Assembly (NCBI GenBank): GCA_036399275.1
Contig: DASWNK010000148.1
Coordinates: 1,784-65,783 of the forward strand
Direction of reading: 5' to 3'
Length of the DNA stretch: 64,000 nucleotides
From: Bacteroidia bacterium
GTDB taxonomy: Bacteria; Bacteroidota; Bacteroidia; 2-12-FULL-35-15
Part shown: positions 1 to 64,000 of the stretch, piece by piece
Layout: every line of letters starts with the position of its first letter
Numbering within the stretch: the first letter of the stretch is position 1
Translations under genes and position numbers: made by a program
Notes under the pieces: generated by a model
Told to the model about the DNA's origin: nothing
The model's input: the letters and a program-made list of their open reading frames with translations, nothing else
Database searches by the model: none

Positions 1-4
1 CATT

Positions 5-1264
5 TTACCTTAATTTTAATGTGACGATTGTTAATACTGCGAGCATGATCCCGATGATCCAAAAGCGTGATACAATCTTGGATTCATGCATTCCTAATTT
101 CTGGTAGTGATGATGCAAGGGTGCCATTTTGAACAAACGGTGCTCACGCGCGTACTCTATCCCAAACTTTTTTTTCATTCGTTTGAAATAAGCCACCTGC
201 ATCATTACTGATAAATTTTCCACCAGAAATACACCACATAAAATGGGAATCAAAAGCTCTTTTCGAATCGCGATTGCAAATACAGCAATGATGCCTCCCA
301 ATGCCAGACTGCCTGTATCGCCCATGAATACCTGAGCCGGAAAGGAGTTATACCATAAGAATCCAACACAGGCACCTACGAATGCTGCGATAAAAATTAC
401 CAGCTCGCCGGAATTCGGGATGTACATGATATTGAGATAATCAGCAAAGACGGTATTACCAGAAACATAAGCGAGGATTCCTAACACCACGCCAATGATG
501 GCCGAAGTTCCAGTAGCCAGTCCATCAATTCCATCCGTAATGTTAGCGCCATTCGACACCGCTGTAACAATGAGAATCACAAATGGGATAAAGATCAACC
601 AGGCCCATTTCTCATATCCTTCACCCAGGAATGAAAGCAAGGAGGAATAATCGAATTCATTGTTCTTTACAAAAGGAATGGTCGTTTTCATTGATTTAGT
701 TGGGACCTCAGAGTAAATCGCAATTTGCGTTTCATCGGAGTTATTTACCACATCCATCGTTGGGATTTTCCCTGCAGATATTTTTTCCTTTACTACAACT
801 GAGTCATTGCAATAAAGCGTAATACCTACAATTAAACCAATTCCGATTTGTCCGAGCACTTTGAATTTTCCTGCTAAACCTGCTTTGTTCTTTTTAAACA
901 CCTTAATGTAATCGTCTAAAAAACCTATTGCGCCCAGCCAAACAGTCGACAACAGCATAAGGATGATGTATACGTTATGAAGCTTTGCAAAAAGCAGCGT
1001 CGGGACTACAATCGCAGAAAGAATAATCAATCCGCCCATAGTAGGTGTACCTTTTTTCTCCAGCTGACCTGTTAATCCTAAATCACGAACTGTTTCACCT
1101 ACCTGCTTGCGGTGCAGGAGATTGATAATACGTTTTCCGAACACCAGCGAGATCAGCAGGGATAAGATCAACGCCATCGCCGCCCGGAAAGAGATGTAAT
1201 GAAACACTCCTGCGCCAGGAAAATCAAATTGTTTGTCTAAAAAATCAAATAGGTAGTAGAACAT
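5..1264 (-). CDS. mraY: Phospho-N-acetylmuramoyl-pentapeptide transferase MraY
   Basis: 419-aa polytopic membrane ORF with MraY signatures [10 protein letters not shown] and [11 protein letters not shown]. It sits after murE in dcw gene order. Confidence 0.95.
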
Positions 1265-1296
1265 TTTAATTCGTTATTTTATTATTCTGAAAACAA

Positions 1297-2760
1297 TTAT
1301 CTTCCAAATAATTTTAAGTTTTCCTGTAGCACTAGCATATCATCGAATGGATGCTTTACTCCTTTTATTTCCTGGTATTTTTCATGTCCTTTTCCTGCCA
1401 CCAGAATAATGTCTCCGGGTTTGGCATAAGAACATGCTGTTTTGATCGCTTCGCTTCTATCGGTAATAGAAATTGTTTTCTTGTGATTTACAGCATCCAC
1501 CCCTTTCTGCATTTCCTTAATAATTGCATCAGGATCTTCGCTACGAGGATTATCAGAAGTAAGAATTACCTTGTTGCTCAGGTCACAGGCGATTTTTGCC
1601 ATCATCGGGCGCTTCGCTGCATCACGATCGCCACCACATCCAACTACCGTAATCACTTGTTCATTTCCTGTCCGGATATCTGCAATGGTCTTTAACACAT
1701 TCAACAAAGCATCCGGTGTATGCGCATAATCTACAATACCTATTCGTCCATCTTCTGTCCGGATGTACTGAAAGCGACCTTCCACGGAGCTCAACGTACT
1801 TAAAGTGGTTAGTACGTTTGTTTTATCCTCTTTTAATAAAATCGCAGTCGCATACACCGCTAATAAATTATAAGCATTAAAGCTTCCAATCAGCTTACTC
1901 CATACTTCCTGATTATCGATGTTCAATAACAAACCACTGAATTGATTCTCTACTATTTTGCATTTGAAATCAGCTATCGAGCGCAAAGAGTAAGTCTTTT
2001 TGGTTGCCCGTGTATTTTGCAGCATGATCTCAGCATTTGCATCATCTCTGTTTGTTAATGCAAATGCGTCGCTTCCCAACTGATCAAAAAATCTCTTTTT
2101 TGCTTTGATGTATTCATCAAATGTTTTATGATAATCCAGATGATCATGCGTAATGTTGGTAAAAACAGCGCCGGTAAAGTGAACGCCTGCAATACGATTT
2201 TGCACTATTGCATGCGAGCTTACTTCCATGAAGCAATGTGTACAACCTTTATCTACCATCTGACGAAGCAACGCATTCAGCTGAATCGCATCAGGAGTTG
2301 TATGCGTGGCAGGCAACACATCATTATTGATTTGATTTTTAACGGTTGAAAGCAAACCCGCTTTATATCCCAGCTTCTTGAAAAGGTTAAACAACAAGGT
2401 AACAGTAGTAGTTTTGCCATTGGTGCCAGTCACACCAACCAATTTTATAGAAGCAGAAGGGTTATCATAAAAATTTCCGGCAATGATTCCCATTGCTACT
2501 GTCGTATCGTTTACTTTTATGTAAGTAATCTTATCATTCAATATTTCAGGGAGCTCTTCACATAAAATTGCAATCGCCCCTTTTACGATAACATCATTTA
2601 TATAGATATGGCCGTCGCTTTGTGTTCCTTTAACGGCAACAAACAAGCTATCCTTTTCGATCTTGCGTGAATCGAAACTGATGCCCATGATCGCCACATT
2701 GGTAGAACCCACCACTTCAATCAAACCAGCTTTATATAATATGTCTTTTAATAATTTCAT
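1297..2760 (-). CDS. murE: UDP-MurNAc-L-Ala-D-Glu:meso-diaminopimelate ligase MurE
   Basis: 487-aa Mur ligase with P-loop GVTGTNGKTTT and the DNPR motif (SDNPRSEDP) typical of DAP-adding MurE. Located between ftsI and mraY. Confidence 0.93.
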   Translation of the reverse strand: MKLLKDILYKAGLIEVVGSTNVAIMGISFDSRKIEKDSLFVAVKGTQSDGHIYINDVIVKGAIAILCEELPEILNDKITYIKVNDTTVAMGIIAGNFYDNPSASIKLVGVTGTNGKTTTVTLLFNLFKKLGYKAGLLSTVKNQINNDVLPATHTTPDAIQLNALLRQMVDKGCTHCFMEVSSHAIVQNRIAGVHFTGAVFTNITHDHLDYHKTFDEYIKAKKRFFDQLGSDAFALTNRDDANAEIMLQNTRATKKTYSLRSIADFKCKIVENQFSGLLLNIDNQEVWSKLIGSFNAYNLLAVYATAILLKEDKTNVLTTLSTLSSVEGRFQYIRTEDGRIGIVDYAHTPDALLNVLKTIADIRTGNEQVITVVGCGGDRDAAKRPMMAKIACDLSNKVILTSDNPRSEDPDAIIKEMQKGVDAVNHKKTISITDRSEAIKTACSYAKPGDIILVAGKGHEKYQEIKGVKHPFDDMLVLQENLKLFGR

Positions 2761-2762
2761 TG

Positions 2763-4877
2763 TCAGATCAATTGCAAAATGATTTGTGCGCCTTTAATAA
2801 AACTTGTTCCTGCATTGAGTGATTGCGATGTAACCGCACCACTGCCAATCAGTTTAACACGCATCCCGTTGTTCTCGAGAAGATAAAGAACATCACGTGC
2901 CGTCATTCCGTACAGGTTAGGAACAATGCCACGCTTCAGCGCTTCTTCCGTATTTTTTGCCGCGAGGGAAACAGATGTTGAATCCATCATCGCAGTGGAA
3001 ACCCATTCTGCTTTATCGTCATTCGTATTGTTTTTCACTTTCAACACCGATAAAATATTCTTGATTTCGGGCTGATAGCCATACTTTACAGCAGGCGCGC
3101 CTTTCGCATATGCCGGTTGCACAGCATTGATTTCTTTGTGGATTTCCAGGCTGGTAGAATATACTTTATCCGCCACATCCTTAAATACAGGCCCTGCCAC
3201 AGCACCACCATAATATGAATCGCCGCTTGGTGCGCTTACCACCACAATACAGGCATACTTTGGGTTATCGGCAGGAAAATACCCAACAAAAGAAGCCTGA
3301 TAAGTCATCTTGCCATTCACAATTCCCATCTGAGCTGTCCCTGTTTTCCCTGCGATTTGATAATCGGCCGCCTTCAAGCTCTTTGCCGTCCCGTTCAGCA
3401 CCACACCCTCCATCATCTTCTTCGCCTTCTCAACCGTTGATTTAGAACAGACCGCCGGGTTAATGATTTCCGGCTCAAAAACCTTAATCGATTTTCCACG
3501 GTTACGGATCTCTTTAACAAACATAGGGCGCATCATCTTTCCGTCGTTTGCAACTGCAGCATAAAAATTCAAAATCTGCAATGGGGTAATGCGACTTTCA
3601 TATCCGTAACTGATCCATTGCAAAGAGATCTTCGACCAGCTTTTATCATCCGTATTCTTAATGTATGGCTTGCCTTCGCCCGGAATAGGTATATTCAAAG
3701 GATCATTCAGATTCATTTTATACAAGCGATCGATGTATTTCTGAGGATCTTTAGCATAATATTTTGAAATGATCTTTGTTACTCCAACATTGGATGATAG
3801 CTCAAACACTTCCTGGACCGTGATCCTGCTTTTTTCGGGAGGATGCGAATCGGCAACCCGCTCATTACTATAATAACAAACACCATCACCTATGTCAACT
3901 ATTTCATTCAGACTTACATTAAAATCTTCCATCACCGCCACTAATGAAGGCAGCTTGAACGTTGATCCAGGAACCTGTGCATCAGCTAAAGCATAATTCA
4001 AATTCTCCACATAAGATGAGTCTTTACTTCGCTTCAGATTTGCAATTGCCTTTACTTCCCCTGTTTTTATTTCCATCAAAACCAGGCAGCCGTGATCAGC
4101 ACCATGTTTTCTCAAGGATTTCAATAAGGAATTTTCCGCCACGTCCTGCACATTGATGTCGATGGTAGAAACGATATCATCACCATCTTCCGGATCAATC
4201 TCATTCTCATCATTGATGGGTCGCCAAACATTTCCCGCGATCTTTTGCATCCAACGATGGCCGCTTGTTCCCATCAGCACGCTGTCAAAAGCCTTCTCTA
4301 ATCCATAGGATTTTCCAGTTCCATTTTCATTCAATTTCCCGATGGTTCTTGCGGCTAGAAACTGAAAGGGCCGTTCGCGTTTATTGGTTTGCAGATAAAC
4401 AAAACCTCCACGATTTTTCCCTCTTCTGAGAATGGGGAATTTTTTCATTTTCTGCAGATCCGTGTAGGAAACATTTCGCTGCAGAACCACCCATCGATCA
4501 CCATTCCGGCGGGCCTTCTGAAGTTGCTTTTTGTAGGTTTTGCTGGTTTTATCTTTAAATAAATTGGCAAGACAAATGGCTAATGAATCCACTTCTTGGT
4601 CAAATATTTTATCGGTGATAGCATCGGTGTTCACATCCATGCCTGTTTCGAAATAGGGCAATGAGGTTGCCAATAAGCTTCCATTGGCATCATAAATGTT
4701 GCCACGTACTGCTTCAATATCAAACTCCTTTGTTGAAAACCTTTCCGCTCTGGCTCTTAGCTCATCGCCTTCGGAAAATTGGATGAGACATATTTTGGAA
4801 ATAATAGCGACACCGAAGAGGCATATAAAAAAATATATGAGATATACACGCCACAGTATGTCTTTTTTAACTTCCAA
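2763..4877 (-). CDS. ftsI: Class B penicillin-binding protein / FtsI-type transpeptidase with C-terminal PASTA-like domain
   Basis: 704 aa with an N-terminal TM anchor. Transpeptidase motifs STFK, SSN and KTGT are present. dcw context; its stop lies 2 nt from the murE start. Confidence 0.9.
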   Translation of the reverse strand: MEVKKDILWRVYLIYFFICLFGVAIISKICLIQFSEGDELRARAERFSTKEFDIEAVRGNIYDANGSLLATSLPYFETGMDVNTDAITDKIFDQEVDSLAICLANLFKDKTSKTYKKQLQKARRNGDRWVVLQRNVSYTDLQKMKKFPILRRGKNRGGFVYLQTNKRERPFQFLAARTIGKLNENGTGKSYGLEKAFDSVLMGTSGHRWMQKIAGNVWRPINDENEIDPEDGDDIVSTIDINVQDVAENSLLKSLRKHGADHGCLVLMEIKTGEVKAIANLKRSKDSSYVENLNYALADAQVPGSTFKLPSLVAVMEDFNVSLNEIVDIGDGVCYYSNERVADSHPPEKSRITVQEVFELSSNVGVTKIISKYYAKDPQKYIDRLYKMNLNDPLNIPIPGEGKPYIKNTDDKSWSKISLQWISYGYESRITPLQILNFYAAVANDGKMMRPMFVKEIRNRGKSIKVFEPEIINPAVCSKSTVEKAKKMMEGVVLNGTAKSLKAADYQIAGKTGTAQMGIVNGKMTYQASFVGYFPADNPKYACIVVVSAPSGDSYYGGAVAGPVFKDVADKVYSTSLEIHKEINAVQPAYAKGAPAVKYGYQPEIKNILSVLKVKNNTNDDKAEWVSTAMMDSTSVSLAAKNTEEALKRGIVPNLYGMTARDVLYLLENNGMRVKLIGSGAVTSQSLNAGTSFIKGAQIILQLI

Positions 4878-4882
4878 CGATC

Positions 4883-5296
4883 TTAATCTACTTGAGGGTT
4901 TGTATTAACTGTTTGTACTATAATTTTTTTAGGAGGCACCACCGACTCCTTTATTCCTGTTGACTGATTGGCCAATGCTTTTGCTACTTCTGTTTGTTTA
5001 CTTTTTACTACCAATGAATCCTTCACAACAATGTATTGCGTTCGCAATTCCTTTATTTCATTTGTTAAGCGGTTTAGTTTCCTAACCTGATCATCATCAT
5101 AATAGCCCTTTGCGATATAACAGACTGCTAGGAATGACAAGAAAAAAATGAAAGGCAAATTCTTGATGGTTGTTTCTTTGGAGAGAAAACTTCCGCTCAC
5201 CACATTGGCTACAGAACGTACCACCTTATTTTCCTTTACAGGCTTTACGGCTTTCGGCTCTTCAACTTTTGTTTGTTCTTTGAATTTATTTCCCAT
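4883..5296 (-). CDS. FtsL-like cell division protein (Bacteroidota type)
   Basis: 137 aa with a single central TM helix followed by a coiled-coil-like segment. It occupies the conserved slot between rsmH and ftsI. Confidence 0.6.
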   Translation of the reverse strand: MGNKFKEQTKVEEPKAVKPVKENKVVRSVANVVSGSFLSKETTIKNLPFIFFLSFLAVCYIAKGYYDDDQVRKLNRLTNEIKELRTQYIVVKDSLVVKSKQTEVAKALANQSTGIKESVVPPKKIIVQTVNTNPQVD

Positions 5297-5366
5297 TTTT
5301 AATCAGTAGGCAATTTTTCAATCAGCAATTCAACTATAGATGTATTACTTGCTGCGGAATTCTCCA

Positions 5367-6263
5367 TTATTTTTTCTCTGCTATTCTTAATTTTGCACTC
5401 CTTGCCCTACTGTTCGCTTCATTTTCTTTTTCGCTTGGCACAATTGGCTTCCGCGTGATCTGCTTAAGAGGCGTTAACTGATTACCAAAAAAATCCTTTT
5501 CCACTTCCCCTTCAAACTTGCCGCTTCTCATGATATTCTTTACTAACCTGTCTTCGAGCGAATGATAGGAAATCACGACTAATCTTCCGCCCGGCTTCAA
5601 TACTTCCAGGCTTTGCAGCAACAGCTCCTGCAGCACTTCCATTTCTTTATTAACTTCTATTCGCAACGCCTGAAACACTTGCGCGTAATATTGATTCTCA
5701 CGCCCCTTTTTCACACACTTGGTAATCATTACTTTCAAATCATTCACCGTCACAATTGCCTTATCCTTTCTATTGTGAAAAATGATAGAAGCCAAATAGC
5801 CGGCATTGTCCACTTCACCATACAATCTAAAAATGCGTTTCAGCTCCTCTTCACTATAAGTGTTCAGCACATCAGCTGCCGTTAGCTTTGCATTCTGATC
5901 CATCCGCATATCGAGTTTCGCCTCAAACCGGGTGGAAAACCCTCGGTCAGCTTCATCAAACTGATGCGATGAAACGCCGAGATCTGCCAGCAAGCCATCA
6001 ATCGGCAAAGCGTTATACATTTTCAAAAAATTCTTCAGGTACCTGAAGTTTTGTTTGATCAGCACAAAACGCTCGTCGTCAATTTTGTTCTTCACAGCAT
6101 CTTCGTCCTGATCAAATGCGTACAGCTTACCTGTAGTCAGATGCTTTAGAATTTCACGGGAATGACCGCCGCCACCAAATGTCACATCCACATATATTCC
6201 TTCAGGATTAATGTTTAAGCCTTCAATACATTCTTTTAAAAGAACCGGGTTATGATACTCCAT
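5367..6263 (-). CDS. rsmH: 16S rRNA (cytosine1402-N4)-methyltransferase RsmH (MraW)
   Basis: Motifs HNPVLLKECIEGL and DVTFGGGGHS. I prefer the internal ATG at 6263 (MEYHNPVLL) to the ORF-track start at 6296. With that start the gene overlaps the mraZ stop by 14 nt. Confidence 0.92.
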   Translation of the reverse strand: MEYHNPVLLKECIEGLNINPEGIYVDVTFGGGGHSREILKHLTTGKLYAFDQDEDAVKNKIDDERFVLIKQNFRYLKNFLKMYNALPIDGLLADLGVSSHQFDEADRGFSTRFEAKLDMRMDQNAKLTAADVLNTYSEEELKRIFRLYGEVDNAGYLASIIFHNRKDKAIVTVNDLKVMITKCVKKGRENQYYAQVFQALRIEVNKEMEVLQELLLQSLEVLKPGGRLVVISYHSLEDRLVKNIMRSGKFEGEVEKDFFGNQLTPLKQITRKPIVPSEKENEANSRARSAKLRIAEKK

Positions 6264-6735
6264 CTTTGTTATCGTTGGTTGAAGGGGTGATTCCACCCAT
6301 TACATCTTCAGCAAGTTTTTCAAAGTTTGCAGTACTTGTATTTATAAATTTCTCGTATGCCTTCTTATCCCAGATCTCTACACGATCGCCGGCTGCAGCC
6401 ATCACAATATTTTTGCTCATTCCGGCAAACGTCATCATGTCTTTCGAAATCAGTAACCGACCGGAAGCGTCCAGATCAACCGGCACAACACCGTAGTTGA
6501 ACATTCTAATGAACTCTACATTCTTCTTCACAAATTTGTTAAGCTTGTTCACTTCCTTCACCATTTCGTTCCAGGTCGCCATCGGATAAAGCTCAAGCGA
6601 CTTGCTGAAAATGCTGCGCTTCATCACAAAACCGCCCTTCAGCTGCTTGGTCAGCTGCTTTTTGAATGCAACAGGAAGCATGACGCGTCCCTTCGCATCA
6701 GCATTGCATTCATATACACCAAACAGGCTGTTCAT
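6250..6735 (-). CDS. mraZ: Transcriptional regulator MraZ
   Basis: 161 aa with two MraZ/SpoVT-AbrB half-domains carrying DxKGR-type motifs (ADAKGRVMLP, LDASGRLLIS). First gene of the dcw cluster. Confidence 0.93.
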   Translation of the reverse strand: MNSLFGVYECNADAKGRVMLPVAFKKQLTKQLKGGFVMKRSIFSKSLELYPMATWNEMVKEVNKLNKFVKKNVEFIRMFNYGVVPVDLDASGRLLISKDMMTFAGMSKNIVMAAAGDRVEIWDKKAYEKFINTSTANFEKLAEDVMGGITPSTNDNKDGVS

Positions 6736-6772
6736 TGTGATTCAATTCTTTAAGCCGTAAAAATAAAAACAA

Positions 6773-6821
6773 TTTTCCCACTTTTTACCACAATTTACCA
6801 CTTTGTTGAAAACTTTCCCAT
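6773..6821 (-). promoter_or_regulatory. Candidate MraZ operator: 10-bp phased GTGG(G/T)AAA direct repeats upstream of mraZ
   Basis: On the mraZ sense strand the sequence reads AGTGGTAAATT GTGGTAAAAA GTGGGAAAAT (plus-strand 6773-6801). A fourth ATGGGAAAG lies at 6813-6821. The nearest repeat is 38 nt upstream of the mraZ ATG. Confidence 0.55.
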
Positions 6822-7033
6822 TCCAAACAATTTTTACGAATGAAAATCAGTTAAAATTTCAGCGAATCTATTTTTCAAAAATGGTTCACATAGGCTTTCA
6901 ATAAAGGAGCACACAAAAATTCATCGAAAGCCGAAAAAGATAAAAAGCATATGGTGGGAGAAAAACCTAGGTCTAAGAACTTCCTGAAACCCGACGGAAA
7001 TGACCTTCTCTCATTCGAAATGAAAAACTATCT

Positions 7034-8353
7034 TTGAGCGTGCTAAAAAAAATCACATACACCTGTTCCGACGTCAATTCAATCGTCAATATTGAAAGGC
7101 TAAACGAACGTTTTAACCGCGTATGTGTGTTTGATTCAAATCCTGATGTAAACGATCAAAAGCACATCGCGTCTTCGAAAATCATTGCTTTGGGCACAAT
7201 CCGCGAGTTGATCGTAAAACAACCCTATGCTTGTCTCGAAGAACTTGAGCAATTTTCCAATAAAAAACGAGGCTGGCTATTCGGATACCTGGCCTATGAT
7301 CTCAAGAATCCCATCGAGCAATTGGAATCTAAGAATAAAGACAGGCTTGAATTCCCATTGATCCATTTTTTTGAGCCAAAAGTGACGATACAAATTACAG
7401 GCAATGCATCGAACGTTTTTTTTGATGATGAATTTGTTTCAGAAAAAGAAGCAAAGGACATTTATGAAGACTGCTTTTCCGCCGCCGAGATTGTTACTGA
7501 AAATGATGTTCCGATCATTATTCAGGCTACACTTAGCAAAGAGGACTACATCGATGCAGTGAACAAACTAAAATCACACATCAAGAAAGGTGACATCTAC
7601 GAAATTAATTTCTGCCAGGAATTTTATGCGGAGAATGTTTCTGTAAATACTGCTTCCGTTTTTGAAAAACTAAATGCTATCTCCTCTGCGCCTTTTTCGG
7701 CATACGGAAAATTTGGCGCACAGTATTTACTTTGTGCAAGCCCGGAACGATTTCTGCGAAAACGCTCCAACAGTCTTATTTCACAACCTATCAAAGGCAC
7801 GATCAGGCGCTCGAAAAACAAGCAGGAAGATGATGAACTAAAAAAAGAATTACGAAACAACGGCAAAGAACAAAGTGAAAATGTAATGATCGTCGACCTC
7901 GTAAGAAACGATCTTTCGCGCATTGCTAAGAAAGGCACTGTGGAAGTGAAAGAACTCTTTGGAATCTATACTTTCAAACAAGTACACCAAATGATCTCCA
8001 CCATCAGTTGCGAATTAAAAGAAGGCGTTTCTTTTACGGAGATTCTGAAAAGTACGTTTCCCATGGGCTCCATGACCGGGGCCCCAAAAGTTAATGCAAT
8101 GAAGCTGATCGAACAATACGAGAGCAGTAAGCGCGGTTTGTACTCCGGTGCAATTGGCTATATTTCTCCTGAAGGAGATTTTGATTTTAATGTGGTGATT
8201 CGAAGCATCCTTTATAATGCTGAAAAGAAAGCCTTGTCGTTCATGGTAGGAAGCGCCATCACTGACAAAGCTGACGCTGAGCAGGAATACGAAGAATGTC
8301 TGCTGAAAGCAAAAGCCATGTTTGAAGCATTAGGAACAACTATTAATCAATAG
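7034..8353 (+). CDS. pabB: Aminodeoxychorismate (or anthranilate) synthase component I family protein
   Basis: 439 aa with chorismate-binding enzyme motifs PIKGTIRRS and PMGSMTGAPK. The short N-terminal domain favours PabB over TrpE. The ORF-track start is TTG, so the exact start is uncertain. Confidence 0.78.
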   Translation: MSVLKKITYTCSDVNSIVNIERLNERFNRVCVFDSNPDVNDQKHIASSKIIALGTIRELIVKQPYACLEELEQFSNKKRGWLFGYLAYDLKNPIEQLESKNKDRLEFPLIHFFEPKVTIQITGNASNVFFDDEFVSEKEAKDIYEDCFSAAEIVTENDVPIIIQATLSKEDYIDAVNKLKSHIKKGDIYEINFCQEFYAENVSVNTASVFEKLNAISSAPFSAYGKFGAQYLLCASPERFLRKRSNSLISQPIKGTIRRSKNKQEDDELKKELRNNGKEQSENVMIVDLVRNDLSRIAKKGTVEVKELFGIYTFKQVHQMISTISCELKEGVSFTEILKSTFPMGSMTGAPKVNAMKLIEQYESSKRGLYSGAIGYISPEGDFDFNVVIRSILYNAEKKALSFMVGSAITDKADAEQEYEECLLKAKAMFEALGTTINQ

Positions 8354-8357
8354 AAAA

Positions 8358-9692
8358 ATGCATCAAGACTTGCTTAACTATATTACAGAAGAGAAACTGT
8401 TCGGCCCGGCAGATAAAGTGCTATTGACTGTTAGCGGCGGAATAGATTCCGTTGTGATGTGCGCACTATTTCATAAAGCCGGATTATCATTTGGAATTGC
8501 TCATTGCAATTTTCAACTAAGGGGCGAAGAAAGCGAAGCAGATGAATTATTAACAGAGGAACTGGCAGAGAAATACGGTGTGCAATTTCACTCCATTTCG
8601 TTTGACACCTCAGCCGTTGCAAAAAAAAACAAGCTGTCGATACAAGCCGCTGCAAGACAATTACGTTATCAGTGGTTTGAAGAAATCAGGGAACAATATA
8701 AATACAAAGCCATTGCGACTGCACATCACCAGGACGATTCCGTTGAAACATTTTTTATTAATCTGGTTCGCGGAACGGGTATTTCGGGCCTGCATGGTAT
8801 TTTACCAAAACAAGGAAAAATAATCCGCCCGATGCTTTTTACTACAAAGAAGGCCATTGAAGCATATGCAAAGAAAAACAAAATCAAATACAGGGAAGAC
8901 AGCAGCAATGCCTCTGATAAATACGCACGGAATAAGATCCGGCATCACCTCATCCCTGTTCTAAAGGAGCTTAACCCCAATCTGGAACAAACTATCCAGG
9001 AAGATATCCAGCGCCTGCACGAAACAGAGATCATTTATAAAAAAGAAATCGACAGAGAACGTTCTCAATTGCTGAAAGAAACAAAAGGTGGAATTACGAT
9101 TTCTATTGAAAAATTAAAGAAGCTAAATCCATTGTCTGCTTATTTATATGAATTTCTGAAAACATATCATTTTAATGGAAGCCATGTAAAGGATGTTATT
9201 CATTCCCTGAATGGAATTTCGGGCAAACAATTTTTTTCGGAGACGCACCGGCTGATCAAAGACAGGAGAGAATTGATCATAGAACCGATAAACCGGAAGG
9301 AGGAAGCGAAAGAAGGTAAGAAGGTCCTGATCAGCGAAAACAGCAAAGCAATAATTGTTGATGGCAAGAAAATTATCTTTCACTCCGTAAAAGCAGAAAA
9401 ACACCAAGTAAAAAAAAGCAATACTTGCGCAAACCTTGATTTTGATTTACTGACCTTTCCTTTGGAGATCCGAAAGTGGAAAACCGGAGATGCATTCTAT
9501 CCTTTAGGAATGAGGGGCAAAAAAAAATTAAGTGATTTTTTCATTGATAGGAAATTCTCACTGGATCGGAAAGAGAATATATGGCTGCTCACTTCGGCAG
9601 GGAAGATCGTTTGGGTGATCGGAGAAAGAATTGATGACCGGTTTAAAATCACAGATAAAACGAGTAAAATTTATTTTGCCGAACAGGTTTAG
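8358..9692 (+). CDS. tilS: tRNA(Ile)-lysidine synthase TilS
   Basis: 444 aa with the PP-loop SGGIDSVVM near the N-terminus and a TilS C-terminal domain. Starts 4 nt after pabB. Confidence 0.9.
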   Translation: MHQDLLNYITEEKLFGPADKVLLTVSGGIDSVVMCALFHKAGLSFGIAHCNFQLRGEESEADELLTEELAEKYGVQFHSISFDTSAVAKKNKLSIQAAARQLRYQWFEEIREQYKYKAIATAHHQDDSVETFFINLVRGTGISGLHGILPKQGKIIRPMLFTTKKAIEAYAKKNKIKYREDSSNASDKYARNKIRHHLIPVLKELNPNLEQTIQEDIQRLHETEIIYKKEIDRERSQLLKETKGGITISIEKLKKLNPLSAYLYEFLKTYHFNGSHVKDVIHSLNGISGKQFFSETHRLIKDRRELIIEPINRKEEAKEGKKVLISENSKAIIVDGKKIIFHSVKAEKHQVKKSNTCANLDFDLLTFPLEIRKWKTGDAFYPLGMRGKKKLSDFFIDRKFSLDRKENIWLLTSAGKIVWVIGERIDDRFKITDKTSKIYFAEQV

Positions 9693-9711
9693 TTTATAAC
9701 TTTGATGTCCT

Positions 9712-10251
9712 ATGCAAGACGAGATCCTTTTTGAAGAAAAACAATACATCGGCTATAATAAATGGTCGATACTCTGGCGCACCGTTCTGGCAATGTTTTG
9801 TTTTATACTTTATTATTGGAGTGAAAACCCTAAGCCGGTTGATGTGGCAGTAATAGAACTCCCTTCTTCGCCTGTGGGAGAAGATTCGGGCCAGCTGTTT
9901 TTCTTGATGGGTATTGTATTAATGACACTCTCGCTGATCCTGATCTTTGTACTGCACATTCACACAAAAGTGATCGGCAACAGCCTGATCCTTGATGGCT
10001 TGTGGACCTCCCGAAAGGTGAAGATCGAAATAAGCAATATCGTGGATGTAAAAAAAGTAAAGTATAGTAAATACCTTTTGAATCGTCCGGTTTACAACCT
10101 GCACTATAAAAACAAAATCCGTTTTTTCACCCAAGGCAATGATGCTCTGGAGCTTACCGACAAGGATGGCTTAAAATACCGCATCGGAACCCAGAAGCCG
10201 GATGAATTCTACAAAATCCTGACGGGCCTGCTTTCAAAGTATAAGGATTAA
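9712..10251 (+). CDS. Hypothetical membrane protein (two TM helices plus soluble C-terminal domain)
   Basis: 179-aa ORF with two clear hydrophobic helices. No family recognised by eye. Confidence 0.55.
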   Translation: MQDEILFEEKQYIGYNKWSILWRTVLAMFCFILYYWSENPKPVDVAVIELPSSPVGEDSGQLFFLMGIVLMTLSLILIFVLHIHTKVIGNSLILDGLWTSRKVKIEISNIVDVKKVKYSKYLLNRPVYNLHYKNKIRFFTQGNDALELTDKDGLKYRIGTQKPDEFYKILTGLLSKYKD

Positions 10252-10338
10252 AAAAACTATTTTATTGTAACGCAAATCCTATTTGACCGTACAATGATAA
10301 TGTGTACTCGATTAAACTAAACATTAAACTGCTTCATT

Positions 10339-10635
10339 ATGACAAATGCCACTAACACATCGCCTGAATCTATTGACAAAGAAGATATCAGCGGACTGAA
10401 ATTCCCTGATACCGATGTACTTAAAACAAAAGAGGCCATAAGAGCCAGGAATACGGATCTGGAGAGAGCTTTAAAGCTTGGTAACCTAGAGCATAACAAG
10501 ATAAAAATTGTATTTGAAGATTCCGAAGGGATCAAGCAAGTGAACACCACTGTATGGGGCGTGACCGACAAACGCGTGATTTTAAAGCAAGGTGTTGTAA
10601 TTCCCATCCATAGAATACATGAAGTAAACGTATAA
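10339..10635 (+). CDS. Hypothetical small protein
   Basis: 98-aa ORF followed by a strong terminator at 10697-10727 on the same strand. Its composition is more protein-like than the overlapping minus-strand ORF 10317-10676. Confidence 0.5.
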   Translation: MTNATNTSPESIDKEDISGLKFPDTDVLKTKEAIRARNTDLERALKLGNLEHNKIKIVFEDSEGIKQVNTTVWGVTDKRVILKQGVVIPIHRIHEVNV

Positions 10636-10696
10636 CCCCAGCCCTGTTTATGGTTTTCAACAAAACCAGCGATCAATTACTAATAATATTTTGAAA

Positions 10697-10727
10697 ATAG
10701 CCCCGGTATATCGGGGCTATTTTTTTA
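10697..10727 (+). terminator. Rho-independent terminator
   Basis: ATAGCCCCG / CGGGGCTAT 9-bp stem with a 6-nt loop, followed by a T-run. Confidence 0.8.
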
Positions 10728-10771
10728 TCTTTACCTCAAGTCAATTTAAAAGCCATATCAAAAATTGCTGT

Positions 10772-12940
10772 ATGAAGAATACTCTCAGATTTCTATTACT
10801 CCTTGCGGGCATCGTTCTTGCTAATTGTGTCTCTGCTCAGATTGTTGATCCTGTTAAATGGAAAGTCACCAGTAAAAAGATCAGCGATTGCGAATACGAA
10901 TTGCAGTTCACAGGCACCATTGATGAGCATTGGCATGTGTATTCCTTAACGATAAATGGCGACGATGGCCCGATGCCGGCGAAGATTTCGTTGGATAAAA
11001 GCGCTGATTTCGAAGCGATAGGTAAAGCGACAGAAGGCACACCAATAAAATCGTTCGATAAAGTTTTTGAAGTAAACGTTGCCTATTTTGAAAAAATCGT
11101 CACTTTTAAACAAAAAGTACGATTAAAAAGCAATAAGGATATTACTGTAACGGGTACATACGAATATCAGGCCTGTACCGAAGAGAAATGCATCTTTCCT
11201 CCTGCCACTCCTTTCGAATTCAAATTCAAAGGTACAGCTGAGTGTGAAAAGGCTGGCGTAAAGCTTGTTCCTGTGGAGACTGGAAATACTTCGAGTAATC
11301 CATGTTATTGTGATTCTGTTGCTCTTCTAAAAATCTGGCATTCCATTCAGAATGGCGACAACAGTGCAAATGCATATACGAGCAAATCGTCAGAACCAAC
11401 TAAAAAAGATTCTTCTGCAACAGCTTCGGTTTCTCAATCATCAGCTAACAATAATGACAATGGAACAGAATCAACAAAAGGCAGAGCCTGGTGGAGTATT
11501 TTTATTACAGGGTTCCTTGGTGGATTGGCTGCATTGTTGACTCCCTGTGTATTTCCGATGATCCCCATGACGGTAAGTTTCTTTACCAAGAGGAGCAAAA
11601 CCCGTGCAACAGGTATTACAAATGCATTGATCTACGGAAGTGCGATCATTGTTATTTATGTGCTGTTGGGCTTGGGAGTAACAAGCGCCTTTGGGCCGGA
11701 TGCATTGAATGCTTTATCCACAAATGTCTGGTTCAACCTCGCTTTCTTTGCCTTATTGGTCGTTTTCGCCATTTCCTTTTTAGGAGCATTTGAAATTGTA
11801 TTGCCTTCCGGATTTGTAAATAAAATAGATGCAAAGAGTGATAAAGGCGGATTGATCGGCATTTTCTTCATGGCCTTTACTCTGGCCCTTGTATCTTTTT
11901 CCTGCACCGGCCCGATCATCGGAACACTTTTGGTAGATGCTGCAGTTAACGGAGGTATCAGAGGGCCATTCTGGGGCATGTTCGGCTTTTCAGCCGCACT
12001 GGCATTACCTTTTGGACTGTTCGCAGCTTTCCCGGGATGGTTAAATTCATTACCGAAATCCGGCGGCTGGCTGAACTCGGTAAAAGTTGTATTAGGGTTT
12101 CTTGAGCTTGCATTGGCCTTAAAATTCGCTTCTAACGCGGATCTGGTGGTACAAGCCGGAATCATTACCCGTGAGATCTTCATAGCATTATGGATCGTCA
12201 TCTTTGGGTTGATGGGCATTTATTTAATGGGATGGATCAAATTTTCGCATGACAGTCCATTATCACATCTTTCTGTTACACGTTTATTCTTTGCAATCTT
12301 TGCCTTTTCATTTACCATTTACCTGGTTCCCGGATTATGGGGCGCTCCGCTTAAAATGATCAGTGGCTTCCCTCCTCCTGACTTTTACAGTGAATCACCC
12401 GGAGGATTCGGAGGATCAAAAACTGCACTTCCTGTCAATATTAGTGGTCATGGAATTGCCAGTGATCGTAAAGCGGAACATTGTCCGAATGAGCTGCCAT
12501 GTTTCCATGATTATGATGAAGCCCTTGCTTATGCAAAAAAAGTAGGCAAGCCTTTAATGATCGACTTTACAGGATGGGCCTGTGTAAATTGCCGCAAGAT
12601 GGAGTCCCAGGTATGGCCTGATCCGGAAGTTGATCGTCGCATCCGCAATGAAGTGGTGCTCGTATCCTTGTATGTCGATGATAAAAACGAACTTCCTGCT
12701 GATCAGCAGGTGGTAAAAAAACTGGGCGATCGTGATTTTAAGATAAAAACAATTGGAAACAAATGGAGCTATATGCAGGCGAATGTGTATCAAACCAATT
12801 CACAACCTCAGTATATATTGGTGGATCACAATGAAAAGATGCTGACCCAGAAAACGGCACATTACGACCCGGACATCAAGAAATATATCAACTGGCTCGA
12901 TGAAGGAATCAATGAATTCAAAAAACGAACCGGCAAATAA
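10772..12940 (+). CDS. dsbD: DsbD-family protein-disulfide reductase (N-terminal DsbD-alpha-like domain, CcdA-type TM core, C-terminal thioredoxin domain)
   Basis: Signal peptide from the ATG at 10772. Alpha-domain Cys pair ACTEEKC. TM cysteines in LLTPCVFPM and FSCTGPI. C-terminal thioredoxin WACVNC. The ORF-track start at 10691 reads through the upstream terminator, so I rejected it. Confidence 0.88.
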   Translation: MKNTLRFLLLLAGIVLANCVSAQIVDPVKWKVTSKKISDCEYELQFTGTIDEHWHVYSLTINGDDGPMPAKISLDKSADFEAIGKATEGTPIKSFDKVFEVNVAYFEKIVTFKQKVRLKSNKDITVTGTYEYQACTEEKCIFPPATPFEFKFKGTAECEKAGVKLVPVETGNTSSNPCYCDSVALLKIWHSIQNGDNSANAYTSKSSEPTKKDSSATASVSQSSANNNDNGTESTKGRAWWSIFITGFLGGLAALLTPCVFPMIPMTVSFFTKRSKTRATGITNALIYGSAIIVIYVLLGLGVTSAFGPDALNALSTNVWFNLAFFALLVVFAISFLGAFEIVLPSGFVNKIDAKSDKGGLIGIFFMAFTLALVSFSCTGPIIGTLLVDAAVNGGIRGPFWGMFGFSAALALPFGLFAAFPGWLNSLPKSGGWLNSVKVVLGFLELALALKFASNADLVVQAGIITREIFIALWIVIFGLMGIYLMGWIKFSHDSPLSHLSVTRLFFAIFAFSFTIYLVPGLWGAPLKMISGFPPPDFYSESPGGFGGSKTALPVNISGHGIASDRKAEHCPNELPCFHDYDEALAYAKKVGKPLMIDFTGWACVNCRKMESQVWPDPEVDRRIRNEVVLVSLYVDDKNELPADQQVVKKLGDRDFKIKTIGNKWSYMQANVYQTNSQPQYILVDHNEKMLTQKTAHYDPDIKKYINWLDEGINEFKKRTGK

Positions 12941-12944
12941 AAAA

Positions 12945-12976
12945 AGCTCCGCAATGCAATGCGGAGCTTTTTTTTA
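12945..12976 (+). terminator. Rho-independent terminator after dsbD
   Basis: AGCTCCGCA / TGCGGAGCT stem followed by T8. Confidence 0.8.
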
Positions 12977-13039
12977 TTGTTTCACCTCTAATAAAACTTT
13001 ATCTGCCGTTTTCTCCTTTTCGTTCCCATCTTTATTATA

Positions 13040-13047
13040 TATATTTG
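13040..13047 (+). promoter_or_regulatory. Bacteroidota -7 box (TATATTTG = TAnnTTTG)
   Basis: Perfect TAnnTTTG match 20 nt upstream of the ATG at 13068 and downstream of the dsbD terminator. Confidence 0.45.
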
Positions 13048-13067
13048 TGTATCAAACATCTTGCTGC

Positions 13068-15020
13068 ATGAATACTCGGAAAATTACTACGCTTTGTATT
13101 ATCATTGGTTTTGTTATCGCATTTCAATTCATGAATTCGGCTGCCTCCAAAAGTTCGGGACAAAAGTTTCATACCGAGGCACAACTGGATTCCTATAGAG
13201 GCATTCCCAATCGCGTGCCAATTGCTCCCGGCGAATACTTTTTACCTTCTTCGAGTTGCAAAGGCTGCCATGGATACGATTCTGCGCAAGTAGCAAATAT
13301 CAATGAAGCGGGAGAAGATATTAACCTGGTTGACAGATGGGAAAGTTCCATGATGGCTTTGGCGGCAAAAGATCCTTTCTGGAGAGCGAAGGTGAGTCAT
13401 GAAATAACGATCAATCCTGCCCACGCCGGCGATCTTCAGAATAAGTGTTTGGACTGCCATGCACCTATGGGCGCCTATACTTCAAAGTATCATGGCAATG
13501 CTTATTACGGACTTGCTGATCTTGTAAACGATTCTCTCGGTTTAGACGGCGTTTCCTGCGGCGGATGCCACTCAATCGACCCAAGCGTCGGCTATACCTA
13601 TTCAGGCATTATTCCTTATGATACCACGCTAGTTGAATACGGCCCATTTTATGCTCCGTCGGTAGGGCCTATGCAATTATATGAAGGTCTTACTCCTGTA
13701 TACAGCAGCCACATGGATCAGTCGAGAGTATGCGCGTCCTGCCATACGCTCGTAACACAATCAGTGGATCTGAGCGGCAATTATACCGGTGGTTATTTTG
13801 TGGAGCAGGGAACATATCATGAATATGTAAACTCTGATTACCCCGCAAATAGCATTACCTGCCAGAGTTGTCACATGCCGCCATTATCAGAATCAATAAT
13901 AATAGCTAACGGGTTTACTGGCTTAACTCCCCGTAGTCCATTTAATCAGCATACGTTCGCTGGTGCCAATTCGTTTATGCTAAATCTGATCAAGAACAAC
14001 AAATCAGCTTTAGGTGTAAATGTTCCGAATAAAAGTTTCGATTCTACCATTACAGCAACCTTATCATTGCTGCAAACCAAGTCGCTGAATTTCGATCTTC
14101 AATTGGTAAGCGTTACAAGTGATACTGCCTTTTTTAAAGTAAAACTGGAAAACAAAGCGGGCCATAAATTCCCTTCTGGTTATCCATCCAGAAGAGCTGT
14201 TTTGCAGTTTGTGGTTATTGATGCGATGAATGATACTGTTTTTCAATCGGGAATTTTCAACAATCAATACCGCGTGATTGGAGAAGACCCTTCTTTTGAA
14301 GTTCATCACAACATCATCAACCAATCGAATGTTTCGCAGATCTATGAAATGGCGATGGGCGATGTAAGTTCTAATTTCACATCTGTTCTGGAGCGCGCGG
14401 CTGTGCTGTTGAAGGACAATCGGTTACCACCGGCAGGTTTCAGTTCTGCTTCTCCTGTCTATGATACTGTAAAGGTGTCGAACGATGCCATTGCTGATCC
14501 TGATTTCAATAAGGTGGGCGCTGTGGAAGGAAGCGGTACCGACTGGGTTCATTTTGCAGTTCCTTTGGCAGGAAGTGTTGGAAATATCAGTGTGAAATCC
14601 AAGGTTTATTATCAATCTGTTCCACCGAAATGGCTGGATAACATGTTTACTTATAGCACACCTGAAATCAATACCTTTAAGACGATGTACCAGAATGCCG
14701 ACCAAACACCTGTTCTGGTAGCAAGCGACAGCATCAACAATGTGCTTGTGCCTACCGGCATAGGCGCTTATGCACCAAAGGAAGAGGTAAGTGTATGGCC
14801 TACCATCTCCATGGATGGTAAAGTATCTGTTTCTGCGACCTATGGAACGCTTATCAGATCAGTAGATGTGCTCAATTCGGAAGGGAAATTGCAATCCCAG
14901 CACCAAAATACAGGCTATCAGTCCACAATCAGCCTTAATTTGCCGCCAACCTCCGGTATATATTATTTACGCATAATAACAGCCACAAAAATAATGGTTA
15001 AAAAAGTTGTAAAATCCTAA
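13068..15020 (+). CDS. Pentaheme c-type cytochrome with T9SS (type A) C-terminal sorting domain
   Basis: Five in-frame CxxCH motifs: CKGCH 13257, CLDCH 13446, CGGCH 13557, CASCH 13731, CQSCH 13860. N-terminal signal/TM segment after the ATG at 13068. The last ~80 aa (VSVWPT...IYYLRI...VKKVVKS) look like a Por/T9SS CTD. Confidence 0.8.
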   Translation: MNTRKITTLCIIIGFVIAFQFMNSAASKSSGQKFHTEAQLDSYRGIPNRVPIAPGEYFLPSSSCKGCHGYDSAQVANINEAGEDINLVDRWESSMMALAAKDPFWRAKVSHEITINPAHAGDLQNKCLDCHAPMGAYTSKYHGNAYYGLADLVNDSLGLDGVSCGGCHSIDPSVGYTYSGIIPYDTTLVEYGPFYAPSVGPMQLYEGLTPVYSSHMDQSRVCASCHTLVTQSVDLSGNYTGGYFVEQGTYHEYVNSDYPANSITCQSCHMPPLSESIIIANGFTGLTPRSPFNQHTFAGANSFMLNLIKNNKSALGVNVPNKSFDSTITATLSLLQTKSLNFDLQLVSVTSDTAFFKVKLENKAGHKFPSGYPSRRAVLQFVVIDAMNDTVFQSGIFNNQYRVIGEDPSFEVHHNIINQSNVSQIYEMAMGDVSSNFTSVLERAAVLLKDNRLPPAGFSSASPVYDTVKVSNDAIADPDFNKVGAVEGSGTDWVHFAVPLAGSVGNISVKSKVYYQSVPPKWLDNMFTYSTPEINTFKTMYQNADQTPVLVASDSINNVLVPTGIGAYAPKEEVSVWPTISMDGKVSVSATYGTLIRSVDVLNSEGKLQSQHQNTGYQSTISLNLPPTSGIYYLRIITATKIMVKKVVKS

Positions 15021-15074
15021 AATTTGGCTTTACTTTATTGATCTCTAAACAGTATTAAAATTAAAAAAGCGAAC

Positions 15075-17951
15075 ATGATAAAAACTACTATTCAGAAGTC
15101 ATTTGTAATTACCTCTGCCTGTTTATTAGGAGCACTTGGCTCGAACGGGCAATTTTCATTTACAAATTCAAACAGTCTCATTTCAGCAACATCTAATAGC
15201 GGCTGTGCTATATCCGTTGTTGATTTAAACAATGATGGTCTGGACGACATTGTTAAAATGGACCAATCCACGACATTAGTTGTGGACATGCAAAATCAAA
15301 ACGGTTCTTACACGCATTATAGTCTTGGTAACATTACCGGAACTTCCCGTGTTTGGGGAATGGCAGTAGCCGATGTGGATCATAATGGCTGGAAAGACGT
15401 TGCTACCGGAAGAAACGGAGCCATGTATCTTGTAAAGCTTTCATGGACAGGATCAACTATCGCTGCAGCAACAACGACACTGAGCGGTTCTTATTTTGTT
15501 CAGAATGTTACGTTTGGTGATATGGATAATGACGGATGGGTTGATCTCGCTGTATGTGATGATAATGATTACATGAAAATCTATAAGAACAATTCAGGGA
15601 CATTGTCCTTAACAACCAGCTTAATCAATACCAGTGATTATCCGGGTATGACCTATGGTGGCGACCCTTACGATTCCGGCAATTATGGCAGTGTTTGGCT
15701 GGATATTGATAATGATGGTGATCTGGATCTTTACGTTGCGCATTGTCGTCAAAGTGCTACCAGTTATAATGATCAAAGAAGAAGAGATCGTTTGTATAAA
15801 AATAACGGATTCGGAGTATTTACAGAATCTGCGGCTTCAACAGGCATGGAGCCAACAGGTGATTTCAAGCAAACATGGACTGCCAGCTTTGGAGATCTTA
15901 ACAATGATGGTGACCAGGATGTTGTATTGACCAACCATGGTGAAAGCAGCCAGATCTTTGAAAACAATGGTTCAGGAGTATTTACTGATGTAACTTCAGG
16001 TTCCGGCTTCTCTGTCGGGTTTGATGCAATTGAGTCAATCGTTGAAGATTTCGATAATGACGGATGGCTGGATATTCTTGTTTCAGGGCCAGGCCTCGTT
16101 ATGTACCACAACAATGGCAATGGAACTTATACTTCAGTATCCGGAGTCTTCGGTGGTGCTATGACCGACTTCTTATCTTTTGCAACAGGAGATCTTAACC
16201 ACGATGGATTTATCGATCTGGAAGCTTCTTATGGAAACGTATACAATACTCCAAGCAGCACACCGGATGTATTATGGTTAAATAACAAAAATTCAAATCA
16301 CTTTATCACGTTCAATTTAACAGGAACAGTTAGCAACCAAAATGCGATCGGCGCAAAAGTAACTATCACTGGTGCTTTCGGAACTCAGGTTCGTGAAGTT
16401 AGAGCAGGTGAAACATACGGTACTGCTAACTCTATGCAATTGCATTTTGGATTAGGCGCAAATACAAGCATAACATCAGCATTGATCGAATGGCCTGCAG
16501 GTGGCACTTCCACTTTTGGCACTTTACAAGCTGATCAATTCGTTACTGCTGTTGAAGGCGGCTGCTCCATTACAAACAATATCATCCCAGGACCGTATGC
16601 GTTCTGTACAGGCGGTTCTGTAACGCTGAATGCTCCGGCAGGATATACTTCTTACTTATGGTCAAATGGAGCTACTACTTCATCCATCACTGTGAGTGCA
16701 ACTGGAAACTACAATGTAAAAGTGACCAATTCTGCCGGATGTACAAACCTTTCTCCAACAGTATCTACCGTATTAAATCCGAATCAGACTGCAACTGTTA
16801 CCACTTCAGGAGCAAACAGCTGTACCGGAACATTGACATTATCAAGTTCTGCTGCATCAGCATATAGCTGGACAGGTCCTGCGGGATTTGCAGCTAGCAC
16901 ACAAACAATCAATCCTGCAACATCCGGAACGTATTCCTTAACTACAACCGGCTTGTGTCAGAACTGGACGTCAGCTCCAACAGTTGTTTCTGTTTTAGCG
17001 GCTCCTAGCCCTACAGGAACAGGCGCAAGCGGTCCTGGCCCTGCTACTTTTAACTTAACAGCGGCAGGCTCTGGCGGAACACTGAACTGGTATACAGCTT
17101 CAACCGGTGGATCATCGATAGGGTCCGGAACAGCATTTACAACTCCAACCATTAGTAGTACGACTACTTATTATATAGATCAAACTACTCCTTACCCAGG
17201 ATCAAATTATTCTACCGCAAGACCAAACGGAAGCGGAGCAGGAACCAGCGGTGTTGTCGGAGGACTTGATTTTGATGTGTTAGCGCCATGCACACTTACT
17301 TCCGTAAAAGTATACGCTACTACTACCGGAGTGCGTACCATTCAATTAAAGGACAACACAGGAACTGTTATCAATTCAATGACCACTGCAAGTCTTCCAA
17401 TCGACTCTTCCGTGATCACTCTAAATTTCCCCTTAACTCCGGGAACCGGATACCGTTTAACACAACCTACTAATCCTGGTTTAAAGAGAAACAGTCCTGG
17501 CGCTTCTTATCCATATACTGCAGCTGGAATTCTGTCTGTTACAAATGGCTGGACAGGAACAACCACCAGCAGCACAGCTTATTATTACTATTATGACTGG
17601 AAGATAGCAACGCCTGCAACCGATTGTATAAGTTCACCGAGAGTGCCGGTTACTGCTACTGTAACCACTGCTACTGGAATTACTTCCTTATCAGAAAACA
17701 ACGGTGTGATGATCTATCCTAATCCTGCGAGCACAGAAGTGAATGTAGCATTCGGATACAACATGAACTCTACGACTGTTGTTGAAATGACCGATGTAAC
17801 TGGTCGTTTAGTAAAAACACAATCATTTGAAAATCCTGTACAAGGACAGACGGTAAAGATTGATGTGTCTGAAATGAAAGCAGGCTCCTACTTCATTACT
17901 ATTAAGAATGATACTCAGAAGCTAGTACAGAAATTAGTACTTACAAAATAA
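15075..17951 (+). CDS. CRTAC1-family FG-GAP/VCBS repeat protein with ASPIC/UnbV domain, Ig-like repeats and T9SS CTD
   Basis: 958 aa with a signal peptide and repeated DxDxDGxxD FG-GAP motifs. ASPIC/UnbV-like block (AIGAKVTITGAFGTQVREVRAGETYG). C-terminal MIYPNPAS...YFITIKN sorting domain. Confidence 0.82.
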   Translation: MIKTTIQKSFVITSACLLGALGSNGQFSFTNSNSLISATSNSGCAISVVDLNNDGLDDIVKMDQSTTLVVDMQNQNGSYTHYSLGNITGTSRVWGMAVADVDHNGWKDVATGRNGAMYLVKLSWTGSTIAAATTTLSGSYFVQNVTFGDMDNDGWVDLAVCDDNDYMKIYKNNSGTLSLTTSLINTSDYPGMTYGGDPYDSGNYGSVWLDIDNDGDLDLYVAHCRQSATSYNDQRRRDRLYKNNGFGVFTESAASTGMEPTGDFKQTWTASFGDLNNDGDQDVVLTNHGESSQIFENNGSGVFTDVTSGSGFSVGFDAIESIVEDFDNDGWLDILVSGPGLVMYHNNGNGTYTSVSGVFGGAMTDFLSFATGDLNHDGFIDLEASYGNVYNTPSSTPDVLWLNNKNSNHFITFNLTGTVSNQNAIGAKVTITGAFGTQVREVRAGETYGTANSMQLHFGLGANTSITSALIEWPAGGTSTFGTLQADQFVTAVEGGCSITNNIIPGPYAFCTGGSVTLNAPAGYTSYLWSNGATTSSITVSATGNYNVKVTNSAGCTNLSPTVSTVLNPNQTATVTTSGANSCTGTLTLSSSAASAYSWTGPAGFAASTQTINPATSGTYSLTTTGLCQNWTSAPTVVSVLAAPSPTGTGASGPGPATFNLTAAGSGGTLNWYTASTGGSSIGSGTAFTTPTISSTTTYYIDQTTPYPGSNYSTARPNGSGAGTSGVVGGLDFDVLAPCTLTSVKVYATTTGVRTIQLKDNTGTVINSMTTASLPIDSSVITLNFPLTPGTGYRLTQPTNPGLKRNSPGASYPYTAAGILSVTNGWTGTTTSSTAYYYYYDWKIATPATDCISSPRVPVTATVTTATGITSLSENNGVMIYPNPASTEVNVAFGYNMNSTTVVEMTDVTGRLVKTQSFENPVQGQTVKIDVSEMKAGSYFITIKNDTQKLVQKLVLTK

Positions 17952-17970
17952 GCTTAAGTAAATTAAAGAA

Positions 17971-18002
17971 AGCCCTGTCGTTTATGCGACAGGGCTTTTT
18001 TT
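17971..18002 (+). terminator. Rho-independent terminator
   Basis: AGCCCTGTCG / CGACAGGGCT 10-bp stem with a 6-nt loop and a T-run. Confidence 0.85.
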
Positions 18003-18143
18003 ATTGATTAACGAATAAACTAAAAACTTTACAATCGCCTAATACTATGATTGCAAGCAAGCGACTGACGCTGCCATAACAAAGGCCACTATAAAAGTGG
18101 CTGTTCTTGATCGTAAGGAAGAATGCTGTATTCGAAAAAAGCA

Positions 18144-18174
18144 TAAAAAAAGCCCCTTCAAAAAAATGAAGGAG
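18144..18174 (-). terminator. Probable terminator of the 18197-18649 gene
   Basis: CCTTCA / TGAAGG stem with an A7 loop. An A-run on the plus strand gives a T-run on the minus strand. Confidence 0.45.
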
Positions 18175-18196
18175 CTTTACTTATCATACTACTTTT

Positions 18197-18649
18197 TTAA
18201 TCATCTGTGGGTTCAGCTGCTTTAACAAAGCCAGCTTTCTTTGGCTTGATTTTCTTTACAAACAAGACATTGATCAACTCGCTGTCCATGGTTAAAAGCG
18301 GGCTTGACATGCCGTTGGTAATGATCAAAGGAACGCCTTCATAACGAGACTTTCGCTTTACTTGCTCATAAGAGCCATCTTCCATTTTTAAATACATGGC
18401 TACCACTTTTCCTTCTTTCACATCACATTTGCCATTATAACATTCTGCATCTGCGCCGGATCTGATTGTAATAATTACATCTGTGTACGAGCCATCAACT
18501 ACATCTTCCGCGCCTCTATCCTGAAACTTCTGAGCCCATTTTGTGTAACAGTTATTTTCTTCTGTCACTTTCTTTGTTGCTGCACCTTGTGCATTTGCAC
18601 AAAATGATGCTACAGATACTAAGGCAATCATCGTAATTATTTTCTTCAT
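18197..18649 (-). CDS. Secreted hypothetical protein
   Basis: 150 aa with a clear signal peptide (MKKIITMIALVSVASFCANAQ). No family recognised. Confidence 0.6.
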   Translation of the reverse strand: MKKIITMIALVSVASFCANAQGAATKKVTEENNCYTKWAQKFQDRGAEDVVDGSYTDVIITIRSGADAECYNGKCDVKEGKVVAMYLKMEDGSYEQVKRKSRYEGVPLIITNGMSSPLLTMDSELINVLFVKKIKPKKAGFVKAAEPTDD

Positions 18650-18746
18650 GGTTTAGGTATTTAAGTCCCAAATTAATTAATTAAGTTTGATAAAAGTATA
18701 AATTCTGCGCAATAATTTCAAATGTTATGCCAAAAGACTTAATTTT

Positions 18747-19340
18747 ATGCCCATAATAAGATCCGGCATGAGCAGAGCATTGATAGAAAACAACCTGAAT
18801 GAAGCCCAGAAAGTGCTGCAACAGTTTATTTCAGCACCAAAAAATATTGAAGCTATTGAAAAGGCTGGAAGGATGCTTTCGGATGCTTTCAAAAAAGGCA
18901 ACAAGGTGATTTCCTGTGGTAATGGAGGTTCGATGTGCGATGCCATGCACTTTGCCGAAGAATTAAGCGGTCGTTTCCGTAACGACAGAAAAGCATTGCC
19001 TGCCATCTCCATCTCAGATCCTTCCCATATCTCCTGCGTAGGGAATGATTATGGCTATGACAAGGTTTTTTCACGCTTCATTGAAGGGCTTGGCAATCAG
19101 GACGACATTCTGTTCTGCATCAGCACCAGCGGTAATTCGGTGAACGTGCTCAATGCAATTGAAGCGGCAAAACAAAAAGGAATGTATGTAATCGGCTTAA
19201 CGGGAAGAGACGGTGGAAAAATGGCCGGACTTTGTGATGTGGAAATCAGAGCTCCTCATAGTGAATATGCCGACAGGGCACAAGAGATCCACATTAAAGT
19301 GATTCACTCTCTTATCCATTATGTGGAAAGCTTATTGTAA
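18747..19340 (+). CDS. gmhA: SIS-domain D-sedoheptulose-7-phosphate isomerase (GmhA/DiaA family)
   Basis: 197 aa with GmhA-type blocks [18 protein letters not shown] and [18 protein letters not shown]. An alternative start exists at the internal Met 8. Confidence 0.82.
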
Positions 19341-19354
19341 CATACTTTAAAAGT

Positions 19355-19392
19355 AAAAAAGCCCTGCTTCAGATACCGAAGCAGGGCTTTTT
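19355..19392. terminator. Bidirectional terminator between gmhA and the convergent T9SS gene
   Basis: GCCCTGCTTC / GAAGCAGGGC 10-bp stem flanked by an A-run and a T-run. Confidence 0.85.
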
Positions 19393-19411
19393 ATGTAATG
19401 CTGTTATATAC

Positions 19412-21451
19412 TTATTGTTTGATCAATTTTACTACTGAAGTATTTCCGTCAATTGTAACATTAACAAAATACATTCCTGTATTAAATTTCGACATATCAA
19501 CCGGCAGTAAAACTCCTCCGTTCAATTGTCCATAACTCTTGCTCGCAACAAGCGATCCGTCCACAGCATAAATTGCAACCTGAACATCAGAAGCTTTTGT
19601 AAGGTTTAAGGAAATTGTAGAGTTGTTTGATGAAGGGTTAGGATAAACACTAACCACAGCATCCGGAGCATTCAGCATATCATTTACACCTACGCCAGAA
19701 CCTGAAACATAACCATTGGTAACTGCCTGCGCAATTGTGGTGAAACCAGCATTATCAATTTTACCGGTTGGATCGATGAACATACCCACGATATGGATTT
19801 GTGAATCGTCATAAGCAGCAGGTAGCGTGAATGAAAAGTTATAAGTAAATACGGCACCCGATGCAGCTGTTGTACCAGTAGCGTTAGGAATCCCTGTAAA
19901 ATCAGGGCTAATGAAACGAGCTACGTGATCATAAGTCATCTGAGCAGCCGGTACCGGATTTGCCAATGATTCGAAACCACCCATAGGTCCTGAAGCACCA
20001 CCAGCATATGCATTGGATTGATTGTAAGCACTTGTAGTTCCAGTTACATCATCCTCTGTAATCACACAAGCCACTTTGTAGTTGCCGGAAATTGCAGTTT
20101 GAATGGTACTGGTAACTGAAACATTTAATACACGAGTAGTTGTATTGTATGTTGCACCGTTTACAACAAGTGCTTTCGGAGCAACCACCACTCTTGCTAA
20201 TATACCTGTTTCAAGTCCGCTAGGATCAATCTCAGGCTGTCTGTCAACCAATGCACTTGGATAACCACCAATCAATGTTCCAATAGCAGCATCATAATCA
20301 GTAACAGTCATTGGATCTCCATTATGAACTGCGATCGGAGCAAAGAAGCCTGCATATTTAGCAGTCATTGCGTCCATGTAAACAGCTCCTCTTGGACACC
20401 ACTGACACCATGTACCTGTTCCTTCTTCGGCCACTACCACTTTTCCGGCAGCAGGAGTAACAGGAGTAACTGTTACTGAAATTACGTCATCTGATGTATC
20501 GCCATCAGCACCCATGCCATTTACGTTGCTGATAGTAGCGGTAAATGTATTTGCACCTGATACCAATGTAAAAGGAGTTGTAATAGTTGTAACATTTGTT
20601 GCCAATGAAGCCAAAGACAAACCTGTAACACTCTGAACAACCGGAGTACCACCATTGTGAGTTATAGAAAGATCATATGACGTGATGGTCGTAGTTCCTA
20701 AATTCTTAACGGTTACAGCCGGATTTCGTGTCTGACCAACCAAACCATTTGAAACACCTACCAAATTTCCTGCAGCATTCACTGCCGGTAACGTGTATGG
20801 AACAACGTTATAAGAAACATCATCCAGCCAGAAGCTTGCAGCAGCATCAGCAGGATAATAATCAATACCCCATACCTGGTTGTTTGCATTTGACCATGTT
20901 CCCTGAGAAACACCGTCGATCTTTAATTCCCATAAATTGGTATTGAAGTTTGCAGTGATGGTTAATTCAAACCAAGCACCAAAAGGGTGAGTTCCGCTAG
21001 CAACAATAGTTCCGGCATTTTGAATGTTCACAGCTCCCGTGGAAGTCATGAAACAATCCAATACATACATATTTCCCATGGTTGATGTTCCCTGGAAATT
21101 AAAATAAGCCGTTTTAGAAGTTGGTACTTTAAACCAGCTGGTAAATGTAAACTGACCTGTTGATAAGGGTGCAGATGCGGTGAAAGGCAAAACCACATCC
21201 TGTGGCCCGCCAGCGGAACTGGTAGAAGAAAAATAGATGGATTTAGTTCCGCCTGTTGTATGATTATCTGTAATAACAACATTTGCATCGTCAGCACCTC
21301 CGCCGGCACCAGCCCATGTTCTCCAGTCTGGCGACTGAGGACCTAAAGCAATTCCTGAGGTATACGATTCAAAAGTGTCTGAAAATGTCTGAGCTTTCGA
21401 CATCGTCGCAGCAATCAAGCATCCTAATGTAAGTGTAGCAATTTTTTTCAT
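19412..21451 (-). CDS. T9SS-sorted surface protein with internal thioredoxin-fold-like CxxC module (Omp28-related type)
   Basis: 679 aa with a signal peptide. EEGTGTWCQWCPRG block encoded at about 20393-20410. C-terminal SVYPNPSS...MYFVNVTIDG...KLIKQ sorting domain. Confidence 0.72.
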   Translation of the reverse strand: MKKIATLTLGCLIAATMSKAQTFSDTFESYTSGIALGPQSPDWRTWAGAGGGADDANVVITDNHTTGGTKSIYFSSTSSAGGPQDVVLPFTASAPLSTGQFTFTSWFKVPTSKTAYFNFQGTSTMGNMYVLDCFMTSTGAVNIQNAGTIVASGTHPFGAWFELTITANFNTNLWELKIDGVSQGTWSNANNQVWGIDYYPADAAASFWLDDVSYNVVPYTLPAVNAAGNLVGVSNGLVGQTRNPAVTVKNLGTTTITSYDLSITHNGGTPVVQSVTGLSLASLATNVTTITTPFTLVSGANTFTATISNVNGMGADGDTSDDVISVTVTPVTPAAGKVVVAEEGTGTWCQWCPRGAVYMDAMTAKYAGFFAPIAVHNGDPMTVTDYDAAIGTLIGGYPSALVDRQPEIDPSGLETGILARVVVAPKALVVNGATYNTTTRVLNVSVTSTIQTAISGNYKVACVITEDDVTGTTSAYNQSNAYAGGASGPMGGFESLANPVPAAQMTYDHVARFISPDFTGIPNATGTTAASGAVFTYNFSFTLPAAYDDSQIHIVGMFIDPTGKIDNAGFTTIAQAVTNGYVSGSGVGVNDMLNAPDAVVSVYPNPSSNNSTISLNLTKASDVQVAIYAVDGSLVASKSYGQLNGGVLLPVDMSKFNTGMYFVNVTIDGNTSVVKLIKQ

Positions 21452-21604
21452 TTCAATTGGGTTAAATTAATAAAGCAACGTTTTTTATCTATCTAGCTAA
21501 GATACTACCTTAAAGCACGCGAAAAAAATAAAAAGCGCCATTTCTTAGCAATCGGTAAGGAAAAAACTAAGCGTTTTTTAACCGGCTAAATTCGAATGCT
21601 TTAT

Positions 21605-21612
21605 TATATTTG
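21605..21612 (+). promoter_or_regulatory. Bacteroidota -7 box (TATATTTG)
   Basis: Perfect TAnnTTTG match 34 nt upstream of the yifB ATG at 21646. Confidence 0.4.
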
Positions 21613-21645
21613 CCGCTACTCCGGAAACTTTATTTATCTTATTTT

Positions 21646-23184
21646 ATGCTGGTCAAAACATACGGCAGTGCCGTCTATGGTATTAATGCCACCACTGTGA
21701 CTGTGGAAACGAACATCAACCCCGGAGTGAATTTCCATTTAGTGGGACTACCGGACAGTGCAGTAAAAGAAAGTCAACAACGCATTGCAGCTGCATTAAA
21801 AAACAACGATTACCGGATACCGGGCAAGAGTATCGTTATCAACATGGCTCCTGCCGATATCAGAAAGGAGGGCTCTGCTTACGATCTTACAATTGCTGTT
21901 GGTATTCTGGCAGCATCTGAACAAATTCCTTCTGAAAAAGTTGGCGATTACATTATTATGGGAGAGCTGTCGCTTGATGGAGGACTACAGCCGATAAAAG
22001 GAGTATTACCGATTGCCATTCAAGCCAAAGAGGAAAACTTTAAAGGAATTATTTTACCGAAGCAAAATGCCGCAGAAGCTGCTATTGTGAGCGGATTGGA
22101 TGTATATGGCGTTGAAAACATTCTCGATGTAATTGGGTTCTTTAATGAAAAATTAGAACTGGAACTCACGCGCATTAATACCGAAGATGAATTATTTTCC
22201 AAACTAAATGATACAGAGGTTGACTTTTCTGATGTAAAAGGACAGGAAAACATCAAACGGGCGCTTGAAATTGCGGCGTCTGGAGGCCACAACGTTATCC
22301 TGATCGGTCCGCCTGGTGCAGGAAAAACAATGCTGGCCAAACGCCTGCCAACCATCCTGCCCCCTATGAATTTGCAGGAAGCATTAGAAACAACCAAGAT
22401 CCACAGCGTTGCCGGTAAAATGGGAAAAAATGTAGGGTTGGTTTCCATACGTCCTTTCCGATCGCCGCATCATACTATTTCGGATGTGGCATTGGTAGGC
22501 GGAGGCGGAGTTCCTCAGCCGGGAGAAATTTCTTTATCACACAATGGTGTTTTATTTCTAGATGAGCTTCCAGAATTCAAGCGAACAGTTTTGGAAGTAA
22601 TGCGGCAACCGCTGGAAGATCGTGTTGTTACTATTTCCAGAGCAAAATTTTCTGTCGAGTATCCTGCAAGCTTCATGCTCGTGGCATCTATGAATCCATG
22701 TCCTTGCGGCTATTATAACCATCCGGAAAAAGAATGTGTTTGTCCTCCGGGAACGGTGCAGAAATACCTGAATAAAATTTCAGGACCTTTGCTCGATCGA
22801 ATTGATATTCATGTGGAAGTGACGCCGGTTTCCTATAATGAATTAGCTGCAGAACGCAAGTCGGAAAGAAGTGAAAGTGTGAGGGTACGTGTAATAAAAG
22901 CACGGGAAGTGCAGGAAAAACGTTTTGCGAATAGCAATGGAGTGCATTGTAATGCACAAATCAGCTCCAAGCAATTGCGTGAAGTATGTAAGATTGACGA
23001 AGCAGGAAACCAACTATTAAAAACCGCCATGGAGCGATTGGGATTATCGGCCAGAGCTTATGACCGGATATTAAAAGTAGCCCGCACCATAGCTGATTTA
23101 GATAACAGTGAAAATATAGAAACCAATCATCTGGCAGAAGCCATACAATACCGGAGCCTCGACAGAGATGGATGGGCCGGATAA
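21646..23184 (+). CDS. yifB: YifB/ComM family Mg-chelatase-like AAA ATPase
   Basis: N-terminal Lon-protease-like domain, Walker [16 protein letters not shown], and a C-terminal ChlI-type domain. Start moved to the ATG at 21646 ([12 protein letters not shown]); the ORF-track start is TTG. Confidence 0.9.
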
Positions 23185-23235
23185 AAAAAGAGGGACGCTG
23201 TCGGGTCCCTCTTTCGATTACATTGAATTGCTATC

Positions 23236-24174
23236 TTATTTTATATACACCTTCTTCGTGTATGTTTGCCCTTTTACTTCTATTCGGACAAAGTAAATTC
23301 CGGCAGGCTGACCTTCCATATTGATCATGTTGTTTTCGAATGAAGAAACAATCGATCTTCCTAAAACATCATATACTCCATTTAGTTTAACAAGATCGGA
23401 AGTTTTAATAATTATATTACTTTCAGAGGTATATACCTCCGGAGAAGCATATTCCATATCGGCAATTCCCACAGAGCCACTGGATAACGTAATATCATCC
23501 ACAGCAAAAGAAGGATCAGATCCGGCCGCGTCGTCATCGTTGGTCCAATTGAAACCAATTTTAACAAACGCATTGTTATTGGCGCTTGCTGGCAAAGCAA
23601 AACTATAGGCTGTCCACATTCCTTGAGGAGCGCAAGATCCGAGCGGCGTTTTTGCCATATTATTCAACAATGTCCAGGTAGTTCCGCCATCAGCAGAATA
23701 CGAAAGACTTGCATCATCCAAGGTAGTTGCACCATTTTCAAAATAAGCACAAGAAATGGTAATGGATGATTGACCGGTGCAATTAATAACAGGAGATTCG
23801 GCTCTTCTGTTTGTTATCACACAATAACCAATACCGCAAATACCTCCCGCATTGTAGGATGCACCTGCATCGGCAGTCACAAAACCCGGAATCGCAATGC
23901 TGCCAACATGTAAAGTTGCATTATCGGTTCCACCGCATACTGTACCGCAATTTCCAAGACCTGTTCCTTTCTCGGTACCACTCACATAAAACGTATTTGC
24001 ATACGAGTCATTCGCACCTGTGGGCCCAATAAACCATGCACCGTTTGTTCCTGTATAAGCGCTGGCCAATGTGCCCTGATTACAACCGGTTCCAAAGTTT
24101 TCAGTCCAGAAAACCTGAGAATTTGCAATCAGCGCGGAGAAGATTAAGCCAATGATTAAGTAGATTTTTTTCAT
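23236..24174 (-). CDS. T9SS (type A CTD) secreted protein, function unknown
   Basis: Signal peptide from the ATG at 24174 (MKKIYLIIGLIFSALIANSQ). Cys/Gly-rich body. C-terminal GIYFVRIEVKGQTYTKKVYIK sorting domain. Confidence 0.72.
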   Translation of the reverse strand: MKKIYLIIGLIFSALIANSQVFWTENFGTGCNQGTLASAYTGTNGAWFIGPTGANDSYANTFYVSGTEKGTGLGNCGTVCGGTDNATLHVGSIAIPGFVTADAGASYNAGGICGIGYCVITNRRAESPVINCTGQSSITISCAYFENGATTLDDASLSYSADGGTTWTLLNNMAKTPLGSCAPQGMWTAYSFALPASANNNAFVKIGFNWTNDDDAAGSDPSFAVDDITLSSGSVGIADMEYASPEVYTSESNIIIKTSDLVKLNGVYDVLGRSIVSSFENNMINMEGQPAGIYFVRIEVKGQTYTKKVYIK

Positions 24175-24377
24175 TTGTTTTTGTTTTAGTTTATTCAAAG
24201 TTAAAAAATTAGCGGTATAATCGATATTTTGGCTGTTAGGAACGAACATTTTCCAGGCAGTCTTGTTTTACTTATATGTCATTTTGATTTAGAAGAGATG
24301 GCATACTATTTTGGCATAAATAATTTAGATCAATCCATATCGGAGCACCTTTCGTAGATACAATTAAATCTGAAACC

Positions 24378-24866
24378 ATGAAAAACGTGATCCTATTATT
24401 ATTTGCGTACAGTCTTACTGCCTGTAATGGAACTAGTCAAACAGCAACACAAAAACCCCTGAGTACTATGAACGACACAAACAAAGTTGTAAAAACGGAA
24501 GAGGAATGGAAGAAATCATTGAGTGCTGAACAATACAATATCCTACGGGAAAAAGGGACAGAAATGCCCTATTCAGGGAAATACTATTTACATACTGAGA
24601 AAGGAATGTATGTATGTGCCGGCTGTGGATCCGAATTATTTAAATCAGACACAAAGTTTGATGCAGGTTGCGGATGGCCAAGCTTTTCTGATGTGGTAGA
24701 TTCAAGCAAAGTGGTTTATACAAAAGATAAGACTCACGGAATGATAAGAACTGAGATTACCTGTGCAAAATGTGGTGGCCACCTTGGACATGTTTTTGAT
24801 GATGGTCCGGCCCCTACCGGCTTGCGATACTGCATCAACTCCGTTTCCATAGAATTTAAAAAATAA
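24378..24866 (+). CDS. msrB: Peptide-methionine (R)-S-oxide reductase MsrB, apparently with lipoprotein signal peptide
   Basis: SelR motifs: two CxxC zinc pairs ([20 protein letters not shown]), CGWPSF and RYCINS. The N-terminus [11 protein letters not shown] looks like a lipobox. The internal Met31 (24468) would instead give a cytoplasmic-length enzyme. Confidence 0.88.
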
Positions 24867-24985
24867 CCAAATTATCATTAGCAATAATTTTCGGTACGGT
24901 TCATGTCTAAAAAGGGTGTAAAAACCCTTTTTTTGGGCATTGTTAAAAAAACCTATACATTATATGTACATACATATATTTTTTG

Positions 24986-24993
24986 TATCTTTG
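24986..24993 (+). promoter_or_regulatory. Bacteroidota -7 box (TATCTTTG)
   Basis: Perfect TAnnTTTG match 28 nt upstream of the yceI ATG at 25021. Confidence 0.4.
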
Positions 24994-25020
24994 CATCATT
25001 CAAACTAAAAAAACAAATCT

Positions 25021-25629
25021 ATGATCAGAAAAACCACTATGAGCTTTATTGCAGCAGCTGCAGTAACAGCAATGGCATTTACTACGCCGAATGCAAAAAA
25101 AGAAACAACATATGCAGTGGATACCAAAGCCACCACAGCAACATGGTTAGCTAAAAAAGTAACCGGCCAGCATACAGGCGGACTATCTGTTTCCAAAGGT
25201 TCCATTACAGCAGAAGGAAATACAATTAAAGGTGGCACATTCGAATTTGACATGAACTCCATTACATGTACCGATCTTGCCGATAAGACATACAATGATA
25301 AATTAATCGGACATTTAAAATCAGACGATTTTTTTTCGGTGGCGAAACATTCTACTGCGAAATTTGAGCTTACTAAAGCGACGTTGAAATCAGGAAATGA
25401 TTATGAAGTTACCGGTAAATTAACGATCAAAGGAATTACCAATGATGTTACTTTTCCTGCCATGATCAAAATGGATGCAAAAACTTTTGTGACTGTTGCG
25501 AAAATTACTGTAAACCGTACAAAATATGATATTAAATACGGCTCAGCGAGTTTCTTTGAAGGCATTGGCGACAAAGCGATCAATGATGATTTCGACCTAA
25601 ATGTAAATGTGGTAGCTGCGGCAAAATAA
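25021..25629 (+). CDS. yceI: YceI-family periplasmic polyisoprenoid-binding protein
   Basis: 202 aa with a signal peptide and a YceI-like beta-barrel pattern (WLAKKVTGQHTG, LTIKGITNDVTFP). Confidence 0.82.
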   Translation: MIRKTTMSFIAAAAVTAMAFTTPNAKKETTYAVDTKATTATWLAKKVTGQHTGGLSVSKGSITAEGNTIKGGTFEFDMNSITCTDLADKTYNDKLIGHLKSDDFFSVAKHSTAKFELTKATLKSGNDYEVTGKLTIKGITNDVTFPAMIKMDAKTFVTVAKITVNRTKYDIKYGSASFFEGIGDKAINDDFDLNVNVVAAAK

Positions 25630-25699
25630 TCAACAGCCTTAAAATAAGGGCTCCCACGCTGCATCATGCAACATGGGAGTTTTTATTTTATGATATTAC

Positions 25700-26197
25700 T
25701 TAAGAGAACTGGCAAAGAATTCCTCCCATTAGTGCCAGACATACTGTCCAGTAGCCAACGTTCAGCAAAATATATTTAGCTCCTTTTCCTTCGAACATCG
25801 CGTTAGTTCCTAAAACAGGAAGTACGATGGTGATACCCGCGATCACACCATGCAATGCTCCGTGTTTGAATGTGCGAAAATTAGTCCCATATTTTTCCAT
25901 GAAGTCCTTCACCATCATTCCTACTTCTGAATTCGGATCAGCTATTCCCGGCTCATTCGCTAAAACAGAAAAAATGCTCCATTGGTGGATCACCATGAAT
26001 TGAATTGCGAAAGCCAAAAAAAAGCTGAATAAAAAAGAAAGCCCAAAAATAAGCGGCATGTTGGCGCTTTTATTCTCAGCAGGAACACCTGCAGCTTTCA
26101 TCCAGGCAGTTCCGAAAACTTTTGGATTATACCATATAAAGCCCATCACCAAAGGTACAAGAGCTGTTAATAAAATGATAAGAAAATTTGGTTGCAT
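25700..26197 (-). CDS. DUF1761-family membrane protein
   Basis: Four TM helices and an N-terminal FIWYNPKVFGTAWM block typical of DUF1761. ATG at 26197 preferred over the TTG at 26224. Confidence 0.65.
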   Translation of the reverse strand: MQPNFLIILLTALVPLVMGFIWYNPKVFGTAWMKAAGVPAENKSANMPLIFGLSFLFSFFLAFAIQFMVIHQWSIFSVLANEPGIADPNSEVGMMVKDFMEKYGTNFRTFKHGALHGVIAGITIVLPVLGTNAMFEGKGAKYILLNVGYWTVCLALMGGILCQFS

Positions 26198-26347
26198 AGT
26201 TTTTATTTTTATTGGTTCAGTCAAAAATAGCTTATTTGTTTCCGTTTTCTAAACGCAAACAGGGAACTTATGAAAACAAAGATGTTTATAAAACAAAAAG
26301 CCCTCCTTCTATTACAGAGCAGGGCTTTTTAACAATTGTATTTTCTT

Positions 26348-29300
26348 TTATTGTCCGTGACAGTTCTTATATTTTTTACCGCTTCCACAAGGACAAGCAT
26401 CATTTCTTCCGATTTTCTGCTCTACCCGCACCGGTTGTGCTTTCACTTTCGGTTGCTCTTCGGCGCCATTATTATTGCTTCCCACTTCCGCTCTGCTTGT
26501 TTGCGTTTGTTGCTGACGTTGCGGCGCCTGAACTCTGGCTTGCTGAACAGCATTTTGCGCTTCATTCGGTAAATTTGCACGCATCAGGAAGGACACAATT
26601 TCCTTGTTCACTGCGGTGATCATCCGCTTGAATAATTCGAAGGATTCGAACTTGTAAATCAGCAAAGGATCCTTCTGCTCATACACGGCGTTCTGAACCG
26701 ATTGTTTCAGATCGTCCATTTCACGCAAATGTTCTTTCCATGCATCATCGATCATTGTAAGCGCCGTTCCTTTTTCCAATCCCAATACCAGCTCACTTCC
26801 TTTTGTTTCGTAAGCCTTCTTCAGATTCACTACCACTTGCAATGTTTTTAAACCATCCGACAAAGGAGTAACAATGTTCTCAAATGATGCCGATTGGTTC
26901 TCGTAAACATCCTTAATAATAGGGAAGGATTTTGTTTTGATGAAATCATTCTTCGCGATGTAATGTGCTTCCGCAGCATGATATAGTCGTTCTACCACTT
27001 CCTGGTGTTTCAGATCAATGAAGTCGGTTTCGCCAACCGGAGGCTCAATTGATAACACACGCAATACTTCTATATTGAATCCTTCGAAATCCTTCATTTC
27101 ATGATATTCCGTCACGATGGATTCGCAGGTATCATATATGGAATTTGCAATGTCTATTGCAAGACGCTCGCCGAATAAAGCATGGCGTCTTTTCTTATAA
27201 ATAACTTCACGTTGAGAATTCATCACGTCGTCATATTCGATCAAACGCTTACGTGTTCCGAAGTTATTCTCTTCTACTTTTTTCTGTGCACGCTCAATTG
27301 ATTTGGTGATCATGGAATGCTGAATCACTTCACCTTCCTGTAATCCCATTCTATCCATCAATTTGGCGATACGCTCTGACCCGAATAAACGCATCAGATC
27401 ATCTTCCAGGGAAGCAAAAAATTGTGATGATCCAGGATCTCCCTGACGACCGGCACGACCGCGCAACTGACGATCCACACGACGCGACTCATGGCGCTCT
27501 GTACCGATGATCGCTAAACCGCCCGCTTCTTTTACACCAACACCTAACTTAATATCCGTTCCACGACCCGCCATATTCGTAGCGATGGTAACTGTACCTG
27601 CCTGTCCGGCTTCCTGTACAATTTCCGCTTCACGCTGGTGCATCTTCGCGTTCAATACGTTGTGCTTGATGCCACGCAATTTTAACATCCTGCTTAATAA
27701 TTCAGAGATCTCCACTGATGTAGTACCCACTAATACTGGTCTTCCATCTGCCACACATTTCCCTACCTCTTCAATTACCGCATTGTATTTTTCACGTTTT
27801 GTTTTGTAAACAAGATCTTCATGGTCTTTACGCTGAATCGGGCGATTGGTTGGAATCACCACAACATCCAATTTATAGATGTCCCAGAATTCTCCCGCTT
27901 CTGTTTCTGCAGTACCAGTCATACCTGATAGTTTGCTGTACATACGGAAATAATTCTGCAGAGTAACCGTCGCATACGTTTGTGTTGCAGCTTCCACCTT
28001 CACATTTTCCTTGGCTTCAATCGCCTGGTGCAATCCGTCAGAATAACGACGGCCTTCCATGATACGACCTGTTTGCTCATCCACAATTTTAATCTTGCCA
28101 TCCATGATGACATATTCAACATCTATTTCGAAGAGCGTGTAGGCTTTCAATAACTGATTGATGGTATGTACACGCTCCGATTTGATAGAGTAATCACGGA
28201 TCAGCTCTTCTTTGCGTTTCAATTTTTCCTCTGCAGGCAATCCCGCTTTTTCCAGTGCGGCTATTTCGCCTCCAACATCCGGCAAAACGAAAAATTTCGC
28301 GTCTTCAGAAGAAGTGGAGATCAGCTCCAAACCTTTTTCGGTAAGCTCAATGGAATTATTTTTTTCATCAATCACGAAGAACAATTCTGCATCGATTTTA
28401 TGCATTTCACGCGACTGATCTTGCAAATAAAGGTTCTCGGTTTTTTGAAGCGCTTGTCTCATACCTGGTTCACTCAGGAATTTGATCAAGGCTTTGTTTT
28501 TCGGCAATCCTCTGTATGCCCGCAATAACGCTACGCCGCCTTCTTTTTCTTTTCCTTCCGCCAATAATTTTTTGGCATCGGTCAAGGCTGTATTGATGTA
28601 TGTTTTTTGCGCATTTACAATTTTCTCGATGCGGGGCTTCAACGGAGCGAACTCCTGATTATCGCCTCTCGGTGTTGGGCCGGAAATGATCAAAGGTGTA
28701 CGGGCATCATCGATCAATACACTATCCACCTCATCCACGATTGCATAATGATGCTTTCGCTGAACAAGATCTTCCGGGGCACGTGCCATATTATCACGCA
28801 AATAATCGAAACCAAATTCATTGTTGGTACCGAAGGTTATGTCGGCCAGGTATGCTTTACGGCGATCTTCTGAATTAGGATCGTGCTTATCAATACAATC
28901 AACGGTAAGACCATGGAATTCAAACAAAGGCCCGTTCCATTCCGAGTCACGTTTTGCCAGATAGTTGTTCACCGTTACAACGTGGACACCCAATCCGGTT
29001 AAAGCATTCAGATACACCGGCAATGTTCCAACCAATGTTTTACCTTCTCCTGTTCCCATCTCGGAAATTTTCCCCTGATGCAAAACAATACCACCGATCA
29101 ACTGCACATCGTAATGTACCATGTCCCATTTAACCGTATTTCCAGCAGCGATCCAGGTATTGGCCCATAATGCTTTCTCACCTTTAATTTGCACGGAGTC
29201 GCGCTTTGCAGCGAAATCCTTGTCAAGCGATGTTGCGGTTACTTCCAAACTTTCATTGTCTTTGAATCGTTTTGCTGTTTCTTTTACAACCGCGAATGCT

Positions 29301-29641
29301 TCAGGAAGAATCTCATCTAAGATCTCTTTGTTATTGGTAACAATGATTTTTTCGAGCTCATCAATTTCCTCGTATAATTTTTCTTTTGATTCCACATCCA
29401 TTTCCGGATCGGCATCAATTTTTTTACGGATATCGTTTATCTGAGTCTGCTCTTTAGCGGAGCGATCGGCAATTCTTTTTTTGAATTCCGTTGTTTTACC
29501 TCTAAGCTGATCATTGCTTAAGGAAGAAAGCTTAGCGTATTCGGCCAATATTTCATCAACGATCGGATGGATTTCTTTCAGGTCCCTGTCGGATTTAGTT
29601 CCGAACAGTTTGGAAATGCTTTTGGTGATTATATTTAACAT
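26348..29641 (-). CDS. secA: Preprotein translocase ATPase SecA
   Basis: 1097 aa with DEAD-like motor motifs ([26 protein letters not shown]) and a C-terminal zinc finger [14 protein letters not shown]. Confidence 0.97.
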
Positions 29642-29689
29642 GAACTGCTTGTTTTAAATTTTAGCCCGGCAATTAAATTATCGGGGATG

Positions 29690-29697
29690 CAAAAATA
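29690..29697 (-). promoter_or_regulatory. Bacteroidota -7 box upstream of secA (TATTTTTG on the minus strand)
   Basis: Plus-strand CAAAAATA is TAttTTTG on the minus strand. It lies about 49 nt upstream of the secA ATG. Confidence 0.35.
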
Positions 29698-29964
29698 GCT
29701 ATTTTTTAGGTAATTCAGGCAAATTTATTATCCAATTGACAGCCCGAAAACAAAGAGAATAAGGCAGAAAAGCAGAATAATAAAATCCTGCCGAGATTGT
29801 CAAACGCTGTTCCCTTTATTTAAACCTGACAAATTAACAGTGAGGGCTGCTATAAACCTTCATTCATTAACCGTTTAGCTGCAGCATGACAGGACCAGCA
29901 CGGCATTTTTTTTTGCATTATCAAAAATTTAGTTTACATTTAATCTACTAAAACCAAAAACAAT

Positions 29965-30411
29965 ATGAAAAAGATAGCACTATTCTCCGCCTTTGGATTT
30001 TTTGCAATTTCTGCGTATGCACAGGAAATAAAATCAACAGAGGTTCCGCCTGCTATTCAGGCATCATTTACAAAGCTTCATCCCAATGCAAAAGTTGATA
30101 AATGGGAAAAAGAAGGAACTCACTATGAAGCAGAATTCATGGACAATAAAGTGGAAACATCGGTTGAGTTTGGCCCCAATGGTCAGTTGATGGCTACCGA
30201 AGTGGCAATCAATGTTTCCGATCTTCCTAAGGCAGCCAGCGATTATTGCACGAAGAACATAGCGGGCAAGAAGATCAGCGAAGCAGCAAAAATCACTGAA
30301 GCAAACGGTAAAGTAAGCTATGAAGCGGAAGTAGATGGAACGGATTATTTCTTTGACACAAATGGAAACTTTGTAAGCAAAGAAACTGAGAAGCACGGCG
30401 ACAAGAAATAA
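29965..30411 (+). CDS. PepSY-like (BLIP-like, DUF2874-type) periplasmic protein
   Basis: 148 aa with a signal peptide and two repeats of the pattern hPxAhxxxhxxxxPxAKh...YEAEh...F.xNGxh. Confidence 0.62.
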   Translation: MKKIALFSAFGFFAISAYAQEIKSTEVPPAIQASFTKLHPNAKVDKWEKEGTHYEAEFMDNKVETSVEFGPNGQLMATEVAINVSDLPKAASDYCTKNIAGKKISEAAKITEANGKVSYEAEVDGTDYFFDTNGNFVSKETEKHGDKK

Positions 30412-30430
30412 TGACTTGCAGCTATAAAAC

Positions 30431-30467
30431 AAAAAAGCCCTGTGCGCATTGCACAGGGCTTTTTTTT
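30431..30467. terminator. Bidirectional terminator
   Basis: AGCCCTGTGC / GCACAGGGCT stem flanked by A6 and T8, between convergent genes. Confidence 0.85.
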
Positions 30468-30477
30468 ATGGGGTATT

Positions 30478-30699
30478 TTAATATTCGTCTTCGTTAAAAA
30501 AGAAATCTTCTTTTGTAGGGTAATCTGGCCAGATCTCTTCAATTGATTCATAAATCTCCCCTTCGTCTTCAATTTCCTGAAGATTTTCAATCACTTCCAT
30601 CGGTGCTCCGGAACGGATTGCAAAGTCAATTAATTCATCTTTAGATGCCGGCCAAGGTGCATCTTCCAGGTTTTTTGCTAATTCGAGTGTCCAGTACAT
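30478..30699 (-). CDS. DUF2795-family small protein
   Basis: 73-aa acidic protein. The block WPASKDELIDFAIRSGAPMEVIENL matches the DUF2795 pattern. Confidence 0.6.
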   Translation of the reverse strand: MYWTLELAKNLEDAPWPASKDELIDFAIRSGAPMEVIENLQEIEDEGEIYESIEEIWPDYPTKEDFFFNEDEY

Positions 30700-30880
30700 A
30701 GTGCGCTTTTTGATTTAGAACGCAAAAACCAATTAGTTGTTACGTTATAAAATATTTTTTTGTAATCTATTTTCTGCAAAAGTAAAAATTAATTCCAATA
30801 TCAAAGAACGAAAGTGTACTTTTTAATAAAATAGCCATTAATAAAGAAAATCCGGGCGACAGTCAAATCAAAAAAATGCA

Positions 30881-31429
30881 TCACATTCTCGGCTTCCAGG
30901 GAATTTCTTCTGCATTCAGATCCTGCGTCAATTTTCTCGAAAGCACAAATAAATAATCGCTTAGGCGGTTCAGGTATTTTATTACCAGGTCGGCAACATA
31001 GCTATTTTCGGATAAGTGGATGGTTAAACGTTCCGCCCTACGACAAACACAACGTGCAATATGGCAATACGAAACAGTCGTATGTCCTCCAGGAAGCACA
31101 AACGATCGCATTTCAGGCAATGTTTCATTCATTTTATCCATCTCCTTTTCCAACAGCTCGATGTCTGTTTCTTTCAGATCCGGAATTTTCATTTTTGATT
31201 TTTCAGGATCGGAAGCCAGGGAAGAACCAATGGTAAACAAGCGATCCTGGATCTCGATCAGCATTTGTTTGGAATGCGCATCAATCTGCTGATCACGGAT
31301 CAATCCGATATGGGAATTCAATTCATCCACGGTTCCATAAGACTCAATTCTTATATGATGTTTCGGCACTCTTGTACCACCAATCAGGGACGTCTGGCCT
31401 TTATCGCCTGTTTTAGTATATATTTTCAT
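30881..31429 (-). CDS. PduO-type ATP:cob(I)alamin adenosyltransferase
   Basis: Canonical N-terminus MKIYTKTGDKGQTSL from the ATG at 31429, and a conserved C-terminal helical bundle. The ORF-track N-terminal extension was rejected. Confidence 0.88.
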   Translation of the reverse strand: MKIYTKTGDKGQTSLIGGTRVPKHHIRIESYGTVDELNSHIGLIRDQQIDAHSKQMLIEIQDRLFTIGSSLASDPEKSKMKIPDLKETDIELLEKEMDKMNETLPEMRSFVLPGGHTTVSYCHIARCVCRRAERLTIHLSENSYVADLVIKYLNRLSDYLFVLSRKLTQDLNAEEIPWKPRM

Positions 31430-31437
31430 GAAGTTAC

Positions 31438-31517
31438 AAATTACAATCCCGATAGCTATCGGGAACAAATATACCAATCAGTGTGTGGGTTATACAAATT
31501 AAAAATTACAATCCCGA
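31438..31517. repeat. 15-bp perfect direct repeat (AAATTACAATCCCGA x2); the first copy runs into an 18-bp perfect palindrome
   Basis: Repeat copies at 31438-31452 and 31503-31517. Palindrome TCCCGATAGCTATCGGGA at 31447-31464. All lie in the 95-bp spacer between the ABC ATPase and the adenosyltransferase genes. Confidence 0.9.
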
Positions 31518-31524
31518 ACTACCA

Positions 31525-32244
31525 TTAATGTACCAATCTGTTACCGACAGTCGTGATATTTTCATTCTGATAATCGCGTTCCACTACTCCGTCTTTTAAG
31601 CGAACAATCCGATGTGCATGTTGTGCAATATCTTCTTCGTGCGTTACCAGAATAATGGTGTTTCCATTTTTATGGATCTCTTCAAAAAGTCCCATGATCT
31701 CCACCGATGTTTTTGAATCCAGGTTTCCTGTCGGCTCATCCGCTAAAATAATTGCCGGATTGTTTACCAATGCTCTCGCAATGGCTACCCGCTGGCGTTG
31801 TCCACCGGAAAGCTCATTTGGCTTATGCATGATCCTGTCGCCCAGTCCGACTTGCTCCAATACTTCTTTTCCACGTTTCAGGCGATCTGCTTTATTAAAG
31901 CCTGCATAGATCAGAGGCAAAATCACATTATCAAGTGCTGTTGAGCGGGGCAATAAATTAAAAGACTGGAACACGAAACCTATCTCTTTATTTCTCACCT
32001 CAGCAAGATCATTGTCCAGCATTTTTGCAACAGCAATTCCATTCAGTATGTATTCACCGTTGGAAGGACTATCTAGGCAACCAAGAATATTCATTAAAGT
32101 AGATTTCCCGGAACCCGATGGCCCCATCAATGCCACATATTCATTCTTATAAATCTCAAGTGAAACAGAACGCAAAGCATGGATCTCTTCCGAACCTATT
32201 TTATAGGCTTTGGCGATGTTGGAAAGCTGGATGATTGATTTCAT
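31525..32244 (-). CDS. ABC transporter ATP-binding protein (MacB/LolD-like subfamily)
   Basis: Walker [11 protein letters not shown], signature [15 protein letters not shown], Walker [12 protein letters not shown]. Confidence 0.9.
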
Positions 32245-32371
32245 AAATTCAACGGATTACGAGTCTTCGGTGGCGAATTTAGGTGATTATTCGACCAATG
32301 AATTTCAACAAATTTACAAATATATATCGGCGAATAACAAACCTTTTATCGGCGAACGTGGGAATTACACA

Positions 32372-33163
32372 TTAATATTTAATAGTAAAATGCTGCTTTA
32401 CCTGTTCTTTACGGAAGAAAACAATTCCCATGTAAAACAAGTCGAGGGAAACGGTTACTTTTTCATTTTGTTTGATTTCTTCCCAGGCTTCTGTCATTTC
32501 TGCCGACCAATAAATATCGTCAAAAAGGAAGATGCTTGTTTCAACTGCTTTTTCAAGACATTGTTTAAAGTAATTCAGGGTAGGTTCTTTTCGGTGGTTT
32601 CCATCAAAAAAGACGAAATCAAGGCGATCCGTTTTTTTTAAGATTTCCGGAAGCAATTGATCAAAGTTCCCTTTCAACTGTTCAATATTATTCAGGCCTA
32701 ATTTCCTGAAATTCTTTTTCGCAATTTCCGCCACTTCATCGCAGCCTTCTACGGTTATAAGCATTGATTTAGAATTCGCCGAAGCCATGTAAGCTGCGCT
32801 GATTCCTATGGAAGTCCCCAGCTCCAAAATAAAAGAAGGTTGAAAATGATTCACTAGCCGGAAAAGCAATTCGGCATATTTAGGAGGCTTGGCAGCAGAA
32901 CGGGCAATGTCTCTCACCGTTTTTGGATTGGAGCGGAGTGTCAGAGAGCCAGCACCCAGGTCGTTACAATTAACCATTTCGGCAGAAAGCAGCAAGTCGC
33001 TCCGGAGCTTCTCCAGATCCTTATAAGCATAGTACTTTTTGCGGTTATATACCACCCCCAATAATAACTCGAAAACAAAAGGAGAATGAACACCATGCTC
33101 GTTTACAGACCGAAAACGGTAAGCCAGATAATTACGTACCAAATGCAGCTTTTTCACGTGCAA
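32372..33163 (-). CDS. Class I SAM-dependent (O-)methyltransferase
   Basis: 263 aa with a SAM-binding motif I-like ILELGTSIGISAAYMA and a DGNHRKEPT block typical of the O-MTase family 3 fold. The start codon is non-ATG (TTG), so it is uncertain. Confidence 0.68.
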   Translation of the reverse strand: MHVKKLHLVRNYLAYRFRSVNEHGVHSPFVFELLLGVVYNRKKYYAYKDLEKLRSDLLLSAEMVNCNDLGAGSLTLRSNPKTVRDIARSAAKPPKYAELLFRLVNHFQPSFILELGTSIGISAAYMASANSKSMLITVEGCDEVAEIAKKNFRKLGLNNIEQLKGNFDQLLPEILKKTDRLDFVFFDGNHRKEPTLNYFKQCLEKAVETSIFLFDDIYWSAEMTEAWEEIKQNEKVTVSLDLFYMGIVFFRKEQVKQHFTIKY

Positions 33164-33363
33164 ACTTAAGCAAAAAGAAAATTGAACAATTTAAAAAAAA
33201 TCATGCAATCTATTGAACCCCAATCTGACTGATTCATAGGTCAATAACTATAATTAATCTGGCCCGAATCCTAATTTTGTCGTGATTTTGGGACAGATCT
33301 TTATGAGAGAATGGCATTATCTTTACAAAATTATTCTCGAAACTCATTTATAGATATATCAAT

Positions 33364-36300
33364 ATGTTTAAAAAACTTACCTTTCTAATTGGTATCACAG
33401 CGTTACTCATGGCAGCTCCAAAGCTAGCCAACGCTTCTCACATTGCAGGCGGAGAAATCACTTATACCTGCCTCGGTGGAAACCAGTACGAGATCAATTT
33501 GAATCTTTTTGTGGATTGCCTGGGGTTTAATCCGGGGCCTTCCCAAACCATTAACTTCATCAGCAGCTGCGGAGGAAGTGCAACCCTGAATGTTCCGGTG
33601 AGCCCGGCTACAATCAACGGACTGGAAATCTCTCAATTATGTCCTTCTGCCCTTGCCAACAGTACTTGTAACGGCGGAACGTTACCCGGAATGTGGCTTT
33701 TCAGTTATACCGGTATAGTAACTTTAGCGCCGCCTTGTGATACCTGGACAATGAGCTGGGCGCTCTGCTGCAGAAATACTGCAATGACCAATGTATCCAG
33801 CTACGACTATTATATTGAAGCGACTTTAAACAGCGCAACAGCATTGTGCAACAGCTCACCTCAATTTACCGCTCAACCCATCCCTTATGTTTGTATTGGC
33901 CAGGTTGTGAATTACAGTTACGGCGTTATTGAGCCCGATGGCGATTCTCTTTTCTATTCCCTGATCCCTGCTTTGGATTCAGCAGGTGTTTCTGTTACTT
34001 ACAATGCAGGTTATTCTGGAACATCGCCGATCCCGGGCATCACCATCAATTCAACAACCGGACTGGTTACTTTTACTCCCGCCTTATTGGGAAATTTTGT
34101 CGTGGCTATTTTAGTTCAGGAATACGATTCAAACGGAGACCTTGTTGGATCCGTTATGCGCGACATTCAATTTATAGTGCAGAGCTGTACGAATGTTGTT
34201 CCTCCCTCTACCGGTGGTGCAATCACCAGTTTCAGCGGAAACGCTGTACAAACAGGACCTTATAGCATTGAAATGTGTGCGGGTAACTGCTTCAACTTCA
34301 CAGCAACGTATACGGATAGCGATGCGGCAGACTCGCTTACTTATATTTCCAACATTACTGCTGCATTGCCTGGTGCTACCGTCACAGCTGCAGGTATAAA
34401 TCCTTTGGTATTGGACATCGACTGGTGTTCTCCTGCAGGAACGGCGGGACAAAATTTAACGTTTACCATTACGATTCAGGATGGCGCCTGCCCGATTCAG
34501 GGACAACAGGTTTTTGTTTATAACGTCAACATTCTTGACGCAACAACTGCAAGTCCCGACGTTGCTATTTGCGGCGCCCAAACAGCAGCACTCGATGCTT
34601 ATGGCGGAAGTATCTTTAACTGGTCGGTGATTTCCGGGCCCCCTATGACCCCATCCAACTTCTCTTGTAATCCTTGTTCCAGCCCGGTGGCTTCTCCATC
34701 AGCAACCACCTCTTACCAGGTAGTGAGTAACCTTAGCGGAACCTGCGACAACATCGATACGGTAACAGTATTTGTTGCTCCCAGCTTTACCTATACTGTT
34801 ACACAAAGCTCAACCAGCTCGTGTTTGCAGGATCCTGTTCAACTGGATGTAACAGCATTATCACCGGCAGGAGCTTATACCTTTTTATGGACACCGGCTA
34901 CCAATCTGAGCAATGCCACAATCCAAAACCCAATTGCTACTTTTTTAACGCCGGGAACTTATACCTATACGGTAACAATCACCAGTCCTTCAGGTTGTGC
35001 TCAATCCACCGTATTATCGATCAGTGCAGCGCCATCATTTATACCGCAGATTACCGCACACAATGATACCTCCTTTTGTCCAGGCGGTATAGCAAACCTG
35101 AGTGTCACATTCGACGGAGGATCAACACCACCAAGCTGCGGATTAAGCGCTTCCGGCGGTTGCGGAGGAGTTTCCATATCTGGAACAGTTGGTACAGGAA
35201 CAGGTGCAAACACCTCTACTACATGGCCGGCTATTTTCGGCAACTGGTATACCTCCAACAAACATCAGATGTTGTTCACAGCAGCAGAGTTAAATGCTGC
35301 CGGAATCACCGGAGGGAAGATCGATCAGTTGGATCTGAATGTGACCGCCATTAATGGTATCAGCGTTTATCATCAGTTCACAATTAAAATGAAATGCACT
35401 TCCATAACAGCACTTGGAGCTACCTGGGAATCCGGATTAGTGCAGGTATTCAACCCTGCCACCGTAAACGTGATTGTCGGCTGGAATACCATGCTGCTGA
35501 ACAATGCTTTTGAATGGGATGGCATATCTAACATTGTGGTAGAGATTTGCAGCACAGAGGGTGCGCCATATCCGAACTATACCCAAAGCTGTATTTCTCC
35601 ATACACCACCACTACCTTTACTTCCTGCTTATTTAGTTATACCGACTCGTTCGATATGTGCCCGAATCTTACCAATTTGGTAACACCAACCAACAATCGT
35701 CCAAACATTCGTTTTCACTATTGTTCCGTCGCTTCGAACCCAGCTAACTATACTTATTCATGGACACCTGCCAGTGGTGTGATCGCAGATTCATCTGCAC
35801 AAAGCACAACAGGGATGCCGCCAACAAGCATGGATTATATCATTACAGTAACGGATATTGCAGGAGGCTGCTTCGATCAGGATACTGTTCATGTAACATT
35901 GATTAACGTAGATACATTGACTGTTACTCCTGCCGGACCGTTTTGTGTGAATGCTCCGGTTCAGACACTTGCCGTGTCAGTACCGACAGGAACAGGGCTT
36001 TGGTCAGGAACAGGAATCACCAATACTACTACGGGAACATTCGATCCTGCCATTGCGGGAGCTGGCTCCCACCAGATCATGTACAATGTAAGCGCCGCTT
36101 GTGGAACAGGAGCAGACACTATTACTGTGGTAGTGCTACCTCAACCGGATGCTACCATTACAGCTGTAGGCAGTCAATGTGTTACCGCCGCGGCGGCGAT
36201 CACACTTAGTGCAGCAACGGTCGGCGGAACATGGTCCGGACCAGGTATCACCAGCGGTTCTGCAGGAACCTTTGATCCGGCAACCGCGGGAGTTGGTAAC

Positions 36301-37389
36301 CATCTGATCACCTATAATATTATTACACCTTGCACTTCGCAGGATACGATCATGATCAATGTTATTCCACAATTGAATGCGACTATTCTCAATGTCGGAC
36401 CATTCTGTACCACCGATCCTTCTGTTACGTTAACGGCGGCTGATCCGAGTGGAACGTGGACAGGGACTGGAATCACGAATGCAACTACGGGCGTTTTCGA
36501 TCCTGCCACTGCCGGACCAGGAACGCACCTGATCACTTATACCATTGCGGGATTATGCGGAGCAGAGGCTACTTCGCTGATCACCGTAGTAGCTACGCCT
36601 GTTATTTCCTTTACATCGGATACAACAGAAGGCTGTGAACCTACAACGATCATCTTTAACAGCACAGTGAGCCAGCCGGGCGGAACGTATGCATGGACAT
36701 TTGGTGACGGAGGAATTTCCAACGTAGCGAATCCAAGCAATACCTATGTGGCTAATGGTCTTTATACTGTGTCCCTTACCTATACCAATACCACAGGCTG
36801 CAGCGCTTCAGTAACACAAACTGATATGATCAACATTCATTCACAACCTGTTGCTATATTCTCCTATGGACCACAGCCTACAACGATAACCAACCCGGTG
36901 ATCAACTTTACGGATAACTCTCTAGGACTGATCAACAACTGGAACTGGATGTTTGGAGCAGGAGGGATTTTAGGATCATCTACTCAGCAGAACCCTTATT
37001 ACGGGTTTACAGAATCGGGGGTATATCCAGTTCAGCTGATCGTGACCAATAATTTCGGTTGTGCCGATACGGCAGACAATGTGGTAATTATTGAATCGAT
37101 TGTAGTATTCTACGCTCCCAATGCATTCAGCCCGGATGGAAACGGAGACAATGATGAGTTCATGGTAAAGGGAGATGGCATCGACAATTCTACTTTCGAA
37201 ATGCTGATTTATGACCGCTGGGGAGAACAAATTTTCAAATCAAATGACATTCACACAGGCTGGAACGGAAGACGCAATAATATGGGTGCTGAGCTGGTAC
37301 AGCAGGAAGTGTATGTATGGAAGGTGGCTTTTAAGGATTTGAAAAACCAAAAACACAATTATATCGGCAGTGTAACAATTGTCAAATAA
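33364..37389 (+). CDS. Large surface adhesin-like protein with PKD/Ig-like repeats and gliding-motility-associated (type B T9SS) C-terminal domain
   Basis: 1341 aa with a signal peptide. A 76-78-aa repeat occurs three times (35929-36565). PKD-like block. C-terminus FYAPNAFSPDGNGDNDEF...WNGR...YVWKV is typical of the CHU_C/type B sorting domain. Confidence 0.85.
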   Translation: MFKKLTFLIGITALLMAAPKLANASHIAGGEITYTCLGGNQYEINLNLFVDCLGFNPGPSQTINFISSCGGSATLNVPVSPATINGLEISQLCPSALANSTCNGGTLPGMWLFSYTGIVTLAPPCDTWTMSWALCCRNTAMTNVSSYDYYIEATLNSATALCNSSPQFTAQPIPYVCIGQVVNYSYGVIEPDGDSLFYSLIPALDSAGVSVTYNAGYSGTSPIPGITINSTTGLVTFTPALLGNFVVAILVQEYDSNGDLVGSVMRDIQFIVQSCTNVVPPSTGGAITSFSGNAVQTGPYSIEMCAGNCFNFTATYTDSDAADSLTYISNITAALPGATVTAAGINPLVLDIDWCSPAGTAGQNLTFTITIQDGACPIQGQQVFVYNVNILDATTASPDVAICGAQTAALDAYGGSIFNWSVISGPPMTPSNFSCNPCSSPVASPSATTSYQVVSNLSGTCDNIDTVTVFVAPSFTYTVTQSSTSSCLQDPVQLDVTALSPAGAYTFLWTPATNLSNATIQNPIATFLTPGTYTYTVTITSPSGCAQSTVLSISAAPSFIPQITAHNDTSFCPGGIANLSVTFDGGSTPPSCGLSASGGCGGVSISGTVGTGTGANTSTTWPAIFGNWYTSNKHQMLFTAAELNAAGITGGKIDQLDLNVTAINGISVYHQFTIKMKCTSITALGATWESGLVQVFNPATVNVIVGWNTMLLNNAFEWDGISNIVVEICSTEGAPYPNYTQSCISPYTTTTFTSCLFSYTDSFDMCPNLTNLVTPTNNRPNIRFHYCSVASNPANYTYSWTPASGVIADSSAQSTTGMPPTSMDYIITVTDIAGGCFDQDTVHVTLINVDTLTVTPAGPFCVNAPVQTLAVSVPTGTGLWSGTGITNTTTGTFDPAIAGAGSHQIMYNVSAACGTGADTITVVVLPQPDATITAVGSQCVTAAAAITLSAATVGGTWSGPGITSGSAGTFDPATAGVGNHLITYNIITPCTSQDTIMINVIPQLNATILNVGPFCTTDPSVTLTAADPSGTWTGTGITNATTGVFDPATAGPGTHLITYTIAGLCGAEATSLITVVATPVISFTSDTTEGCEPTTIIFNSTVSQPGGTYAWTFGDGGISNVANPSNTYVANGLYTVSLTYTNTTGCSASVTQTDMINIHSQPVAIFSYGPQPTTITNPVINFTDNSLGLINNWNWMFGAGGILGSSTQQNPYYGFTESGVYPVQLIVTNNFGCADTADNVVIIESIVVFYAPNAFSPDGNGDNDEFMVKGDGIDNSTFEMLIYDRWGEQIFKSNDIHTGWNGRRNNMGAELVQQEVYVWKVAFKDLKNQKHNYIGSVTIVK

Positions 37390-37411
37390 TCGAAATACTT
37401 TATTTAATGGC

Positions 37412-37442
37412 AATGCCCCTGGAAACCAGGGGCATTTTTTTT
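37412..37442 (+). terminator. Rho-independent terminator after the adhesin gene
   Basis: AATGCCCCTGG / CCAGGGGCATT 11-bp stem with a 3-nt loop and a T-run. Confidence 0.88.
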
Positions 37443-37479
37443 GCTCTACCATTATTTTCAATAAAAAACAGGAAAAGCT

Positions 37480-37509
37480 TTTGTCCTTTCTAAAAAGTAT
37501 TTATATTTG
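37480..37509 (+). promoter_or_regulatory. Candidate Bacteroidota promoter for tRNA-Val (TTTG ... TATATTTG)
   Basis: -33-like TTTG at 37480-37483 and a perfect TAnnTTTG at 37502-37509, with an 18-nt spacer. The tRNA starts 29 nt downstream. Confidence 0.45.
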
Positions 37510-37537
37510 CAGCCCGTTTAGCAATAAATGGATTTTC

Positions 37538-37612
37538 GGGAGCTTAGCTCAGCTGGTTCAGAGCATCTGCCTTACAAGCAGAGGGTCACTGGTTCGAACC
37601 CAGTAGTTCCCA
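37538..37612 (+). tRNA. tRNA-Val (anticodon UAC)
   Basis: Folded by hand into a 75-nt cloverleaf. Acceptor GGGAGCT/AGTTCCC with one G-U pair. D arm GCTC/GAGC. Anticodon arm TCTGC-CTTACAA-GCAGA. T arm ACTGG-TTCGAAC-CCAGT. Discriminator A. CCA is not encoded. Confidence 0.93.
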
Positions 37613-37613
37613 C
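37591..37613 (+). repeat. attL core (within the tRNA-Val T arm/acceptor)
   Basis: GGTTCGAACCCAGTAGTTCCCAC, identical to 41516-41538. Confidence 0.9.
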
Positions 37614-37618
37614 CCAGA

Positions 37619-37649
37619 GGGTTTAACAGAAATGTTAAGCCCTTTTTTT
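37619..37649 (+). terminator. Hairpin plus T-run immediately after tRNA-Val (element-borne)
   Basis: GGGTTTAAC / GTTAAGCCC stem with one G-T pair, a 6-nt loop and T7. Confidence 0.7.
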
Positions 37650-37721
37650 ATTCCCGCCACTTTCCCGCTAAATACATTGATAAATAAGGGCTTTGCGCCT
37701 AATTGCTTGCATTAAAAAAGG

Positions 37722-37748
37722 GGTTCAGATAGGTTCAGGCGGGTTCAG
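37722..37748 (+). repeat. Three 10-bp phased GGTTCAG repeats (candidate recombinase/RDF binding sites)
   Basis: GGTTCAG at 37722, 37732 and 37742. They share GGTTC with the first bases of the att core. Confidence 0.85.
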
Positions 37749-37750
37749 CA

Positions 37751-37782
37751 TACGCACCCTTTACGCACCCAGTTACGCACCC
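37751..37782 (+). repeat. Three TACGCACCC repeats, 11-12 bp phase (candidate arm-type sites, left arm)
   Basis: TACGCACCC at 37751-37759, 37762-37770 and 37774-37782. Confidence 0.85.
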
Positions 37783-37809
37783 AAGAAATAAATTATAACT
37801 TTGTAGCCT

Positions 37810-38010
37810 ATGGCAGAGGAAACAAAACGCAAGGATGCACGCATCGAAACACCTCAACACAATGCAGAGGTATTGCTCTCTTTCGGGGGTTTGTATTACA
37901 TTGGGACTTATAATGTAGAGGCAAGGGGCTTTGAAACTCGTGAGGGAAACTTTTTTGTAGTCAATGACAAAGCACCCCCAATATTTTGGAGCGAACTACC
38001 TAAGGGCTAA
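37810..38010 (+). CDS. Hypothetical small protein (element-borne)
   Basis: 66-aa ORF with an ATG start. No recognisable family. Whether it is coding is uncertain. Confidence 0.35.
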   Translation: MAEETKRKDARIETPQHNAEVLLSFGGLYYIGTYNVEARGFETREGNFFVVNDKAPPIFWSELPKG

Positions 38011-38020
38011 AATTAACACC

Positions 38021-38121
38021 TCAAAAAAAACGCCTCCACCGCATTTCACTTGGGAAACGCACAAATGTTATGCACGCATAATAAATGGGCAATGTCAAAA
38101 AAACCACCTCCACCGCATTTC
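38021..38121 (+). repeat. 27-bp direct repeat x2 (25/27 identical), 74 bp apart
   Basis: TCAAAAAAAACGCCTCCACCGCATTTC (38021-38047) and TCAAAAAAACCACCTCCACCGCATTTC (38095-38121), in the non-coding gap downstream of terS. Confidence 0.88.
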
Positions 38122-38150
38122 GCTAAAGATTTGATTTTCTACATTTAGAA

Positions 38151-38180
38151 ATGTAATGATTTGTAATGAATTGATAATGA
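38151..38180 (+). repeat. Three 10-bp phased iteron-like repeats ATGTAATGAT / TTGTAATGAA / TTGATAATGA
   Basis: Read directly from the sequence. The third unit contains TTGATA. Confidence 0.8.
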
Positions 38181-38216
38181 GGCAGTTACAAGAACTCGTA
38201 CGTTGTTAGCTAAATA

Positions 38217-38609
38217 TTACCCCTTTCCATCGGTAGCAATGATCTTAATAATAACGGGTTCGCCTGTATTGTCGATCTTAGTAGTTACAAAGTACCCAAG
38301 CATTCTAATAACTGTATTCATTAAGGAGGCGTAAGCATTATAATTGCCTTTCCTGAGGGCGATCTCGCTTGTATCAATGAGTTCGGATATAATTCTCTCC
38401 TTAGTTATGTTGTATTTAAGGGCAAGTTCCTCTTTTTTCTTCTGTATTGCGTTGTTAATGTCAGTATTTGCAAGCAATTTAAAGCCGTTTGCCTTAGCCG
38501 TTGCATAGGTTGAACGTGGATAGGCGTGCAAATATGCTTGGGTTGCGTTGCTATGGGTTGCGTAATGCTCTGTAAATCGGTAATGAGCGGGTGTAAGTGT
38601 TGTTTTCAT
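38217..38609 (-). CDS. Phage terminase small subunit-like protein (Terminase_2-type HTH)
   Basis: 130 aa. The N-terminus LTPAHYRFTEHYATHSNATQAYLHAYPRSTYATAKANGFKLLANTDINNAI follows the TerS pattern LTxxxxxFxxxYxxxxNATQAxxxAGYSxxxAxxxxxxLLxxxxI. No large-terminase gene lies nearby. Confidence 0.65.
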   Translation of the reverse strand: MKTTLTPAHYRFTEHYATHSNATQAYLHAYPRSTYATAKANGFKLLANTDINNAIQKKKEELALKYNITKERIISELIDTSEIALRKGNYNAYASLMNTVIRMLGYFVTTKIDNTGEPVIIKIIATDGKG

Positions 38610-38635
38610 ATATATAAATTATTCAATATTCGTTA

Positions 38636-39556
38636 TCAATGGTGCCTGCCGGCACCATGATAACTTAATTTTTTAGAGTATAGAAAGCCCTTACGTGCGG
38701 AATGTTCATATACCCGCTCCATTGGCAGGCGTTCTATTGTTTTTTTTCTTTTTTTTATTTCTTCTTTCTCTCTCTCAATGGGTGCATTGGGCAAGTATGG
38801 CTTATAGACTTGTTGAGGGCTCTGTTTTTTTTCTTTATTAATTCTTTCGTTTACTTGCTGATCTATTAAAGCCCTGTAAGTATGCACCCTGTTTTGTTCC
38901 TGCAAGTTTTCGCCTCTTATAACACCCTCACGTTTCACCTCAGCATATAGTTTACCGCAATACAGTAGTTGAATAAGCGGGTAAAGGTTTGTTTCTGTTT
39001 TTTTTCTTTTATTCATTTCTTCTTTGGTTTGTTTACTATAAATATTTATAGAAATGCGTTTTTGGTAGTTGAGGGCAAAATTTTCTTTGCTTGCTGGCAG
39101 GGTGTTTCCAAGTTGCTTGCTTAAATAGCTATATATAAAGTCGCTTGTAACTTGTCGGGAAACAATGTGAATTGATCTACATCCCATTTGCTTTTTAATC
39201 TTGTTGAGGTGGTTTTTCTCCTTATAATATACGATCTCGCTTAATTGACTGAGGTAATCCTTTGCAATGAATAAGTGTATATGTAGCTCAGGCTCTAAAT
39301 TGAAATCTGCATATCCATTGTAATGAGTTAAGGAGCTGTTTTGTTCTAATACCAATATGTATGGGGGTTGCTCAGGTAATAAGTTGCTTATATAGGTGTT
39401 TGCCTCCTTAGCTGAGTATATGCGTGTCTTAGGTTGAATGGTAACGAACATCATATTTTGCCCATTGTCCCCAAACAAAGTGAGGTACTTGTTATAGAAA
39501 CTTTCAAGGGCTTCTTTCTTAGTTAGATATGAGGTTTTATAGGTGTTTGGTGGCAT
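38636..39556 (-). CDS. HUH-type rolling-circle replication initiator-like protein
   Basis: Three ordered motifs: FVTIQP (motif I-like), ELHIHLFIA (HUH, codons 39275-39283) and YSYLSKQ (YxxK, 39116-39127). Lys/Glu-rich C-terminal tail. ATG at 39556 preferred over the TTG at 39586. Confidence 0.5.
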   Translation of the reverse strand: MPPNTYKTSYLTKKEALESFYNKYLTLFGDNGQNMMFVTIQPKTRIYSAKEANTYISNLLPEQPPYILVLEQNSSLTHYNGYADFNLEPELHIHLFIAKDYLSQLSEIVYYKEKNHLNKIKKQMGCRSIHIVSRQVTSDFIYSYLSKQLGNTLPASKENFALNYQKRISINIYSKQTKEEMNKRKKTETNLYPLIQLLYCGKLYAEVKREGVIRGENLQEQNRVHTYRALIDQQVNERINKEKKQSPQQVYKPYLPNAPIEREKEEIKKRKKTIERLPMERVYEHSARKGFLYSKKLSYHGAGRHH

Positions 39557-39837
39557 TGGGCAAAAGTTCAACTTCCGTAAACTCAATGTTTACGCTGGTT
39601 TTAGCTGTTTTAAATGTTAGTAAAAAAATAGGGGCTCAAAGTATCTACACCTCAACCCCTCTTATCAACATCACTTTTCCTTTCGATCTCTAATAAATAG
39701 AGGAATAAAAGAATAGTATCGAATTTGACCTATCAAAACCAAATGAAAGTTGCAGTTTTTTGCCTGTAAAATTATAACTACTTGATTATGAGGTAGAATA
39801 AATTTTGTGCTTTTGTTGGGTGTGTATTTATTTTTTT

Positions 39838-40119
39838 ATGGGTCATCCCTATAAGCGGATGACAGACAAGAAACTCATCCAATTATTAAAGCAACAAAAT
39901 GCCGAACTCCTTAAGGCGTTGCAAAAGGAATTAGCCCCGCTCAGGAGAAAGAAATACTACACCTATAAAGAGGCAAGCGAGATATTATGTATTAGCGTGG
40001 AGGGCTTAAAAACACGATTGAAACGAGGCGAAATGTTTAAGGTGTGTAATAACGGGCGACCTCTGATCTCAGGGGTTGAGATTGACAGATATTTAAAATC
40101 ACAAAACCCAGGATTTTAA
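39838..40119 (+). CDS. Helix-turn-helix (excisionase/MerR-like HTH_17) DNA-binding protein
   Basis: The block YTYKEASEILCISVEGLKTRLKRGEM is typical of the small HTH proteins found beside Bacteroidota integrases. Transcribed divergently from rep. The start could be 39838 or 39859. Confidence 0.6.
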   Translation: MGHPYKRMTDKKLIQLLKQQNAELLKALQKELAPLRRKKYYTYKEASEILCISVEGLKTRLKRGEMFKVCNNGRPLISGVEIDRYLKSQNPGF

Positions 40120-40128
40120 TAAAATAAA

Positions 40129-40151
40129 ATGGTGGGGAAAGTCCCCACCAT
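40129..40151. terminator. Perfect 10-bp hairpin between convergent HTH and int genes
   Basis: ATGGTGGGGA-AAG-TCCCCACCAT. No clean T-run follows, so terminator function is uncertain. Confidence 0.4.
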
Positions 40152-40173
40152 GAAGATTCTAATAAATTTTAGA

Positions 40174-41397
40174 TTATGCTATTTTCATATTGGAGAAAAC
40201 ATTTACAAGTTTCTCATCGACTTTACTTTGTTCTAAGTTTACATAGCGGGAAAACGATCTGTAATCGGAGTGCGTACTCATTTGCATTACCTCAGATATT
40301 GAAAGCCCCCCCTCCAATGAAATGGATATAAAACTTTTGCGTGCATCGTGTATCGAAATCAATTCGTGTACTGGTTTTTGTTCCTGTGTTTGATTGTTGA
40401 GGTGTTGAATAATAATCGTTTCCTCTCGATCAATTCCGCAAAGTTTAACCCCTGCTTTGATGTTCTTATTTAACTTTTGATTTGATATATCTAAAGGCAA
40501 TACATTGTTGTACTTAGCAAGTATCTGCACTGCCTCAGGAATTAATTTAATACGGAGCTCTGTATTAGTTTTGTGTGTGTTGATATGTAGGTACCCGTTC
40601 TTAATGTTGTGTTTATTTACCTGCATCAAATCGTTATAGCGTAAGCCAAGGAAGGTTGCGAAACAAAACACGTCCTTTGCCCTTTCAAGATTTGTTTTGT
40701 CTTTGAAATCAAAATGGAAATACTGGAATAGTTCGTTTTGATGTAGTGTTATAATACGTTGATCTGTTTCTTTAACACGTTTTATTTTCATCCAGTCAGT
40801 TGCTGAGGTGTGCTTATTGTCAAAAGCCCAACGACAAAACACTTTGAGTGTTACGATCATTTTGTTAATTGTTGGGTTTTGTAAATTCTTTGAGCCCTTA
40901 ACGTGTTTGCTTTTTGTGCTCAAAAACTTGGCGAACTTTTCCGCCCATTTCGGATTCATATCGGCAAATTGTGTAGAGGGGTTGAAATCTTGCAGGTGGT
41001 TTATAAGGGTTGTAAATGGCTTAAGTGCACCCTCTTTCAAAAATCCTGCTCTCTCTCCTTTGAATTGTTCTAATAAGGCGGTTAAGTCTTTCTTGCCACG
41101 TTCAACATTGATAGTGTTTACATTGGCTGTAATGAAATCTTTTGCCTCGCTAAGACTTGCAATGTCATTGGCTAACTTTACATTCGTCATATATTTTTCG
41201 AATGCACTTTGGTATTTATTCAGGTATAACTTAATATTGTCGTTTTTACTTCCTGCTTTTGGCTTGCCCTCTTTCCATTGGTTAATGACGATCTTTTGAC
41301 CTGTTGAAATAATTGCTTTTACTCCACGCTCTGAAAGTATCCCACGTATAGTTCCTTCCTTGTCGTTGATCTTTTTTAATTCAAAATAAAAGTGCAT
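40174..41397 (-). CDS. int: Tyrosine site-specific integrase (Bacteroidota phage-integrase family with N-terminal arm-binding/SAM-like domains)
   Basis: Catalytic residues are readable: R in LGLRYNDL, HxxR in IHDARKSF, and H...Y in HSDYRSFSRYV. Start set to ATG 41397 (MHFYFELKK) because the ORF-track extension translates the TACGCACCC repeats. Confidence 0.88.
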   Translation of the reverse strand: MHFYFELKKINDKEGTIRGILSERGVKAIISTGQKIVINQWKEGKPKAGSKNDNIKLYLNKYQSAFEKYMTNVKLANDIASLSEAKDFITANVNTINVERGKKDLTALLEQFKGERAGFLKEGALKPFTTLINHLQDFNPSTQFADMNPKWAEKFAKFLSTKSKHVKGSKNLQNPTINKMIVTLKVFCRWAFDNKHTSATDWMKIKRVKETDQRIITLHQNELFQYFHFDFKDKTNLERAKDVFCFATFLGLRYNDLMQVNKHNIKNGYLHINTHKTNTELRIKLIPEAVQILAKYNNVLPLDISNQKLNKNIKAGVKLCGIDREETIIIQHLNNQTQEQKPVHELISIHDARKSFISISLEGGLSISEVMQMSTHSDYRSFSRYVNLEQSKVDEKLVNVFSNMKIA

Positions 41398-41442
41398 CTT
41401 GTTGAGGTGTTTGGTTATGCAAATGTAATTCTTTTTATAAGA

Positions 41443-41463
41443 TACGCACCCAACTACGCACCC
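41443..41463 (+). repeat. Two TACGCACCC repeats, 12 bp phase (candidate arm-type sites, right arm / int promoter region)
   Basis: TACGCACCC at 41443-41451 and 41455-41463, in the same orientation as the left-arm copies. They lie 46-66 bp upstream of the int ATG (41397) and 53 bp from the attR core. Confidence 0.85.
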
Positions 41464-41515
41464 AAACAATACAATTAATATGCAAGTATCTGATTGTCAA
41501 TTAAGTAAAATAAAA

Positions 41516-41538
41516 GGTTCGAACCCAGTAGTTCCCAC
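41516..41538 (+). repeat. attR core (orphan copy of the tRNA-Val 3' end)
   Basis: GGTTCGAACCCAGTAGTTCCCAC. No tRNA 5' half lies upstream; the flank is AAAA instead of CACT. Confidence 0.9.
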
Positions 41539-41547
41539 GGAAAAAGA

Positions 41548-41576
41548 AAGCCTTACAGAAAGGTGAGGCTTTTTTG
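41548..41576 (+). terminator. Hairpin plus T-run after attR (probably the displaced ancestral tRNA-Val terminator)
   Basis: AAGCCT / AGGCTT stem with a 12-nt loop and T5. Confidence 0.55.
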
Positions 41577-41700
41577 TCTTTATATATACTCAGAGAAATG
41601 CAGACTAGGAAAAGGCTAAGCTATTCAGGTTGCAAGTTCTCCACTAAAACAAAGCTTTACATTTCTGTAAGGCCTTTGTTTTCAAAATAAAATTGCACCC

Positions 41701-43815
41701 CTAAACCCTCACCCCTATCACACACACATCATCTACCTGCTCCAGGTTTCCTCTCCAGCTTTCAAGCGCTTTTTCGAGAATCTCTCTTTGCTGGTCCAGT
41801 GGTTCCTGATGATGTTGAAGGAGTAATTCCTTTAACATTTTGTATTTGAATTTTTTTCCTTTGTCGCCGCCGAACTGGTCGGCATAACCATCTGTGAAGA
41901 TGTAAAGGATATCATTTGTTTCCAGCTCAATGCTTTGGCGCGTGAAGGAATTATTGTTCTCTCCTAAACCAATCGGCATCTTATCATATTTTAATTCAAT
42001 GATCTCGCTGTTACGAATTAGGATGGATTTATTTTGTGCTGCTGCATAGGTTAAGGTTTTGCTTTTCTTATCCAGGCAAAGCAAAATTCCATCCATTCCA
42101 TCTTTCGCTCCTTCAAGTGAGATTCCACCAATCAGGCGTTCGCGCACATGATTAAAGATCTGTTCCGGTAGGTAGAGCTTCTTTTCATTAATGGCTTCGT
42201 TGAGGAAAGAGATATTGAGCAGGCTCATGAAAGCGCCCGGCACACCGTGTCCTGTGCTATCGCATACAGCCAGATAAAACTGTTCGGTGTTGGCAGCTAA
42301 AGTTGCCCAGTAGAAATCGCCGCTGACAATGTCCTTCGGCTTGTAGAGAACAAAATGTTCGAGTAAGTTTTGTTTTAAAAATGCATCGTGCGCCAATAAG
42401 GTTCGCTGAATTCTTTTTGCATAAAGAATCGAATCAGTCACTTCTTTATTCTTTTGCTCCACCACCGTTTTCTGTTCTTCAATTATTTTGTTTTGCGCAT
42501 TGGTGATCCTGAAGCGTTGAAACAGGAAATAAGAAAACAGTAAAACAATGATCAGCACGGCAATCATGATGTATCCGATGAAACGCTGCTGTTTCTTCTC
42601 TATGTCTTTCTTTTTTAATTCTGCTTCTGCTTCGCTTTTTAATTCATGCTCCTGGCGATCGAGCGCAAACTGCATTTTCAGGTTACTGAAAGTAGTGTTC
42701 TTGGTAGCGTTGAAAATACTGTCCTTCAATTGTGTCAGGATCTCATGGTAATGCAAAGCTTCTTTTGTATTGTCAGCTGCCTTATAGGTTTCATACATTC
42801 CCTCGGCGGAGCTTTGCTGATCTTCGAGACTGCCGGTTTCTTTTGCAATCTCGTAAGCTGTCTTATAATACTGCAAAGCAACATCGCTTTTTTTCAAGGC
42901 CTTGTTTGTATTCCCGAGCATGTTCAATTGCTCAGTCTGAAATTTCTTTTCACCGAGTTGTTTGGAAACCGCCAGGCCTTGCTCAAATTCAACGATCGCT
43001 TCATTGTATTTTCCTTCATCGTAATACAACAAACCAATATTCCCATGAGTCTCTGCTTTTCCTCTCAGATCATCCATTTCATTAGCAATGCTCAATGCCT
43101 GGTCGAGGTATTGTTTGGACGATGCAAACTCCTGCTTCATGCGGTACAAGGATCCCAGGTGGTTCAGCGAAGCGATCATGTCGATCTTGTTTCCCATTTC
43201 CTTGTGAATAGCGAAGCTCTTTTTCTGATAGACCAATGCAAGACTATCTTCTCCCAGCTTGCTGTACATTACGGCAATGTTGCCAATGCTGGCGGCAATA
43301 AAGTATCTGTTCCCCAATTGTTCCTGGAGCTTCATCCCTTTCTGCATGTATTCAATGGCTTTGATAAAATCAGAAAGGTTGTAATAAATGATTCCTATAT
43401 TATTGTAGGCGGTGGCAATTCCTTTTATGTTATTCGTCTCTTCGCTGATCGCAAGGTTCTTGTGATGGTATTCCAGTGCTTTTGCATAATCGGAGCTTTC
43501 TGAATAAATATTTCCGAAAGTATTATAAGAAGCTGCGATCCCTTTTTTATAGCCGAGCCTGGTGGATAATGCAAGTGATTTCTCTGCATACGAGAGCGCT
43601 TTTTTTGTTTCCCCTTTGCGCATGAGCGTTACACTAATGCGTTGGTATGTTTTGATCCTTACGGTATCATGAAGATCCGTATTTAAACTCGTTAATAAAG
43701 AATCTAAATTATAATTCTGTGCCTTCATCTGAATGAGGCAGGAACGGAACAAAAGGATAAGACAGATTCTTCTTATGAGTGGATTGTAGACTTGCAGTTT
43801 CATATAGCTCTCCAA
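41701..43815 (-). CDS. Membrane-anchored TPR-repeat sensor with C-terminal SpoIIE/PP2C phosphatase domain
   Basis: Signal-like N-terminus and about 8 TPR units (repeated YxxAlxyxxkal pattern). Coiled coil. One TM helix (FIGYIMIAVLIIVLLFSYFLF). PP2C blocks SGDFYW, VCDSTGHGVPGA, FTDGYADQFGG and DDVCVIGVRV. Confidence 0.85.
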   Translation of the reverse strand: MESYMKLQVYNPLIRRICLILLFRSCLIQMKAQNYNLDSLLTSLNTDLHDTVRIKTYQRISVTLMRKGETKKALSYAEKSLALSTRLGYKKGIAASYNTFGNIYSESSDYAKALEYHHKNLAISEETNNIKGIATAYNNIGIIYYNLSDFIKAIEYMQKGMKLQEQLGNRYFIAASIGNIAVMYSKLGEDSLALVYQKKSFAIHKEMGNKIDMIASLNHLGSLYRMKQEFASSKQYLDQALSIANEMDDLRGKAETHGNIGLLYYDEGKYNEAIVEFEQGLAVSKQLGEKKFQTEQLNMLGNTNKALKKSDVALQYYKTAYEIAKETGSLEDQQSSAEGMYETYKAADNTKEALHYHEILTQLKDSIFNATKNTTFSNLKMQFALDRQEHELKSEAEAELKKKDIEKKQQRFIGYIMIAVLIIVLLFSYFLFQRFRITNAQNKIIEEQKTVVEQKNKEVTDSILYAKRIQRTLLAHDAFLKQNLLEHFVLYKPKDIVSGDFYWATLAANTEQFYLAVCDSTGHGVPGAFMSLLNISFLNEAINEKKLYLPEQIFNHVRERLIGGISLEGAKDGMDGILLCLDKKSKTLTYAAAQNKSILIRNSEIIELKYDKMPIGLGENNNSFTRQSIELETNDILYIFTDGYADQFGGDKGKKFKYKMLKELLLQHHQEPLDQQREILEKALESWRGNLEQVDDVCVIGVRV

Positions 43816-43971
43816 ATTAACTATTTTCTTAATATATATGTGGTTTTTATTAAAAACTGAACAAAGAAAGCCGCTATCAGCCTCTTATTTTGCATGAACC
43901 TCCGGAGGGTTTGTCCATAATGTCTAAATCACTATATTTACCCGTAGTTCATGCTATCCAATCTCTCTTAG

Positions 43972-46095
43972 ATGAAAAATGCGCTTCGGTTAATTTTATT
44001 GATTTTCAACTGTTTCATCGTTAACCATGGATTCGGACAAATCATAAACCCTATTCACTGGAGCTTTAGCAGCGATAAAATAAGCAATTGCGAATTCGAT
44101 CTTATTATTAAAGCAAAGCTTGATGGTGGCTGGCATTTATACGGTCAGAAATCATATGGCGACGATGGCCCCATTCCCACTTCTTTTCATTTTACGCCCA
44201 ATGCCAACTATGAATTAATAGGGACGGCTTCAGAAAAAACATTGATTAAAAAATACGACTCTGTTTTTGGATTAGAGTTAAATTACTTTGAACACAAGGC
44301 GACCTTCCGTCAGAGAGTGCGGATCAAATCGGATCAGGCGATTGGGATCAAGGGTGAATTTGAATTCATGGTTTGCAACGAAGTTTCCTGTCAGCCTCCC
44401 ACTCTTGTACCCTTTTCATTTAAACTACAAGGCTCGGCGGATTGCAAAAATGTTTCAGGATCATCAGCAGGTGCAAACATGCCTTGCGACTGTGATTTAA
44501 ATAGAATAGCAAGAATATGCTTTTCAAACAATGGAGGCCCGGCAATTGCAGAAGACAAAACGGAAACAAGTACAGAGGAAACGGAAGGAATCGGAACTTC
44601 TCCCCTAGAAAACATACCTGCTTATACATCCGAAAATTCATCCAGCTATCCAATCAGCTGGTGGAGCATTTTCATTATGAGCTTTCTTGGTGGAATAGCG
44701 GCCTTGTTAACTCCTGCTGTTTTTCCGATGATTCCGATAACACTTTTCTTTTTCTCGCGGCTTAACAAAACACCGGAAAAAAGTATTTCTAATGCCTTGA
44801 CTTTCTCCACAGCCATTATTTTCACGTTTGTCGTTTTAGGATTTAGTCTTGTTTCCTTTTTCAACCGTTTAAGTTCACAATCAACAAATGTCTTTTTTAA
44901 TCTCTTGCTTTTCGCAGCATTAATTCTCATTGCCATTTCTTTTCTTGGCGCCTTTAAATTTTCGCTTATGGCAGGTCTTGCTCCTAAAAGCGATTCAAGG
45001 TTTAACCTGAAAGAACTAATAGCAATCCTTTTCCTAACATGTGTATTGTGCGTATTATCCCTTTCATGTGCTGGCCCGATCATTGGAACTATATTGATAC
45101 AGGCAGCAATAAACGGTGGCGCTCATGATATGCTCTGGGCACTCAGTGGTTTCACAGTTGCCCTGGCGATTGCCTTTGGCACATTAGCTTTCATTTCAAG
45201 AAGATTAAATTTGTTTCTGAATCCAGGAAGCTGGCGCCATACTGTTAAGATCGTTTTAGGATTTTTAGCATTGGTATTTGCACTTAAATTTGCTTCCAAT
45301 GTTGACCTAATTACTCAATCGGGCATTCTTACACGCGAAGTATTTATTTCTATTTGGATCATGCTCTTCGGAATACTTGGAATTTATTTGTTGGGAGGCA
45401 TAAAACTATCCCACGATAAAGAGATGACTTATTTATCGGTGCCGCGCTTGTTTGCAGCAATACTTGTTTTTTCGTTTACCTTTTATTTGATCCCCGGATT
45501 GTGGGGTGCACCCTTAAAGCTGATCAGCGGTTTTATTCCTCCTCTTGAATACAGTGAATCACCCGGGGGATTGCGAATATCAGAAAACAGGCAGGCTGTA
45601 TCAAATGATACAACTGTTACGGTGCATAAAAAAGAACATTGTCCGAATGAGCTGCCTTGCTTCCACGATTATGATGAAGCCTTAGCCTATGCGCGAAAAG
45701 TAAACAAACCATTAATGATTGATTTCACGGGTTGGGCTTGTGTGAGCTGCAGAAGCATGGAATCAAAAGTTTGGGCCGATGCTGAAGTTGACGCTCGCCT
45801 CAGGAATGAAGTAGTGCTGGTATCGCTTTATGTAGATGACAAAACCGACTTACCCGCTGATCAGCAAACAATAAAAAAGCTGGGTGATCGTGATTTCGCT
45901 ATTACAAGTATTGGAAACAAATGGTGTTACCTGCAGGCAAACCGTTATAAAACCAATTCTCAACCTCAATACATTCTCATTGACAATAAAGAACAAATGC
46001 TTACACAAAATACCAAAGGCTATGATCCCGATGTTCAGAATTACATTGATTGGCTGGACGAAGGAATCAATGAATATAAAAAGCGGGCAAAATAA
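43972..46095 (+). CDS. DsbD-family paralog with altered transmembrane cysteine set
   Basis: Colinear with 10772-12940, and the C-terminal thioredoxin domain is highly similar (WACVSC). The first conserved TM Cys is Ala (LLTPAVFPM, codon 44716-44718). An extra CVLC sits just upstream of the conserved second TM Cys (LTCVLCVLSLSCAGPI). Confidence 0.82.
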   Translation: MKNALRLILLIFNCFIVNHGFGQIINPIHWSFSSDKISNCEFDLIIKAKLDGGWHLYGQKSYGDDGPIPTSFHFTPNANYELIGTASEKTLIKKYDSVFGLELNYFEHKATFRQRVRIKSDQAIGIKGEFEFMVCNEVSCQPPTLVPFSFKLQGSADCKNVSGSSAGANMPCDCDLNRIARICFSNNGGPAIAEDKTETSTEETEGIGTSPLENIPAYTSENSSSYPISWWSIFIMSFLGGIAALLTPAVFPMIPITLFFFSRLNKTPEKSISNALTFSTAIIFTFVVLGFSLVSFFNRLSSQSTNVFFNLLLFAALILIAISFLGAFKFSLMAGLAPKSDSRFNLKELIAILFLTCVLCVLSLSCAGPIIGTILIQAAINGGAHDMLWALSGFTVALAIAFGTLAFISRRLNLFLNPGSWRHTVKIVLGFLALVFALKFASNVDLITQSGILTREVFISIWIMLFGILGIYLLGGIKLSHDKEMTYLSVPRLFAAILVFSFTFYLIPGLWGAPLKLISGFIPPLEYSESPGGLRISENRQAVSNDTTVTVHKKEHCPNELPCFHDYDEALAYARKVNKPLMIDFTGWACVSCRSMESKVWADAEVDARLRNEVVLVSLYVDDKTDLPADQQTIKKLGDRDFAITSIGNKWCYLQANRYKTNSQPQYILIDNKEQMLTQNTKGYDPDVQNYIDWLDEGINEYKKRAK

Positions 46096-46307
46096 ATGAG
46101 CTTAGCGCTCGATTGAATAAACTTCCTTATTATCTCCCTTTTTGCCCTCCCGGAAACCAATCCATCCTCCCTTTATTCTTCTTTAAAAGCCATCATTCAG
46201 TACAAATTCTGATAATTCAAAAGAATTTTGTGTCTTTTTCGCCCTGAAATGGATAAATGCCTACCTTCAATCCCTAAATATCTAAATCAACCCTAAACCT
46301 ACTCGTT

Positions 46308-47786
46308 ATGCAAGCAAAAATTGACAAGCATACCCTTCATAAAACTCCTACGGGTATTGATGGATTGGACGGACTCACAGAAGGCGGATTTCCACAGGGA
46401 AGACCAACATTGGTCTGTGGTGGAGCTGGTTGCGGCAAAACTCTTTTGTCGATGCAATTCCTGATCAATGGAATTATCCAGTATAATGAGCCGGGCGTTT
46501 TTATGTCCTTCGAAGAAAGCTCGAAAGACTTAACATCAAATGTTAGCTCCCTGGGCTTTGATCTTGAAACACTAATAGCAGAAAAAAAGCTGGTGATTGA
46601 GCATGTTCGCGTTGAGCGCTCACAAGTGGAAGAAACCGGAGAATATGATTTGGATGCTCTTTTTATACGATTAGGATATGCCATTGATAAAATAGGTGCA
46701 AAGCGAATTGTTCTGGATACGATTGAAACACTCTTCTCCTGCTTTTCAAATGAAGCGGTGTTGAGAGCTGAGCTTCGCAGACTGTTTGGCTGGATCAAAG
46801 AAAAAGGTGTTACTGCTGTGATCACTGCCGAAAAAGGCGTGCATTCTTTAACCCGCCAAGGACTCGAAGAATATGTTTCGGATTGTGTTATCTTATTGGA
46901 TAACCGTGTTATCGACCAGGTATCTACACGAAGATTAAGAATTATTAAATACCGCGGCTCAACCCATGGCACCAATGAATATCCTTTCCTGATTGATGAG
47001 GAAGGAATCTCCGTTCTACCTATCACTTCCTTAAAGCTCGATAATAAAGTTTCTTCCGAAATTATCTCCACAGGAGTTCCCGGACTAAACGAAATGTTTT
47101 TAAGCGGGGGATTGTACAGAGGAAGCAATATTCTAATTTCCGGATCGGCCGGAACTTCTAAAACAACCATTGCCTCTTACTTTGCAAATGAACAATGCAT
47201 GAGAAACGAAAGAGTGATTTATTTTGCTTTTGAAGAATCGCCTCAGCAGCTTATCCGCAATATGCGTTCTATTGGAATTGAATTGGAACCACATGTTGAA
47301 AAAGGAAATCTTCAGATCCATTCTTATCGCCCGACCTTAAATGGTTTGGAGCTTCACCTTTTAACCTTAAAGAAACTTGTCAGGGACTTTAAGCCGCAGA
47401 CAGTGATCATTGATCCTATCAGTAATTTGGTGTCAGTTGGAAATCCGAATGAAGTAAACTCCATGCTCGTTCGATTAATCGACTTGTTAAAAGTGAATAA
47501 TATCACTGCACTCTTCACTTCATTGAACCCTTATGCTAATTCCGATTTCACCGAAGATTCTATTTCTTCCCTCGTGGATACATGGCTGGCAGTGCGTGAT
47601 GTTGAAAGAGCCTCAGAAAGGAACCGAGGATTGTACATCATTAAAGCACGCGGATTGGCGCATTCAAACAAAGTAAGAGAGTTTATCATTACTTCGAAAG
47701 GAATCAAGATCCTGGATATTGAAAAAGGGCCGCATGGAATACTCACCGGCTCCGAAAGAGCGGAACAGCCTAATAACATCGATTAA
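46308..47786 (+). CDS. kaiC: Circadian clock protein KaiC homologue (double RecA-like domain ATPase/autokinase)
   Basis: 492 aa with two Walker A motifs (GGAGCGKT, GSAGTSKT). The CII region TEDSISSLVDT aligns by eye with cyanobacterial TDSHISTITDT. kaiB follows directly. Confidence 0.9.
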   Translation: MQAKIDKHTLHKTPTGIDGLDGLTEGGFPQGRPTLVCGGAGCGKTLLSMQFLINGIIQYNEPGVFMSFEESSKDLTSNVSSLGFDLETLIAEKKLVIEHVRVERSQVEETGEYDLDALFIRLGYAIDKIGAKRIVLDTIETLFSCFSNEAVLRAELRRLFGWIKEKGVTAVITAEKGVHSLTRQGLEEYVSDCVILLDNRVIDQVSTRRLRIIKYRGSTHGTNEYPFLIDEEGISVLPITSLKLDNKVSSEIISTGVPGLNEMFLSGGLYRGSNILISGSAGTSKTTIASYFANEQCMRNERVIYFAFEESPQQLIRNMRSIGIELEPHVEKGNLQIHSYRPTLNGLELHLLTLKKLVRDFKPQTVIIDPISNLVSVGNPNEVNSMLVRLIDLLKVNNITALFTSLNPYANSDFTEDSISSLVDTWLAVRDVERASERNRGLYIIKARGLAHSNKVREFIITSKGIKILDIEKGPHGILTGSERAEQPNNID

Positions 47787-47795
47787 AGAAAGCGC

Positions 47796-48146
47796 ATGCC
47801 CGAACAGATCAGTATAGAATTACTAAGGAACACAAAAAACGACTCCGTGGAAAACAAGGAACAGGAATGGCAACTTCGACTCTATATCGCTGGCCACACG
47901 CCTAAATCAATCAAAGCAATCGATAATCTGAAAAATTATTGCGAACAGCATTTAGCCGGAAGGTATTCAATTGAAGTGATCGATCTGTTAAAGAACCCTC
48001 AACTGGCAGAAGACGACCAGATTCTTGCGATCCCAACATTGATACGCAGGTTCCCTGAACCAATGCGTCAAATTATCGGCGATTTATCCAACGAAGAAAA
48101 AGTATTGGTTGGCTTGAATATTATCCCGGTACCAAAATTAAAATAA
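47796..48146 (+). CDS. kaiB: Circadian clock protein KaiB homologue
   Basis: [12 protein letters not shown]...[24 protein letters not shown]...[15 protein letters not shown] closely matches the KaiB thioredoxin-like fold sequence. Starts 9 nt after the kaiC stop. Confidence 0.92.
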
Positions 48147-48149
48147 TGG

Positions 48150-50114
48150 ATGTTTAACCTATCGGGTAATACTGATATAACAGAAATTAATACTTTGGAA
48201 AATACTACTATAAATAACCGCGAGGGTCTAAACAGAATAGCAGAATTAGAGCACCAGTTGCTTGAAGCTAAAAACCTCATTTATGCCATCCGTCATGGAG
48301 AAGTGGATGCGCTGCTTCTGAACAAAGATGGAAAAGCAGATGTTTATTCCCTCGAAAACATTGATTATACTTACCGCGTATTAATTGAGAAATTTGCCGA
48401 AGGTGCTTTGAGCATCTCCAACGAAGGCTTGATCCTCTATTGCAATTCGTACTTTTCCGAGCTTATCAATCTTCCTATCAGCAAAATTGTGGGCTCTTAC
48501 TTTAGTTCCTACTTTTCCGACCATGAAATCTATTTAAAATTATTGACGGATATTAAGGAAGGCGTTTATAAAGGGGAAATCCTTTTAGCGATAAAAGAAA
48601 AACGGATTCCTGTTTATATTTCCATTACCAGTCTTGCACCTAATTTGCCGGGCTTTGGAATTATTTTAAATGACCTGACGGATAAGAAGAAAAGTGAACA
48701 GATCATTCTCGACCACCAGCAACAACTGGAAGAAAAAATAGAGGAGCTGAATCACCACGAAAAAAAACTTAGCCAGGCCAACAAAGCGCTTCTTCTCCAA
48801 AATGAAGAAAAAGAAAAACAAGCCGCTGAGCTGATCGCCGCAAATACCGAGCTTACGTTTATGATCGGAGAAAAAAGAAAGCGCATGGCGGAGCTGAACA
48901 TTGCTTATACGGATGTAAAAGAGCAGACTGAAGCAAAGAATAAAGCCGAAGCTGCAACGCTGATTGCTGAAGAATCCGTAAAGGCAAAGCAGCAATTCCT
49001 GGCCAATATGAGCCACGAAATAAGAACGCCGATGAATGCGATCATCGGCTTTACCAATGTGGTATTAAAAACAAAGCTGGATAAAGATCAACTAGAATAC
49101 ATCAATGCGATTAAGATCTCGGGAGATGCATTGATCATTTTAATTAATGACATTCTTGATCTTGCAAAAGTAAATGCAGGAAAGATGACCTTTGAACAAG
49201 CCCCCTTTCATTTGTCCGACTCCATTTCCACCATGCTTCATTTGTTTGAGGCAAGGATCAAAGAAAAGAATTTAGAATTGGTCCATGACTACGATCAGGC
49301 TATTCCTCGTCTTTTGATGGGCGATCCGATGCGCCTGCGTCAGATAATATTAAATCTGGCAAGCAATGCTATCAAGTTTACCTCGGAAGGAAAAATAAGC
49401 TTGCGCATTCAATTACTTGAAGAAGATGCGGAGCGTGCAACTGTTAAATTTGAATTATCCGATACGGGAATTGGAATTCCGGAAAATAAACTTGAAAACA
49501 TCTTTAACAATTTTGAACAAGCACACCTTAACACCAGTAATTCCTATGGAGGAACGGGCTTAGGGCTCGCCATCGTGAAACAGTTGGTGGAGCTTCAGGG
49601 TGGGACGGTTTTTGTTAACAGTATAACAGGCGAAGGTTCCACTTTTGGCTTTATTCTGACCTTTGATAAAGCAAACGCTGAAATAGAAAAAGAAATAGTA
49701 CCTGACCTGAAATATATTGCAAACAGTGCTATTGCGGAAACACTGATCGACAACGTAAAAGTATTGGTTGCCGAAGATCTGCCACTGAATCAACTTCTGA
49801 TAAAAATTATATTAGCGGAGTTTGGTTTCGATCTGGATATTGCCGGCAATGGTAAAATTGCCATCGAAAAACTGCGTCAGAATAAGTATGATATTGTTTT
49901 GATGGATTTGCAAATGCCCGAAATGAATGGCTTTGATGCAACCGAGTACATCCGGAAACAATTGGATTCCCAGATTCCCATTATTGCTCTTACTGCGGAT
50001 GTTACCAGCATCGATGTGGAGAGATGTAAAACCGTTGGAATGAACGATTATATTTCTAAACCCATCGACGAGAAATTATTATACAGCAAGATGGTTAAGT
50101 ACCTGAGGAAATAA
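48150..50114 (+). CDS. Hybrid sensor histidine kinase (PAS - coiled coil - HisKA - HATPase_c - receiver)
   Basis: H-box MSHEIRTPMNAIIGF. N/G boxes (LASNAIKFT, DTGIGI, GGTGLGLAI). Receiver with DIVLMDLQMPEMNG and a downstream conserved K in DYISKP. Starts 3 nt after the kaiB stop. Confidence 0.9.
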   Translation: MFNLSGNTDITEINTLENTTINNREGLNRIAELEHQLLEAKNLIYAIRHGEVDALLLNKDGKADVYSLENIDYTYRVLIEKFAEGALSISNEGLILYCNSYFSELINLPISKIVGSYFSSYFSDHEIYLKLLTDIKEGVYKGEILLAIKEKRIPVYISITSLAPNLPGFGIILNDLTDKKKSEQIILDHQQQLEEKIEELNHHEKKLSQANKALLLQNEEKEKQAAELIAANTELTFMIGEKRKRMAELNIAYTDVKEQTEAKNKAEAATLIAEESVKAKQQFLANMSHEIRTPMNAIIGFTNVVLKTKLDKDQLEYINAIKISGDALIILINDILDLAKVNAGKMTFEQAPFHLSDSISTMLHLFEARIKEKNLELVHDYDQAIPRLLMGDPMRLRQIILNLASNAIKFTSEGKISLRIQLLEEDAERATVKFELSDTGIGIPENKLENIFNNFEQAHLNTSNSYGGTGLGLAIVKQLVELQGGTVFVNSITGEGSTFGFILTFDKANAEIEKEIVPDLKYIANSAIAETLIDNVKVLVAEDLPLNQLLIKIILAEFGFDLDIAGNGKIAIEKLRQNKYDIVLMDLQMPEMNGFDATEYIRKQLDSQIPIIALTADVTSIDVERCKTVGMNDYISKPIDEKLLYSKMVKYLRK

Positions 50115-50191
50115 TAATCAGAAAAAATCATTTCAAAACCGCACGCCGCTGAACAAGCTCCCGATTGTTTGTCTGCCCTATTTTTAATCAT

Positions 50192-51154
50192 ATGCTATTT
50201 TTTAATTACCGGAGAACGGCCCTTCTTATTATTGCCGCATTGCTATCGTCTTTCGTTTCTTTTGGTCAGGCCATCGCGCCTACAAAAATGGATGAAGCCA
50301 TCTTGTCGATCTCCGACAGGACTTACGTTTCTTTCGGACAGGGGCTCGGGAATTACCGAACGCCTTATGGGATCAAGCTGTTGAATCCCTTGGTATTTGA
50401 AGGACAAGCGTCACCCGACTTTATTTTAAAGCTTTCGAAAAAAAGAAATGCCGGCTTGGCTTTCTTTCCAAAGATCGTGATCCGCATGTTTCATGAAGGC
50501 AGCGTACCGGTACGAACACCCAGCTATATGCCTAGCATCTTATTGTATCATCAGATCGACTGGCCTGTTCTTAAAAAGCCTTTCCGCTTTTTTATTGCAC
50601 CTGAAAATCAGCTCACCTTTATTACGTATCGCCTGATTCATCATTCCAATGGACAAAATGGCGACTACCTTATTCAGGGAACCGATAGCATCAATTATAT
50701 AAATGGCAACTTCTCTTCGAACGCCGCCGAGATTGCTTTTAGCTGGTCGGCCATTGATTCCAGCTCTGCCGGTAAAGCGTTTATGAATGGAAGGATCGCG
50801 TATGAGCGGCAATTAGATTTTGAACGGGAAGGTCAGATGAAGAATAGCTATTACTATAATAAGCTTACTGCCGAAAGCCATATTATTTATTCGGAAAAAA
50901 TAAAAATTTATGCGACCTATTCCTTTATGTGGGGAACAAAACAATTCGGAACAAGAAACTCACTGGATGTTTTCCTTGTGATGAAGCCCTATAGCAGGCT
51001 CGCCAACTTCTCCGTTTTTATACGAGGCTATGTTGGTCCGGATTATTACAACCTTTATTATGAGAACATGCTAAGAACCTGCACCATTGGGATCATCGCC
51101 GATCCACTAAGCATTCCGAGGTTCAGGAAAGAAAAGAAAATTTTGAAAAATTAA
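50192..51154 (+). CDS. Outer-membrane phospholipase A (OMPLA/PldA)-like beta-barrel protein
   Basis: Signal peptide from the ATG at 50192. HHSNGQ matches the OMPLA catalytic HxSNG motif. Alternating beta-strand pattern and an aromatic C-terminal region. Confidence 0.5.
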   Translation: MLFFNYRRTALLIIAALLSSFVSFGQAIAPTKMDEAILSISDRTYVSFGQGLGNYRTPYGIKLLNPLVFEGQASPDFILKLSKKRNAGLAFFPKIVIRMFHEGSVPVRTPSYMPSILLYHQIDWPVLKKPFRFFIAPENQLTFITYRLIHHSNGQNGDYLIQGTDSINYINGNFSSNAAEIAFSWSAIDSSSAGKAFMNGRIAYERQLDFEREGQMKNSYYYNKLTAESHIIYSEKIKIYATYSFMWGTKQFGTRNSLDVFLVMKPYSRLANFSVFIRGYVGPDYYNLYYENMLRTCTIGIIADPLSIPRFRKEKKILKN

Positions 51155-51182
51155 ATTTTAAAAGCGAAGATTATTTCACTTC

Positions 51183-51329
51183 TTAGTTTTTCAGGTGCAC
51201 TTCCGCTTTTCCCTGATTATATCCCGCTTTTTTTCCCAATCGATAAAACACAATTGAATTAACAATGGGAAATGCTATAAATACTAATAGCACAATGATA
51301 AGTTCTGTTCCTCCTAAGCCTATATTCAT
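51183..51329 (-). CDS. Possible 48-aa single-TM small protein (not in the ORF track)
   Basis: Hand translation gives MNIGLGGTELIIVLLVFIAFPIVNSIVFYRLGKKAGYNQGKAEVHLKN. The N-terminus is faintly TatA-like. It lies in a 275-bp gap with no other support. Confidence 0.25.
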   Translation of the reverse strand: MNIGLGGTELIIVLLVFIAFPIVNSIVFYRLGKKAGYNQGKAEVHLKN

Positions 51330-51429
51330 CTGTTTGTGTTTGTTGGTTTTACGCTTGCCAAATATAGAATAAAAAAAACAACGGGACTTTAATCCTGTTG
51401 GCGCAACGATTCATTACACATATCCTTCT

Positions 51430-52047
51430 TTACCAGCAAATAACATTCAATACATTGCTCCATGGATTCATGCCGAAACGATCGAGCACAGCAACACGAA
51501 AATAATAACGCACTCCACTTTCCAATCCGGAATGAATGAGCTTCGACTGCCTGGTGCAGGTGATCTCTTTCCAGTTTTGCTCAGCAGAGGGATCGTGTGA
51601 AATATGCCAGATAAAGGTAGCATTTGCCACATACCTGGTACTTAATTTCACTTCTCCCGAATGAGGCGTGTTGCGCACCTGGAACTCATGCGCCTGATAA
51701 GGGACCTGCACTTTCATTTCCATTCCAGCACTACGAATAATTGCTTCGGCAGAATTCGGATCCTGGTTCGCGATCCATTCCACATAAGCAGCCAGACTCT
51801 TTAAAGAAAAATCCAAAAGCAATTCTTTGGAATGCATGAAAGCAGTATCATCCGGACCACCGCCCATTGCAGTTACACGCGCTGCATCAAGCGCATCGGC
51901 ATTGGCGGTGATAACGCTAAGAGCAGGATTGGGCGCAGGAAAATGCGGATTGTCTTCCATTGAAGCTACTATGAAGCGTGTACGCGCAGTTTTTTTAGCA
52001 ACGGAAAGGCGGGATAAACGTAAAGCAACTGTTTTTTTTGACATCAT
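51430..52047 (-). CDS. Hypothetical protein with FN3-like C-terminal domain
   Basis: 205-aa ORF ending ...GVRYYFRVAVLDRFGMNPWSNVL (FN3-like G-strand pattern). Flanked by 275-bp and about 475-bp non-coding regions. Confidence 0.55.
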   Translation of the reverse strand: MMSKKTVALRLSRLSVAKKTARTRFIVASMEDNPHFPAPNPALSVITANADALDAARVTAMGGGPDDTAFMHSKELLLDFSLKSLAAYVEWIANQDPNSAEAIIRSAGMEMKVQVPYQAHEFQVRNTPHSGEVKLSTRYVANATFIWHISHDPSAEQNWKEITCTRQSKLIHSGLESGVRYYFRVAVLDRFGMNPWSNVLNVICW

Positions 52048-52523
52048 ACTCCTTTTTGTATTTGTTTTCTTTTATCTTTTAATGATAAAAAAAACAAATC
52101 GATTAAACATAAAAGCACCGCTTCAAAACTAGTTGCTTTCGCGGACAAACTACAGTTTAAACTGATCATTAATTTTTGTTCCGGAAAGCATTCATGATTC
52201 TCCGCTTCGCTTTTTCTCTTTTTTAATTACAGATTTGGATCTGTTATTTTCTCTTACCGACGGGAGTATGATACAAAGAGGAGAATTATCCTTGTAAAAT
52301 GAAAGAAAAGAGCTAAGAAGTTAAAATACAGGAGAATAACTTTGGAGGAAGCGTAAATGTTCCATAACAGTAATCTGTGAATTATGTACATTATGGCAAG
52401 AATGCTGTAAGGTTTTTATGGAAGGACAAGCTTACTTTTGCAGAGGAATTCATTTCAAATCCCCTTATTCAGTCTGGGAATGAAAGCAAGGAAGATTTTC
52501 CTGCTTTTAAATTAATATCGTTC

Positions 52524-53429
52524 ATGAGAAAACTTCAATTAAAACATTCAGGCACTTTATTGAAAACCACTTGCCAAAAATGGTTCGACCGCGACCCTTT
52601 CCGGGAAAGTGCTATCATTGGTTATAATTCTATTTTTTCCTTGCCCGGATTACTGGTAGTCGTTATTACCCTTGCCGGATATTTTTTCGGTGCGGAAGCT
52701 GTCAATGGCCGTCTTCACCGTCAGATCGCTGATGCCATGGGGAAGGATACCGCCGATCAGATCCAGGAAATGGTGATCATGGCGCATCGGAGCAAGGATT
52801 CCGTTTGGGCCGGCATCATTGCTGTTGTTACCATCTTCATAGGCGCAACCGGTGTGTTTGTACAGATGCAGAAATCATTGAACAATATCTGGGAAGTAGA
52901 AGCTACCGCAAAAAAATCGGGCTTCTTACATTTTTTAAAAACCCGTCTCTTCTCCTTTGGACTGATTATTTCCATCGCATTTTTACTGTTAATCTCTTTG
53001 GTATTGTCTTCTTTATTGTCGGCATTAAGCACCTGGGCGCAACACCATTGGTCGGATTCGGTACTGATACTTTTTAAGATCTTCAATTTTATATTTTCCA
53101 CTGCAGTGATCACTGCTTTGTTTGCAATGATGTTTAAGATCCTGCCCGATGCAAAGATCAAATGGAACCTGGTATGGATGGGGGCATTGATCACCGCGAT
53201 CTTATTCATTCTTGGCAAAGAAGCCCTGGGATTATACTTCGGAAAAGCGAATCCCGGTTCAGGATATGGCGCAGCCGGCTCGGTGATCCTGATCTTATTA
53301 TGGACGTCCTATTCTTCAATGATTGTTTTCTTTGGCGCAGAATTTACCAAAGTATATGCCGATCATTATTACGGTGAAATTCCGGCAACGGAAAATGCGG
53401 TTAAACATCATCATCCGAAAGAAAAATAA
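52524..53429 (+). CDS. YihY/BrkB family membrane protein
   Basis: Six TM helices. N-terminal FDRDPFRESAIIGYNSIFSLPG and C-terminal GAAGSVILILLWTSYSSMIVFFGAEFT blocks are typical of the family. Start set to ATG 52524; the ORF-track GTG at 52377 is possible. Confidence 0.8.
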   Translation: MRKLQLKHSGTLLKTTCQKWFDRDPFRESAIIGYNSIFSLPGLLVVVITLAGYFFGAEAVNGRLHRQIADAMGKDTADQIQEMVIMAHRSKDSVWAGIIAVVTIFIGATGVFVQMQKSLNNIWEVEATAKKSGFLHFLKTRLFSFGLIISIAFLLLISLVLSSLLSALSTWAQHHWSDSVLILFKIFNFIFSTAVITALFAMMFKILPDAKIKWNLVWMGALITAILFILGKEALGLYFGKANPGSGYGAAGSVILILLWTSYSSMIVFFGAEFTKVYADHYYGEIPATENAVKHHHPKEK

Positions 53430-53476
53430 ATTTGCAGGGTGTAATTCTAAATCAGTTAAACTGGAGAATGATAAAT

Positions 53477-53938
53477 TTATTCCATTCGTAATTTCGAGAG
53501 AAATTTTACAAATGCTTTTACTTCAGCGACAGAAATTTCAGAAGCAAAATTCTGAAACTCCGAATCCGCTTCCATTTTCCTGAGCGCTTTCACCCCTTTT
53601 GCAGTTGCCGATATGGAAAGCTTCCGGCCATTTTTGGGATCCGGTATCTTCTGAACAAATCCTTTGGTTTCCAGTCTTACTACTGTTCTGGAAACATCCG
53701 AATTCGGCTCCAGCACCATTGATTTAATTTCTTCAAGGGATAGTGCTTTGGGGTAATAATGAACAATAATTCCCAGCACATTTGATTGGATCACCGTTAA
53801 ACCATAACCTTCCAGCACCTTTTTATACCTGTCCATCAGGTAGTAATGCGTATAATGCAAATTAACAAGAATCTTGCTAAAATCCTTCCTGGGATCATCA
53901 ATGGTGGTAATCATCTTAAAAAGCTCCTCTCTCGTCAT
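53477..53938 (-). CDS. MarR-family transcriptional regulator
   Basis: Winged-HTH region LTVIQSNVLGII...LSLEEIKSMV...SDVSRTVVRLETKGFV...DPKNGRKLSISAT. ATG at 53938. Confidence 0.8.
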   Translation of the reverse strand: MTREELFKMITTIDDPRKDFSKILVNLHYTHYYLMDRYKKVLEGYGLTVIQSNVLGIIVHYYPKALSLEEIKSMVLEPNSDVSRTVVRLETKGFVQKIPDPKNGRKLSISATAKGVKALRKMEADSEFQNFASEISVAEVKAFVKFLSKLRME

Positions 53939-54001
53939 ATAACAAAAGTAGGAAGAAAGTATAAAATTTACTACATTTGTTGCACCAACAGTCAGCATAA
54001 A

Positions 54002-54403
54002 ATGAGACCACCGGATTTAGCAGAAGTATTTGAAATGACTACCAGCAAGTACTGGTTCGAGGATGGAGTTCTATACCTCGTTACCACGAAAGTACCTCAT
54101 CCTTCTTTTGAATTAGCAAAAGCTGAAACGCAGTCGTTTAAAAAACGCTTTAAGGGAAAAAAAATGTGCGCGGTAATGGATGTTACCGATGCCAGTCCGA
54201 GCTCAAAAGAAGTAAGGGATTATAACACGAAGGAATTGCCAGAAATGTTCAAAGCCATTGCTTTCATTACCCGGACTGCCTTGGGAAAGATGCTGGCCAA
54301 CTTATACCTTGGAATAAAGCCCGTCCCATTTCCTGTTAAAATTTTCAGCAATGAAGAAGAGGCAAAAAAATGGATCGCACAATTTAATAAATCCGATCAG
54401 TAG
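54002..54403 (+). CDS. Hypothetical protein, possibly STAS/SpoIIAA-like fold
   Basis: 133 aa from the ATG at 54002, divergent from marR. The fold assignment is only an impression from the pattern WFEDGVLYLV...MDVTDAS...IAFI. Confidence 0.4.
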   Translation: MRPPDLAEVFEMTTSKYWFEDGVLYLVTTKVPHPSFELAKAETQSFKKRFKGKKMCAVMDVTDASPSSKEVRDYNTKELPEMFKAIAFITRTALGKMLANLYLGIKPVPFPVKIFSNEEEAKKWIAQFNKSDQ

Positions 54404-54559
54404 TCGCTTCCCTCATTTTCTTTCTTTCTTTTTGAAATAAATTATTTTCTGCTTGTTCCGGCTCCGGAATGAAGCGTTGCTTCTCCCTTCTTCCCTACAT
54501 TATGTAAACTATCATCGCGCCCATTGATTCGTATCATCGCTGCTTTTCCGCCTTAGTCC

Positions 54560-54567
54560 TAATTTTG
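54560..54567 (+). promoter_or_regulatory. Bacteroidota -7 box (TAATTTTG)
   Basis: Perfect TAnnTTTG match 35 nt upstream of the BON-protein ATG at 54602. Confidence 0.4.
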
Positions 54568-54601
54568 CATAGATAAAAAACTGAATTAACAGAATACTAA
54601 A

Positions 54602-55273
54602 ATGATGAAAACCGATCTAGAAATTCAACAGGATGTAATGGAAGAGCTTAAATGGGAGCCTTACCTGACCGCAAGCGAAATAGGTGTGTCCGTTCGTAAA
54701 GGAGTGGTAACGCTTTCAGGGATCGTGGATACCTTCGCAAAAAAAGTGCTGGCAGAAAAAGCTGCTTTGCGCGTAGCAGGTGTAAAAGCGGTTGCTGAAG
54801 ACATTGAAGTGGAACCTGTTTCGGACGGAATAAAAAATGATACAGAAATTGCCGAAGCAGTGATGCATGCCTTAAAATGGAACAGTGCTGTTCAGGAAGA
54901 AAAAATAAAAGTTAAAGTGGAGAATGGCTGGGTAACGCTGGAAGGCGAAGTTCAGTGGGAATTCCAACGAAACACAATCAAAGCGGCTGTTGAACCACTC
55001 GTAGGGGTCGTTGGTATTTCCAATTACATTGATATTCGTCCGGAAGTTAAAGCGGAAGACGTGAAGCGCCAGATCAATTCTGCTTTTCACCGCAGCGCCA
55101 CTGTTGATGCAGAAAATGTAAAGATCAGTGTGAACGGAAGCAAAGTGGTCCTGAGCGGAAAAGTTCGTTCCTACTCTGAGAAACAAGATGCCGAAGATGC
55201 CGCATGGGCTGCTCCCGGAGTGATCACTGTTGAAAATAACATTGAAGTTGATTCGGAGATGGTGGCCTATTAA
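54602..55273 (+). CDS. BON-domain (OsmY-like) protein, three BON repeats
   Basis: The pattern V.V..G.VTLSG.V......AE.AA..V.GV..V.N.I.V recurs three times. Confidence 0.8.
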   Translation: MMKTDLEIQQDVMEELKWEPYLTASEIGVSVRKGVVTLSGIVDTFAKKVLAEKAALRVAGVKAVAEDIEVEPVSDGIKNDTEIAEAVMHALKWNSAVQEEKIKVKVENGWVTLEGEVQWEFQRNTIKAAVEPLVGVVGISNYIDIRPEVKAEDVKRQINSAFHRSATVDAENVKISVNGSKVVLSGKVRSYSEKQDAEDAAWAAPGVITVENNIEVDSEMVAY

Positions 55274-55321
55274 TTTACAGACTACTCCATATAAATAGAA
55301 AACACCTAATACTATAAGATT

Positions 55322-56143
55322 ATGATTAAGAAGATCGTTTGCCCGACAGATTTTTCCCAGGCCGCTAATAACGCAACGGAATATGCAGCAAAGCTTGCCC
55401 AGCTTTTTGGCGCCGAGGTTTTATTTATTAATGTACAAAGGGTTTCGCCCATGACTGCTGCGGTGAGCTTGGGAGAAAGCCCCACGGCCCAGGTAAGGGA
55501 GAATTCACGCATTGCAGTTCAGCTCCTGAAGGACCTGAGCGTTGAAGCCAACAAGATGTTTAAGATCTCAGCGGATTATGAAGTGGACATCACCACTAAG
55601 TCGCTGGAAAAGATCCTGTCGGAATTTGAAGGCAATGTATTGATTGTGATGGGCACCAACGGAATTGATGATACCTATCAGTATCTTTTCGGAACCAACA
55701 CGTATCAGGTGGTTCAAAAAGCAAACTGTCCGGTAATGATCATTCCCGAGAATGTTACTTACGGTGACATAAGCAAAGTTGTTTTTGCCTGGAAGGTTTA
55801 CAACAGCAAATTTGCTTATCCGGCGCTCTATGATTTTCTGGATGCTTTTCATCCGAAATTTGTTTTTCTGCACATCAATAAGGACCGAACCAAAAGCGCC
55901 GAAGATGTATTCAGGATCTTGAGGGATGTTACTATTTTTGGTGAAAAGGCCGAAACAGATTACATTGAAGTTTATTCTGACGATGTTCCTGAGAGCATTA
56001 ACCGCTACATGATACAATCACAATCGGATCTCCTTGTGCTCAGCTATCAGAATAAAGGCGCTTTAGAAAGAATATTCCGTACCAGCATTATTAAAGATAT
56101 GAGCGCAACAGCGGTTTATCCGATCTTGGTGCTGCACGGCTAA
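55322..56143 (+). CDS. Universal stress protein (tandem UspA domains)
   Basis: MIKKIVCPTDFSQAANNATEYAAKLA... and a second half ending DLLVLSYQNKGALERIFRTSIIKDMSATAVYPILVLH. Confidence 0.8.
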   Translation: MIKKIVCPTDFSQAANNATEYAAKLAQLFGAEVLFINVQRVSPMTAAVSLGESPTAQVRENSRIAVQLLKDLSVEANKMFKISADYEVDITTKSLEKILSEFEGNVLIVMGTNGIDDTYQYLFGTNTYQVVQKANCPVMIIPENVTYGDISKVVFAWKVYNSKFAYPALYDFLDAFHPKFVFLHINKDRTKSAEDVFRILRDVTIFGEKAETDYIEVYSDDVPESINRYMIQSQSDLLVLSYQNKGALERIFRTSIIKDMSATAVYPILVLHG

Positions 56144-56164
56144 TTAAATTAAATTCATTCCAAC

Positions 56165-56707
56165 ATGAAACTTGTATCTGCATTCTGCTTAATCTTCTTC
56201 TCCTGTTTTGCAGCGATAAAATGCAAAGGGCAAACCTCCCTGATGCAGGATTCGGTGAAAGAATTTAAACATGCCATTGGAGCAGGCGCGGGCTTTACCA
56301 CAGGCTATGGCTTGTCGTACCGCTTTATACCAAAACGATTTGGGATGCAGGTAAACTTCGCTCCTTATCATACATCAGAAACGGATCGATACAGTGTCGG
56401 GCTAACTTTTCTATGCCGTCTTATCCAAAGCCGGAACAGCAATTTATTTCTTTACCAGGGCAATCACTATTTTTATAATTCCGAAACCATCTCCTATGTC
56501 GAGCGCCCGCATCCCGGACAAACCACAGAGCCTCCTATCGTTACAACAAAAAACATTGAACGATATGTGAACAATGGCTTGGGAATAGGCATCGAATTCA
56601 TCATCGCCAAACGGATTGCTTTCGACCTGATGGCCGGTTATGCGGCCTATGATAATTTCAACAAGGTAAATTTTACCGGCGAAACAGGCTTGTATTTCAA
56701 GTTTTGA
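56165..56707 (+). CDS. Small outer-membrane beta-barrel protein (hypothetical)
   Basis: Signal peptide, alternating amphipathic strands and a C-terminal ...GLYFKF aromatic terminus. Confidence 0.55.
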   Translation: MKLVSAFCLIFFSCFAAIKCKGQTSLMQDSVKEFKHAIGAGAGFTTGYGLSYRFIPKRFGMQVNFAPYHTSETDRYSVGLTFLCRLIQSRNSNLFLYQGNHYFYNSETISYVERPHPGQTTEPPIVTTKNIERYVNNGLGIGIEFIIAKRIAFDLMAGYAAYDNFNKVNFTGETGLYFKF

Positions 56708-56746
56708 AAAGCGTATTTCTTTCCATAAATTAACACAAGCGAGCCC

Positions 56747-56959
56747 TTATTTTATTTCAGGATTCTTCTGCGGCTGTACTTCCGGATTGGGCAATGGCTT
56801 TATTTCCGGTTGAGGAGGCATCGGTTTCACATCCGGCTTTGGCGTTTCGGGTTTGTTCGGATCCGGTTTTGGAACAATCTCCGGTTCTATGTTAGGGACA
56901 GTTGGAGGAGCCGGAGGCTTGATCTCCGGCTTTTCCTTTTGACGATCGTTATTTTTCAT
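56747..56959 (-). CDS. Proline/lysine-rich 70-aa protein with PEIKP repeats
   Basis: About one third of residues are Pro. PEIKP-like units occur three times. The ORF overlaps the stop of the upstream TerB-like gene by 11 nt. Confidence 0.45.
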   Translation of the reverse strand: MKNNDRQKEKPEIKPPAPPTVPNIEPEIVPKPDPNKPETPKPDVKPMPPQPEIKPLPNPEVQPQKNPEIK

Positions 56960-57359
56960 CTCTGGTTTTTATTTTATTGAGTTTCTGTTCCAGCTTTTTG
57001 ATCAATGCACTTTCCTTCTTATTTGTTCCGTGATACGCAGCCGCTAATTCTTTAACAACATACAGGCAGATCTTTTTCATTTTTGAATCAAAAGCCGTAT
57101 GATGCTCCTCCACAAAATCGATGAAGGATTCAAAAGCAGATTCGGTATCAGCATTGGATTCCTCCAGGTAATCAAAAGTAATCTCCGAATAATAAGCTGC
57201 ATCGGTTCCGAATTCATCCTCGTGTGCTTCCGCTGGCACCAGCTCTTTGCTGATGATCATCTGTAATGCACGTTTTTCTTCCGGCGTGATCATGCCATCA
57301 ATATCGGCCACAGCATAAAGTAATTTCCCCAGCTCTGCATAAAACTCTTTGTAAATCAT
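56949..57359 (-). CDS. TerB-family (tellurite-resistance TerB / DjlA N-domain-like) protein
   Basis: The block LGKLLYAVADIDGMITPEEKRALQMII is typical of the TerB fold. Confidence 0.65.
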   Translation of the reverse strand: MIYKEFYAELGKLLYAVADIDGMITPEEKRALQMIISKELVPAEAHEDEFGTDAAYYSEITFDYLEESNADTESAFESFIDFVEEHHTAFDSKMKKICLYVVKELAAAYHGTNKKESALIKKLEQKLNKIKTRDEK

Positions 57360-57388
57360 CTGTTCCTCCCTTCATTTGTTCATTACGC

Positions 57389-58450
57389 TCAATTCTTAAT
57401 AAGCTCCAGCTTTTTCACGTCCAGGATCTTAATATGCCCCTGCACTGTTTCAATCAATCCTTCTTTCCGAAAATCCGTCAGGTTACGGCTTACCGATTCG
57501 GGGGAGATCCCGGCAAGTGCAGAGATGTTTTCGCGCTGCAGGAAGAATGTCTTTTCCTCCTGTCCTTCCAATTGATACTTACTGGAAATAAAAAGCAATG
57601 CTTGGGCCACACGCTTTCGTGCGGAGTCATAAGCCAGCTTTAACAGCTTCTCTTCCGCTTCGGAAATACTAGTTGACAGCAGGCGAATGAACTTCAGCGA
57701 TGTTTCATTATTCAAATGCAACACTTTAAAAAATTCTTCTTTGGGAATCAATACCACTTCTGAATCTTCAATTGCAACAGCTGACTCTTTGTGGCTCTTC
57801 CCATGAAACAAAGCAACATGTCCGAAGAAATCAGCGGTTTTAAAGATCCCGGTAATGTATTCTCTTCCCCATTCGTTTGTTTTATATGTTTTGATCTTTC
57901 CGGAAAGAACAAGAAAAAGAAAATTGGCAGGCTCTGCATCCATAAATAGGAAGCCTTTCTTTTTAATTTTTTTCACTATTCTGTTTTCCGGAAGGAAATC
58001 CAACCCTTTGAATGCATTCTCTGAATGAATCAGATCGTTCAGTTCCTTGAAACTGTTTTCAAACGTTTCTTTGATCATCCTTCTTTTTTTCAAACGGGTG
58101 CCAACCATTTTTAAAAGATCATCTCCGCTGAATGGTTTGGTTAAATAATCATCGGCCCCTAAATCCATTCCTCTTCTGAAATCCTCTGTTTCCATTTTAG
58201 CAGTAAGAAAAATGAACGGAATGCCAATCATTTCCGGAATATTCTCCAAAGCATGCAATACACCATAGCCGTCCAGGTCGGGCATCACGATGTCGCAAAG
58301 GATCAGATCGGGTTTATGTTTTCTTGCAAGCTCGATTCCTTCTTTCCCGTTATTGGCAATAAGGATCCGGTAACCTGATAATTCAAGCAGCCTGTTAATA
58401 TTCTCACGCATATCAGCGTTGTCTTCAATAAGTAGTATTGTATTGTTCAT
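57389..58450 (-). CDS. Response-regulator receiver fused to cNMP-binding domain and Crp/Fnr-type HTH
   Basis: REC domain with LILCDIVMPDLDGY and the conserved K in YLTKP. cNMP-like beta-roll (LVLSGKIKTYK...FFGHVALF). C-terminal HTH ISALAGISPESVSRNLTDFRKEGLI. Confidence 0.82.
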   Translation of the reverse strand: MNNTILLIEDNADMRENINRLLELSGYRILIANNGKEGIELARKHKPDLILCDIVMPDLDGYGVLHALENIPEMIGIPFIFLTAKMETEDFRRGMDLGADDYLTKPFSGDDLLKMVGTRLKKRRMIKETFENSFKELNDLIHSENAFKGLDFLPENRIVKKIKKKGFLFMDAEPANFLFLVLSGKIKTYKTNEWGREYITGIFKTADFFGHVALFHGKSHKESAVAIEDSEVVLIPKEEFFKVLHLNNETSLKFIRLLSTSISEAEEKLLKLAYDSARKRVAQALLFISSKYQLEGQEEKTFFLQRENISALAGISPESVSRNLTDFRKEGLIETVQGHIKILDVKKLELIKN

Positions 58451-58469
58451 CGTTCTATTGTTTAATTAA

Positions 58470-60443
58470 TTAAAATTTGCCAGCCACATTCTCTGCCTTC
58501 CCATCTCGCTCTCCCAATATGGATTCCAGTTCATTTTTATATAGTATTTCTTTTTTCAATAATAATTCTGCCAACTGATCAAGCTTCACTCGATTGCTTC
58601 TCAGGATACGCCGTGTGTGCTCATGCGCTTTCTCCACCAGCTTCCTCACCTCTTCATCGATCATTTGCGCAGTTGCTTCACTATAGGGTTTCTGAAAAGA
58701 ATTTTCATACACTCCGCTTGAATCATAAAAGCTGATATTACCGATCTTGTCACTGAGTCCGAGATTGGCGACCATCATATAAGCCTGTTTGGTTACTTTC
58801 TCAAGATCATCAAGCGCGCCGGAGGACACTTCATTAAACACCACTTCTTCCGCCGTCCTTCCACCCAACGCTGCACACATCCGATCGAAGAACTGTGCAC
58901 GGGTAATTATTTGACGTTCTTCCGGTAAATACCATGCACCACCCAATGATTTACCGCGAGGAATAATGGACACTTTTAGTAGTGGATCTACATGCGGCAA
59001 CATCCAACTTACTATAGCATGACCGGCTTCATGATAGGCAATTATTTTTTTCTCGGCCGGAGAGATGAACTTGGTTTTCTTTTCCAGTCCGGCCACCACA
59101 CGATCAATCGCATCAAAGAAATCTTTGGTTTCCACCACGTCTTTCTTTTTTCTCGCCGCGATCAATGCGGCTTCATTACAAATGTTGGCAATATCGGCAC
59201 CAGAGAAACCAGGTGTTTGTGAAGCGAGGTAATCGACTTCCACAGCTTTATCCAGCTTGAGTGGTTTAAGATGGACATTGAAAATTGCAAGCCGCTCTTC
59301 CTTGTTGGGAAGGTCGAGCTGAATGTGACGATCAAATCGTCCGGGGCGCAGCAGCGCAGGGTCAAGTATATCTGCACGATTGGTTGCCGCAATTACGATA
59401 ACGCCTGTATTGGTATCAAAACCATCCAGCTCGGTGAGCAATTGATTGAGAGTGCTTTCCCGCTCATCATTGGTTTGCATCGACAATGCGCGGCCACGCA
59501 TTCTTCCGATGGTATCGATCTCATCAATAAAAATAATGCTGGGCGCTTTTTGTTTTGCCTTGCTGAATAAATCCCTAACACGGGAAGCGCCGACACCCAC
59601 AAACATTTCCACAAATTCAGGACCTGATAAAGAAAAGAAAGGAACACCCGCTTCACCGGCGACAGCTTTTGCCATTAATGTTTTCCCTGTTCCCGGCGCA
59701 CCAACCAATAAAATCCCTTTGGGTATTTTCGCGCCCAGTTTAGTAAACTGCTGTGGCTGTTTCAGGAATTCCACAATCTCCATCACTTCTGTTTTCGCTT
59801 CTCCATATCCTGCCACATCTTTAAACGTAATGGGACTCAGTTTCCCCTTTTCATACATTTGAGGATTGGACTTTCCGAAATCAAACACGGAAGCGCCCAT
59901 TTTGCCGGTCATGCTTCCCATTCTCCGGAAAATATAAAACCAGAAAAGACCAAGCAAAATCAAGGGAAGGAACCATGAGATCAACGTTCCCCAACCATTC
60001 CCTTTTTGTATATAAGTTACCTCCACCTGCTCCGACTCCGGAAGGCCAATCTCCGCTTCTTCCAGGCGACGCTCAAATGCTTCGATGGACCCAATAGTGA
60101 AGTAATAATGCGGGCCCGGATTGATATTGCCCCATCTTTCTTTTGGAACATCCTTGTATTGTATTTCTTCCAGACTGTCTTTCTTAATGTAGATCTGAGC
60201 AAGTTCTTTGTTAACCACTGTTATTTTCGCCACATCTTTCTCAAGCAGCATTTGTTGCTTGAATCGCTGCCAGGTGGTCTCCTTAGGAGCTGCAGCTGGT
60301 CGTGCAAAATAATTGATGAGTATGAGCAGAATAAAAATAGCGAGGTAGATCCAATAGAATGAAAAAGGCCGCCCACCCCATTTCTGTTGTTCCGGTTCAT
60401 CTCTTCTCCCCTTGTTGCTGCCTCCTGATGTTTCCTGGTCCAT
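58470..60443 (-). CDS. ftsH: ATP-dependent zinc metalloprotease FtsH
   Basis: Two N-terminal TM helices, AAA Walker A GAPGTGKTLMAKAVAGEA, SRH region and zinc site HEAGHAIV. Confidence 0.96.
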   Translation of the reverse strand: MDQETSGGSNKGRRDEPEQQKWGGRPFSFYWIYLAIFILLILINYFARPAAAPKETTWQRFKQQMLLEKDVAKITVVNKELAQIYIKKDSLEEIQYKDVPKERWGNINPGPHYYFTIGSIEAFERRLEEAEIGLPESEQVEVTYIQKGNGWGTLISWFLPLILLGLFWFYIFRRMGSMTGKMGASVFDFGKSNPQMYEKGKLSPITFKDVAGYGEAKTEVMEIVEFLKQPQQFTKLGAKIPKGILLVGAPGTGKTLMAKAVAGEAGVPFFSLSGPEFVEMFVGVGASRVRDLFSKAKQKAPSIIFIDEIDTIGRMRGRALSMQTNDERESTLNQLLTELDGFDTNTGVIVIAATNRADILDPALLRPGRFDRHIQLDLPNKEERLAIFNVHLKPLKLDKAVEVDYLASQTPGFSGADIANICNEAALIAARKKKDVVETKDFFDAIDRVVAGLEKKTKFISPAEKKIIAYHEAGHAIVSWMLPHVDPLLKVSIIPRGKSLGGAWYLPEERQIITRAQFFDRMCAALGGRTAEEVVFNEVSSGALDDLEKVTKQAYMMVANLGLSDKIGNISFYDSSGVYENSFQKPYSEATAQMIDEEVRKLVEKAHEHTRRILRSNRVKLDQLAELLLKKEILYKNELESILGERDGKAENVAGKF

Positions 60444-60591
60444 ACTATTATCTGATATACTTCATATTACCTTCATGCAAAAAAACCGCGCACTTATAAA
60501 ATTCTTAACGCTGATTCTTTTATCCATGAGTAGATAATAAAAATCAATACCACTGGGATTTGTCCGAATGAGATTTGTGGCGGGATTGAAA

Positions 60592-60628
60592 CAAAAAGCG
60601 AAGAGGAATATATTACTCCCTCTTCGCT
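60592..60628 (-). terminator. Terminator of the 60660-61088 gene
   Basis: AGCGAAGAGG / CCTCTTCGCT 10-bp stem. The plus-strand A-run gives a T-run on the minus strand. Confidence 0.7.
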
Positions 60629-60659
60629 TCCATTTTTAAAATTTATATTAAGCGCTGCT

Positions 60660-61088
60660 TTAAAACCTGGTGGGCTTGTTAAGACTTTTTACCATTTGGA
60701 ATATTTTCATTTTCATGAGCTTGAACTCACTTTCAAAATCGTGAAATTTTGTGGCCAACTGCTTGTGTCTCGCACGATACAACTGTTCATCCAATTTGGG
60801 ATCTTCCATCATCTTTGTGAGAAATTTTTCATGCTCCTGAACTTCTCCCTTCAGTGCATCCAGCTTTTCTACAGAGATTTGAATGAGATGTTTTTCAATG
60901 CTGTCTACATCTTTTGCCTGAAACTTCAGAATATCTTCCCTGTCCTTTTCCATGATCAGCTTATAAAAGAATGCGACTTCATCTTTCCAGAATTCTATTG
61001 CATCGAGCCATTCAAGGCTTTCTTCATGAAGAATTTCAATGGGTGCTTCGAGGAGATAGGTTTTTGTGGCGAATGACATTAATTTCAT
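60660..61088 (-). CDS. Hypothetical helical protein
   Basis: 142-aa Glu/Lys-rich helical ORF with its own terminator. The near full-length antisense ORF was judged spurious. Confidence 0.55.
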   Translation of the reverse strand: MKLMSFATKTYLLEAPIEILHEESLEWLDAIEFWKDEVAFFYKLIMEKDREDILKFQAKDVDSIEKHLIQISVEKLDALKGEVQEHEKFLTKMMEDPKLDEQLYRARHKQLATKFHDFESEFKLMKMKIFQMVKSLNKPTRF

Positions 61089-61245
61089 AGGCGAGAGTTT
61101 TAATTTATAAATTATTATTTATTAACTCTTAAAACAAAATTGAGCCAAGCGTCTTTTTTCAGAATGATATTGATCAAGACTAGTGCTGATACGCATCAAA
61201 TATTATCATGAAATTTTCCTTACTTTCACAGAGTGGCTTTATTAT

Positions 61246-61665
61246 ATGAAGCCCTTTTTAGAAAAAATGAGATCATTTAATCCATTCGGGAAAGGAACAA
61301 GGCTGTACAGCATTCTTAATTTGAAATGCCCGCGTTGCCAGGAAGCCAATTTATTTCTTAGCCGGAATCCTTATAACTTAAAGACGTTTGATAAAATGCC
61401 GGATCATTGTCCGGTTTGCGGGGAAGACTTTGTAAGAGAATCGGGCTTTTACTGGGGCGCCATGATGGTGAGCCATGCAAGCACTACATTAATTGCAGTG
61501 ATTGTACATGCCATTGTTTTTTTCTTTGCCGGCTGGAACATTGCGCCTAACATCATCAGCATCGTTACCGTGATCCTTGTTTTGTTCCCCATGGTCTTCA
61601 GAAGCTCGAGAGCGATCTGGATCAATATCTTTGTGAAGTATGATAAGAATTATGTGAAGAAATGA
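61246..61665 (+). CDS. DUF983-family zinc-ribbon membrane protein
   Basis: CPRCQEANLF...CPVCGEDF zinc ribbon followed by two TM helices. ATG at 61246. Confidence 0.7.
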   Translation: MKPFLEKMRSFNPFGKGTRLYSILNLKCPRCQEANLFLSRNPYNLKTFDKMPDHCPVCGEDFVRESGFYWGAMMVSHASTTLIAVIVHAIVFFFAGWNIAPNIISIVTVILVLFPMVFRSSRAIWINIFVKYDKNYVKK

Positions 61666-61697
61666 ATTCGCATTTATAACACATCCTTAACAGCAGC

Positions 61698-62306
61698 ATG
61701 ACTAAAAAAAAAGCGATAAAGCAATTGGATACAAGCCTCTTTAAAGAAGAGCTTCAGAAACGACTAACAGTTTCCGAAGAGGATTATGAGCAGTTTCTTG
61801 CTTTATGGGAACCACAGGAATTTAAACGCAACGAATTTATTCAGCGGAGCGGAGAAGTCCCTAAATGCTCTTTGTTTGTGTTGAAAGGCTGCCTCCGGCA
61901 ATATGTGGTGAGCGAAAAAGGAGATGAGCACATCATTTATTTTGCTGAAGAAAGGCATTTTGTCGGCGATCTTGCCGCCATGCGTAGTGAAACTATTTCT
62001 AATTTCAACATACAAGCTACCGAAGAATCGGCAGTCCTGATGCTCAGTGCTGCTAACTGGGAACTTGCTTTCAAACAATTTCCCTGGTGGGCCGAGATGT
62101 TTATAAAAGGTCATCAGAAATGGGCAGCAAAAATGCAGGAACAAATGGCGAATTCTCTCGCAGAAAGTGCTGAAACGAAATATTTACGGCTGTTAAAAGA
62201 ACGACCTGCCCTTTTCCAGCGTGTTCCACAGCATTATATCTCTTCTTATTTAGGAATCAGCCCTGAAACGTTAAGCCGCATCCGCAAGAAATTATTCAAC
62301 CTTTAG
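61698..62306 (+). CDS. Crp/Fnr-family transcriptional regulator
   Basis: cNMP-binding beta-roll followed by the HTH ISSYLGISPETLSRIRKK. Confidence 0.85.
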   Translation: MTKKKAIKQLDTSLFKEELQKRLTVSEEDYEQFLALWEPQEFKRNEFIQRSGEVPKCSLFVLKGCLRQYVVSEKGDEHIIYFAEERHFVGDLAAMRSETISNFNIQATEESAVLMLSAANWELAFKQFPWWAEMFIKGHQKWAAKMQEQMANSLAESAETKYLRLLKERPALFQRVPQHYISSYLGISPETLSRIRKKLFNL

Positions 62307-62349
62307 GATTTCTTGACATAAGTCAACGTTTTGCAGGTATGACCTGCTG

Positions 62350-62357
62350 TAGTTTTG
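62350..62357 (+). promoter_or_regulatory. Bacteroidota -7 box (TAGTTTTG) with upstream TTTG
   Basis: Perfect TAnnTTTG match 37 nt upstream of the ATG at 62394. A TTTG lies at 62330-62333 with a short 16-nt spacer. Confidence 0.4.
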
Positions 62358-62393
62358 TGCCATAAATATTTATTCATCCAAAAACATAAAAAA

Positions 62394-62669
62394 ATGGCAA
62401 CAACAATTATCAGCACTCAGAAAGTAGAAAACTTCATAAAATGGAAACAAGGTTTTGATGCAGGCGCAGCTATGCGTGCACAAGCAGGAATCGTTATAAA
62501 AAACGTATATCAATCAGTAGATGACGAAAACTCGGTTACTGTGATCTCTGAATGCCCCAATGCAGATATCGCTAAAGCAGTGTTATCCGGCCCTGGAATG
62601 AAAGAAGCAATGGAGAAGAGCGGTGTGATCTCGACGCCGGAAGTGAAAATTCTAAATCAAATCATTTAA
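62394..62669 (+). CDS. Small hypothetical protein (cytoplasmic paralog of the next gene)
   Basis: 91 aa from the ATG at 62394. It shares the pattern V.NF..WK..FDAG...R...GI.V with 62681-63022. Confidence 0.6.
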   Translation: MATTIISTQKVENFIKWKQGFDAGAAMRAQAGIVIKNVYQSVDDENSVTVISECPNADIAKAVLSGPGMKEAMEKSGVISTPEVKILNQII

Positions 62670-62680
62670 TTTAAAACAAT

Positions 62681-63022
62681 ATGAAAAATCTATTAATCCC
62701 TGCAGCCTTGATCCTTCTCTCATTGTCGACGATTGCTTTTAAACCTTTCAGGAACGGAAAGGTTATTATGATCATCTCCATTGAAGTCAAAAACTTCACA
62801 GAATGGAAGAAAGCATTTGATGCAGGCTCGCCGGTAAGAGAAAAGAACGGCATTAAAGTGATCAGCGTTTGCAGCGCTACAGAAAACGAGAACCATGTAA
62901 TCGTAATAGAAGAAGCTGAAAATGCCCAGGCTGCCCACGACTTCTTAACGCTCTTAAAAGCAAAGCAACAATCTGGCGATATATCGAAGATGGATGTTAA
63001 ACTGTATGATAAAGCAGAATAG
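62681..63022 (+). CDS. Small hypothetical protein with signal peptide (exported paralog of the previous gene)
   Basis: 113 aa with the signal peptide MKNLLIPAALILLSLSTIAF followed by the same core pattern. Confidence 0.6.
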   Translation: MKNLLIPAALILLSLSTIAFKPFRNGKVIMIISIEVKNFTEWKKAFDAGSPVREKNGIKVISVCSATENENHVIVIEEAENAQAAHDFLTLLKAKQQSGDISKMDVKLYDKAE

Positions 63023-63031
63023 CTTATAAAT

Positions 63032-63064
63032 AAAAAAAGCCTTACATCTCGTAGGGCTTTTTTA
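63032..63064. terminator. Bidirectional terminator
   Basis: AGCCTTAC / GTAGGGCT stem with one G-T pair, flanked by A7 and T6, between convergent genes. Confidence 0.8.
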
Positions 63065-63088
63065 TTTTAATTACTTAATGACAATAAA

Positions 63089-64000
63089 TTAAATCGTCCA
63101 GGTATTTTTTCCTCTGATCAAAGCATCCAGATCACCTTTGCCTTTGCTTTTAATCGCTTCTGCAATTTGTGCTTCGAATGCTTCTTCATAACAAAAGCGA
63201 TCTTGCTGATAGAATACTCCGAAAGGACGGGGCAATGCATTTTCGGTAGCCGGGTTATCAAAGAAACGAACAAGGATACTTGCTTTCACCTGATCCTTTT
63301 CATCATGGATCCACAGATCATTTGCAGAAGCATCTGCAATGTCTACAATCACCGGTTTGAAACCGTCCAGCTTAATTCCTTTGTCGCCATTCTCACCAAA
63401 CCTCAACGGCTTGCCATGTTCCACCATGAGCGTATTCATTTTCTTGGTTCCTTTTTCGGTAAATACTTCAAAAGCCCCATCATTGAATACATTACAGTTC
63501 TGGTAGATCTCCAGCATGGAAGTTCCTTTGTGTCCATTCGCTCTTTTTAGCATTTCGCGCAAATGAACAGGATCACGATCCATGGAGCGTGCAATAAAAG
63601 TGGAGTCCGCACCAAGACATAATGCCAATGGATTGAAAGGATGATCAATGGAGCCCATCGGTGTCGACTTCGCTACTTTACCAATTGGTGATGTAGGAGA
63701 ATATTGTCCTTTGGTCAGTCCATAGATCTCATTGTTGAACATCAATATATTGACATCAAAGTTTCTTCTTAATAAATGGATCAGGTGATTTCCGCCAATG
63801 GATAATGAATCTCCGTCGCCGGTAACAATCCAAACACTCAGATCCGGACGCGTTGCTTTTAATCCGCTTGCAACGGCAGTAGCACGGCCATGAATACTGT
63901 GCATCCCGAACGTTTCCATATAATAAGGGAAGCGGGAAGAACATCCGATCCCGGAAATAAAAACAATCTGCTCACGGGGAATGCCTAGCTCAGGCATTAC
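63089..64000 (-). CDS. korB: 2-oxoacid:ferredoxin oxidoreductase beta subunit (KorB-like), 5' end beyond the window
   Basis: TPP-binding block [11 protein letters not shown]...[18 protein letters not shown]...[11 protein letters not shown]. The reading frame stays open to the window edge and the usual N-terminal Cys-containing segment is missing, so the gene is partial. Confidence 0.85.

Follow-up and report, generated by a model that had tools for sequence, protein, structure and literature searches.

A terminase small subunit (TerS) carried without a large subunit (TerL) on a small integrative island is the means by which satellites of the PICI/SaPI type redirect the packaging of a helper phage. 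PICIs, about 10–15 kb long, encode a master repressor and a pri-rep module, and commonly also have genes for capsid remodelling or interference. Integrative elements that carry TerS and no capsid genes have already been described, namely VEIMEs (PMC9618062) and PICI-like tycheposons (10.1101/2020.12.28.424599); the satellite concept is therefore not new. Tycheposons (Hackl et al.) occur in Prochlorococcus and other marine bacteria, are tyrosine-recombinase elements at tRNA genes, and combine one integration-plus-replication backbone either with cargo or with terS (or MCP), the two types being connected by module exchange. They are PICI-sized (10–20 kb) and have primase/helicase/polymerase modules. 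VEIMEs (Eppley et al. 2022) are small marine integrative elements (<5 to 16.8 kb), some with TerS and some integrated in Flavobacteria; they were defined by their presence in virions, where they are packaged as concatemers of 8–17 copies, consistent with rolling-circle replication. The minimalist PICMI (ca. 6.1 kb, next to fis in Vibrionaceae; Barcia-Cruz et al. 2024, PMC10803314) has a core of integrase, AlpA-like regulator and replication protein (a primase), lacks terS, and enters full-size helper heads as concatemers, with no capsid remodelling.

The locus studied here lies in a Bacteroidia bacterium (GCA_036399275.1, contig DASWNK010000148.1). All positions refer to the analyzed window of 64,000 nt (1,784–65,783 of the forward strand of the contig). 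The element in it resembles SaPIs and other PICIs in having its own TerS without TerL, an integrase, its own probable replication initiator and att repeats, but has none of the master repressor, pri-rep, capsid-remodelling or interference genes. Its family, small and not described before, consists of Bacteroidia elements of 3.4–6.2 kb. The family is like the tycheposons in its tRNA target and in having one backbone with cargo or with terS, the two types again being linked by module exchange; this is a likeness of layout, not of demonstrated backbone homology, and host phylum, habitat, size and the orphan HUH-like protein of the family all differ. VEIMEs are likewise small, integrative, capsid-less and in part TerS-bearing, but they are marine, whereas the family comes from MAGs or metagenomes, peat and soil-type samples among them; a term search of the main text of the VEIME paper returned no occurrence of an HUH-type initiator. 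From PICMI, whose minimalist core of integrase, AlpA-like regulator and replication protein it parallels, the element differs in size (3.4–3.9 kb), in its tRNA-Val site, and in having an HUH-like protein and terS. The predicted unusual compactness was thus confirmed, the element being smaller than PICMI115 at 6.1 kb (PMC10803314).

Integration site and boundaries

The 23-bp sequence GGTTCGAACCCAGTAGTTCCCAC is present in two perfect copies (Table 1) that delimit 3,925 bp, measured from repeat start to repeat start. The original prediction of a 3.9-kb interval bracketed by the tRNA-Val 3' end was borne out by tRNA calls and a repeat search. Identity over 23 nt would hardly ever arise by chance in 4 kb, and one of the copies is the 3' end of the tRNA. 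The interval is almost certainly a real and intact integrative element of an int-HTH-Rep family.

Table 1. Features of the element and its flanks, in window coordinates.
Feature	Position	Strand	Basis or remark
tRNA-Val(TAC), integration target; 3' end is attL	37538–37614	+	ARAGORN; Rfam tRNA, 69.8 bits
attL core, 23-bp direct repeat copy within tRNA 3' end	37591–37613		Repeat search
Terminator-like hairpin, element-supplied, directly after tRNA	37616–37645	+	Hairpin prediction
Three GGTTCAG repeats (TGAACC on other strand)	37722–37748		Sequence; comparison with relatives
Three arm-type repeats TACGCACCC, tRNA-proximal arm	37751–37782		Repeat search
66-aa ORF, doubtful gene or lineage-specific accessory	37810–38010	+	Non-conserved
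Two 30-bp direct repeats, 90% identical	38021–38050 and 38095–38124		Not conserved in relatives
terS, terminase small subunit, 130 aa	38217–38609	-	Pfam, PHROG and PDB matches
Rep-like protein P0001, 306 aa	38636–39556	-	Putative HUH-Y1 rolling-circle initiator, new family
7-bp-stem hairpin, ca. 20 nt upstream of rep start	39576–39594		Hairpin prediction, z -2.96
Conserved box, consensus AAAATTTATTCTAnCTGATAATCAGTTAGTTA, divergent HTH/rep promoter region	39768–39806		Comparison with relatives
Small HTH_17-like DNA-binding protein, 93 aa from likely ATG	39838–40119	+	ORF opens at 39805
Bidirectional terminator hairpin between convergent HTH and int genes	40129–40151		Hairpin prediction
Tyrosine integrase, 407 aa from ATG at 41397	40174–41397	-	Pfam and PHROG matches
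Two arm-type repeats TACGCACCC, int-proximal arm	41443–41463		Repeat search
attR core, displaced tRNA 3'-end copy	41516–41538		Repeat search
Terminator-like hairpin just beyond attR	41544–41575	+	Hairpin prediction

The same att layout was found in this element and in the related loci L002, L008, L014 and L015. At the int end, the core is followed by ca. 50 nt, two arm repeats and then int; at the other end, two or three arm repeats come first, then TGA(A)CC three times and, beside the core, a terminator hairpin. The arm-repeat sequence varies among elements, yet it is identical at both ends within each. The integrase recombines the attP core with the tRNA-Val(TAC) 3' end, with arm-type sites on both arms. 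A hairpin equivalent to the one that follows the tRNA is located next to the core in L002, L003, L008, L014, L015, L017 and L043; the tRNA gets its terminator from the element itself, and the hairpin beyond attR is presumably the host's original tRNA-Val terminator. The triple TGA(A)CC array has an equivalent location in every relative and may be where the HTH/Xis-like protein binds.

Gene content

The element has four real genes, encoding the integrase, the small HTH_17-like protein, the Rep-like protein and TerS. The remaining ORFs of at least 40 aa are opposite-strand overlaps of the listed genes; accordingly, no capsid, portal, tail, lysis, TerL, relaxase or T4CP gene is present among the ORFs of this length in the 3.9-kb interval. 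The gene set and the absences that had been claimed thus stand, including the 66-aa ORF as an anatomical feature. That ORF had no family match and no tblastn match in any related locus, and L014 and L015 have no space for a counterpart.

The integrase ORF spans 40174–41469 in a longer form opening at TTG; since this form would overlap the arm repeats, the start is probably the ATG. Its matches to Phage_int_SAM_5 (2.8e-10) and Phage_integrase (1.4e-8) exceed the Pfam cut-offs. Orthologues are 57–70% identical, R253, H350, R353, H376 and Y385 are invariant, and dN/dS is 0.07–0.16. The HTH gene is located between int and rep in every relative. Its product matched HTH_17 weakly (E 0.004–0.006, below the Pfam cut-off), as did 10 of 10 members of its family, and gave weak matches to phrog_668 and phrog_66; it is a putative excisionase or AlpA-like regulator.

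The 130-aa protein, previously proposed to be a TerS, was upheld as such. It matched Pfam Terminase_2 (45.7 bits; cut-off 26.1) and phrog_51 (1.3e-15), its residues 5–114 aligned with the 134-aa Pam5 small terminase in the PDB (E 7.7e-7), and it is 26–29% identical to annotated phage TerS proteins across ca. 90% of its length. These matches identify it as a genuine full-length TerS rather than a generic HTH protein. Orthologues were found in L008, L014 and L015; in all four lineages terS follows rep on the same strand after 24–41 nt, and its dN/dS (0.15–0.20, close to that of int) indicates purifying selection. In IMG/VR, the relatives of this TerS all come from phage contigs in which a Terminase_3 TerL gene follows immediately; the elements themselves contain no TerL. 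The element-borne TerS proteins cluster on their own, their C-terminal tail being distinct, and a phage TerS belonging to that subclade was not found.

For the Rep-like protein, the ORF spans 38636–39586 and the public record calls the start at 39556. The motifs FVTIQP, HIH and YLSKQ occur in that order. Among 1.84 billion representatives the family accounts for 14 clusters, and F37/P42, E71, H92xH94 and Y144xxK147Q148 are invariant in it. No sequence match was obtained in Pfam, PHROG or the PDB, and there was no detectable similarity to Pfam/PHROG Rep families or to gokushovirus VP4. In the AF2 model (pLDDT 75; 77–94 for the core with the motifs), motif I, HUH and YxxKQ are located on a strand, a strand and a helix, respectively. 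The named BFVD fold matches were mostly HUH initiators, with TM-scores of 0.2–0.37 that denote weak matches: the Microvirus replication initiator (E 3.3e-4), CRESS Rep, parvovirus NS1 and adomavirus EO1. A PDB fold search with the model returned generic ferredoxin-like folds only. The order of motif I, HUH and YxxK and the upstream invariant Glu are shared with Reps of rolling-circle plasmids and of Microviridae/CRESS viruses, and the lack of a helicase domain is shared with plasmid Reps. Unlike the genes for those Reps, this one accompanies a tyrosine-integrase gene and, in a subset of elements, terS. The protein is probably an HUH initiator: its invariant HUH-type motifs lie on the expected secondary structures and its fold weakly matches HUH initiators, but it has no sequence similarity to any HUH family.

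Related elements

The int-HTH-Rep-TerS module was found again in three other lineages, all at tRNA-Val(TAC), with module genes diverged to 30–60% amino-acid identity. L014 (3,445 bp) and L015 (3,482 bp) have these four genes only; L008 (6,218 bp) also has RusA and two unknown genes. Homologous modules were always located in elements of 3.4–6.2 kb and never in prophages. The closest Rep relative (L002, 43–45% identical by tblastn/phmmer, at the same tRNA locus in a related host) and the closest integrases (L019–L022, 66–70%) lack terS, so the backbone spreads without TerS. Contigs of ca. 3.3–3.5 kb with attP junctions (circular or tandem) were found for L003/L004/L048, L043 and L017. The family backbone excises; every junction or circular contig belongs to TerS-less relatives, so that the expected excision was seen in these and in no TerS-bearing member.

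Life cycle and alternative explanations

The backbone of integrase, divergent HTH_17-like protein and Rep-like protein is an integrative replicon, and the element is self-replicating, probably by the rolling-circle mode. TerS is an addition that recurs on this backbone; its most plausible role, at about an even chance, is to redirect the terminase of a helper phage to concatemers of the element. The cycle would start when a pac-type (headful) helper infects the cell or is induced, whereupon the HTH protein and Int would excise the element. The Rep-like HUH enzyme would nick an origin close to rep and generate head-to-tail multimers by rolling-circle replication; the element's TerS would bind a pac site in the DNA of the element and recruit the helper's large terminase. 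Concatemers, on the order of ten copies per 35–40 kb head, would be packaged in helper capsids and transduced, after which Int would re-insert the element at tRNA-Val. As for PICMI, no capsid-size remodelling gene would be needed. Capsid-less elements of <5 to 17 kb (VEIMEs, PMC9618062) and the 6.1-kb PICMI (PMC10803314) are packaged as concatemers, and PICI-like tycheposons are terS carriers (10.1101/2020.12.28.424599); the logic of the element matches that of TerS-bearing tycheposons and VEIMEs. The element is a credible candidate for a place among the smallest phage satellites, and the probability that it leads this life as a TerS-redirecting satellite reduced to four genes is evenly balanced. 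The predicted hijacking of a pac-type phage is thus retained as a proposal for the TerS-bearing subset; no packaging signal or virome copy was found, IMG/VR having yielded no int, Rep or satellite-type TerS of the family, and no helper phage was identified for the TerS-bearing elements.

Rather unlikely is an integrative rolling-circle plasmid that exists in integrated or episomal form, spreads by other routes and carries terS as defence or interference cargo instead of as a transfer device, the TerS poisoning or misdirecting the packaging of invading pac phages and so protecting host and element. The absence of the family from IMG/VR and the junction or circular contigs of TerS-less relatives are in accord with it, as are the patchiness of TerS across the int and Rep relationships, the occupation of the variable slot downstream of rep by an EcoRII R-M system with Vsr in L001 and by a CHAT protein in L018, and the location of a second Rep clade in defence-rich islands. 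However, TerS is full-length, with a DNA-binding domain and an oligomerisation region under purifying selection, which is what packaging redirection requires; and in L014 and L015 (3.4 kb) it is the sole non-backbone gene, which transfer fits at least as well. The cargo and satellite readings are not mutually exclusive, since characterised satellites combine interference with self-packaging. The integrated rolling-circle plasmid, named as an alternative in the original prediction, describes the family backbone, whereas the satellite reading would apply to the TerS-bearing subset.

It is distinctly improbable that the element is an integrative mobilisable one, its HUH protein acting as a relaxase at an oriT, with transfer by hitch-hiking on a conjugative element and TerS incidental. 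HUH initiators and relaxases form a single superfamily in which Rep-type relaxases exist, Bacteroidota are rich in conjugative transposons, and the TerS-less members require some transfer route; but no member gave a relaxase, T4CP or Mob family match, the motif order (HUH before Tyr) and the fold matches indicate replication initiators, and the conserved, selected terS would be left unexplained. One report (10.64898/2026.01.13.699239) discusses minimal hitchers on conjugative elements. A decayed prophage remnant reduced to int, a regulator and terS would account for the phage-like int and terS but is effectively refuted by perfect att repeats, intact ORFs, an interval free of structural-gene debris, and the recurrence of the same compact gene set, att layout and purifying selection in three other lineages.

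Minor sequence features

Most relatives have a hairpin at the same location before rep as that at 39576–39594, with a different sequence (z -3.1 to +0.8); this hairpin is a candidate origin or operator. Boxes like TGATAATCAG, related to the conserved box of the divergent HTH/rep promoter region, are present in both att arms of relatives.

Element boundaries and gene content

A single tRNA gene, tRNA-Val(TAC), was found within the window by ARAGORN, in agreement with Rfam. A perfect copy of the 23 bases at the end of the tRNA body (GGTTCGAACCCAGTAGTTCCCAC, hereafter the core) was located downstream. All ORFs of at least 40 aa between the two copies were listed, and five remained beyond mere antisense overlaps (see table). 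The original prediction, namely a 23-bp tRNA-Val repeat enclosing five ORFs that include genes for an integrase, a small HTH protein, a protein with HUH motifs and a terminase small subunit (TerS), was borne out in full. The G+C content was ca. 35–38% inside the element versus 40–50% in the flanks.

The int product is a tyrosine recombinase having a SAM-like N-terminal domain and an R..HxxR..H..Y catalytic domain; R253, H350, R353, H376 and Y385 were invariant among five orthologues. With its own integrase, att sites and a putative replication gene, and with neither virion structural nor lysis genes, the element had traits of the satellite type. The element has a single small HTH protein, and Pfam searches returned no match to a primase or helicase.

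Features of the element and of the related loci compared with it
Feature	Location	Strand	Description
tRNA-Val(TAC)	37538-37614	+	sole tRNA of the window
core, tRNA copy	37591-37613		23-bp repeat
core, distal copy	41516-41538		23-bp repeat
replacement tRNA terminator	37616-37645		brought by the element
presumed original terminator	41544-41575		just outside attR
66-aa ORF	37810-38010	+	no match in Pfam, NCBIfam or PHROGs
30-bp direct repeats	38021-38050, 38095-38124		TCAAAAAAAACGCCTCCACCGCATTTCACT; 90% identical, 74 bp apart
terS, 130 aa	38217-38609	-	Terminase_2, 45.7 bits (cut-off 26.1); phrog_51, 1.3e-15
rep-like gene, 306 aa	38636-39556	-	no match in Pfam, NCBIfam, PHROGs or PDB sequences
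TGATAATCAGTTAGTTA-like box	39768-39806		HTH/rep divergent promoter region
small HTH gene	39838-40119	+	HTH_17, weak match (E 0.004)
int	40174-41397	-	Phage_int_SAM_5 (PF13102, 40.9 bits, cut-off 22.3) and Phage_integrase (PF00589, 35.2 bits, cut-off 27.1), both above Pfam cut-offs
L014 element	cores 610 and 4055		3,445 bp; int, HTH, Rep and TerS only
L015 element	cores 8015 and 11497		3,482 bp; int, HTH, Rep and TerS only
L008/L009/L010 element	cores 5617 and 11835		6,218 bp; four genes, RusA and two unknown ORFs
attP-junction contig L003	1244-1500		same in L004/L048; TerS-less
attP-junction contig L043	414-666		TerS-less
attP-junction contig L017	contig ends		3432 bp with 21-bp terminal overlap, implying a 3,411-bp circle; TerS-less
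second Rep clade, L005-L007	10001-10765		larger island
second Rep clade, L012/L013			larger island
second Rep clade, L018	1783-2526		larger island
arm repeat, window			GGGTGCGTA
arm repeat, L014			GGGGGCGT
arm repeat, L015			TGGTAGCAA
arm repeat, L008			GGGTGCGA
arm repeat, L017			GGGGTGCAA

Two features of the tRNA-proximal part were not retained as conserved components. The 66-aa ORF was dropped because it was absent from the relatives, and the 30-bp repeats lying between it and terS were rejected for the same reason, L014 and L015 having no spacer at that position. A different pair of ca. 40-bp repeats followed rep in L003, and GGTGTTTTT repeats were present in L002.

The terminase small subunit

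Assignment of the 130-aa product as a terminase small subunit was upheld by a Terminase_2 score above the gathering threshold and by near full-length alignment. Residues 5–114 aligned to residues 5–109 of the 134-aa small terminase of Pam5 (PDB 21di, 9 chains; E 7.7e-7), and annotated phage TerS proteins were 26–29% identical to it, with 87–95% of its length covered. The product thus combines a DNA-binding HTH with an oligomerisation region and is not an HTH alone.

In IMG/VR, all relatives of the element TerS were encoded directly upstream of a large subunit (TerL) of 393–407 aa with Terminase_3 and Terminase_3C domains, on phage contigs; no TerL was found in any member of the element family. 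The nearest phage lineage was represented by the IMG/VR contigs L024–L042, a coherent group of uncultivated phages with the gene order N6/N4 DNA methylase, TerS (ca. 124 aa), TerL. The element TerS proteins formed a group of their own, with N-domain identities of 39–47% among themselves versus 30–36% to that lineage. Their C-terminal tail was hydrophobic (P-x-I-x-I-I), whereas that of the phage proteins was acidic.

The terS gene was conserved across four lineages, the window included. Nei-Gojobori dN/dS ratios were obtained for L008, L014 and L015 at dS values of ca. 0.6–3.8, and were 0.15–0.20 for terS, 0.07–0.16 for int, 0.17–0.34 for the HTH gene and 0.27–0.39 for rep. Purifying selection therefore maintains terS as strongly as int.

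The Rep-like protein

When 1.84 billion cluster representatives were scanned in full using HMMER, only 13 relatives of the 306-aa Rep-like protein emerged (E up to 8.7e-9). In the resulting alignment of 14 sequences, identities to the query were 22–45% and very few positions were invariant. The invariant or near-invariant residues were F37 and P42 of FVTIQP (motif I), E71, H92-I-H94 (HUH), and Y144, K147 and Q148 (YxxKQ). The motifs of the HUH superfamily were present in order, i.e. motif I, HUH, and then a catalytic-type tyrosine (YxxK) C-terminal to HUH. It is by these positions that HUH enzymes of the Rep class are defined.

An AlphaFold2 model built with this alignment had pLDDT values of 77–94 over residues 10–160; without the alignment, pLDDT was only 37. 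Motif I was located on strand E35–40, HUH on strand E82–98 and the tyrosine on helix H138–150, and E71 and HUH occupied the two strands of one long β-hairpin. In Rep structures of AAV and circoviruses, a glutamate of the neighboring strand and the HUH residues make up the usual metal triad, and the tyrosine lies 40–60 residues downstream. When the model was compared to BFVD using Foldseek, a Microvirus replication initiator ranked first (E 3.3e-4, probability 1.0), although TM-scores were only 0.2–0.37 across the matches. The few lower-ranked named matches were mostly CRESS Rep, parvovirus NS1 and adomavirus EO1. Against the PDB, Foldseek returned only CutA/PII-type ferredoxin-like folds (E ca. 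5e-3).

None of the 14 family members had a match in Pfam, NCBIfam or the PHROGs, nor was one found among PDB sequences, against which the Rep profile was also compared, and sequence profiles gave no membership in the described Rep families (Rep_1, Rep_2, Rep_trans, Phage_GPA, Viral_Rep etc.). Alignment by hhalign to the gokushovirus VP4 proteins of Chp2 and phiMH2K had a probability of <1%, and no match to the Rep-like protein was detected by tblastn in 50,697 records of phages or 72,556 of plasmids. In a word-indexed search of 5.8 billion proteins, the Rep and TerS queries returned themselves only, and the Rep alignment added a sole protein (P0013); it took the full HMMER scan to reveal the family. 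We consider the protein likely to be an HUH rolling-circle initiator. The family is new at the level of sequence, and adds an HUH-like family without sequence relatives among known Reps.

Following a poorly conserved helical region, the C-terminus of most members ended in P-[YF]-[LM]-P-N-A-P (alignment columns 301–320), which read KPYLPNAP in the window (38636–38700). Through this motif, the protein could dock onto a replication factor of the host, e.g. a helicase or the sliding clamp. In most members, a hairpin was located 15–30 nt upstream of rep. Because its z-scores were mixed (from −3.1 to +0.8), it was kept as a suggestive candidate origin or operator only.

Attachment sites and regulation

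The att architecture was the same in every member. At the int-proximal end, the core was followed by ca. 50 nt, two arm-type repeats and int; the tRNA-proximal end featured two or three of the same arm-type repeats, three TGA(A)CC repeats and, directly adjoining the core, a terminator-like hairpin. The sequence of the arm repeat varied among elements and was identical at both ends within each (see table), as fits arm sites that co-evolve with the integrase.

The TGATAATCAGTTAGTTA-like box of the divergent promoter region was also present in the two att arms of related elements (ca. 620–665 and 3990–4020 in L014; also in L015, L003 and L008). That promoter and att arms have it in common suggests that a single protein governs excision and transcription. 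We infer that the HTH protein binds this shared box and would thereby serve as both excision directionality factor and regulator.

Related elements with and without terS

Related loci were sought using the integrase and TerS alignments, and the relatives' contigs were compared by means of tblastn and alignment-based HMMs. In three other lineages the module was found with unchanged gene order and orientation, also at tRNA-Val(TAC). Their proteins were identical to those of the window at 57–59% (int), 33–41% (HTH), 30–32% (Rep) and 33–38% (TerS) of positions. The family has so far been found only in MAGs and metagenomes of Bacteroidia/Bacteroidota. The window element is real and intact, and is a member of a coherent new family.

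In L008, the RusA Holliday-junction resolvase gene (7920–8468) and the two unknown ORFs separated int from the HTH gene. Lambdoid phages typically encode RusA, which could here aid the resolution of branched concatemers ahead of packaging. Three TerS-bearing short-read contigs (L010, L014 and L015) ended within the tRNA-Val core or shortly beyond it; a fork in the assembly graph would be expected there if the sample holds both occupied and empty sites, or both attL and attP.

Other relatives had no terS. The closest Rep (43–45% identical by tblastn/phmmer) was that of L002, which occupied the same tRNA-Val locus in a related host, with a flank 92% identical to that of the window and an identical 23-bp core; in this locus, rep ran directly into the arm repeats. 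The closest integrases (66–70%) were found in four GTDB genomes (L019–L022), in which TerS was absent and the cargo was small and unrelated. Three of these (L019–L021) encoded the HTH protein and a more distant Rep-like protein (HMM E 6e-10 to 8e-17). In L001, an EcoRII restriction-modification system and Vsr followed rep. A second Rep clade was present in islands of 10–20 kb with serine recombinases (Resolvase/Recombinase) at their ends and defense-type genes, among them those for a PLD-SNF2 helicase, an Eco57I-type methylase, an SMC-like ATPase, a CHAT protease and a BamHI-type restriction-modification system. This family of initiators thus also operates in a second, larger type of island.

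In three independent metagenome contigs, which had no complete tRNA, rep was followed by arm repeats, the core, further arm repeats and int. This order is that of an attP junction, and thus of a form of ca. 3.3–3.5 kb that is either circular or tandem. None of the three had terS; the backbone is therefore an integrative plasmid-like element that excises and probably replicates episomally, and terS is an add-on to this integrative replicon. The integrated rolling-circle plasmid that had been offered as the less exotic alternative matches this family backbone; for the TerS-bearing window element itself, a phage satellite was favored.

The satellite model and its alternatives

The hallmark of satellites that redirect packaging by means of TerS is a small integrative replicon with terS but no terL. 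In the model considered, the HUH-type initiator would drive rolling-circle replication to generate a concatemer of the element, and the element's own TerS would hand this concatemer to the large terminase of a helper. Since rolling-circle replication would provide the concatemer, a capsid-size gene would be unnecessary. For the window element we regard this model as evenly poised between true and false. It was favored over its rivals because of the TerS without TerL and because capsid-less elements packaged as concatemers have precedents in VEIMEs, PICMI115 and tycheposons.

The main rival holds that TerS is interference or defense cargo of an integrative plasmid that is not transduced. No family member was detected when IMG/VR was scanned with the integrase, one Rep protein and a Rep sub-alignment, and defense genes do occur on the backbone; this reading is unlikely. 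Still less probable is conjugative mobilization with the HUH protein acting as relaxase. A decayed prophage is excluded by the recurrence of the module in related loci, the compact sizes of the elements and purifying selection.

PICI/SaPI islands are ca. 10–15 kb and feature a pri-rep module and a master repressor divergent from an operon; at 3.9 kb, with one small HTH protein and no primase or helicase match, the window element falls outside this class. VEIMEs have monomers of <5 to 16.8 kb that are packaged at 8–17 copies per virion, and the class is defined operationally by recovery of the concatemer from virus particles (PMC9618062). PICMI115 (6.1 kb) is packaged as 8 copies, and PICMIs, which have no terS, are defined by a core of int, alpA and primase that neighbors fis in Vibrionaceae (PMC10803314). 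The window element differs in having terS, no primase, a tRNA-Val site and a Bacteroidia host, and is thus not a PICMI. Tycheposons feature one backbone with either cargo or terS/MCP (10.1101/2020.12.28.424599), and the same dichotomy between cargo and terS was seen on the backbone of the window family.

The mechanism fits an already known type, i.e. a TerS-bearing capsid-less satellite or tycheposon-like element. The differences from that type are the extreme compaction to four genes in 3.4–3.9 kb, the use of an orphan HUH-like initiator rather than a primase, and the host phylum. No description of this element family was found in the searchable literature, nor was one of satellites in non-marine Bacteroidia. 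We tentatively propose, with slightly less confidence than in the satellite model, that these are the smallest satellites seen (four genes in 3.4–3.9 kb, with a new HUH initiator and a private TerS), that one gain of terS suffices to convert plasmid to satellite, and that the same int-HTH-Rep chassis also exists as a TerS-less integrative plasmid or a carrier of defense genes.

If the TerS-bearing members are packaged, they would set a new lower bound for satellites, under the 6.1 kb of PICMI115, and an integrase, an excision regulator, a replication initiator and one packaging-specificity protein would be a sufficient set. Satellites would also be extended to non-marine Bacteroidia. TerS-less circles, cargo carriers and TerS carriers form a natural series on a single backbone and attachment site, which makes the transition from plasmid to satellite directly testable.

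Neighborhood of the element

No prophage-like genes were apparent among ORFs of at least 150 aa across the 64-kb window, as judged from the ORF listing alone. Two 704-aa ORFs (2763–4877 and 41701–43815) were compared as possible paralogues and proved unrelated. The left neighbor of the element (33364–37389) encodes a repeat-rich protein of 1,341 aa, judged from its C-terminal sequence to be a putative T9SS-secreted (CHU_C-like) protein. Its gene was followed by a strong terminator (37412–37436) just ahead of the tRNA-Val promoter.

Follow-up and report, generated by a model that had tools for sequence, protein, structure and literature searches.

The attP of phage lambda comprises the arm-type Int sites P1, P2 and P'1-3, the Xis sites X1, X1.5 and X2, and sites for IHF and Fis, and the arm-binding domains of both the lambda and the Tn916 integrases have a secondary-structure topology of three strands plus a helix. 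Among the elements of Bacteroidota, NBU1 reportedly targets the 3' end of a tRNA gene and has a small accessory protein, Orf2x. The logic of arm-type sites in lambda-type systems has been summarised (PMC2817482), together with that of attDOT, which carries five arm-type sites placed asymmetrically around the core, needs accessory proteins, and is bound at its arms by the IntDOT N-domain (PMC2817482). The sites of recombination directionality factors (RDFs) are typically direct repeats one helix turn apart (PMC7498355). In E. coli, the KplE1 (CPS-53) prophage has a tRNA-associated integrase, IntS, whose promoter is overlapped by arm-type sites; its winged-helix RDF, TorI, binds a block in which a short GTTCG-like motif is directly repeated three times at close spacing, and Int and RDF both repress int, a situation predicted to be general for tRNA-associated integrases (Panis et al. 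2010, PMC2951348). Finally, BldC, which is a developmental regulator and not an RDF, binds direct repeats as cooperative head-to-tail multimers (PMC5859096).

In the window considered here, that is, the whole stretch of 64,000 nucleotides that was analysed, a 3,948-bp element lies between two att copies and is inserted in a tRNA-Val gene. One of its arms carries two adjacent arrays of short direct repeats, GGTTCAG and the 9-mer TACGCACCC, and the other arm carries a further pair of the 9-mer upstream of the integrase gene (int). Judging from the comparison with related elements, these repeats are probably accessory attP arm sites, the 9-mers serving the integrase and the GGTTCAG triplet an 86-aa protein encoded by the element, with repression of int as a probable further consequence. 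The features of the locus are the following, the hairpin, the A-tract and the two -7-type boxes being read directly from the sequence:

37538..37614, + strand: tRNA-Val(TAC) gene found with ARAGORN, the integration target, its 3' end being the attL core
37591..37613, + strand: attL core, a 23-bp exact repeat covering the T-loop, the 3' T-stem and the 3' acceptor strand
37618..37650, + strand: hairpin plus T-run, supplied by the element directly after the restored tRNA 3' end
37714..37719, + strand: A-tract, abutting the GGTTCAG array on its core side
37722..37748, + strand: GGTTCAG x3, putative sites of the 86-aa winged-helix (Xis-like) protein, conserved in relatives
37751..37782, + strand: TACGCACCC x3, putative arm-type integrase sites of the int-distal arm, conserved as GGTGCGTA x2-4
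37796..37803, + strand: TAACTTTG, -7-box-like, 6 bp before the ATG of the 66-aa ORF
37810-38010: 66-aa ORF (orf66), without homologue in related loci
38217-38609: homologue of the small terminase TerS (PF03592, E=1.3e-11; PHROG 51)
38636-39586: 316-aa protein without any family match
39859..40119, + strand: gene of the small HTH protein, best read as 86 aa (HTH_17, E=0.0035, below the Pfam cut-off)
40174..41397, - strand: gene of the tyrosine integrase, 407 aa (PF13102 and PF00589)
41420..41427, - strand: TACATTTG, matching the TAnnTTTG -7 consensus, 23-30 nt upstream of the int ATG
41443..41463, + strand: TACGCACCC x2, putative arm-type sites for integrase in the int-proximal arm, covering the -33 region of the predicted int promoter
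41516..41538, + strand: attR core, a 23-bp exact repeat

Short ORFs are encoded in the element as well. The 23-bp att repeat, GGTTCGAACCCAGTAGTTCCCAC, occurs genome-wide just as attL and attR.

The arrangement resembles the attP of lambda in its heterobivalent tyrosine integrase (predicted in the window), in having arm sites on both sides of the core with three in tandem on one arm, in the head-to-tail RDF-type sites about one turn apart that stand between arm site and core on one arm only, and in a total attP length of a few hundred bp. However, no relationship exists between the site sequences, the int-distal arm accommodates both the three-site arm block and the RDF-type triplet, integration takes place at a tRNA 3' end, the predicted int promoter lies inside an arm, and an A-tract was seen but no IHF-type sites were identified. 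With KplE1, the element has in common a tRNA-associated integrase, a predicted int promoter overlapped by putative arm-type sites and a three-repeat RDF-type block; nevertheless, the RDF block of KplE1 stands beside the int promoter, whereas the triplet of the window is on the opposite arm and the predicted promoter is overlapped by putative Int sites only, and the two differ in phylum and promoter type. IntDOT and IntN1 are, like the integrase studied here, tyrosine integrases of Bacteroidota with N-terminal arm-binding (in the window, predicted), SAM-like core-binding and catalytic domains. The window integrase is nevertheless distant from those of CTnDOT and NBU1, with no direct PF17293 match and ~30% identity to the nearest PF17293-bearing homologues, while the site sequences are unrelated and the element is far smaller and without mobilisation genes. 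Structurally, the 86-aa protein is best matched by mycobacteriophage L5/Pukovnik Xis and Streptomyces BldC, both of which occupy a series of direct repeats in head-to-tail fashion and bend the DNA (for BldC, PMC5859096), but the window protein has an extra N-terminal helix of ~30 residues and shares only 11-14% identity with them. The novelty lies in the family, in its sites and in comparative support of unusual clarity, whereas the principle itself is textbook.

The arrays had been described in an earlier note on this DNA, and an exact search returned every coordinate given there for both motifs. GGTTCAG begins at 37722, 37732 and 37742, in exact 10-bp phase, and TACGCACCC occurs five times in the 64-kb window, always on the + strand (37751, 37762, 37774, 41443 and 41455). 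The first array starts 109 bp past the attL core, in keeping with the roughly 110 bp proposed, and the right-arm pair was likewise correctly placed: it occupies positions 46-66 bp upstream of the int start codon, the A of which is nucleotide 41397 on the - strand, and ends 53 bp before the attR core. The GGTTC common to GGTTCAG and the 23-bp core is also real and is located within the universally conserved T-loop sequence. As to the frequency of TACGCACCC, which the note had left to be counted, the 9-mer is not common: an exact search of the 2,817,900-bp assembly gives five copies, all inside the two element arms. Since a Markov-3 model expects ~4 scattered copies per assembly of this size, the signal consists in extreme clustering and not in a raised count; window shuffles give an expectation of 0.2 copies against the five observed. 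The GGTTCAG 7-mer is common by itself, with 343 copies genome-wide, but exact 10/10-bp triples are expected only ~1e-6 times genome-wide, and chance is excluded as the source of the arrays. Copies 2 and 3 of the left-arm TACGCACCC array and the right-arm pair show an extended similarity over 29 nt (86%). For the comparisons that follow, TACGCACC denotes the conserved core of TACGCACCC and is the reverse complement of GGTGCGTA, and TGAACC is the motif of the GGTTCAG triplet read in integrase orientation.

The integrase belongs to a tight and rare family, with some 30 proteins that are 54-70% identical and next homologues at ~30%. A scan of IMG/VR with the integrase alignment found no relatives, and a search of 401 same-class genomes at E<=1e-60 returned the window's own copy alone, so the family is rare in reference genomes. 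A total of 11 independent related elements or junctions from Bacteroidota were examined, their integrases being 54-70% identical, their targets tRNA-Val or tRNA-Met, and their sizes 4-76 kb:

L001: full element, tRNA-Met target with a different core, 4.5 kb
L003: full element, tRNA-Val, 6.9 kb
L009/L010/L011: full element (one and the same), 6.0 kb
L015: full element, 7.0 kb
L016: full element, 5.0 kb
L022: full element, tRNA-Val, 19.6 kb
L004/L026: full element, cores 76 kb apart
L002, L007 and L018/L019: junctions with a distal-type arm, the core and a proximal arm side by side
L008 and L017: proximal arm alone recovered

L005, L012 and L013 were left out, as their int copies are truncated or fragmented, and near the 48%-identical integrase gene of L021, which probably represents a decayed copy, there are neither arm sites nor att. 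Only two proteins of the window element, the integrase and the HTH protein, have homologues in the related loci, the other cargo being unrelated; these are the very two candidates that the earlier note had named as binders, and they are the sole proteins common to the related elements. The HTH gene adjoins int in most relatives, and the L004 genome has a single HTH homologue, which lies inside the 76-kb interval.

When the relatives are aligned in integrase orientation, with the first G of the core GTGGG taken as the zero point, the sites fall at the following positions:

+76/+88 (+/-1): proximal arm, GGTGCGTA x2, in 12/12 elements
+138 to +143: int ATG, in 12/12 elements
about -168/-156/-146 (+/-1): distal arm GGTGCGTA sites, in all distal arms, 2-4 copies
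-134/-124/-114: distal TGAACC-type x3, in 8/9 relatives, with L004 at -133/-123/-113

A fourth distal GGTGCGTA is found at -188 in L001, and just two are present in L009, L016 and L007. The triplet varies among relatives between TGAACC, CGAACC and TGAACT, and its spacing is exactly 10 bp in 10/10 of their distal arms. In every relative a T/A-tract follows the TGAACC sites, so that the order towards the core is TGAACC x3, T/A-tract, a ~60-bp spacer of low conservation, an A-run plus hairpin, and the core. Mean column identity over the eight ungapped distal arms amounts to 0.78 at the arm sites, 0.82 at the TGAACC sites and 0.81 at the core, with 0.61 in the ~60-bp spacer and 0.48 outside the arm. 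Departures from the standard distance are themselves regular: both distal arrays are shifted together by 12 bp in L007 and by 10 bp in L022, and these shifts correspond to a spacer shortened by about one helical turn. The layout is unchanged in L001 despite its tRNA-Met target and different core, and it persists across elements of 4 to 76 kb. Across the relatives, the repeated non-core sites of 12 proximal and 10 distal arms thus keep defined distances to the core, and since a looped recombination complex requires a fixed distance to the crossover, which an operator or an origin does not, this conservation fits a role in recombination. The reading that the earlier note had put forward, namely arm-type Int sites together with sites of a directionality factor, is therefore supported by comparison as far as the sites are concerned: both motifs recur in related elements, and their positions relative to the core stay fixed irrespective of cargo, even where another tRNA is the target. 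Both arrays are tandem direct repeats, so that array geometry alone assigns no protein to either motif.

With regard to the integrase, the catalytic and core-binding domains are recognised above cut-offs (PF00589, E=1.2e-8; PF13102, E=2.5e-10), and the protein matches PHROG 1 integrase with E=1.8e-21. Three domains make up the protein: catalytic, SAM-like core-binding and, at the N-terminus, one in which three strands form a sheet next to a helix. For residues 1-110, a confident AF2 model (pLDDT 87.7) has strands at 2-9, 14-23 and 26-37, forming an antiparallel sheet, and then a long helix, that is, the topology of the arm-binding domains of lambda and Tn916 Int. Residues 5 to 388 are colinear, at 30% identity, with P0034, a protein whose residues 9-84 match PF17293 (Arm-DNA-bind_5) with E=3.4e-9. 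A Pfam scan of the window integrase itself gave no direct match to an arm-binding domain, a Foldseek search of the PDB with the N-domain model gave no significant match, and an hhalign comparison of the N-domain with a single PF17293-bearing N-terminus was weak (E 0.0018, probability 15%). Searches of PDB sequences with the profiles of the HTH protein and of the Int N-domain returned nothing meaningful.

The 86-aa protein is basic, with a pI of 9.8, and its AF2 model (pLDDT 85) shows an N-terminal helix, a helix-turn-helix and a beta-hairpin wing. Its best Foldseek matches in the PDB are BldC-DNA complexes and the Xis of mycobacteriophage Pukovnik, all with probability 1.0, target TM of 0.70-0.75 and rmsd of 1.5-2.5 A, and with E only 0.05-0.1; NCBIfam gave sub-threshold, sigma-factor-like matches only. 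The protein is proposed to be the recombination directionality factor of the element. A different reader of the triplet can be imagined, although this seems unlikely: the triplet would be an accessory recombination site, either core-like and read by the core-binding and catalytic domains of the integrase, or bound by a host architectural protein in concert with the A-tract, and the HTH protein would act elsewhere, for instance as a transcription regulator. A core-like nature is suggested by the resemblance of TGAACC to the core end TCGAACC, one copy being literally CGAACC in L001, L003, L007 and L015, and a host factor by the conserved T/A-tract that follows, while the motif stays unchanged across hosts and across HTH proteins that are only 43% identical. 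However, every triplet-bearing element also encodes an HTH homologue, the HTH fold best matches Xis and BldC, and head-to-tail triplets at exact one-turn spacing, located on the core side of an arm site, are the hallmark of RDFs of the winged-helix type (PMC7498355, PMC2951348). Moreover, the proximal core half-site varies strongly among relatives (TTCTAACC, TTCACACC, TTTGAATG and AGTGAACC), whereas the triplet is better conserved.

Further information on the assignment comes from elements in which the arm motif itself differs. In L022, whose integrase is 54% identical to that of the window, the proximal arm bears GGGGGCGTA x2 and the distal arm GGGGGCGTA x3, with the distal spacings of 12 and 11 bp found in the window, and the triplet is retained as xGAACT/TGAACC/TGAACC; an int-less remnant upstream of it, with the same core, keeps GGTGCGTA x3 in its distal arm. 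In L002, where the arm motif is altered by a 1-bp insertion, the rare variant GGTGGCGTA stands on both sides of the core. The 8-9-mer thus changes in concert on both arms and independently of the triplet, which implies one element-encoded reader of the 9-mer and a distinct reader of the triplet. Compared with the GGTGCGTA class, the Int N-domain of L002 showed unique substitutions in strands 1 and 3 (F5Y, E6D, G25A and S31Y) and at K45, and the DNA-binding region of its HTH protein (residues 33-70) contained no substitution unseen in the GGTGCGTA class. The Int changes of L022/L018 are F5Y, A28M, I29K and K45Y, but their HTH protein has diverged as well, so that L022 does not discriminate between the two readers. 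The co-variation, resting on two variant elements, is therefore suggestive of a tie between the arm motif and the Int N-domain.

The reverse assignment, in which the HTH protein would occupy TACGCACCC on both arms, repressing int and a left-end promoter, and the Int N-domain would occupy GGTTCAG, is improbable. It draws on the fact that BldC/Xis-like proteins bind tandem direct repeats, as the 9-mers are at 11-12 bp, and that, in the window element, each 9-mer array is closely followed downstream by a -7-like box, and the doubly diverged L022 is neutral towards it. Against it, the altered arm motif of L002 goes with changed strands of the Int N-domain and with HTH residues 33-70 free of unique change; heterobivalent integrases characteristically have arm-type sites on both arms and RDF sites on one (PMC2817482; the lambda part is established knowledge); and the left-end promoter and its ORF are not conserved, whereas the distance to the core is. 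Within the window, TAACTTTG may belong to an inward promoter with which the distal arm sites overlap, but this -7-like sequence is not conserved in relatives. Finally, that the repeats should be operators of two inward end promoters, iterons or a pac site, without a role in recombination, is scarcely credible: both arrays do abut promoter-like boxes in the window, and the element carries a TerS homologue and a possible Rep, but the conserved feature is the base-pair distance to the crossover core, whole-turn indels included, and the Rep-like, TerS and orf66 genes are missing from relatives in which the arrays persist, which is why iterons, a pac site and cargo operators were rejected.

If the 9-mers are integrase arm sites and the triplet belongs to the 86-aa protein, as we prefer to assume, excision would join the right arm, the core and the left arm into one attP of ~340 bp. 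The Int N-domains would hold the 2+3 TACGCACCC sites (two int-proximal, three distal) while the core-binding and catalytic domains hold the core, and integrase protomers would bridge arms to core to form the intasome. Between the distal arm sites and the core, the 86-aa protein would coat the GGTTCAG triplet head-to-tail, and this winged-helix protein, together with the A-tract at 37714..37719, which may be an intrinsic bend or a host-factor site, would introduce a bend into the distal arm, thereby favouring the excisive complex and setting directionality in the manner of lambda Xis, L5/Pukovnik Xis, Apl and TorI. Protein-to-motif assignment, bending, directionality and autoregulation are what we infer from the conserved sites and predicted folds described above. 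As to the crossover, the int-proximal copy of the core differs from the tRNA copy solely at the T-loop end in five elements (L003, L007, L009, L002 and L018), and the exchange therefore probably takes place in the acceptor/T-stem part. Among the low-depth (~7x) contigs of the single sequencing run containing this DNA, neither attP/attB joints nor circles were seen.

Integrase bound at the proximal sites would, in addition, limit the expression of int. The -7 consensus of Bacteroidota promoters is TAnnTTTG, and this sequence or a one-base variant of it is present at -26 to -32 from the ATG in 12/12 relatives, 12-16 bp downstream of the promoter-proximal right-arm site; in the window, the consensus-predicted box is 15 bp from the nearer arm site. 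The conservation of such a box beside the right-arm sites makes their overlap with the int promoter region plausible, and since both of these sites would cover the -33 region of the predicted promoter, their occupancy by integrase probably represses int as well. This would be analogous to the tRNA-associated integrases, such as IntS of KplE1, for which negative autoregulation via att-overlapping promoters has been documented (PMC2951348).

The outcome is a base-pair-resolved, comparison-backed map of a complete attP in a family of integrative elements of Bacteroidota that is uncharacterised so far. It shows the core, the terminator hairpin, the fixed spacer, the A-tract, the three sites of RDF type and the 2+3 arm sites. 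The cargo of this family ranges from a 3.9-kb TerS-bearing candidate phage satellite and elements of 4-7 kb to an apparent defence island of 19.6 kb and a region of ~76 kb. With such a map, it becomes possible to test how heterobivalent integrases work beyond the small number of Bacteroides model elements, whether Int regulates itself from a promoter of the Bacteroidota type, and whether arm-site variants confer orthogonal specificity. From a practical point of view, a vector for integration at tRNA-Val in environmental Bacteroidota could be built from int and ~340 bp of attP.

A more speculative idea, to which we give rather little weight, is that arm-site specificity has diversified (GGTGCGTA, GGGGGCGTA and GGTGGCGTA) and that this insulates tandem co-resident elements at one tRNA-Val core. 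In L018/L022, a putative defence island of the GGGGGCGTA class adjoins a GGTGCGTA-class remnant at one shared core. Were the idea true, several elements could occupy one tRNA-Val core in tandem without cross-excision or mis-pairing of arms, the arm motif and the Int N-domain would constitute a fast-evolving 'address code' insulating co-resident islands, and the rigid layout, with whole-helical-turn changes as the only ones observed, would offer portable orthogonal integration modules for Bacteroidota.

Some further observations concern the individual elements. The hairpin plus T-run at 37618..37650 is probably the terminator of the tRNA gene. In the column alignment, about half of the relatives retain the sequence next to its loop, AACAGAAATGTT, and its inner stem/loop (AACATTTCTGTTAA or GACATTTCTGTCAA in integrase orientation) is nearly identical in the window, L001, L002, L004/L026, L009, L016 and L018 although the surrounding spacer has diverged. 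The hairpin may have a role beyond termination, for instance as a host-factor site. The TerS homologue and the 316-aa protein have no counterpart in the related elements, and the satellite-like cargo is therefore element-specific and not a feature of the integration-module family. In the gap downstream of the TerS-like gene, two 30-nt direct repeats (38021-38050 and 38095-38124) are 90% identical and 74 bp apart. The sequence ACACCTCAAC, with at most one mismatch, occurs 11 times in the 64-kb window, and seven of these copies fall within the 3.9-kb element, on both strands (37849, 38016, 39203, 39647, 40396, 40802 and 41401). One of them is the int leader just before the ATG, and a 20-nt near-copy of this leader, ATG included, is found at 37847-37866 (+), forming the inverted repeat I6. 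The enrichment of ACACCTCAAC was rejected as a family feature, as the related elements are not enriched.

Among the relatives, the 19.6-kb tRNA-Val island at L022:243-19883 (also represented by L018/L019/L020) has the same module of int, HTH gene and arms. It encodes an MmeI-type restriction-modification enzyme, a helicase, T5orf172, a pair of SMODS/CD-NTase and Cap15, SLFN/AlbA_2, a reverse transcriptase and a TPR-SpoIIE protein, and with such cargo it looks like a defence island. The int-less remnant directly upstream of it, sharing one common core, contains a DNA methylase, an HTH_3 gene and a truncated small HTH gene. In L004/L026 (G401:C1:103785-179973), 76 kb separate the two exact cores; int stands next to one of them and a standard distal arm next to the other, and the HTH homologue lies in mid-interval, at ~137 kb. 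This region could be one very large element, or else tandem insertions that form a composite. Two short metagenome/MAG contigs, L002:826-1138 and L007:415-710, display distal arm, hairpin, core, proximal arm and int in an attP-like order, and represent either excised circles assembled as linear contigs or tandem copies, a terminal overlap not being seen in the L002 contig. Finally, in L009:5740-5860 and L016:7740-7860 a second, partial core, GTGGGAGCTACAG, lies upstream of the int-proximal core and is followed by unrelated sequence and, in L016, also by a duplicated terminator hairpin, and these partial cores look like scars of earlier integrations at the same tRNA-Val.

What the first reader, a model, noticed from the sequence alone, without database searches (positions are those of the whole stretch)
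46308..50114. kaiC-kaiB-hybrid histidine kinase operon in a Bacteroidota genome, without kaiA
Three tightly packed genes (gaps of 9 and 3 nt) encode:
- A full double-domain KaiC.
- An unmistakable KaiB.
- A PAS/HisKA/HATPase/receiver hybrid kinase in the position where an output kinase would be expected.

No KaiA-like gene is in the window, and the gene order is C then B, unlike the cyanobacterial kaiA-kaiB-kaiC order.

Established knowledge: KaiBC-only systems outside cyanobacteria can act as hourglass-type timers or stress modules. Such systems are barely studied in non-photosynthetic Bacteroidota.

The dedicated PAS hybrid kinase, and a TPR-SpoIIE phosphatase 2.5 kb upstream, suggest a self-contained timing or stress signalling module.
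Basis: partly seen in the sequence, partly recalled or inferred. Interest (0 to 1): 0.68.

Follow-up and report, generated by a model that had tools for sequence, protein, structure and literature searches.

The report
KaiA-free KaiC-KaiB-PAS kinase cassette, tail-less KaiC
The three genes are a real KaiC-KaiB-sensor kinase operon of a type already known outside cyanobacteria. It is largely ordinary, except that this lineage's KaiC has lost the coiled-coil tail its closest relatives use to reset the protein.

Summary
kaiC (46308-47786), kaiB (47796-48146) and a PAS-HisKA-HATPase-receiver hybrid kinase (48150-50114) are tightly packed on the + strand. No KaiA match was found in any window ORF.

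The system belongs to the known KaiA-independent KaiC2/KaiB2 class. The best solved relative is the Rhodobacter sphaeroides 'hourglass' KaiC, and the phosphorylation sites are Ser-Ser. Public databases already annotate this protein as KaiC.

The order kaiC-kaiB(-kaiB)-PAS effector is conserved in about 150 related loci from several phyla. Five of five distant homologues of the kinase's PAS module sit directly after kaiC-kaiB, whatever their output domain (HisKA, HisKA_2/HWE, HisKA_3, GGDEF-EAL).

Three things are particular here:
- The window's KaiC clade (492-497 aa) is nested among 556-588 aa Bacteroidota KaiCs and has lost the coiled-coil tail. It ends about 5 residues before the engineered KaiCRS-Δcoil truncation.
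- It keeps one kaiB where the sampled Bacteroidota relatives have two.
- Its kinase core was swapped for a hybrid type.

The genes are under strong purifying selection.

The TPR-SpoIIE phosphatase is not a conserved neighbour.

I read the locus as an environment-driven phospho-switch or hourglass, not a self-sustained clock. It is a new member of a known kind, of moderate-to-low interest.

The parts
46096..46307 (+). Intergenic region of 212 nt upstream of kaiC, the presumed promoter region. It holds a GAATTTTG at 46223, a 7-of-8 match to the Bacteroidota -7 motif TAnnTTTG.
   Evidence: Sequence; motif search. The -7 motif consensus is from my own knowledge. Consensus-level only; promoter function is inferred, not shown.
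46308..47786 (+). kaiC, 492 aa, KaiC2/KaiCRS-type, with no C-terminal coiled-coil tail. Motifs: CI Walker A GGAGCGKT (aa 38-45); CI catalytic EE (aa 69-70); CII Walker A GSAGTSKT (aa 279-286, non-canonical Ser before Lys); CII catalytic EE (aa 309-310); phosphorylation sites S420/S421; CII Arg finger R448.
47142..47165 (+). Codons for the CII P-loop GSAGTSKT. Two of the nine substitutions diagnostic for the tail-less clade lie here (T280S, A284S).
47565..47570 (+). Codons for S420-S421. These align with the KaiCRS phosphorylation sites S413/S414 and with S. elongatus S431/T432.
   Evidence: The alignment to 8DBA and invariant columns. Site identity comes from PMC10076222 and PMC5520375.
47796..48146 (+). 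kaiB, 116 aa from the ATG, or 99 aa if it starts at the GTG at 47847. It is the orthologue of the first of the two kaiB genes in related loci. The second kaiB paralogue is absent here.
48150..50114 (+). Hybrid sensor histidine kinase, 654 aa. Layout: N-terminal helix aa 13-48; conserved GEVDA motif aa 50-54; PAS aa 70-175; long coiled-coil linker aa 177-247; DHp aa 256-342 with His289; catalytic domain aa 351-507; receiver aa 538-646 with Asp586.
48207..48779 (+). Kai-associated PAS module (aa 20-210). This is the part of the kinase that stays conserved with kaiC-kaiB across phyla while the output domains are exchanged.
49761..50087 (+). Fused receiver domain with all canonical residues: E542/D543, D586, T615, K637. 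It is a true phospho-acceptor, not a CikA-like pseudo-receiver.

Best explanation
This is a chromosomal KaiA-independent Kai cassette of the KaiC2/KaiB2 class, made up of kaiC, kaiB and a dedicated PAS sensor kinase.

**Shown**
- The three genes form one tightly packed unit.
- That unit is conserved as such in the window's clade and, with an extra kaiB, in about 150 related loci.
- KaiC keeps the catalytic glutamates, the Walker lysines, the arginine fingers and the Ser-Ser phosphorylation sites.
- It lacks the C-terminal coiled coil of its closest relatives, and that loss is derived.
- All three genes are under purifying selection.
- The PAS module of the kinase travels with kaiC-kaiB while the output domain changes.

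**Inferred mechanism**
1. KaiC forms a single hexamer rather than a coiled-coil dodecamer.
2. It autophosphorylates S420/S421 constitutively when ATP is high, because KaiC2-type proteins lack the network that buries the A loop.
3. KaiB binds the CI ring of phosphorylated, post-hydrolysis KaiC.
4. The state of the KaiC-KaiB complex is read, or is set, through the kinase's N-terminal helix and PAS module. This controls His289 autophosphorylation and transfer to the fused receiver Asp586.
5. The step after Asp586 is unknown. No HPt protein or dedicated DNA-binding regulator is encoded in the cassette.

The engineered tail-less Rhodobacter KaiC autophosphorylates normally but hardly dephosphorylates, and it falls apart when KaiB binds. 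I therefore expect this system to act as an environment-driven (ATP/ADP or stress) phospho-switch, or a slow hourglass. I do not expect a self-sustained circadian oscillator.
For: **Family and motifs**
- Family assignments.
- The closest solved relative is R. sphaeroides KaiC (8DBA/8DB3), at 578 bits. The alignment ends at window residue 486, which pairs with 8DBA residue 481.
- Catalytic motifs and the Ser-Ser sites.

**Tail loss is real and derived**
- All 80 genome relatives have a 556-588 aa KaiC. The window's clade has 492-497 aa.
- The F. johnsoniae tail aligns to the KaiCRS coiled coil out to residue 546.
- The short clade is monophyletic and nested among long forms in a neighbour-joining tree.
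- Within the short clade, kaiC dN/dS is 0.02-0.06 with synonymous sites saturated.

**Linkage**
- kaiC-kaiB-kaiB-PAS kinase is found in 78 of 80 genome loci.
- 46 of 50 metagenome loci with at least 1.5 kb downstream have the PAS module.
- In the window's clade, four contigs (five loci) show the complete triad. The short P0003 contig ends inside kaiB.
- Five of five distant PAS-module homologues lie directly after kaiC-kaiB, with HisKA_2, HisKA, HisKA_3, GGDEF-EAL and HWE outputs.

**Experimental analogues from the literature**
- KaiCRS-Δcoil is a hexamer. It phosphorylates at 5.5 per hour, shows little dephosphorylation, and disassembles on KaiB binding (PMC10076222).
- KaiC2-type proteins show KaiA-independent kinase activity (PMC5520375).
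- F. johnsoniae KaiC is arrhythmic in vitro (PMC12081879).
Against: - No biochemistry exists for this protein.
- The CII P-loop is non-canonical (GSAGTSKT instead of GxxxxGK[ST]), so CII nucleotide binding and kinase activity cannot be taken for granted.
- Natural tail-less proteins may have compensated for the missing tail. Four of the nine clade-diagnostic substitutions lie around the CII active site. The Δcoil phenotype may therefore not transfer.
- Whether the PAS kinase is an input or an output is not resolved by any result here.
- Co-transcription is inferred only from spacing and from the absence of a convincing internal terminator.
- The tree has no bootstrap support values.
Confidence: 0.65

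Rival explanations
1. It is a genuine self-sustained circadian oscillator that runs without KaiA, giving this non-photosynthetic Bacteroidia bacterium an anticipatory 24-hour clock.
For: The KaiC catalytic and phosphorylation motifs are intact and KaiB looks canonical, at about 101-104 bits to both cyanobacterial and Rhodobacter KaiB structures. The genes are under strong purifying selection.
Against: - No KaiA or KaiA3-like gene is in the window.
- KaiA3 orthologues outside cyanobacteria were reported in only five non-Bacteroidota genera (PMC11372060).
- The nearest characterised relatives are not self-sustained. KaiBCRS is an hourglass driven by the ATP/ADP ratio (PMC10076222), and F. johnsoniae KaiC was arrhythmic in vitro (PMC12081879).
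- The tail needed for fast autodephosphorylation in KaiCRS is missing here.
Confidence: 0.05
2. It is a stress-response signalling module with no time-keeping role at all, as proposed for Legionella and Pseudomonas KaiBC. KaiC would act only as an ATP- or stress-sensing ATPase-kinase that gates the PAS kinase.
For: - KaiB/KaiC homologues are linked to stress responses in Legionella pneumophila and in Pseudomonas species (cited in PMC5520375 and PMC11372060).
- The downstream neighbourhood holds stress-type genes: MarR, BON and Usp in the window and CsbD in L083.
- The module sits in a different genomic context in every clade member that shows its flanks, which suggests an accessory function.
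Against: This overlaps with, rather than excludes, the best explanation. A phospho-switch driven by ATP/ADP is both a stress sensor and an hourglass. The neighbouring stress genes are not conserved neighbours. Nothing here distinguishes timing from non-timing use.
Confidence: 0.25
3. The truncated KaiC is a decaying remnant: a pseudogenised cassette left after deletion of the tail and of kaiB2, no longer functional.
For: The cassette has lost a regulatory tail and a kaiB paralogue compared with all 80 sampled genome relatives. Its CII P-loop is non-canonical.
Against: - kaiC dN/dS is 0.02-0.06, kaiB 0.07-0.12 and the kinase about 0.10. Synonymous sites are saturated between clade members, so the tail-less form has been maintained for a long time.
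- The reading frames are intact in five loci and eight protein clusters.
- The P-loop change is also fixed, as Ala, in the tail-bearing Flavobacterium-type relatives.
Confidence: 0.03
4. The upstream TPR-SpoIIE (PP2C) phosphatase is a functional component, the external phosphatase that resets the tail-less KaiC. This would make a four-to-five-gene module.
For: A tail-less KaiC may need help to dephosphorylate, by analogy with Δcoil. A SpoIIE domain 57% identical to the window's lies immediately upstream of kaiC, divergently oriented, in L020 and L045.
Against: - None of the other clade loci that show upstream sequence (L082, L083, L085, L086) has a SpoIIE gene within the sequence shown.
- L020 and L045 carry long-tailed KaiC and a different sensor architecture, dCache-HAMP.
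- A related phosphatase domain lies near kaiC in only 2 of the 168 other loci. By my own rough estimate, not computed, this is about what chance gives for an abundant Bacteroidota paralogue family.
- In the window the gene is on the opposite strand and is separated from kaiC by a DsbD-like gene.
Confidence: 0.07

Closest known systems
Rhodobacter (Cereibacter) sphaeroides KaiBC hourglass: KaiCRS/KaiBRS, PDB 8DBA, 8DB3, 8FWI, 8FWJ (Pitsawong et al. 2023, PMC10076222)
   Same: It is the best solved relative of both proteins: KaiC 578 bits over residues 11-486, KaiB 101.6 bits. Shared features are the Ser-Ser phosphorylation sites, the lack of KaiA and the kaiC-then-kaiB order. A PAS histidine kinase is reported in or next to the R. 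sphaeroides kaiBC operon (PMC5520375, PMC10931921).
   Different: The window's KaiC has no C-terminal coiled-coil extension of roughly 50-70 aa, so it cannot form the tail-mediated dodecamer. It ends about 5 residues before the engineered KaiCRS-Δcoil stop at E490. The CII P-loop is GSAGTSKT here, against GVAGAGKS in KaiCRS.
Flavobacterium-type Bacteroidota cassette kaiC(long)-kaiB1-kaiB2-PAS kinase, for example F. johnsoniae UW101 KaiC ('group IV', arrhythmic in vitro; PMC12081879)
   Same: These are the nearest sequence relatives: KaiC 71-76%, KaiB1 about 70-79% and PAS module 45-55% identical. They have the same gene order and tight spacing, and share the Gly-to-Ala/Ser change in the CII P-loop.
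   Different: The relatives have a 556-588 aa KaiC with a coil, two kaiB genes, and a non-hybrid kinase of about 418 aa. The window has a 492 aa KaiC, one kaiB, and a 654 aa hybrid kinase whose catalytic core is only 26-30% identical to theirs.
Cyanobacterial KaiABC oscillator with SasA/CikA-RpaA output (Synechococcus elongatus PCC 7942)
   Same: Both have a double-domain KaiC with the same catalytic residues and homologous phosphorylation-site positions, a KaiB of the same fold family, and a histidine kinase coupled to the Kai proteins.
   Different: - There is no KaiA and no KaiA-binding tail.
- The window's KaiC fails the cyanobacterial equivalog model TIGR02655 (355 bits against a cut-off of 546).
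- The gene order is C-B, not A-B-C.
- The kinase has a PAS N-terminus. It has neither SasA's KaiB-like domain nor CikA's GAF plus pseudo-receiver, and the receiver here keeps its Asp.
Legionella pneumophila KaiBC stress module (Lpp1115, PDB 4KUN)
   Same: It is a KaiA-free kaiC-kaiB operon in a non-photosynthetic bacterium. The literature links it to stress resistance rather than to rhythms (cited in PMC5520375 and PMC11372060).
   Different: Legionella KaiB is a much more distant relative, at 63 bits against about 100 bits for cyanobacterial and Rhodobacter KaiB. I did not examine the Legionella locus for a PAS kinase.

Membership tests
KaiC (double-domain RecA-superfamily ATPase/autokinase) | Two tandem KaiC/RecA-like domains, scoring above the curated family cut-off | tested here: met
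   Pfam PF06745 gives two stretches at E=7e-119. NCBIfam NF006799 scores 717.8 bits against a cut-off of 408.
KaiC (double-domain RecA-superfamily ATPase/autokinase) | Walker A GxxxxGK[ST] and a catalytic Glu-Glu in both the CI and CII domains | tested here: inconclusive
   CI has GGAGCGKT and E69/E70, which is canonical. CII has E309/E310 and K285/T286, but its P-loop reads GSAGTSKT, with Ser in place of the Gly before Lys. The functional effect is unknown.
KaiC (double-domain RecA-superfamily ATPase/autokinase) | Phospho-acceptor pair at the positions of S431/T432 | tested here: met
   S420/S421 are invariant in the alignment and align with KaiCRS S413/S414. This is the Ser-Ser pattern typical of KaiC2 (PMC5520375).
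KaiC (double-domain RecA-superfamily ATPase/autokinase) | ATPase, autokinase and autophosphatase activity | not testable with these tools
   This needs purified protein.
Cyanobacterial clock KaiC (KaiC1; works with KaiA) | Scores above the equivalog model TIGR02655, and has a C-terminal A loop plus KaiA-binding tail | tested here: not met
   TIGR02655 scores 355.3 bits against a cut-off of 546.25. The protein ends 6 residues after the A-loop-equivalent segment.
KaiCRS-type coiled-coil KaiC (dodecameric hourglass) | C-terminal extension of roughly 50-70 aa that forms the inter-hexamer coiled coil | tested here: not met
   The window's KaiC stops at residue 492, which corresponds to about KaiCRS residue 485. 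All 80 genome relatives carry 60-95 further residues, homologous to the KaiCRS coil.
KaiCRS-type coiled-coil KaiC (dodecameric hourglass) | Closest sequence affiliation with the KaiC2/KaiCRS clade | tested here: met
   The best PDB hits are 8DB3 and 8DBA at about 578 bits, against about 330-371 bits for cyanobacterial KaiC. The protein nests among tail-bearing Bacteroidota KaiCs.
KaiB | KaiB domain above the family threshold | tested here: met
   Pfam PF07689 scores 92.2 bits against a cut-off of 27. NCBIfam PRK09301 scores 109.6 bits against a cut-off of 110, marginally below. PDB KaiB structures match at 100-104 bits.
KaiB | Fold switching and binding to the KaiC CI ring | not testable with these tools
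   No complex prediction or experiment is available here.
KaiA / KaiA3 | A gene with a KaiA domain near kaiBC | tested here: not met
   No Pfam KaiA hit in about 53 window ORFs, nor in the gene calls of loci L081-L086. Genome-wide absence could not be tested.
SasA / CikA clock-output kinases | SasA: an N-terminal KaiB-like thioredoxin domain. CikA: a GAF domain plus a C-terminal pseudo-receiver lacking the Asp. | tested here: not met
   The N-terminus is a helix plus a PAS domain. NF006800, the model labelled only 'histidine kinase' that I take to be the SasA-type family, scores 120 bits against a cut-off of 342, on the kinase core only. The receiver keeps D586, T615 and K637.
Hybrid two-component histidine kinase | H-box His, N/G1/G2 boxes and a fused receiver with the acidic pocket | tested here: met
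   The kinase has SH289EIRTP, an N-box at 402, G1 at 438, G2 at 467, and receiver residues E542/D543, D586, T615 and K637. The best fold matches are the GacS/RetS kinase regions.
KaiC2-KaiB2-PAS effector cassette (conserved gene neighbourhood) | kaiC, then one or two kaiB, then a gene whose N-terminus is the conserved helix-GEVDA-PAS module | tested here: met
   The window has this order. It is found in 78 of 80 genome loci and 46 of 50 metagenome loci, and in 5 of 5 distant PAS homologues.

The most novel reading that the evidence does not exclude
Two linked ideas remain open.

1. The helix-GEVDA-PAS module is the dedicated coupling domain of KaiC2/KaiB2 systems, a functional counterpart of SasA's KaiB-like domain. 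It would plug the Kai phospho-state into interchangeable outputs: three histidine-kinase families and c-di-GMP enzymes.
2. The window's clade is a natural 'Δcoil' experiment. After losing the tail, it would have re-tuned the CII active site (P-loop T280S/A284S, M450L/Q455K) and rewired its output to a hybrid phosphorelay. The result would be a hexameric, non-resetting or externally reset KaiC switch, mechanistically distinct from both the KaiABC oscillator and the KaiBCRS hourglass.
Probability: 0.3. Interest if true: 0.55.

Novelty: new member of a known kind. Interest (0 to 1): 0.35.

Why it matters
Kai systems without KaiA are the ancestral and by far the most widespread form, yet only the Rhodobacter one has been dissected mechanistically.

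This locus adds nothing categorically new. It is a standard KaiC2/KaiB2/PAS-kinase cassette that public databases already annotate.

It does offer a compact natural test case for the role of the coiled-coil tail. It is a long-maintained, purifying-selected KaiC that ends almost exactly where the engineered Δcoil mutant was cut, sitting next to tail-bearing sister lineages. Comparing the two would show how a KaiC resets without either KaiA or the tail.

The survey also shows that the same PAS module follows kaiC-kaiB regardless of output domain. That gives a concrete candidate for the still-unknown link between non-cyanobacterial Kai proteins and the rest of the cell.

Tried and rejected
- **Tail loss and kaiB2 loss as one coupled event.** This held perfectly in the 80 genome loci plus the 5 loci of the window's clade. 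A broader sample rejected it as a general rule. Long-tailed KaiC occurs with a single kaiB (L089; about ten loci). Tail-less or short-tailed KaiC occurs with two kaiB (L151, L166, L159, L133, L155; L170).
- **The cassette lies on a mobile island.** A small integrative element is bounded by the tRNA-Val 3' end at 37591-37614 and its repeat at 41516-41539. It ends before the SpoIIE gene and does not include the kai genes. The flanks of the cassette do differ between clade members, and a Tn3 transposase lies near it in L083/L084, so past mobility is possible.
- **The unannotated ORF after the kinase (50165-51154) as a KaiA-like protein.** It looks, by eye, like a signal-peptide-bearing protein. 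It has no Pfam hit even at E<=10 and no homologue in any other locus.
- **SpoIIE as a conserved partner.** Not supported.
- **Collection scans for more members of the tail-less clade.** The clade is therefore known here only from 8 protein clusters and 5 distinct loci.
- **The 3-residue gap before the phosphorylation sites as a clade-specific deletion.** KaiCRS lacks these residues too, so the polarity of the change is unclear.
- **Promoter and terminator scans.** They gave nothing above the shuffled background.

Full report

Yes. The three ORFs sit on the + strand at exactly the coordinates given: 46308-47786 (492 aa), 47796-48146 (116 aa) and 48150-50114 (654 aa).

- The first is a two-domain KaiC. 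Pfam PF06745 scores E=7e-119 with two stretches, and NCBIfam PRK09302 scores 717.8 bits against a cut-off of 408.
- The second is a KaiB. Pfam scores 92 bits. NCBIfam PRK09301 scores 109.6 bits against a cut-off of 110. Solved KaiB structures match at 100-104 bits.
- The third has HisKA, HATPase_c and a receiver domain.

It is nevertheless borne out by an AlphaFold model built on 41 homologues. The model shows an N-terminal helix at 13-48, a five-stranded PAS fold at 70-175 (pLDDT 84-94), a long linker helix at 177-247, then DHp, the catalytic domain and the receiver. More distant homologues also carry clear Pfam PAS hits in the same region. The best fold matches are GacS/RetS kinase cores and PAS/LOV-kinase chimeras.

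The 9-nt and 3-nt gaps hold for the longest ORFs. kaiB may instead start at a GTG at codon 18, giving 99 aa and a 60-nt gap, which matches the 97-99 aa homologues.

No KaiA domain was found in any of the roughly 53 window ORFs of 80 aa or more.

The window is chromosomal Bacteroidota DNA. It carries a dcw cluster with the Bacteroidetes-type FtsL, SecA, TilS, and T9SS-sorted proteins. The identical KaiC is already public as 'circadian clock protein KaiC [Bacteroidia bacterium]'.

**2. Which kind of Kai system is it?**

The best solved relative of KaiC is the Rhodobacter sphaeroides protein (8DB3/8DBA, about 578 bits, against 330-371 bits for cyanobacterial KaiCs). The protein fails the cyanobacterial equivalog model TIGR02655 (355 bits against 546).

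The phospho-acceptor pair is Ser420-Ser421, the Ser-Ser signature of the KaiC2 group (PMC5520375).

Schmelling et al. 2017 already singled out Bacteroidetes as encoding only KaiB2/KaiC2-like proteins. They also noted a histidine kinase in the R. sphaeroides kaiBC operon. PAS kinases next to kaiBC are also described for R. rubrum. F. johnsoniae KaiC, 73% identical to the window's, was purified and found arrhythmic in vitro (PMC12081879).

So 'KaiBC plus a kinase, without KaiA, in Bacteroidota' is a known kind.

**3. Is the linkage conserved?**

I fetched 80 genome loci. Most are Flavobacterium, but the set also includes Hymenobacter, Mucilaginibacter and Segetibacter, plus MAGs labelled Janthinobacterium and Methanoperedens. 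I also fetched 80 metagenome loci and the contigs of the window's closest relatives.

In the genome set the order is invariably kaiC, then kaiB1, then kaiB2, then a kinase of about 418 aa, with gaps of a few bases. This holds in 78 of 80 loci; the two exceptions are truncated contigs. In the metagenome set, 46 of the 50 loci with at least 1.5 kb downstream have the kinase's PAS module after one or two kaiB genes.

The conserved part of the kinase is the N-terminal helix-GEVDA-PAS module, not the catalytic core. The module is 45-55% identical to Flavobacterium-type proteins, against 25-30% for the core.

I then searched with only residues 1-270 and looked up five distant hits. All five lie directly after kaiC-kaiB(-kaiB), and their output domains all differ:

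| Hit | Output domain |
|---|---|
| P0162 | HisKA_2 |
| P0166 | HisKA |
| P0180 | HisKA_3 |
| P0176 | HWE/HisKA_2 |
| P0185 | GGDEF-EAL |

The PAS module is therefore the Kai-associated element, and outputs are exchanged around it. I found no paper stating this generalisation, but my literature search was limited.

**4. What is special about the window's version?**

(a) *KaiC has lost its tail.* The window's KaiC and seven near relatives (85-93% identical, 492-497 aa) stop where all other sampled relatives continue for another 60-95 residues. The F. johnsoniae tail aligns with the structurally defined KaiCRS coiled coil out to residue 546.

In a neighbour-joining tree the short clade is monophyletic and nested among long forms. 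The deeper branches (Hymenobacter, Segetibacter and others) are also long. The loss is therefore derived (no bootstrap values).

The window protein ends at the equivalent of about KaiCRS residue 485, five residues before the engineered KaiCRS-Δcoil stop at E490.

(b) *One kaiB.* The clade keeps only the kaiB1 orthologue.

(c) *A chimeric kinase.* Within the clade the PAS module is 64-76% identical. The kinase core of the window and of L082 is only 28-30% identical to that of L083 and L085. It carries an extra linker and a fused receiver that is not orthologous to the stand-alone receivers encoded next to the other cassettes. The window's kinase is thus the Kai-type PAS module joined to a BarA/GacS-like hybrid core.

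(d) *The genes are functional.* kaiC dN/dS is 0.02-0.06, kaiB 0.07-0.12 and the kinase about 0.10, with synonymous sites saturated.

(e) *Few diagnostic changes.* Only nine positions are fixed differently between the short clade and at least 95% of the long forms. Two are in the CII P-loop (T280S, A284S) and two lie just after the CII arginine finger (M450L, Q455K).

Tail loss is not unique to this clade. Other tail-less KaiC2-type genes, or ones with a short basic tail, occur in metagenomes, immediately followed by kaiB. Tail length and kaiB copy number vary independently across the wider family. I therefore dropped the idea of a coupled loss.

**5. What about the surroundings?**

The flanking genes differ in every clade locus that shows them:

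| Locus | Flanking genes |
|---|---|
| Window | SpoIIE and DsbD-like upstream; unknown, BrkB, MarR, BON, Usp downstream |
| L082 | ECF sigma factor and YCII upstream; GAPDH downstream |
| L083/L084 | Receiver genes on both sides; CsbD and a Tn3 transposase downstream |
| L085 | T9SS proteins upstream; OmpA downstream |

The conserved unit is therefore the three genes, plus a receiver that is either fused or encoded separately.

The TPR-SpoIIE phosphatase is not a conserved neighbour. A 57%-identical phosphatase domain, on a dCache-HAMP sensor, does lie divergently upstream of kaiC in two related MAG loci (L020, L045). That is 2 of the 168 other loci, which by my rough estimate is about what chance would give for this abundant paralogue family.

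A small integrative element (tRNA-Val, a small-terminase-like gene, an integrase) is bounded by a 24-nt repeat at 37591-37614 and 41516-41539. It ends before the SpoIIE gene.

**6. How does it most likely work?**

*Shown.* The motifs, the architecture, the conserved linkage and the purifying selection.

*Established for relatives (PMC10076222).*
- KaiCRS autophosphorylates without KaiA because its A loop is exposed.
- The coiled coil accelerates autodephosphorylation and stabilises the oligomer.
- KaiB binds the post-hydrolysis CI state and speeds the night-time reset at a low ATP:ADP ratio.
- KaiCRS-Δcoil is a hexamer with normal nucleotide exchange and phosphorylation (5.5 per hour), little dephosphorylation, and disassembly on KaiB binding.

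*Inferred for the window.*
- KaiC is a hexamer that phosphorylates S420/S421 readily when ATP is high.
- KaiB recognises the phosphorylated, ADP-bound state.
- The helix-PAS module couples that state to His289, and from there to Asp586 of the fused receiver. No HPt or DNA-binding partner is encoded nearby.
- The reset is either slow or achieved in another way, for example by KaiB-driven disassembly or an external phosphatase.

The behaviour would be that of a switch or an hourglass, not a free-running clock. Whether the PAS kinase acts as input or output is unresolved.

The non-canonical CII P-loop is a caveat for CII activity. It reads GSAGTSKT here, GTAGTAKT in Flavobacterium-type KaiC, and the canonical GTAGTGKT in Segetibacter and in the Methanoperedens-labelled MAG.

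**7. Verdict**

This is a new member of a known kind, the KaiC2/KaiB2/PAS-kinase cassette.

Its lineage-specific features make it a useful natural counterpart of the Δcoil mutant: a derived loss of the tail, a single kaiB and a swapped hybrid kinase core. The Kai-associated PAS module with interchangeable outputs is the most interesting by-product of the analysis. Interest is 0.35.

Noticed in passing
window 37538-41539: A small integrative element next to tRNA-Val (37538-37614). The last 24 nt of the tRNA are repeated with one mismatch at 41516-41539, just past a tyrosine integrase (40174-41469, - strand). The element also holds a Terminase_2-like gene (38217-38609) and unknown ORFs, and its GC content drops to about 0.37.
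   Followed up: partly
window 47142-47165; KaiC of L001-L086: The CII Walker A of Bacteroidota KaiC is non-canonical. It reads GTAGTAKT in Flavobacterium-type and Hymenobacter proteins and GSAGTSKT in the window's clade. It is the canonical GTAGTGKT in Segetibacter and in the Methanoperedens-labelled MAG, and GVAGAGKS in KaiCRS. The conserved Gly before the Lys has thus been replaced and fixed across a large clade.
   Followed up: partly
L170 2937-6347: A short KaiC (456 aa) and two kaiB genes are followed by a PAS-GGDEF-EAL protein that carries the same PAS module as the window's kinase. This is a Kai cassette apparently wired to c-di-GMP signalling instead of a histidine kinase.
   Followed up: partly
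L020 7314-9641 (- strand) and L045 about 7314-8114: A dCache-HAMP-SpoIIE sensor phosphatase is the immediate divergent neighbour of a long-tailed kaiC. Its phosphatase domain is 57% identical to the window's TPR-SpoIIE protein. The association is rare: 2 of the 168 other loci.
   Followed up: partly
window 10691-17951: A second DsbD-like thiol:disulfide interchange protein (10691-12940) is a paralogue of the one just upstream of kaiC (43972-46095). It is followed by a multihaem-cytochrome-like protein (12900-15020) and a large FG-GAP/ASPIC protein sorted by the T9SS (15075-17951).
   Followed up: no
window 54602-58450: Stress-type genes lie downstream of the cassette: BON (54602-55273) and a universal stress protein (55322-56143). 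There is also an unusual response regulator combining receiver, cNMP-binding and Crp-type HTH domains (57389-58450, - strand). Its receiver is 38% identical to the kinase's fused receiver. None of these are conserved neighbours of the cassette.
   Followed up: partly
L077 and L080: Bacteroidota-like kaiC-kaiB-kaiB-PAS kinase loci, 66-67% identical to the window's KaiC, are found in MAGs labelled Janthinobacterium lividum and Candidatus Methanoperedens. This could be horizontal transfer or binning contamination.
   Followed up: no
L083 and L084: In one clade member the cassette lies between a resolvase, rve fragments and a chemotaxis-type CheB/CheR kinase on one side, and a Tn3-family transposase on the other. 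This hints that the cassette can move on transposons.
   Followed up: no
window 48297-48311 (kinase aa 50-54) and alignment A2: A GEVDA motif at the end of the N-terminal helix is nearly invariant across 41 Kai-linked PAS proteins (G50 and D53 invariant, A54 in at least 90%). AlphaFold models the motif and the segment that follows (aa 52-71) with low confidence (pLDDT below 50). It could be a binding motif that folds only on contact with a partner.
   Followed up: no
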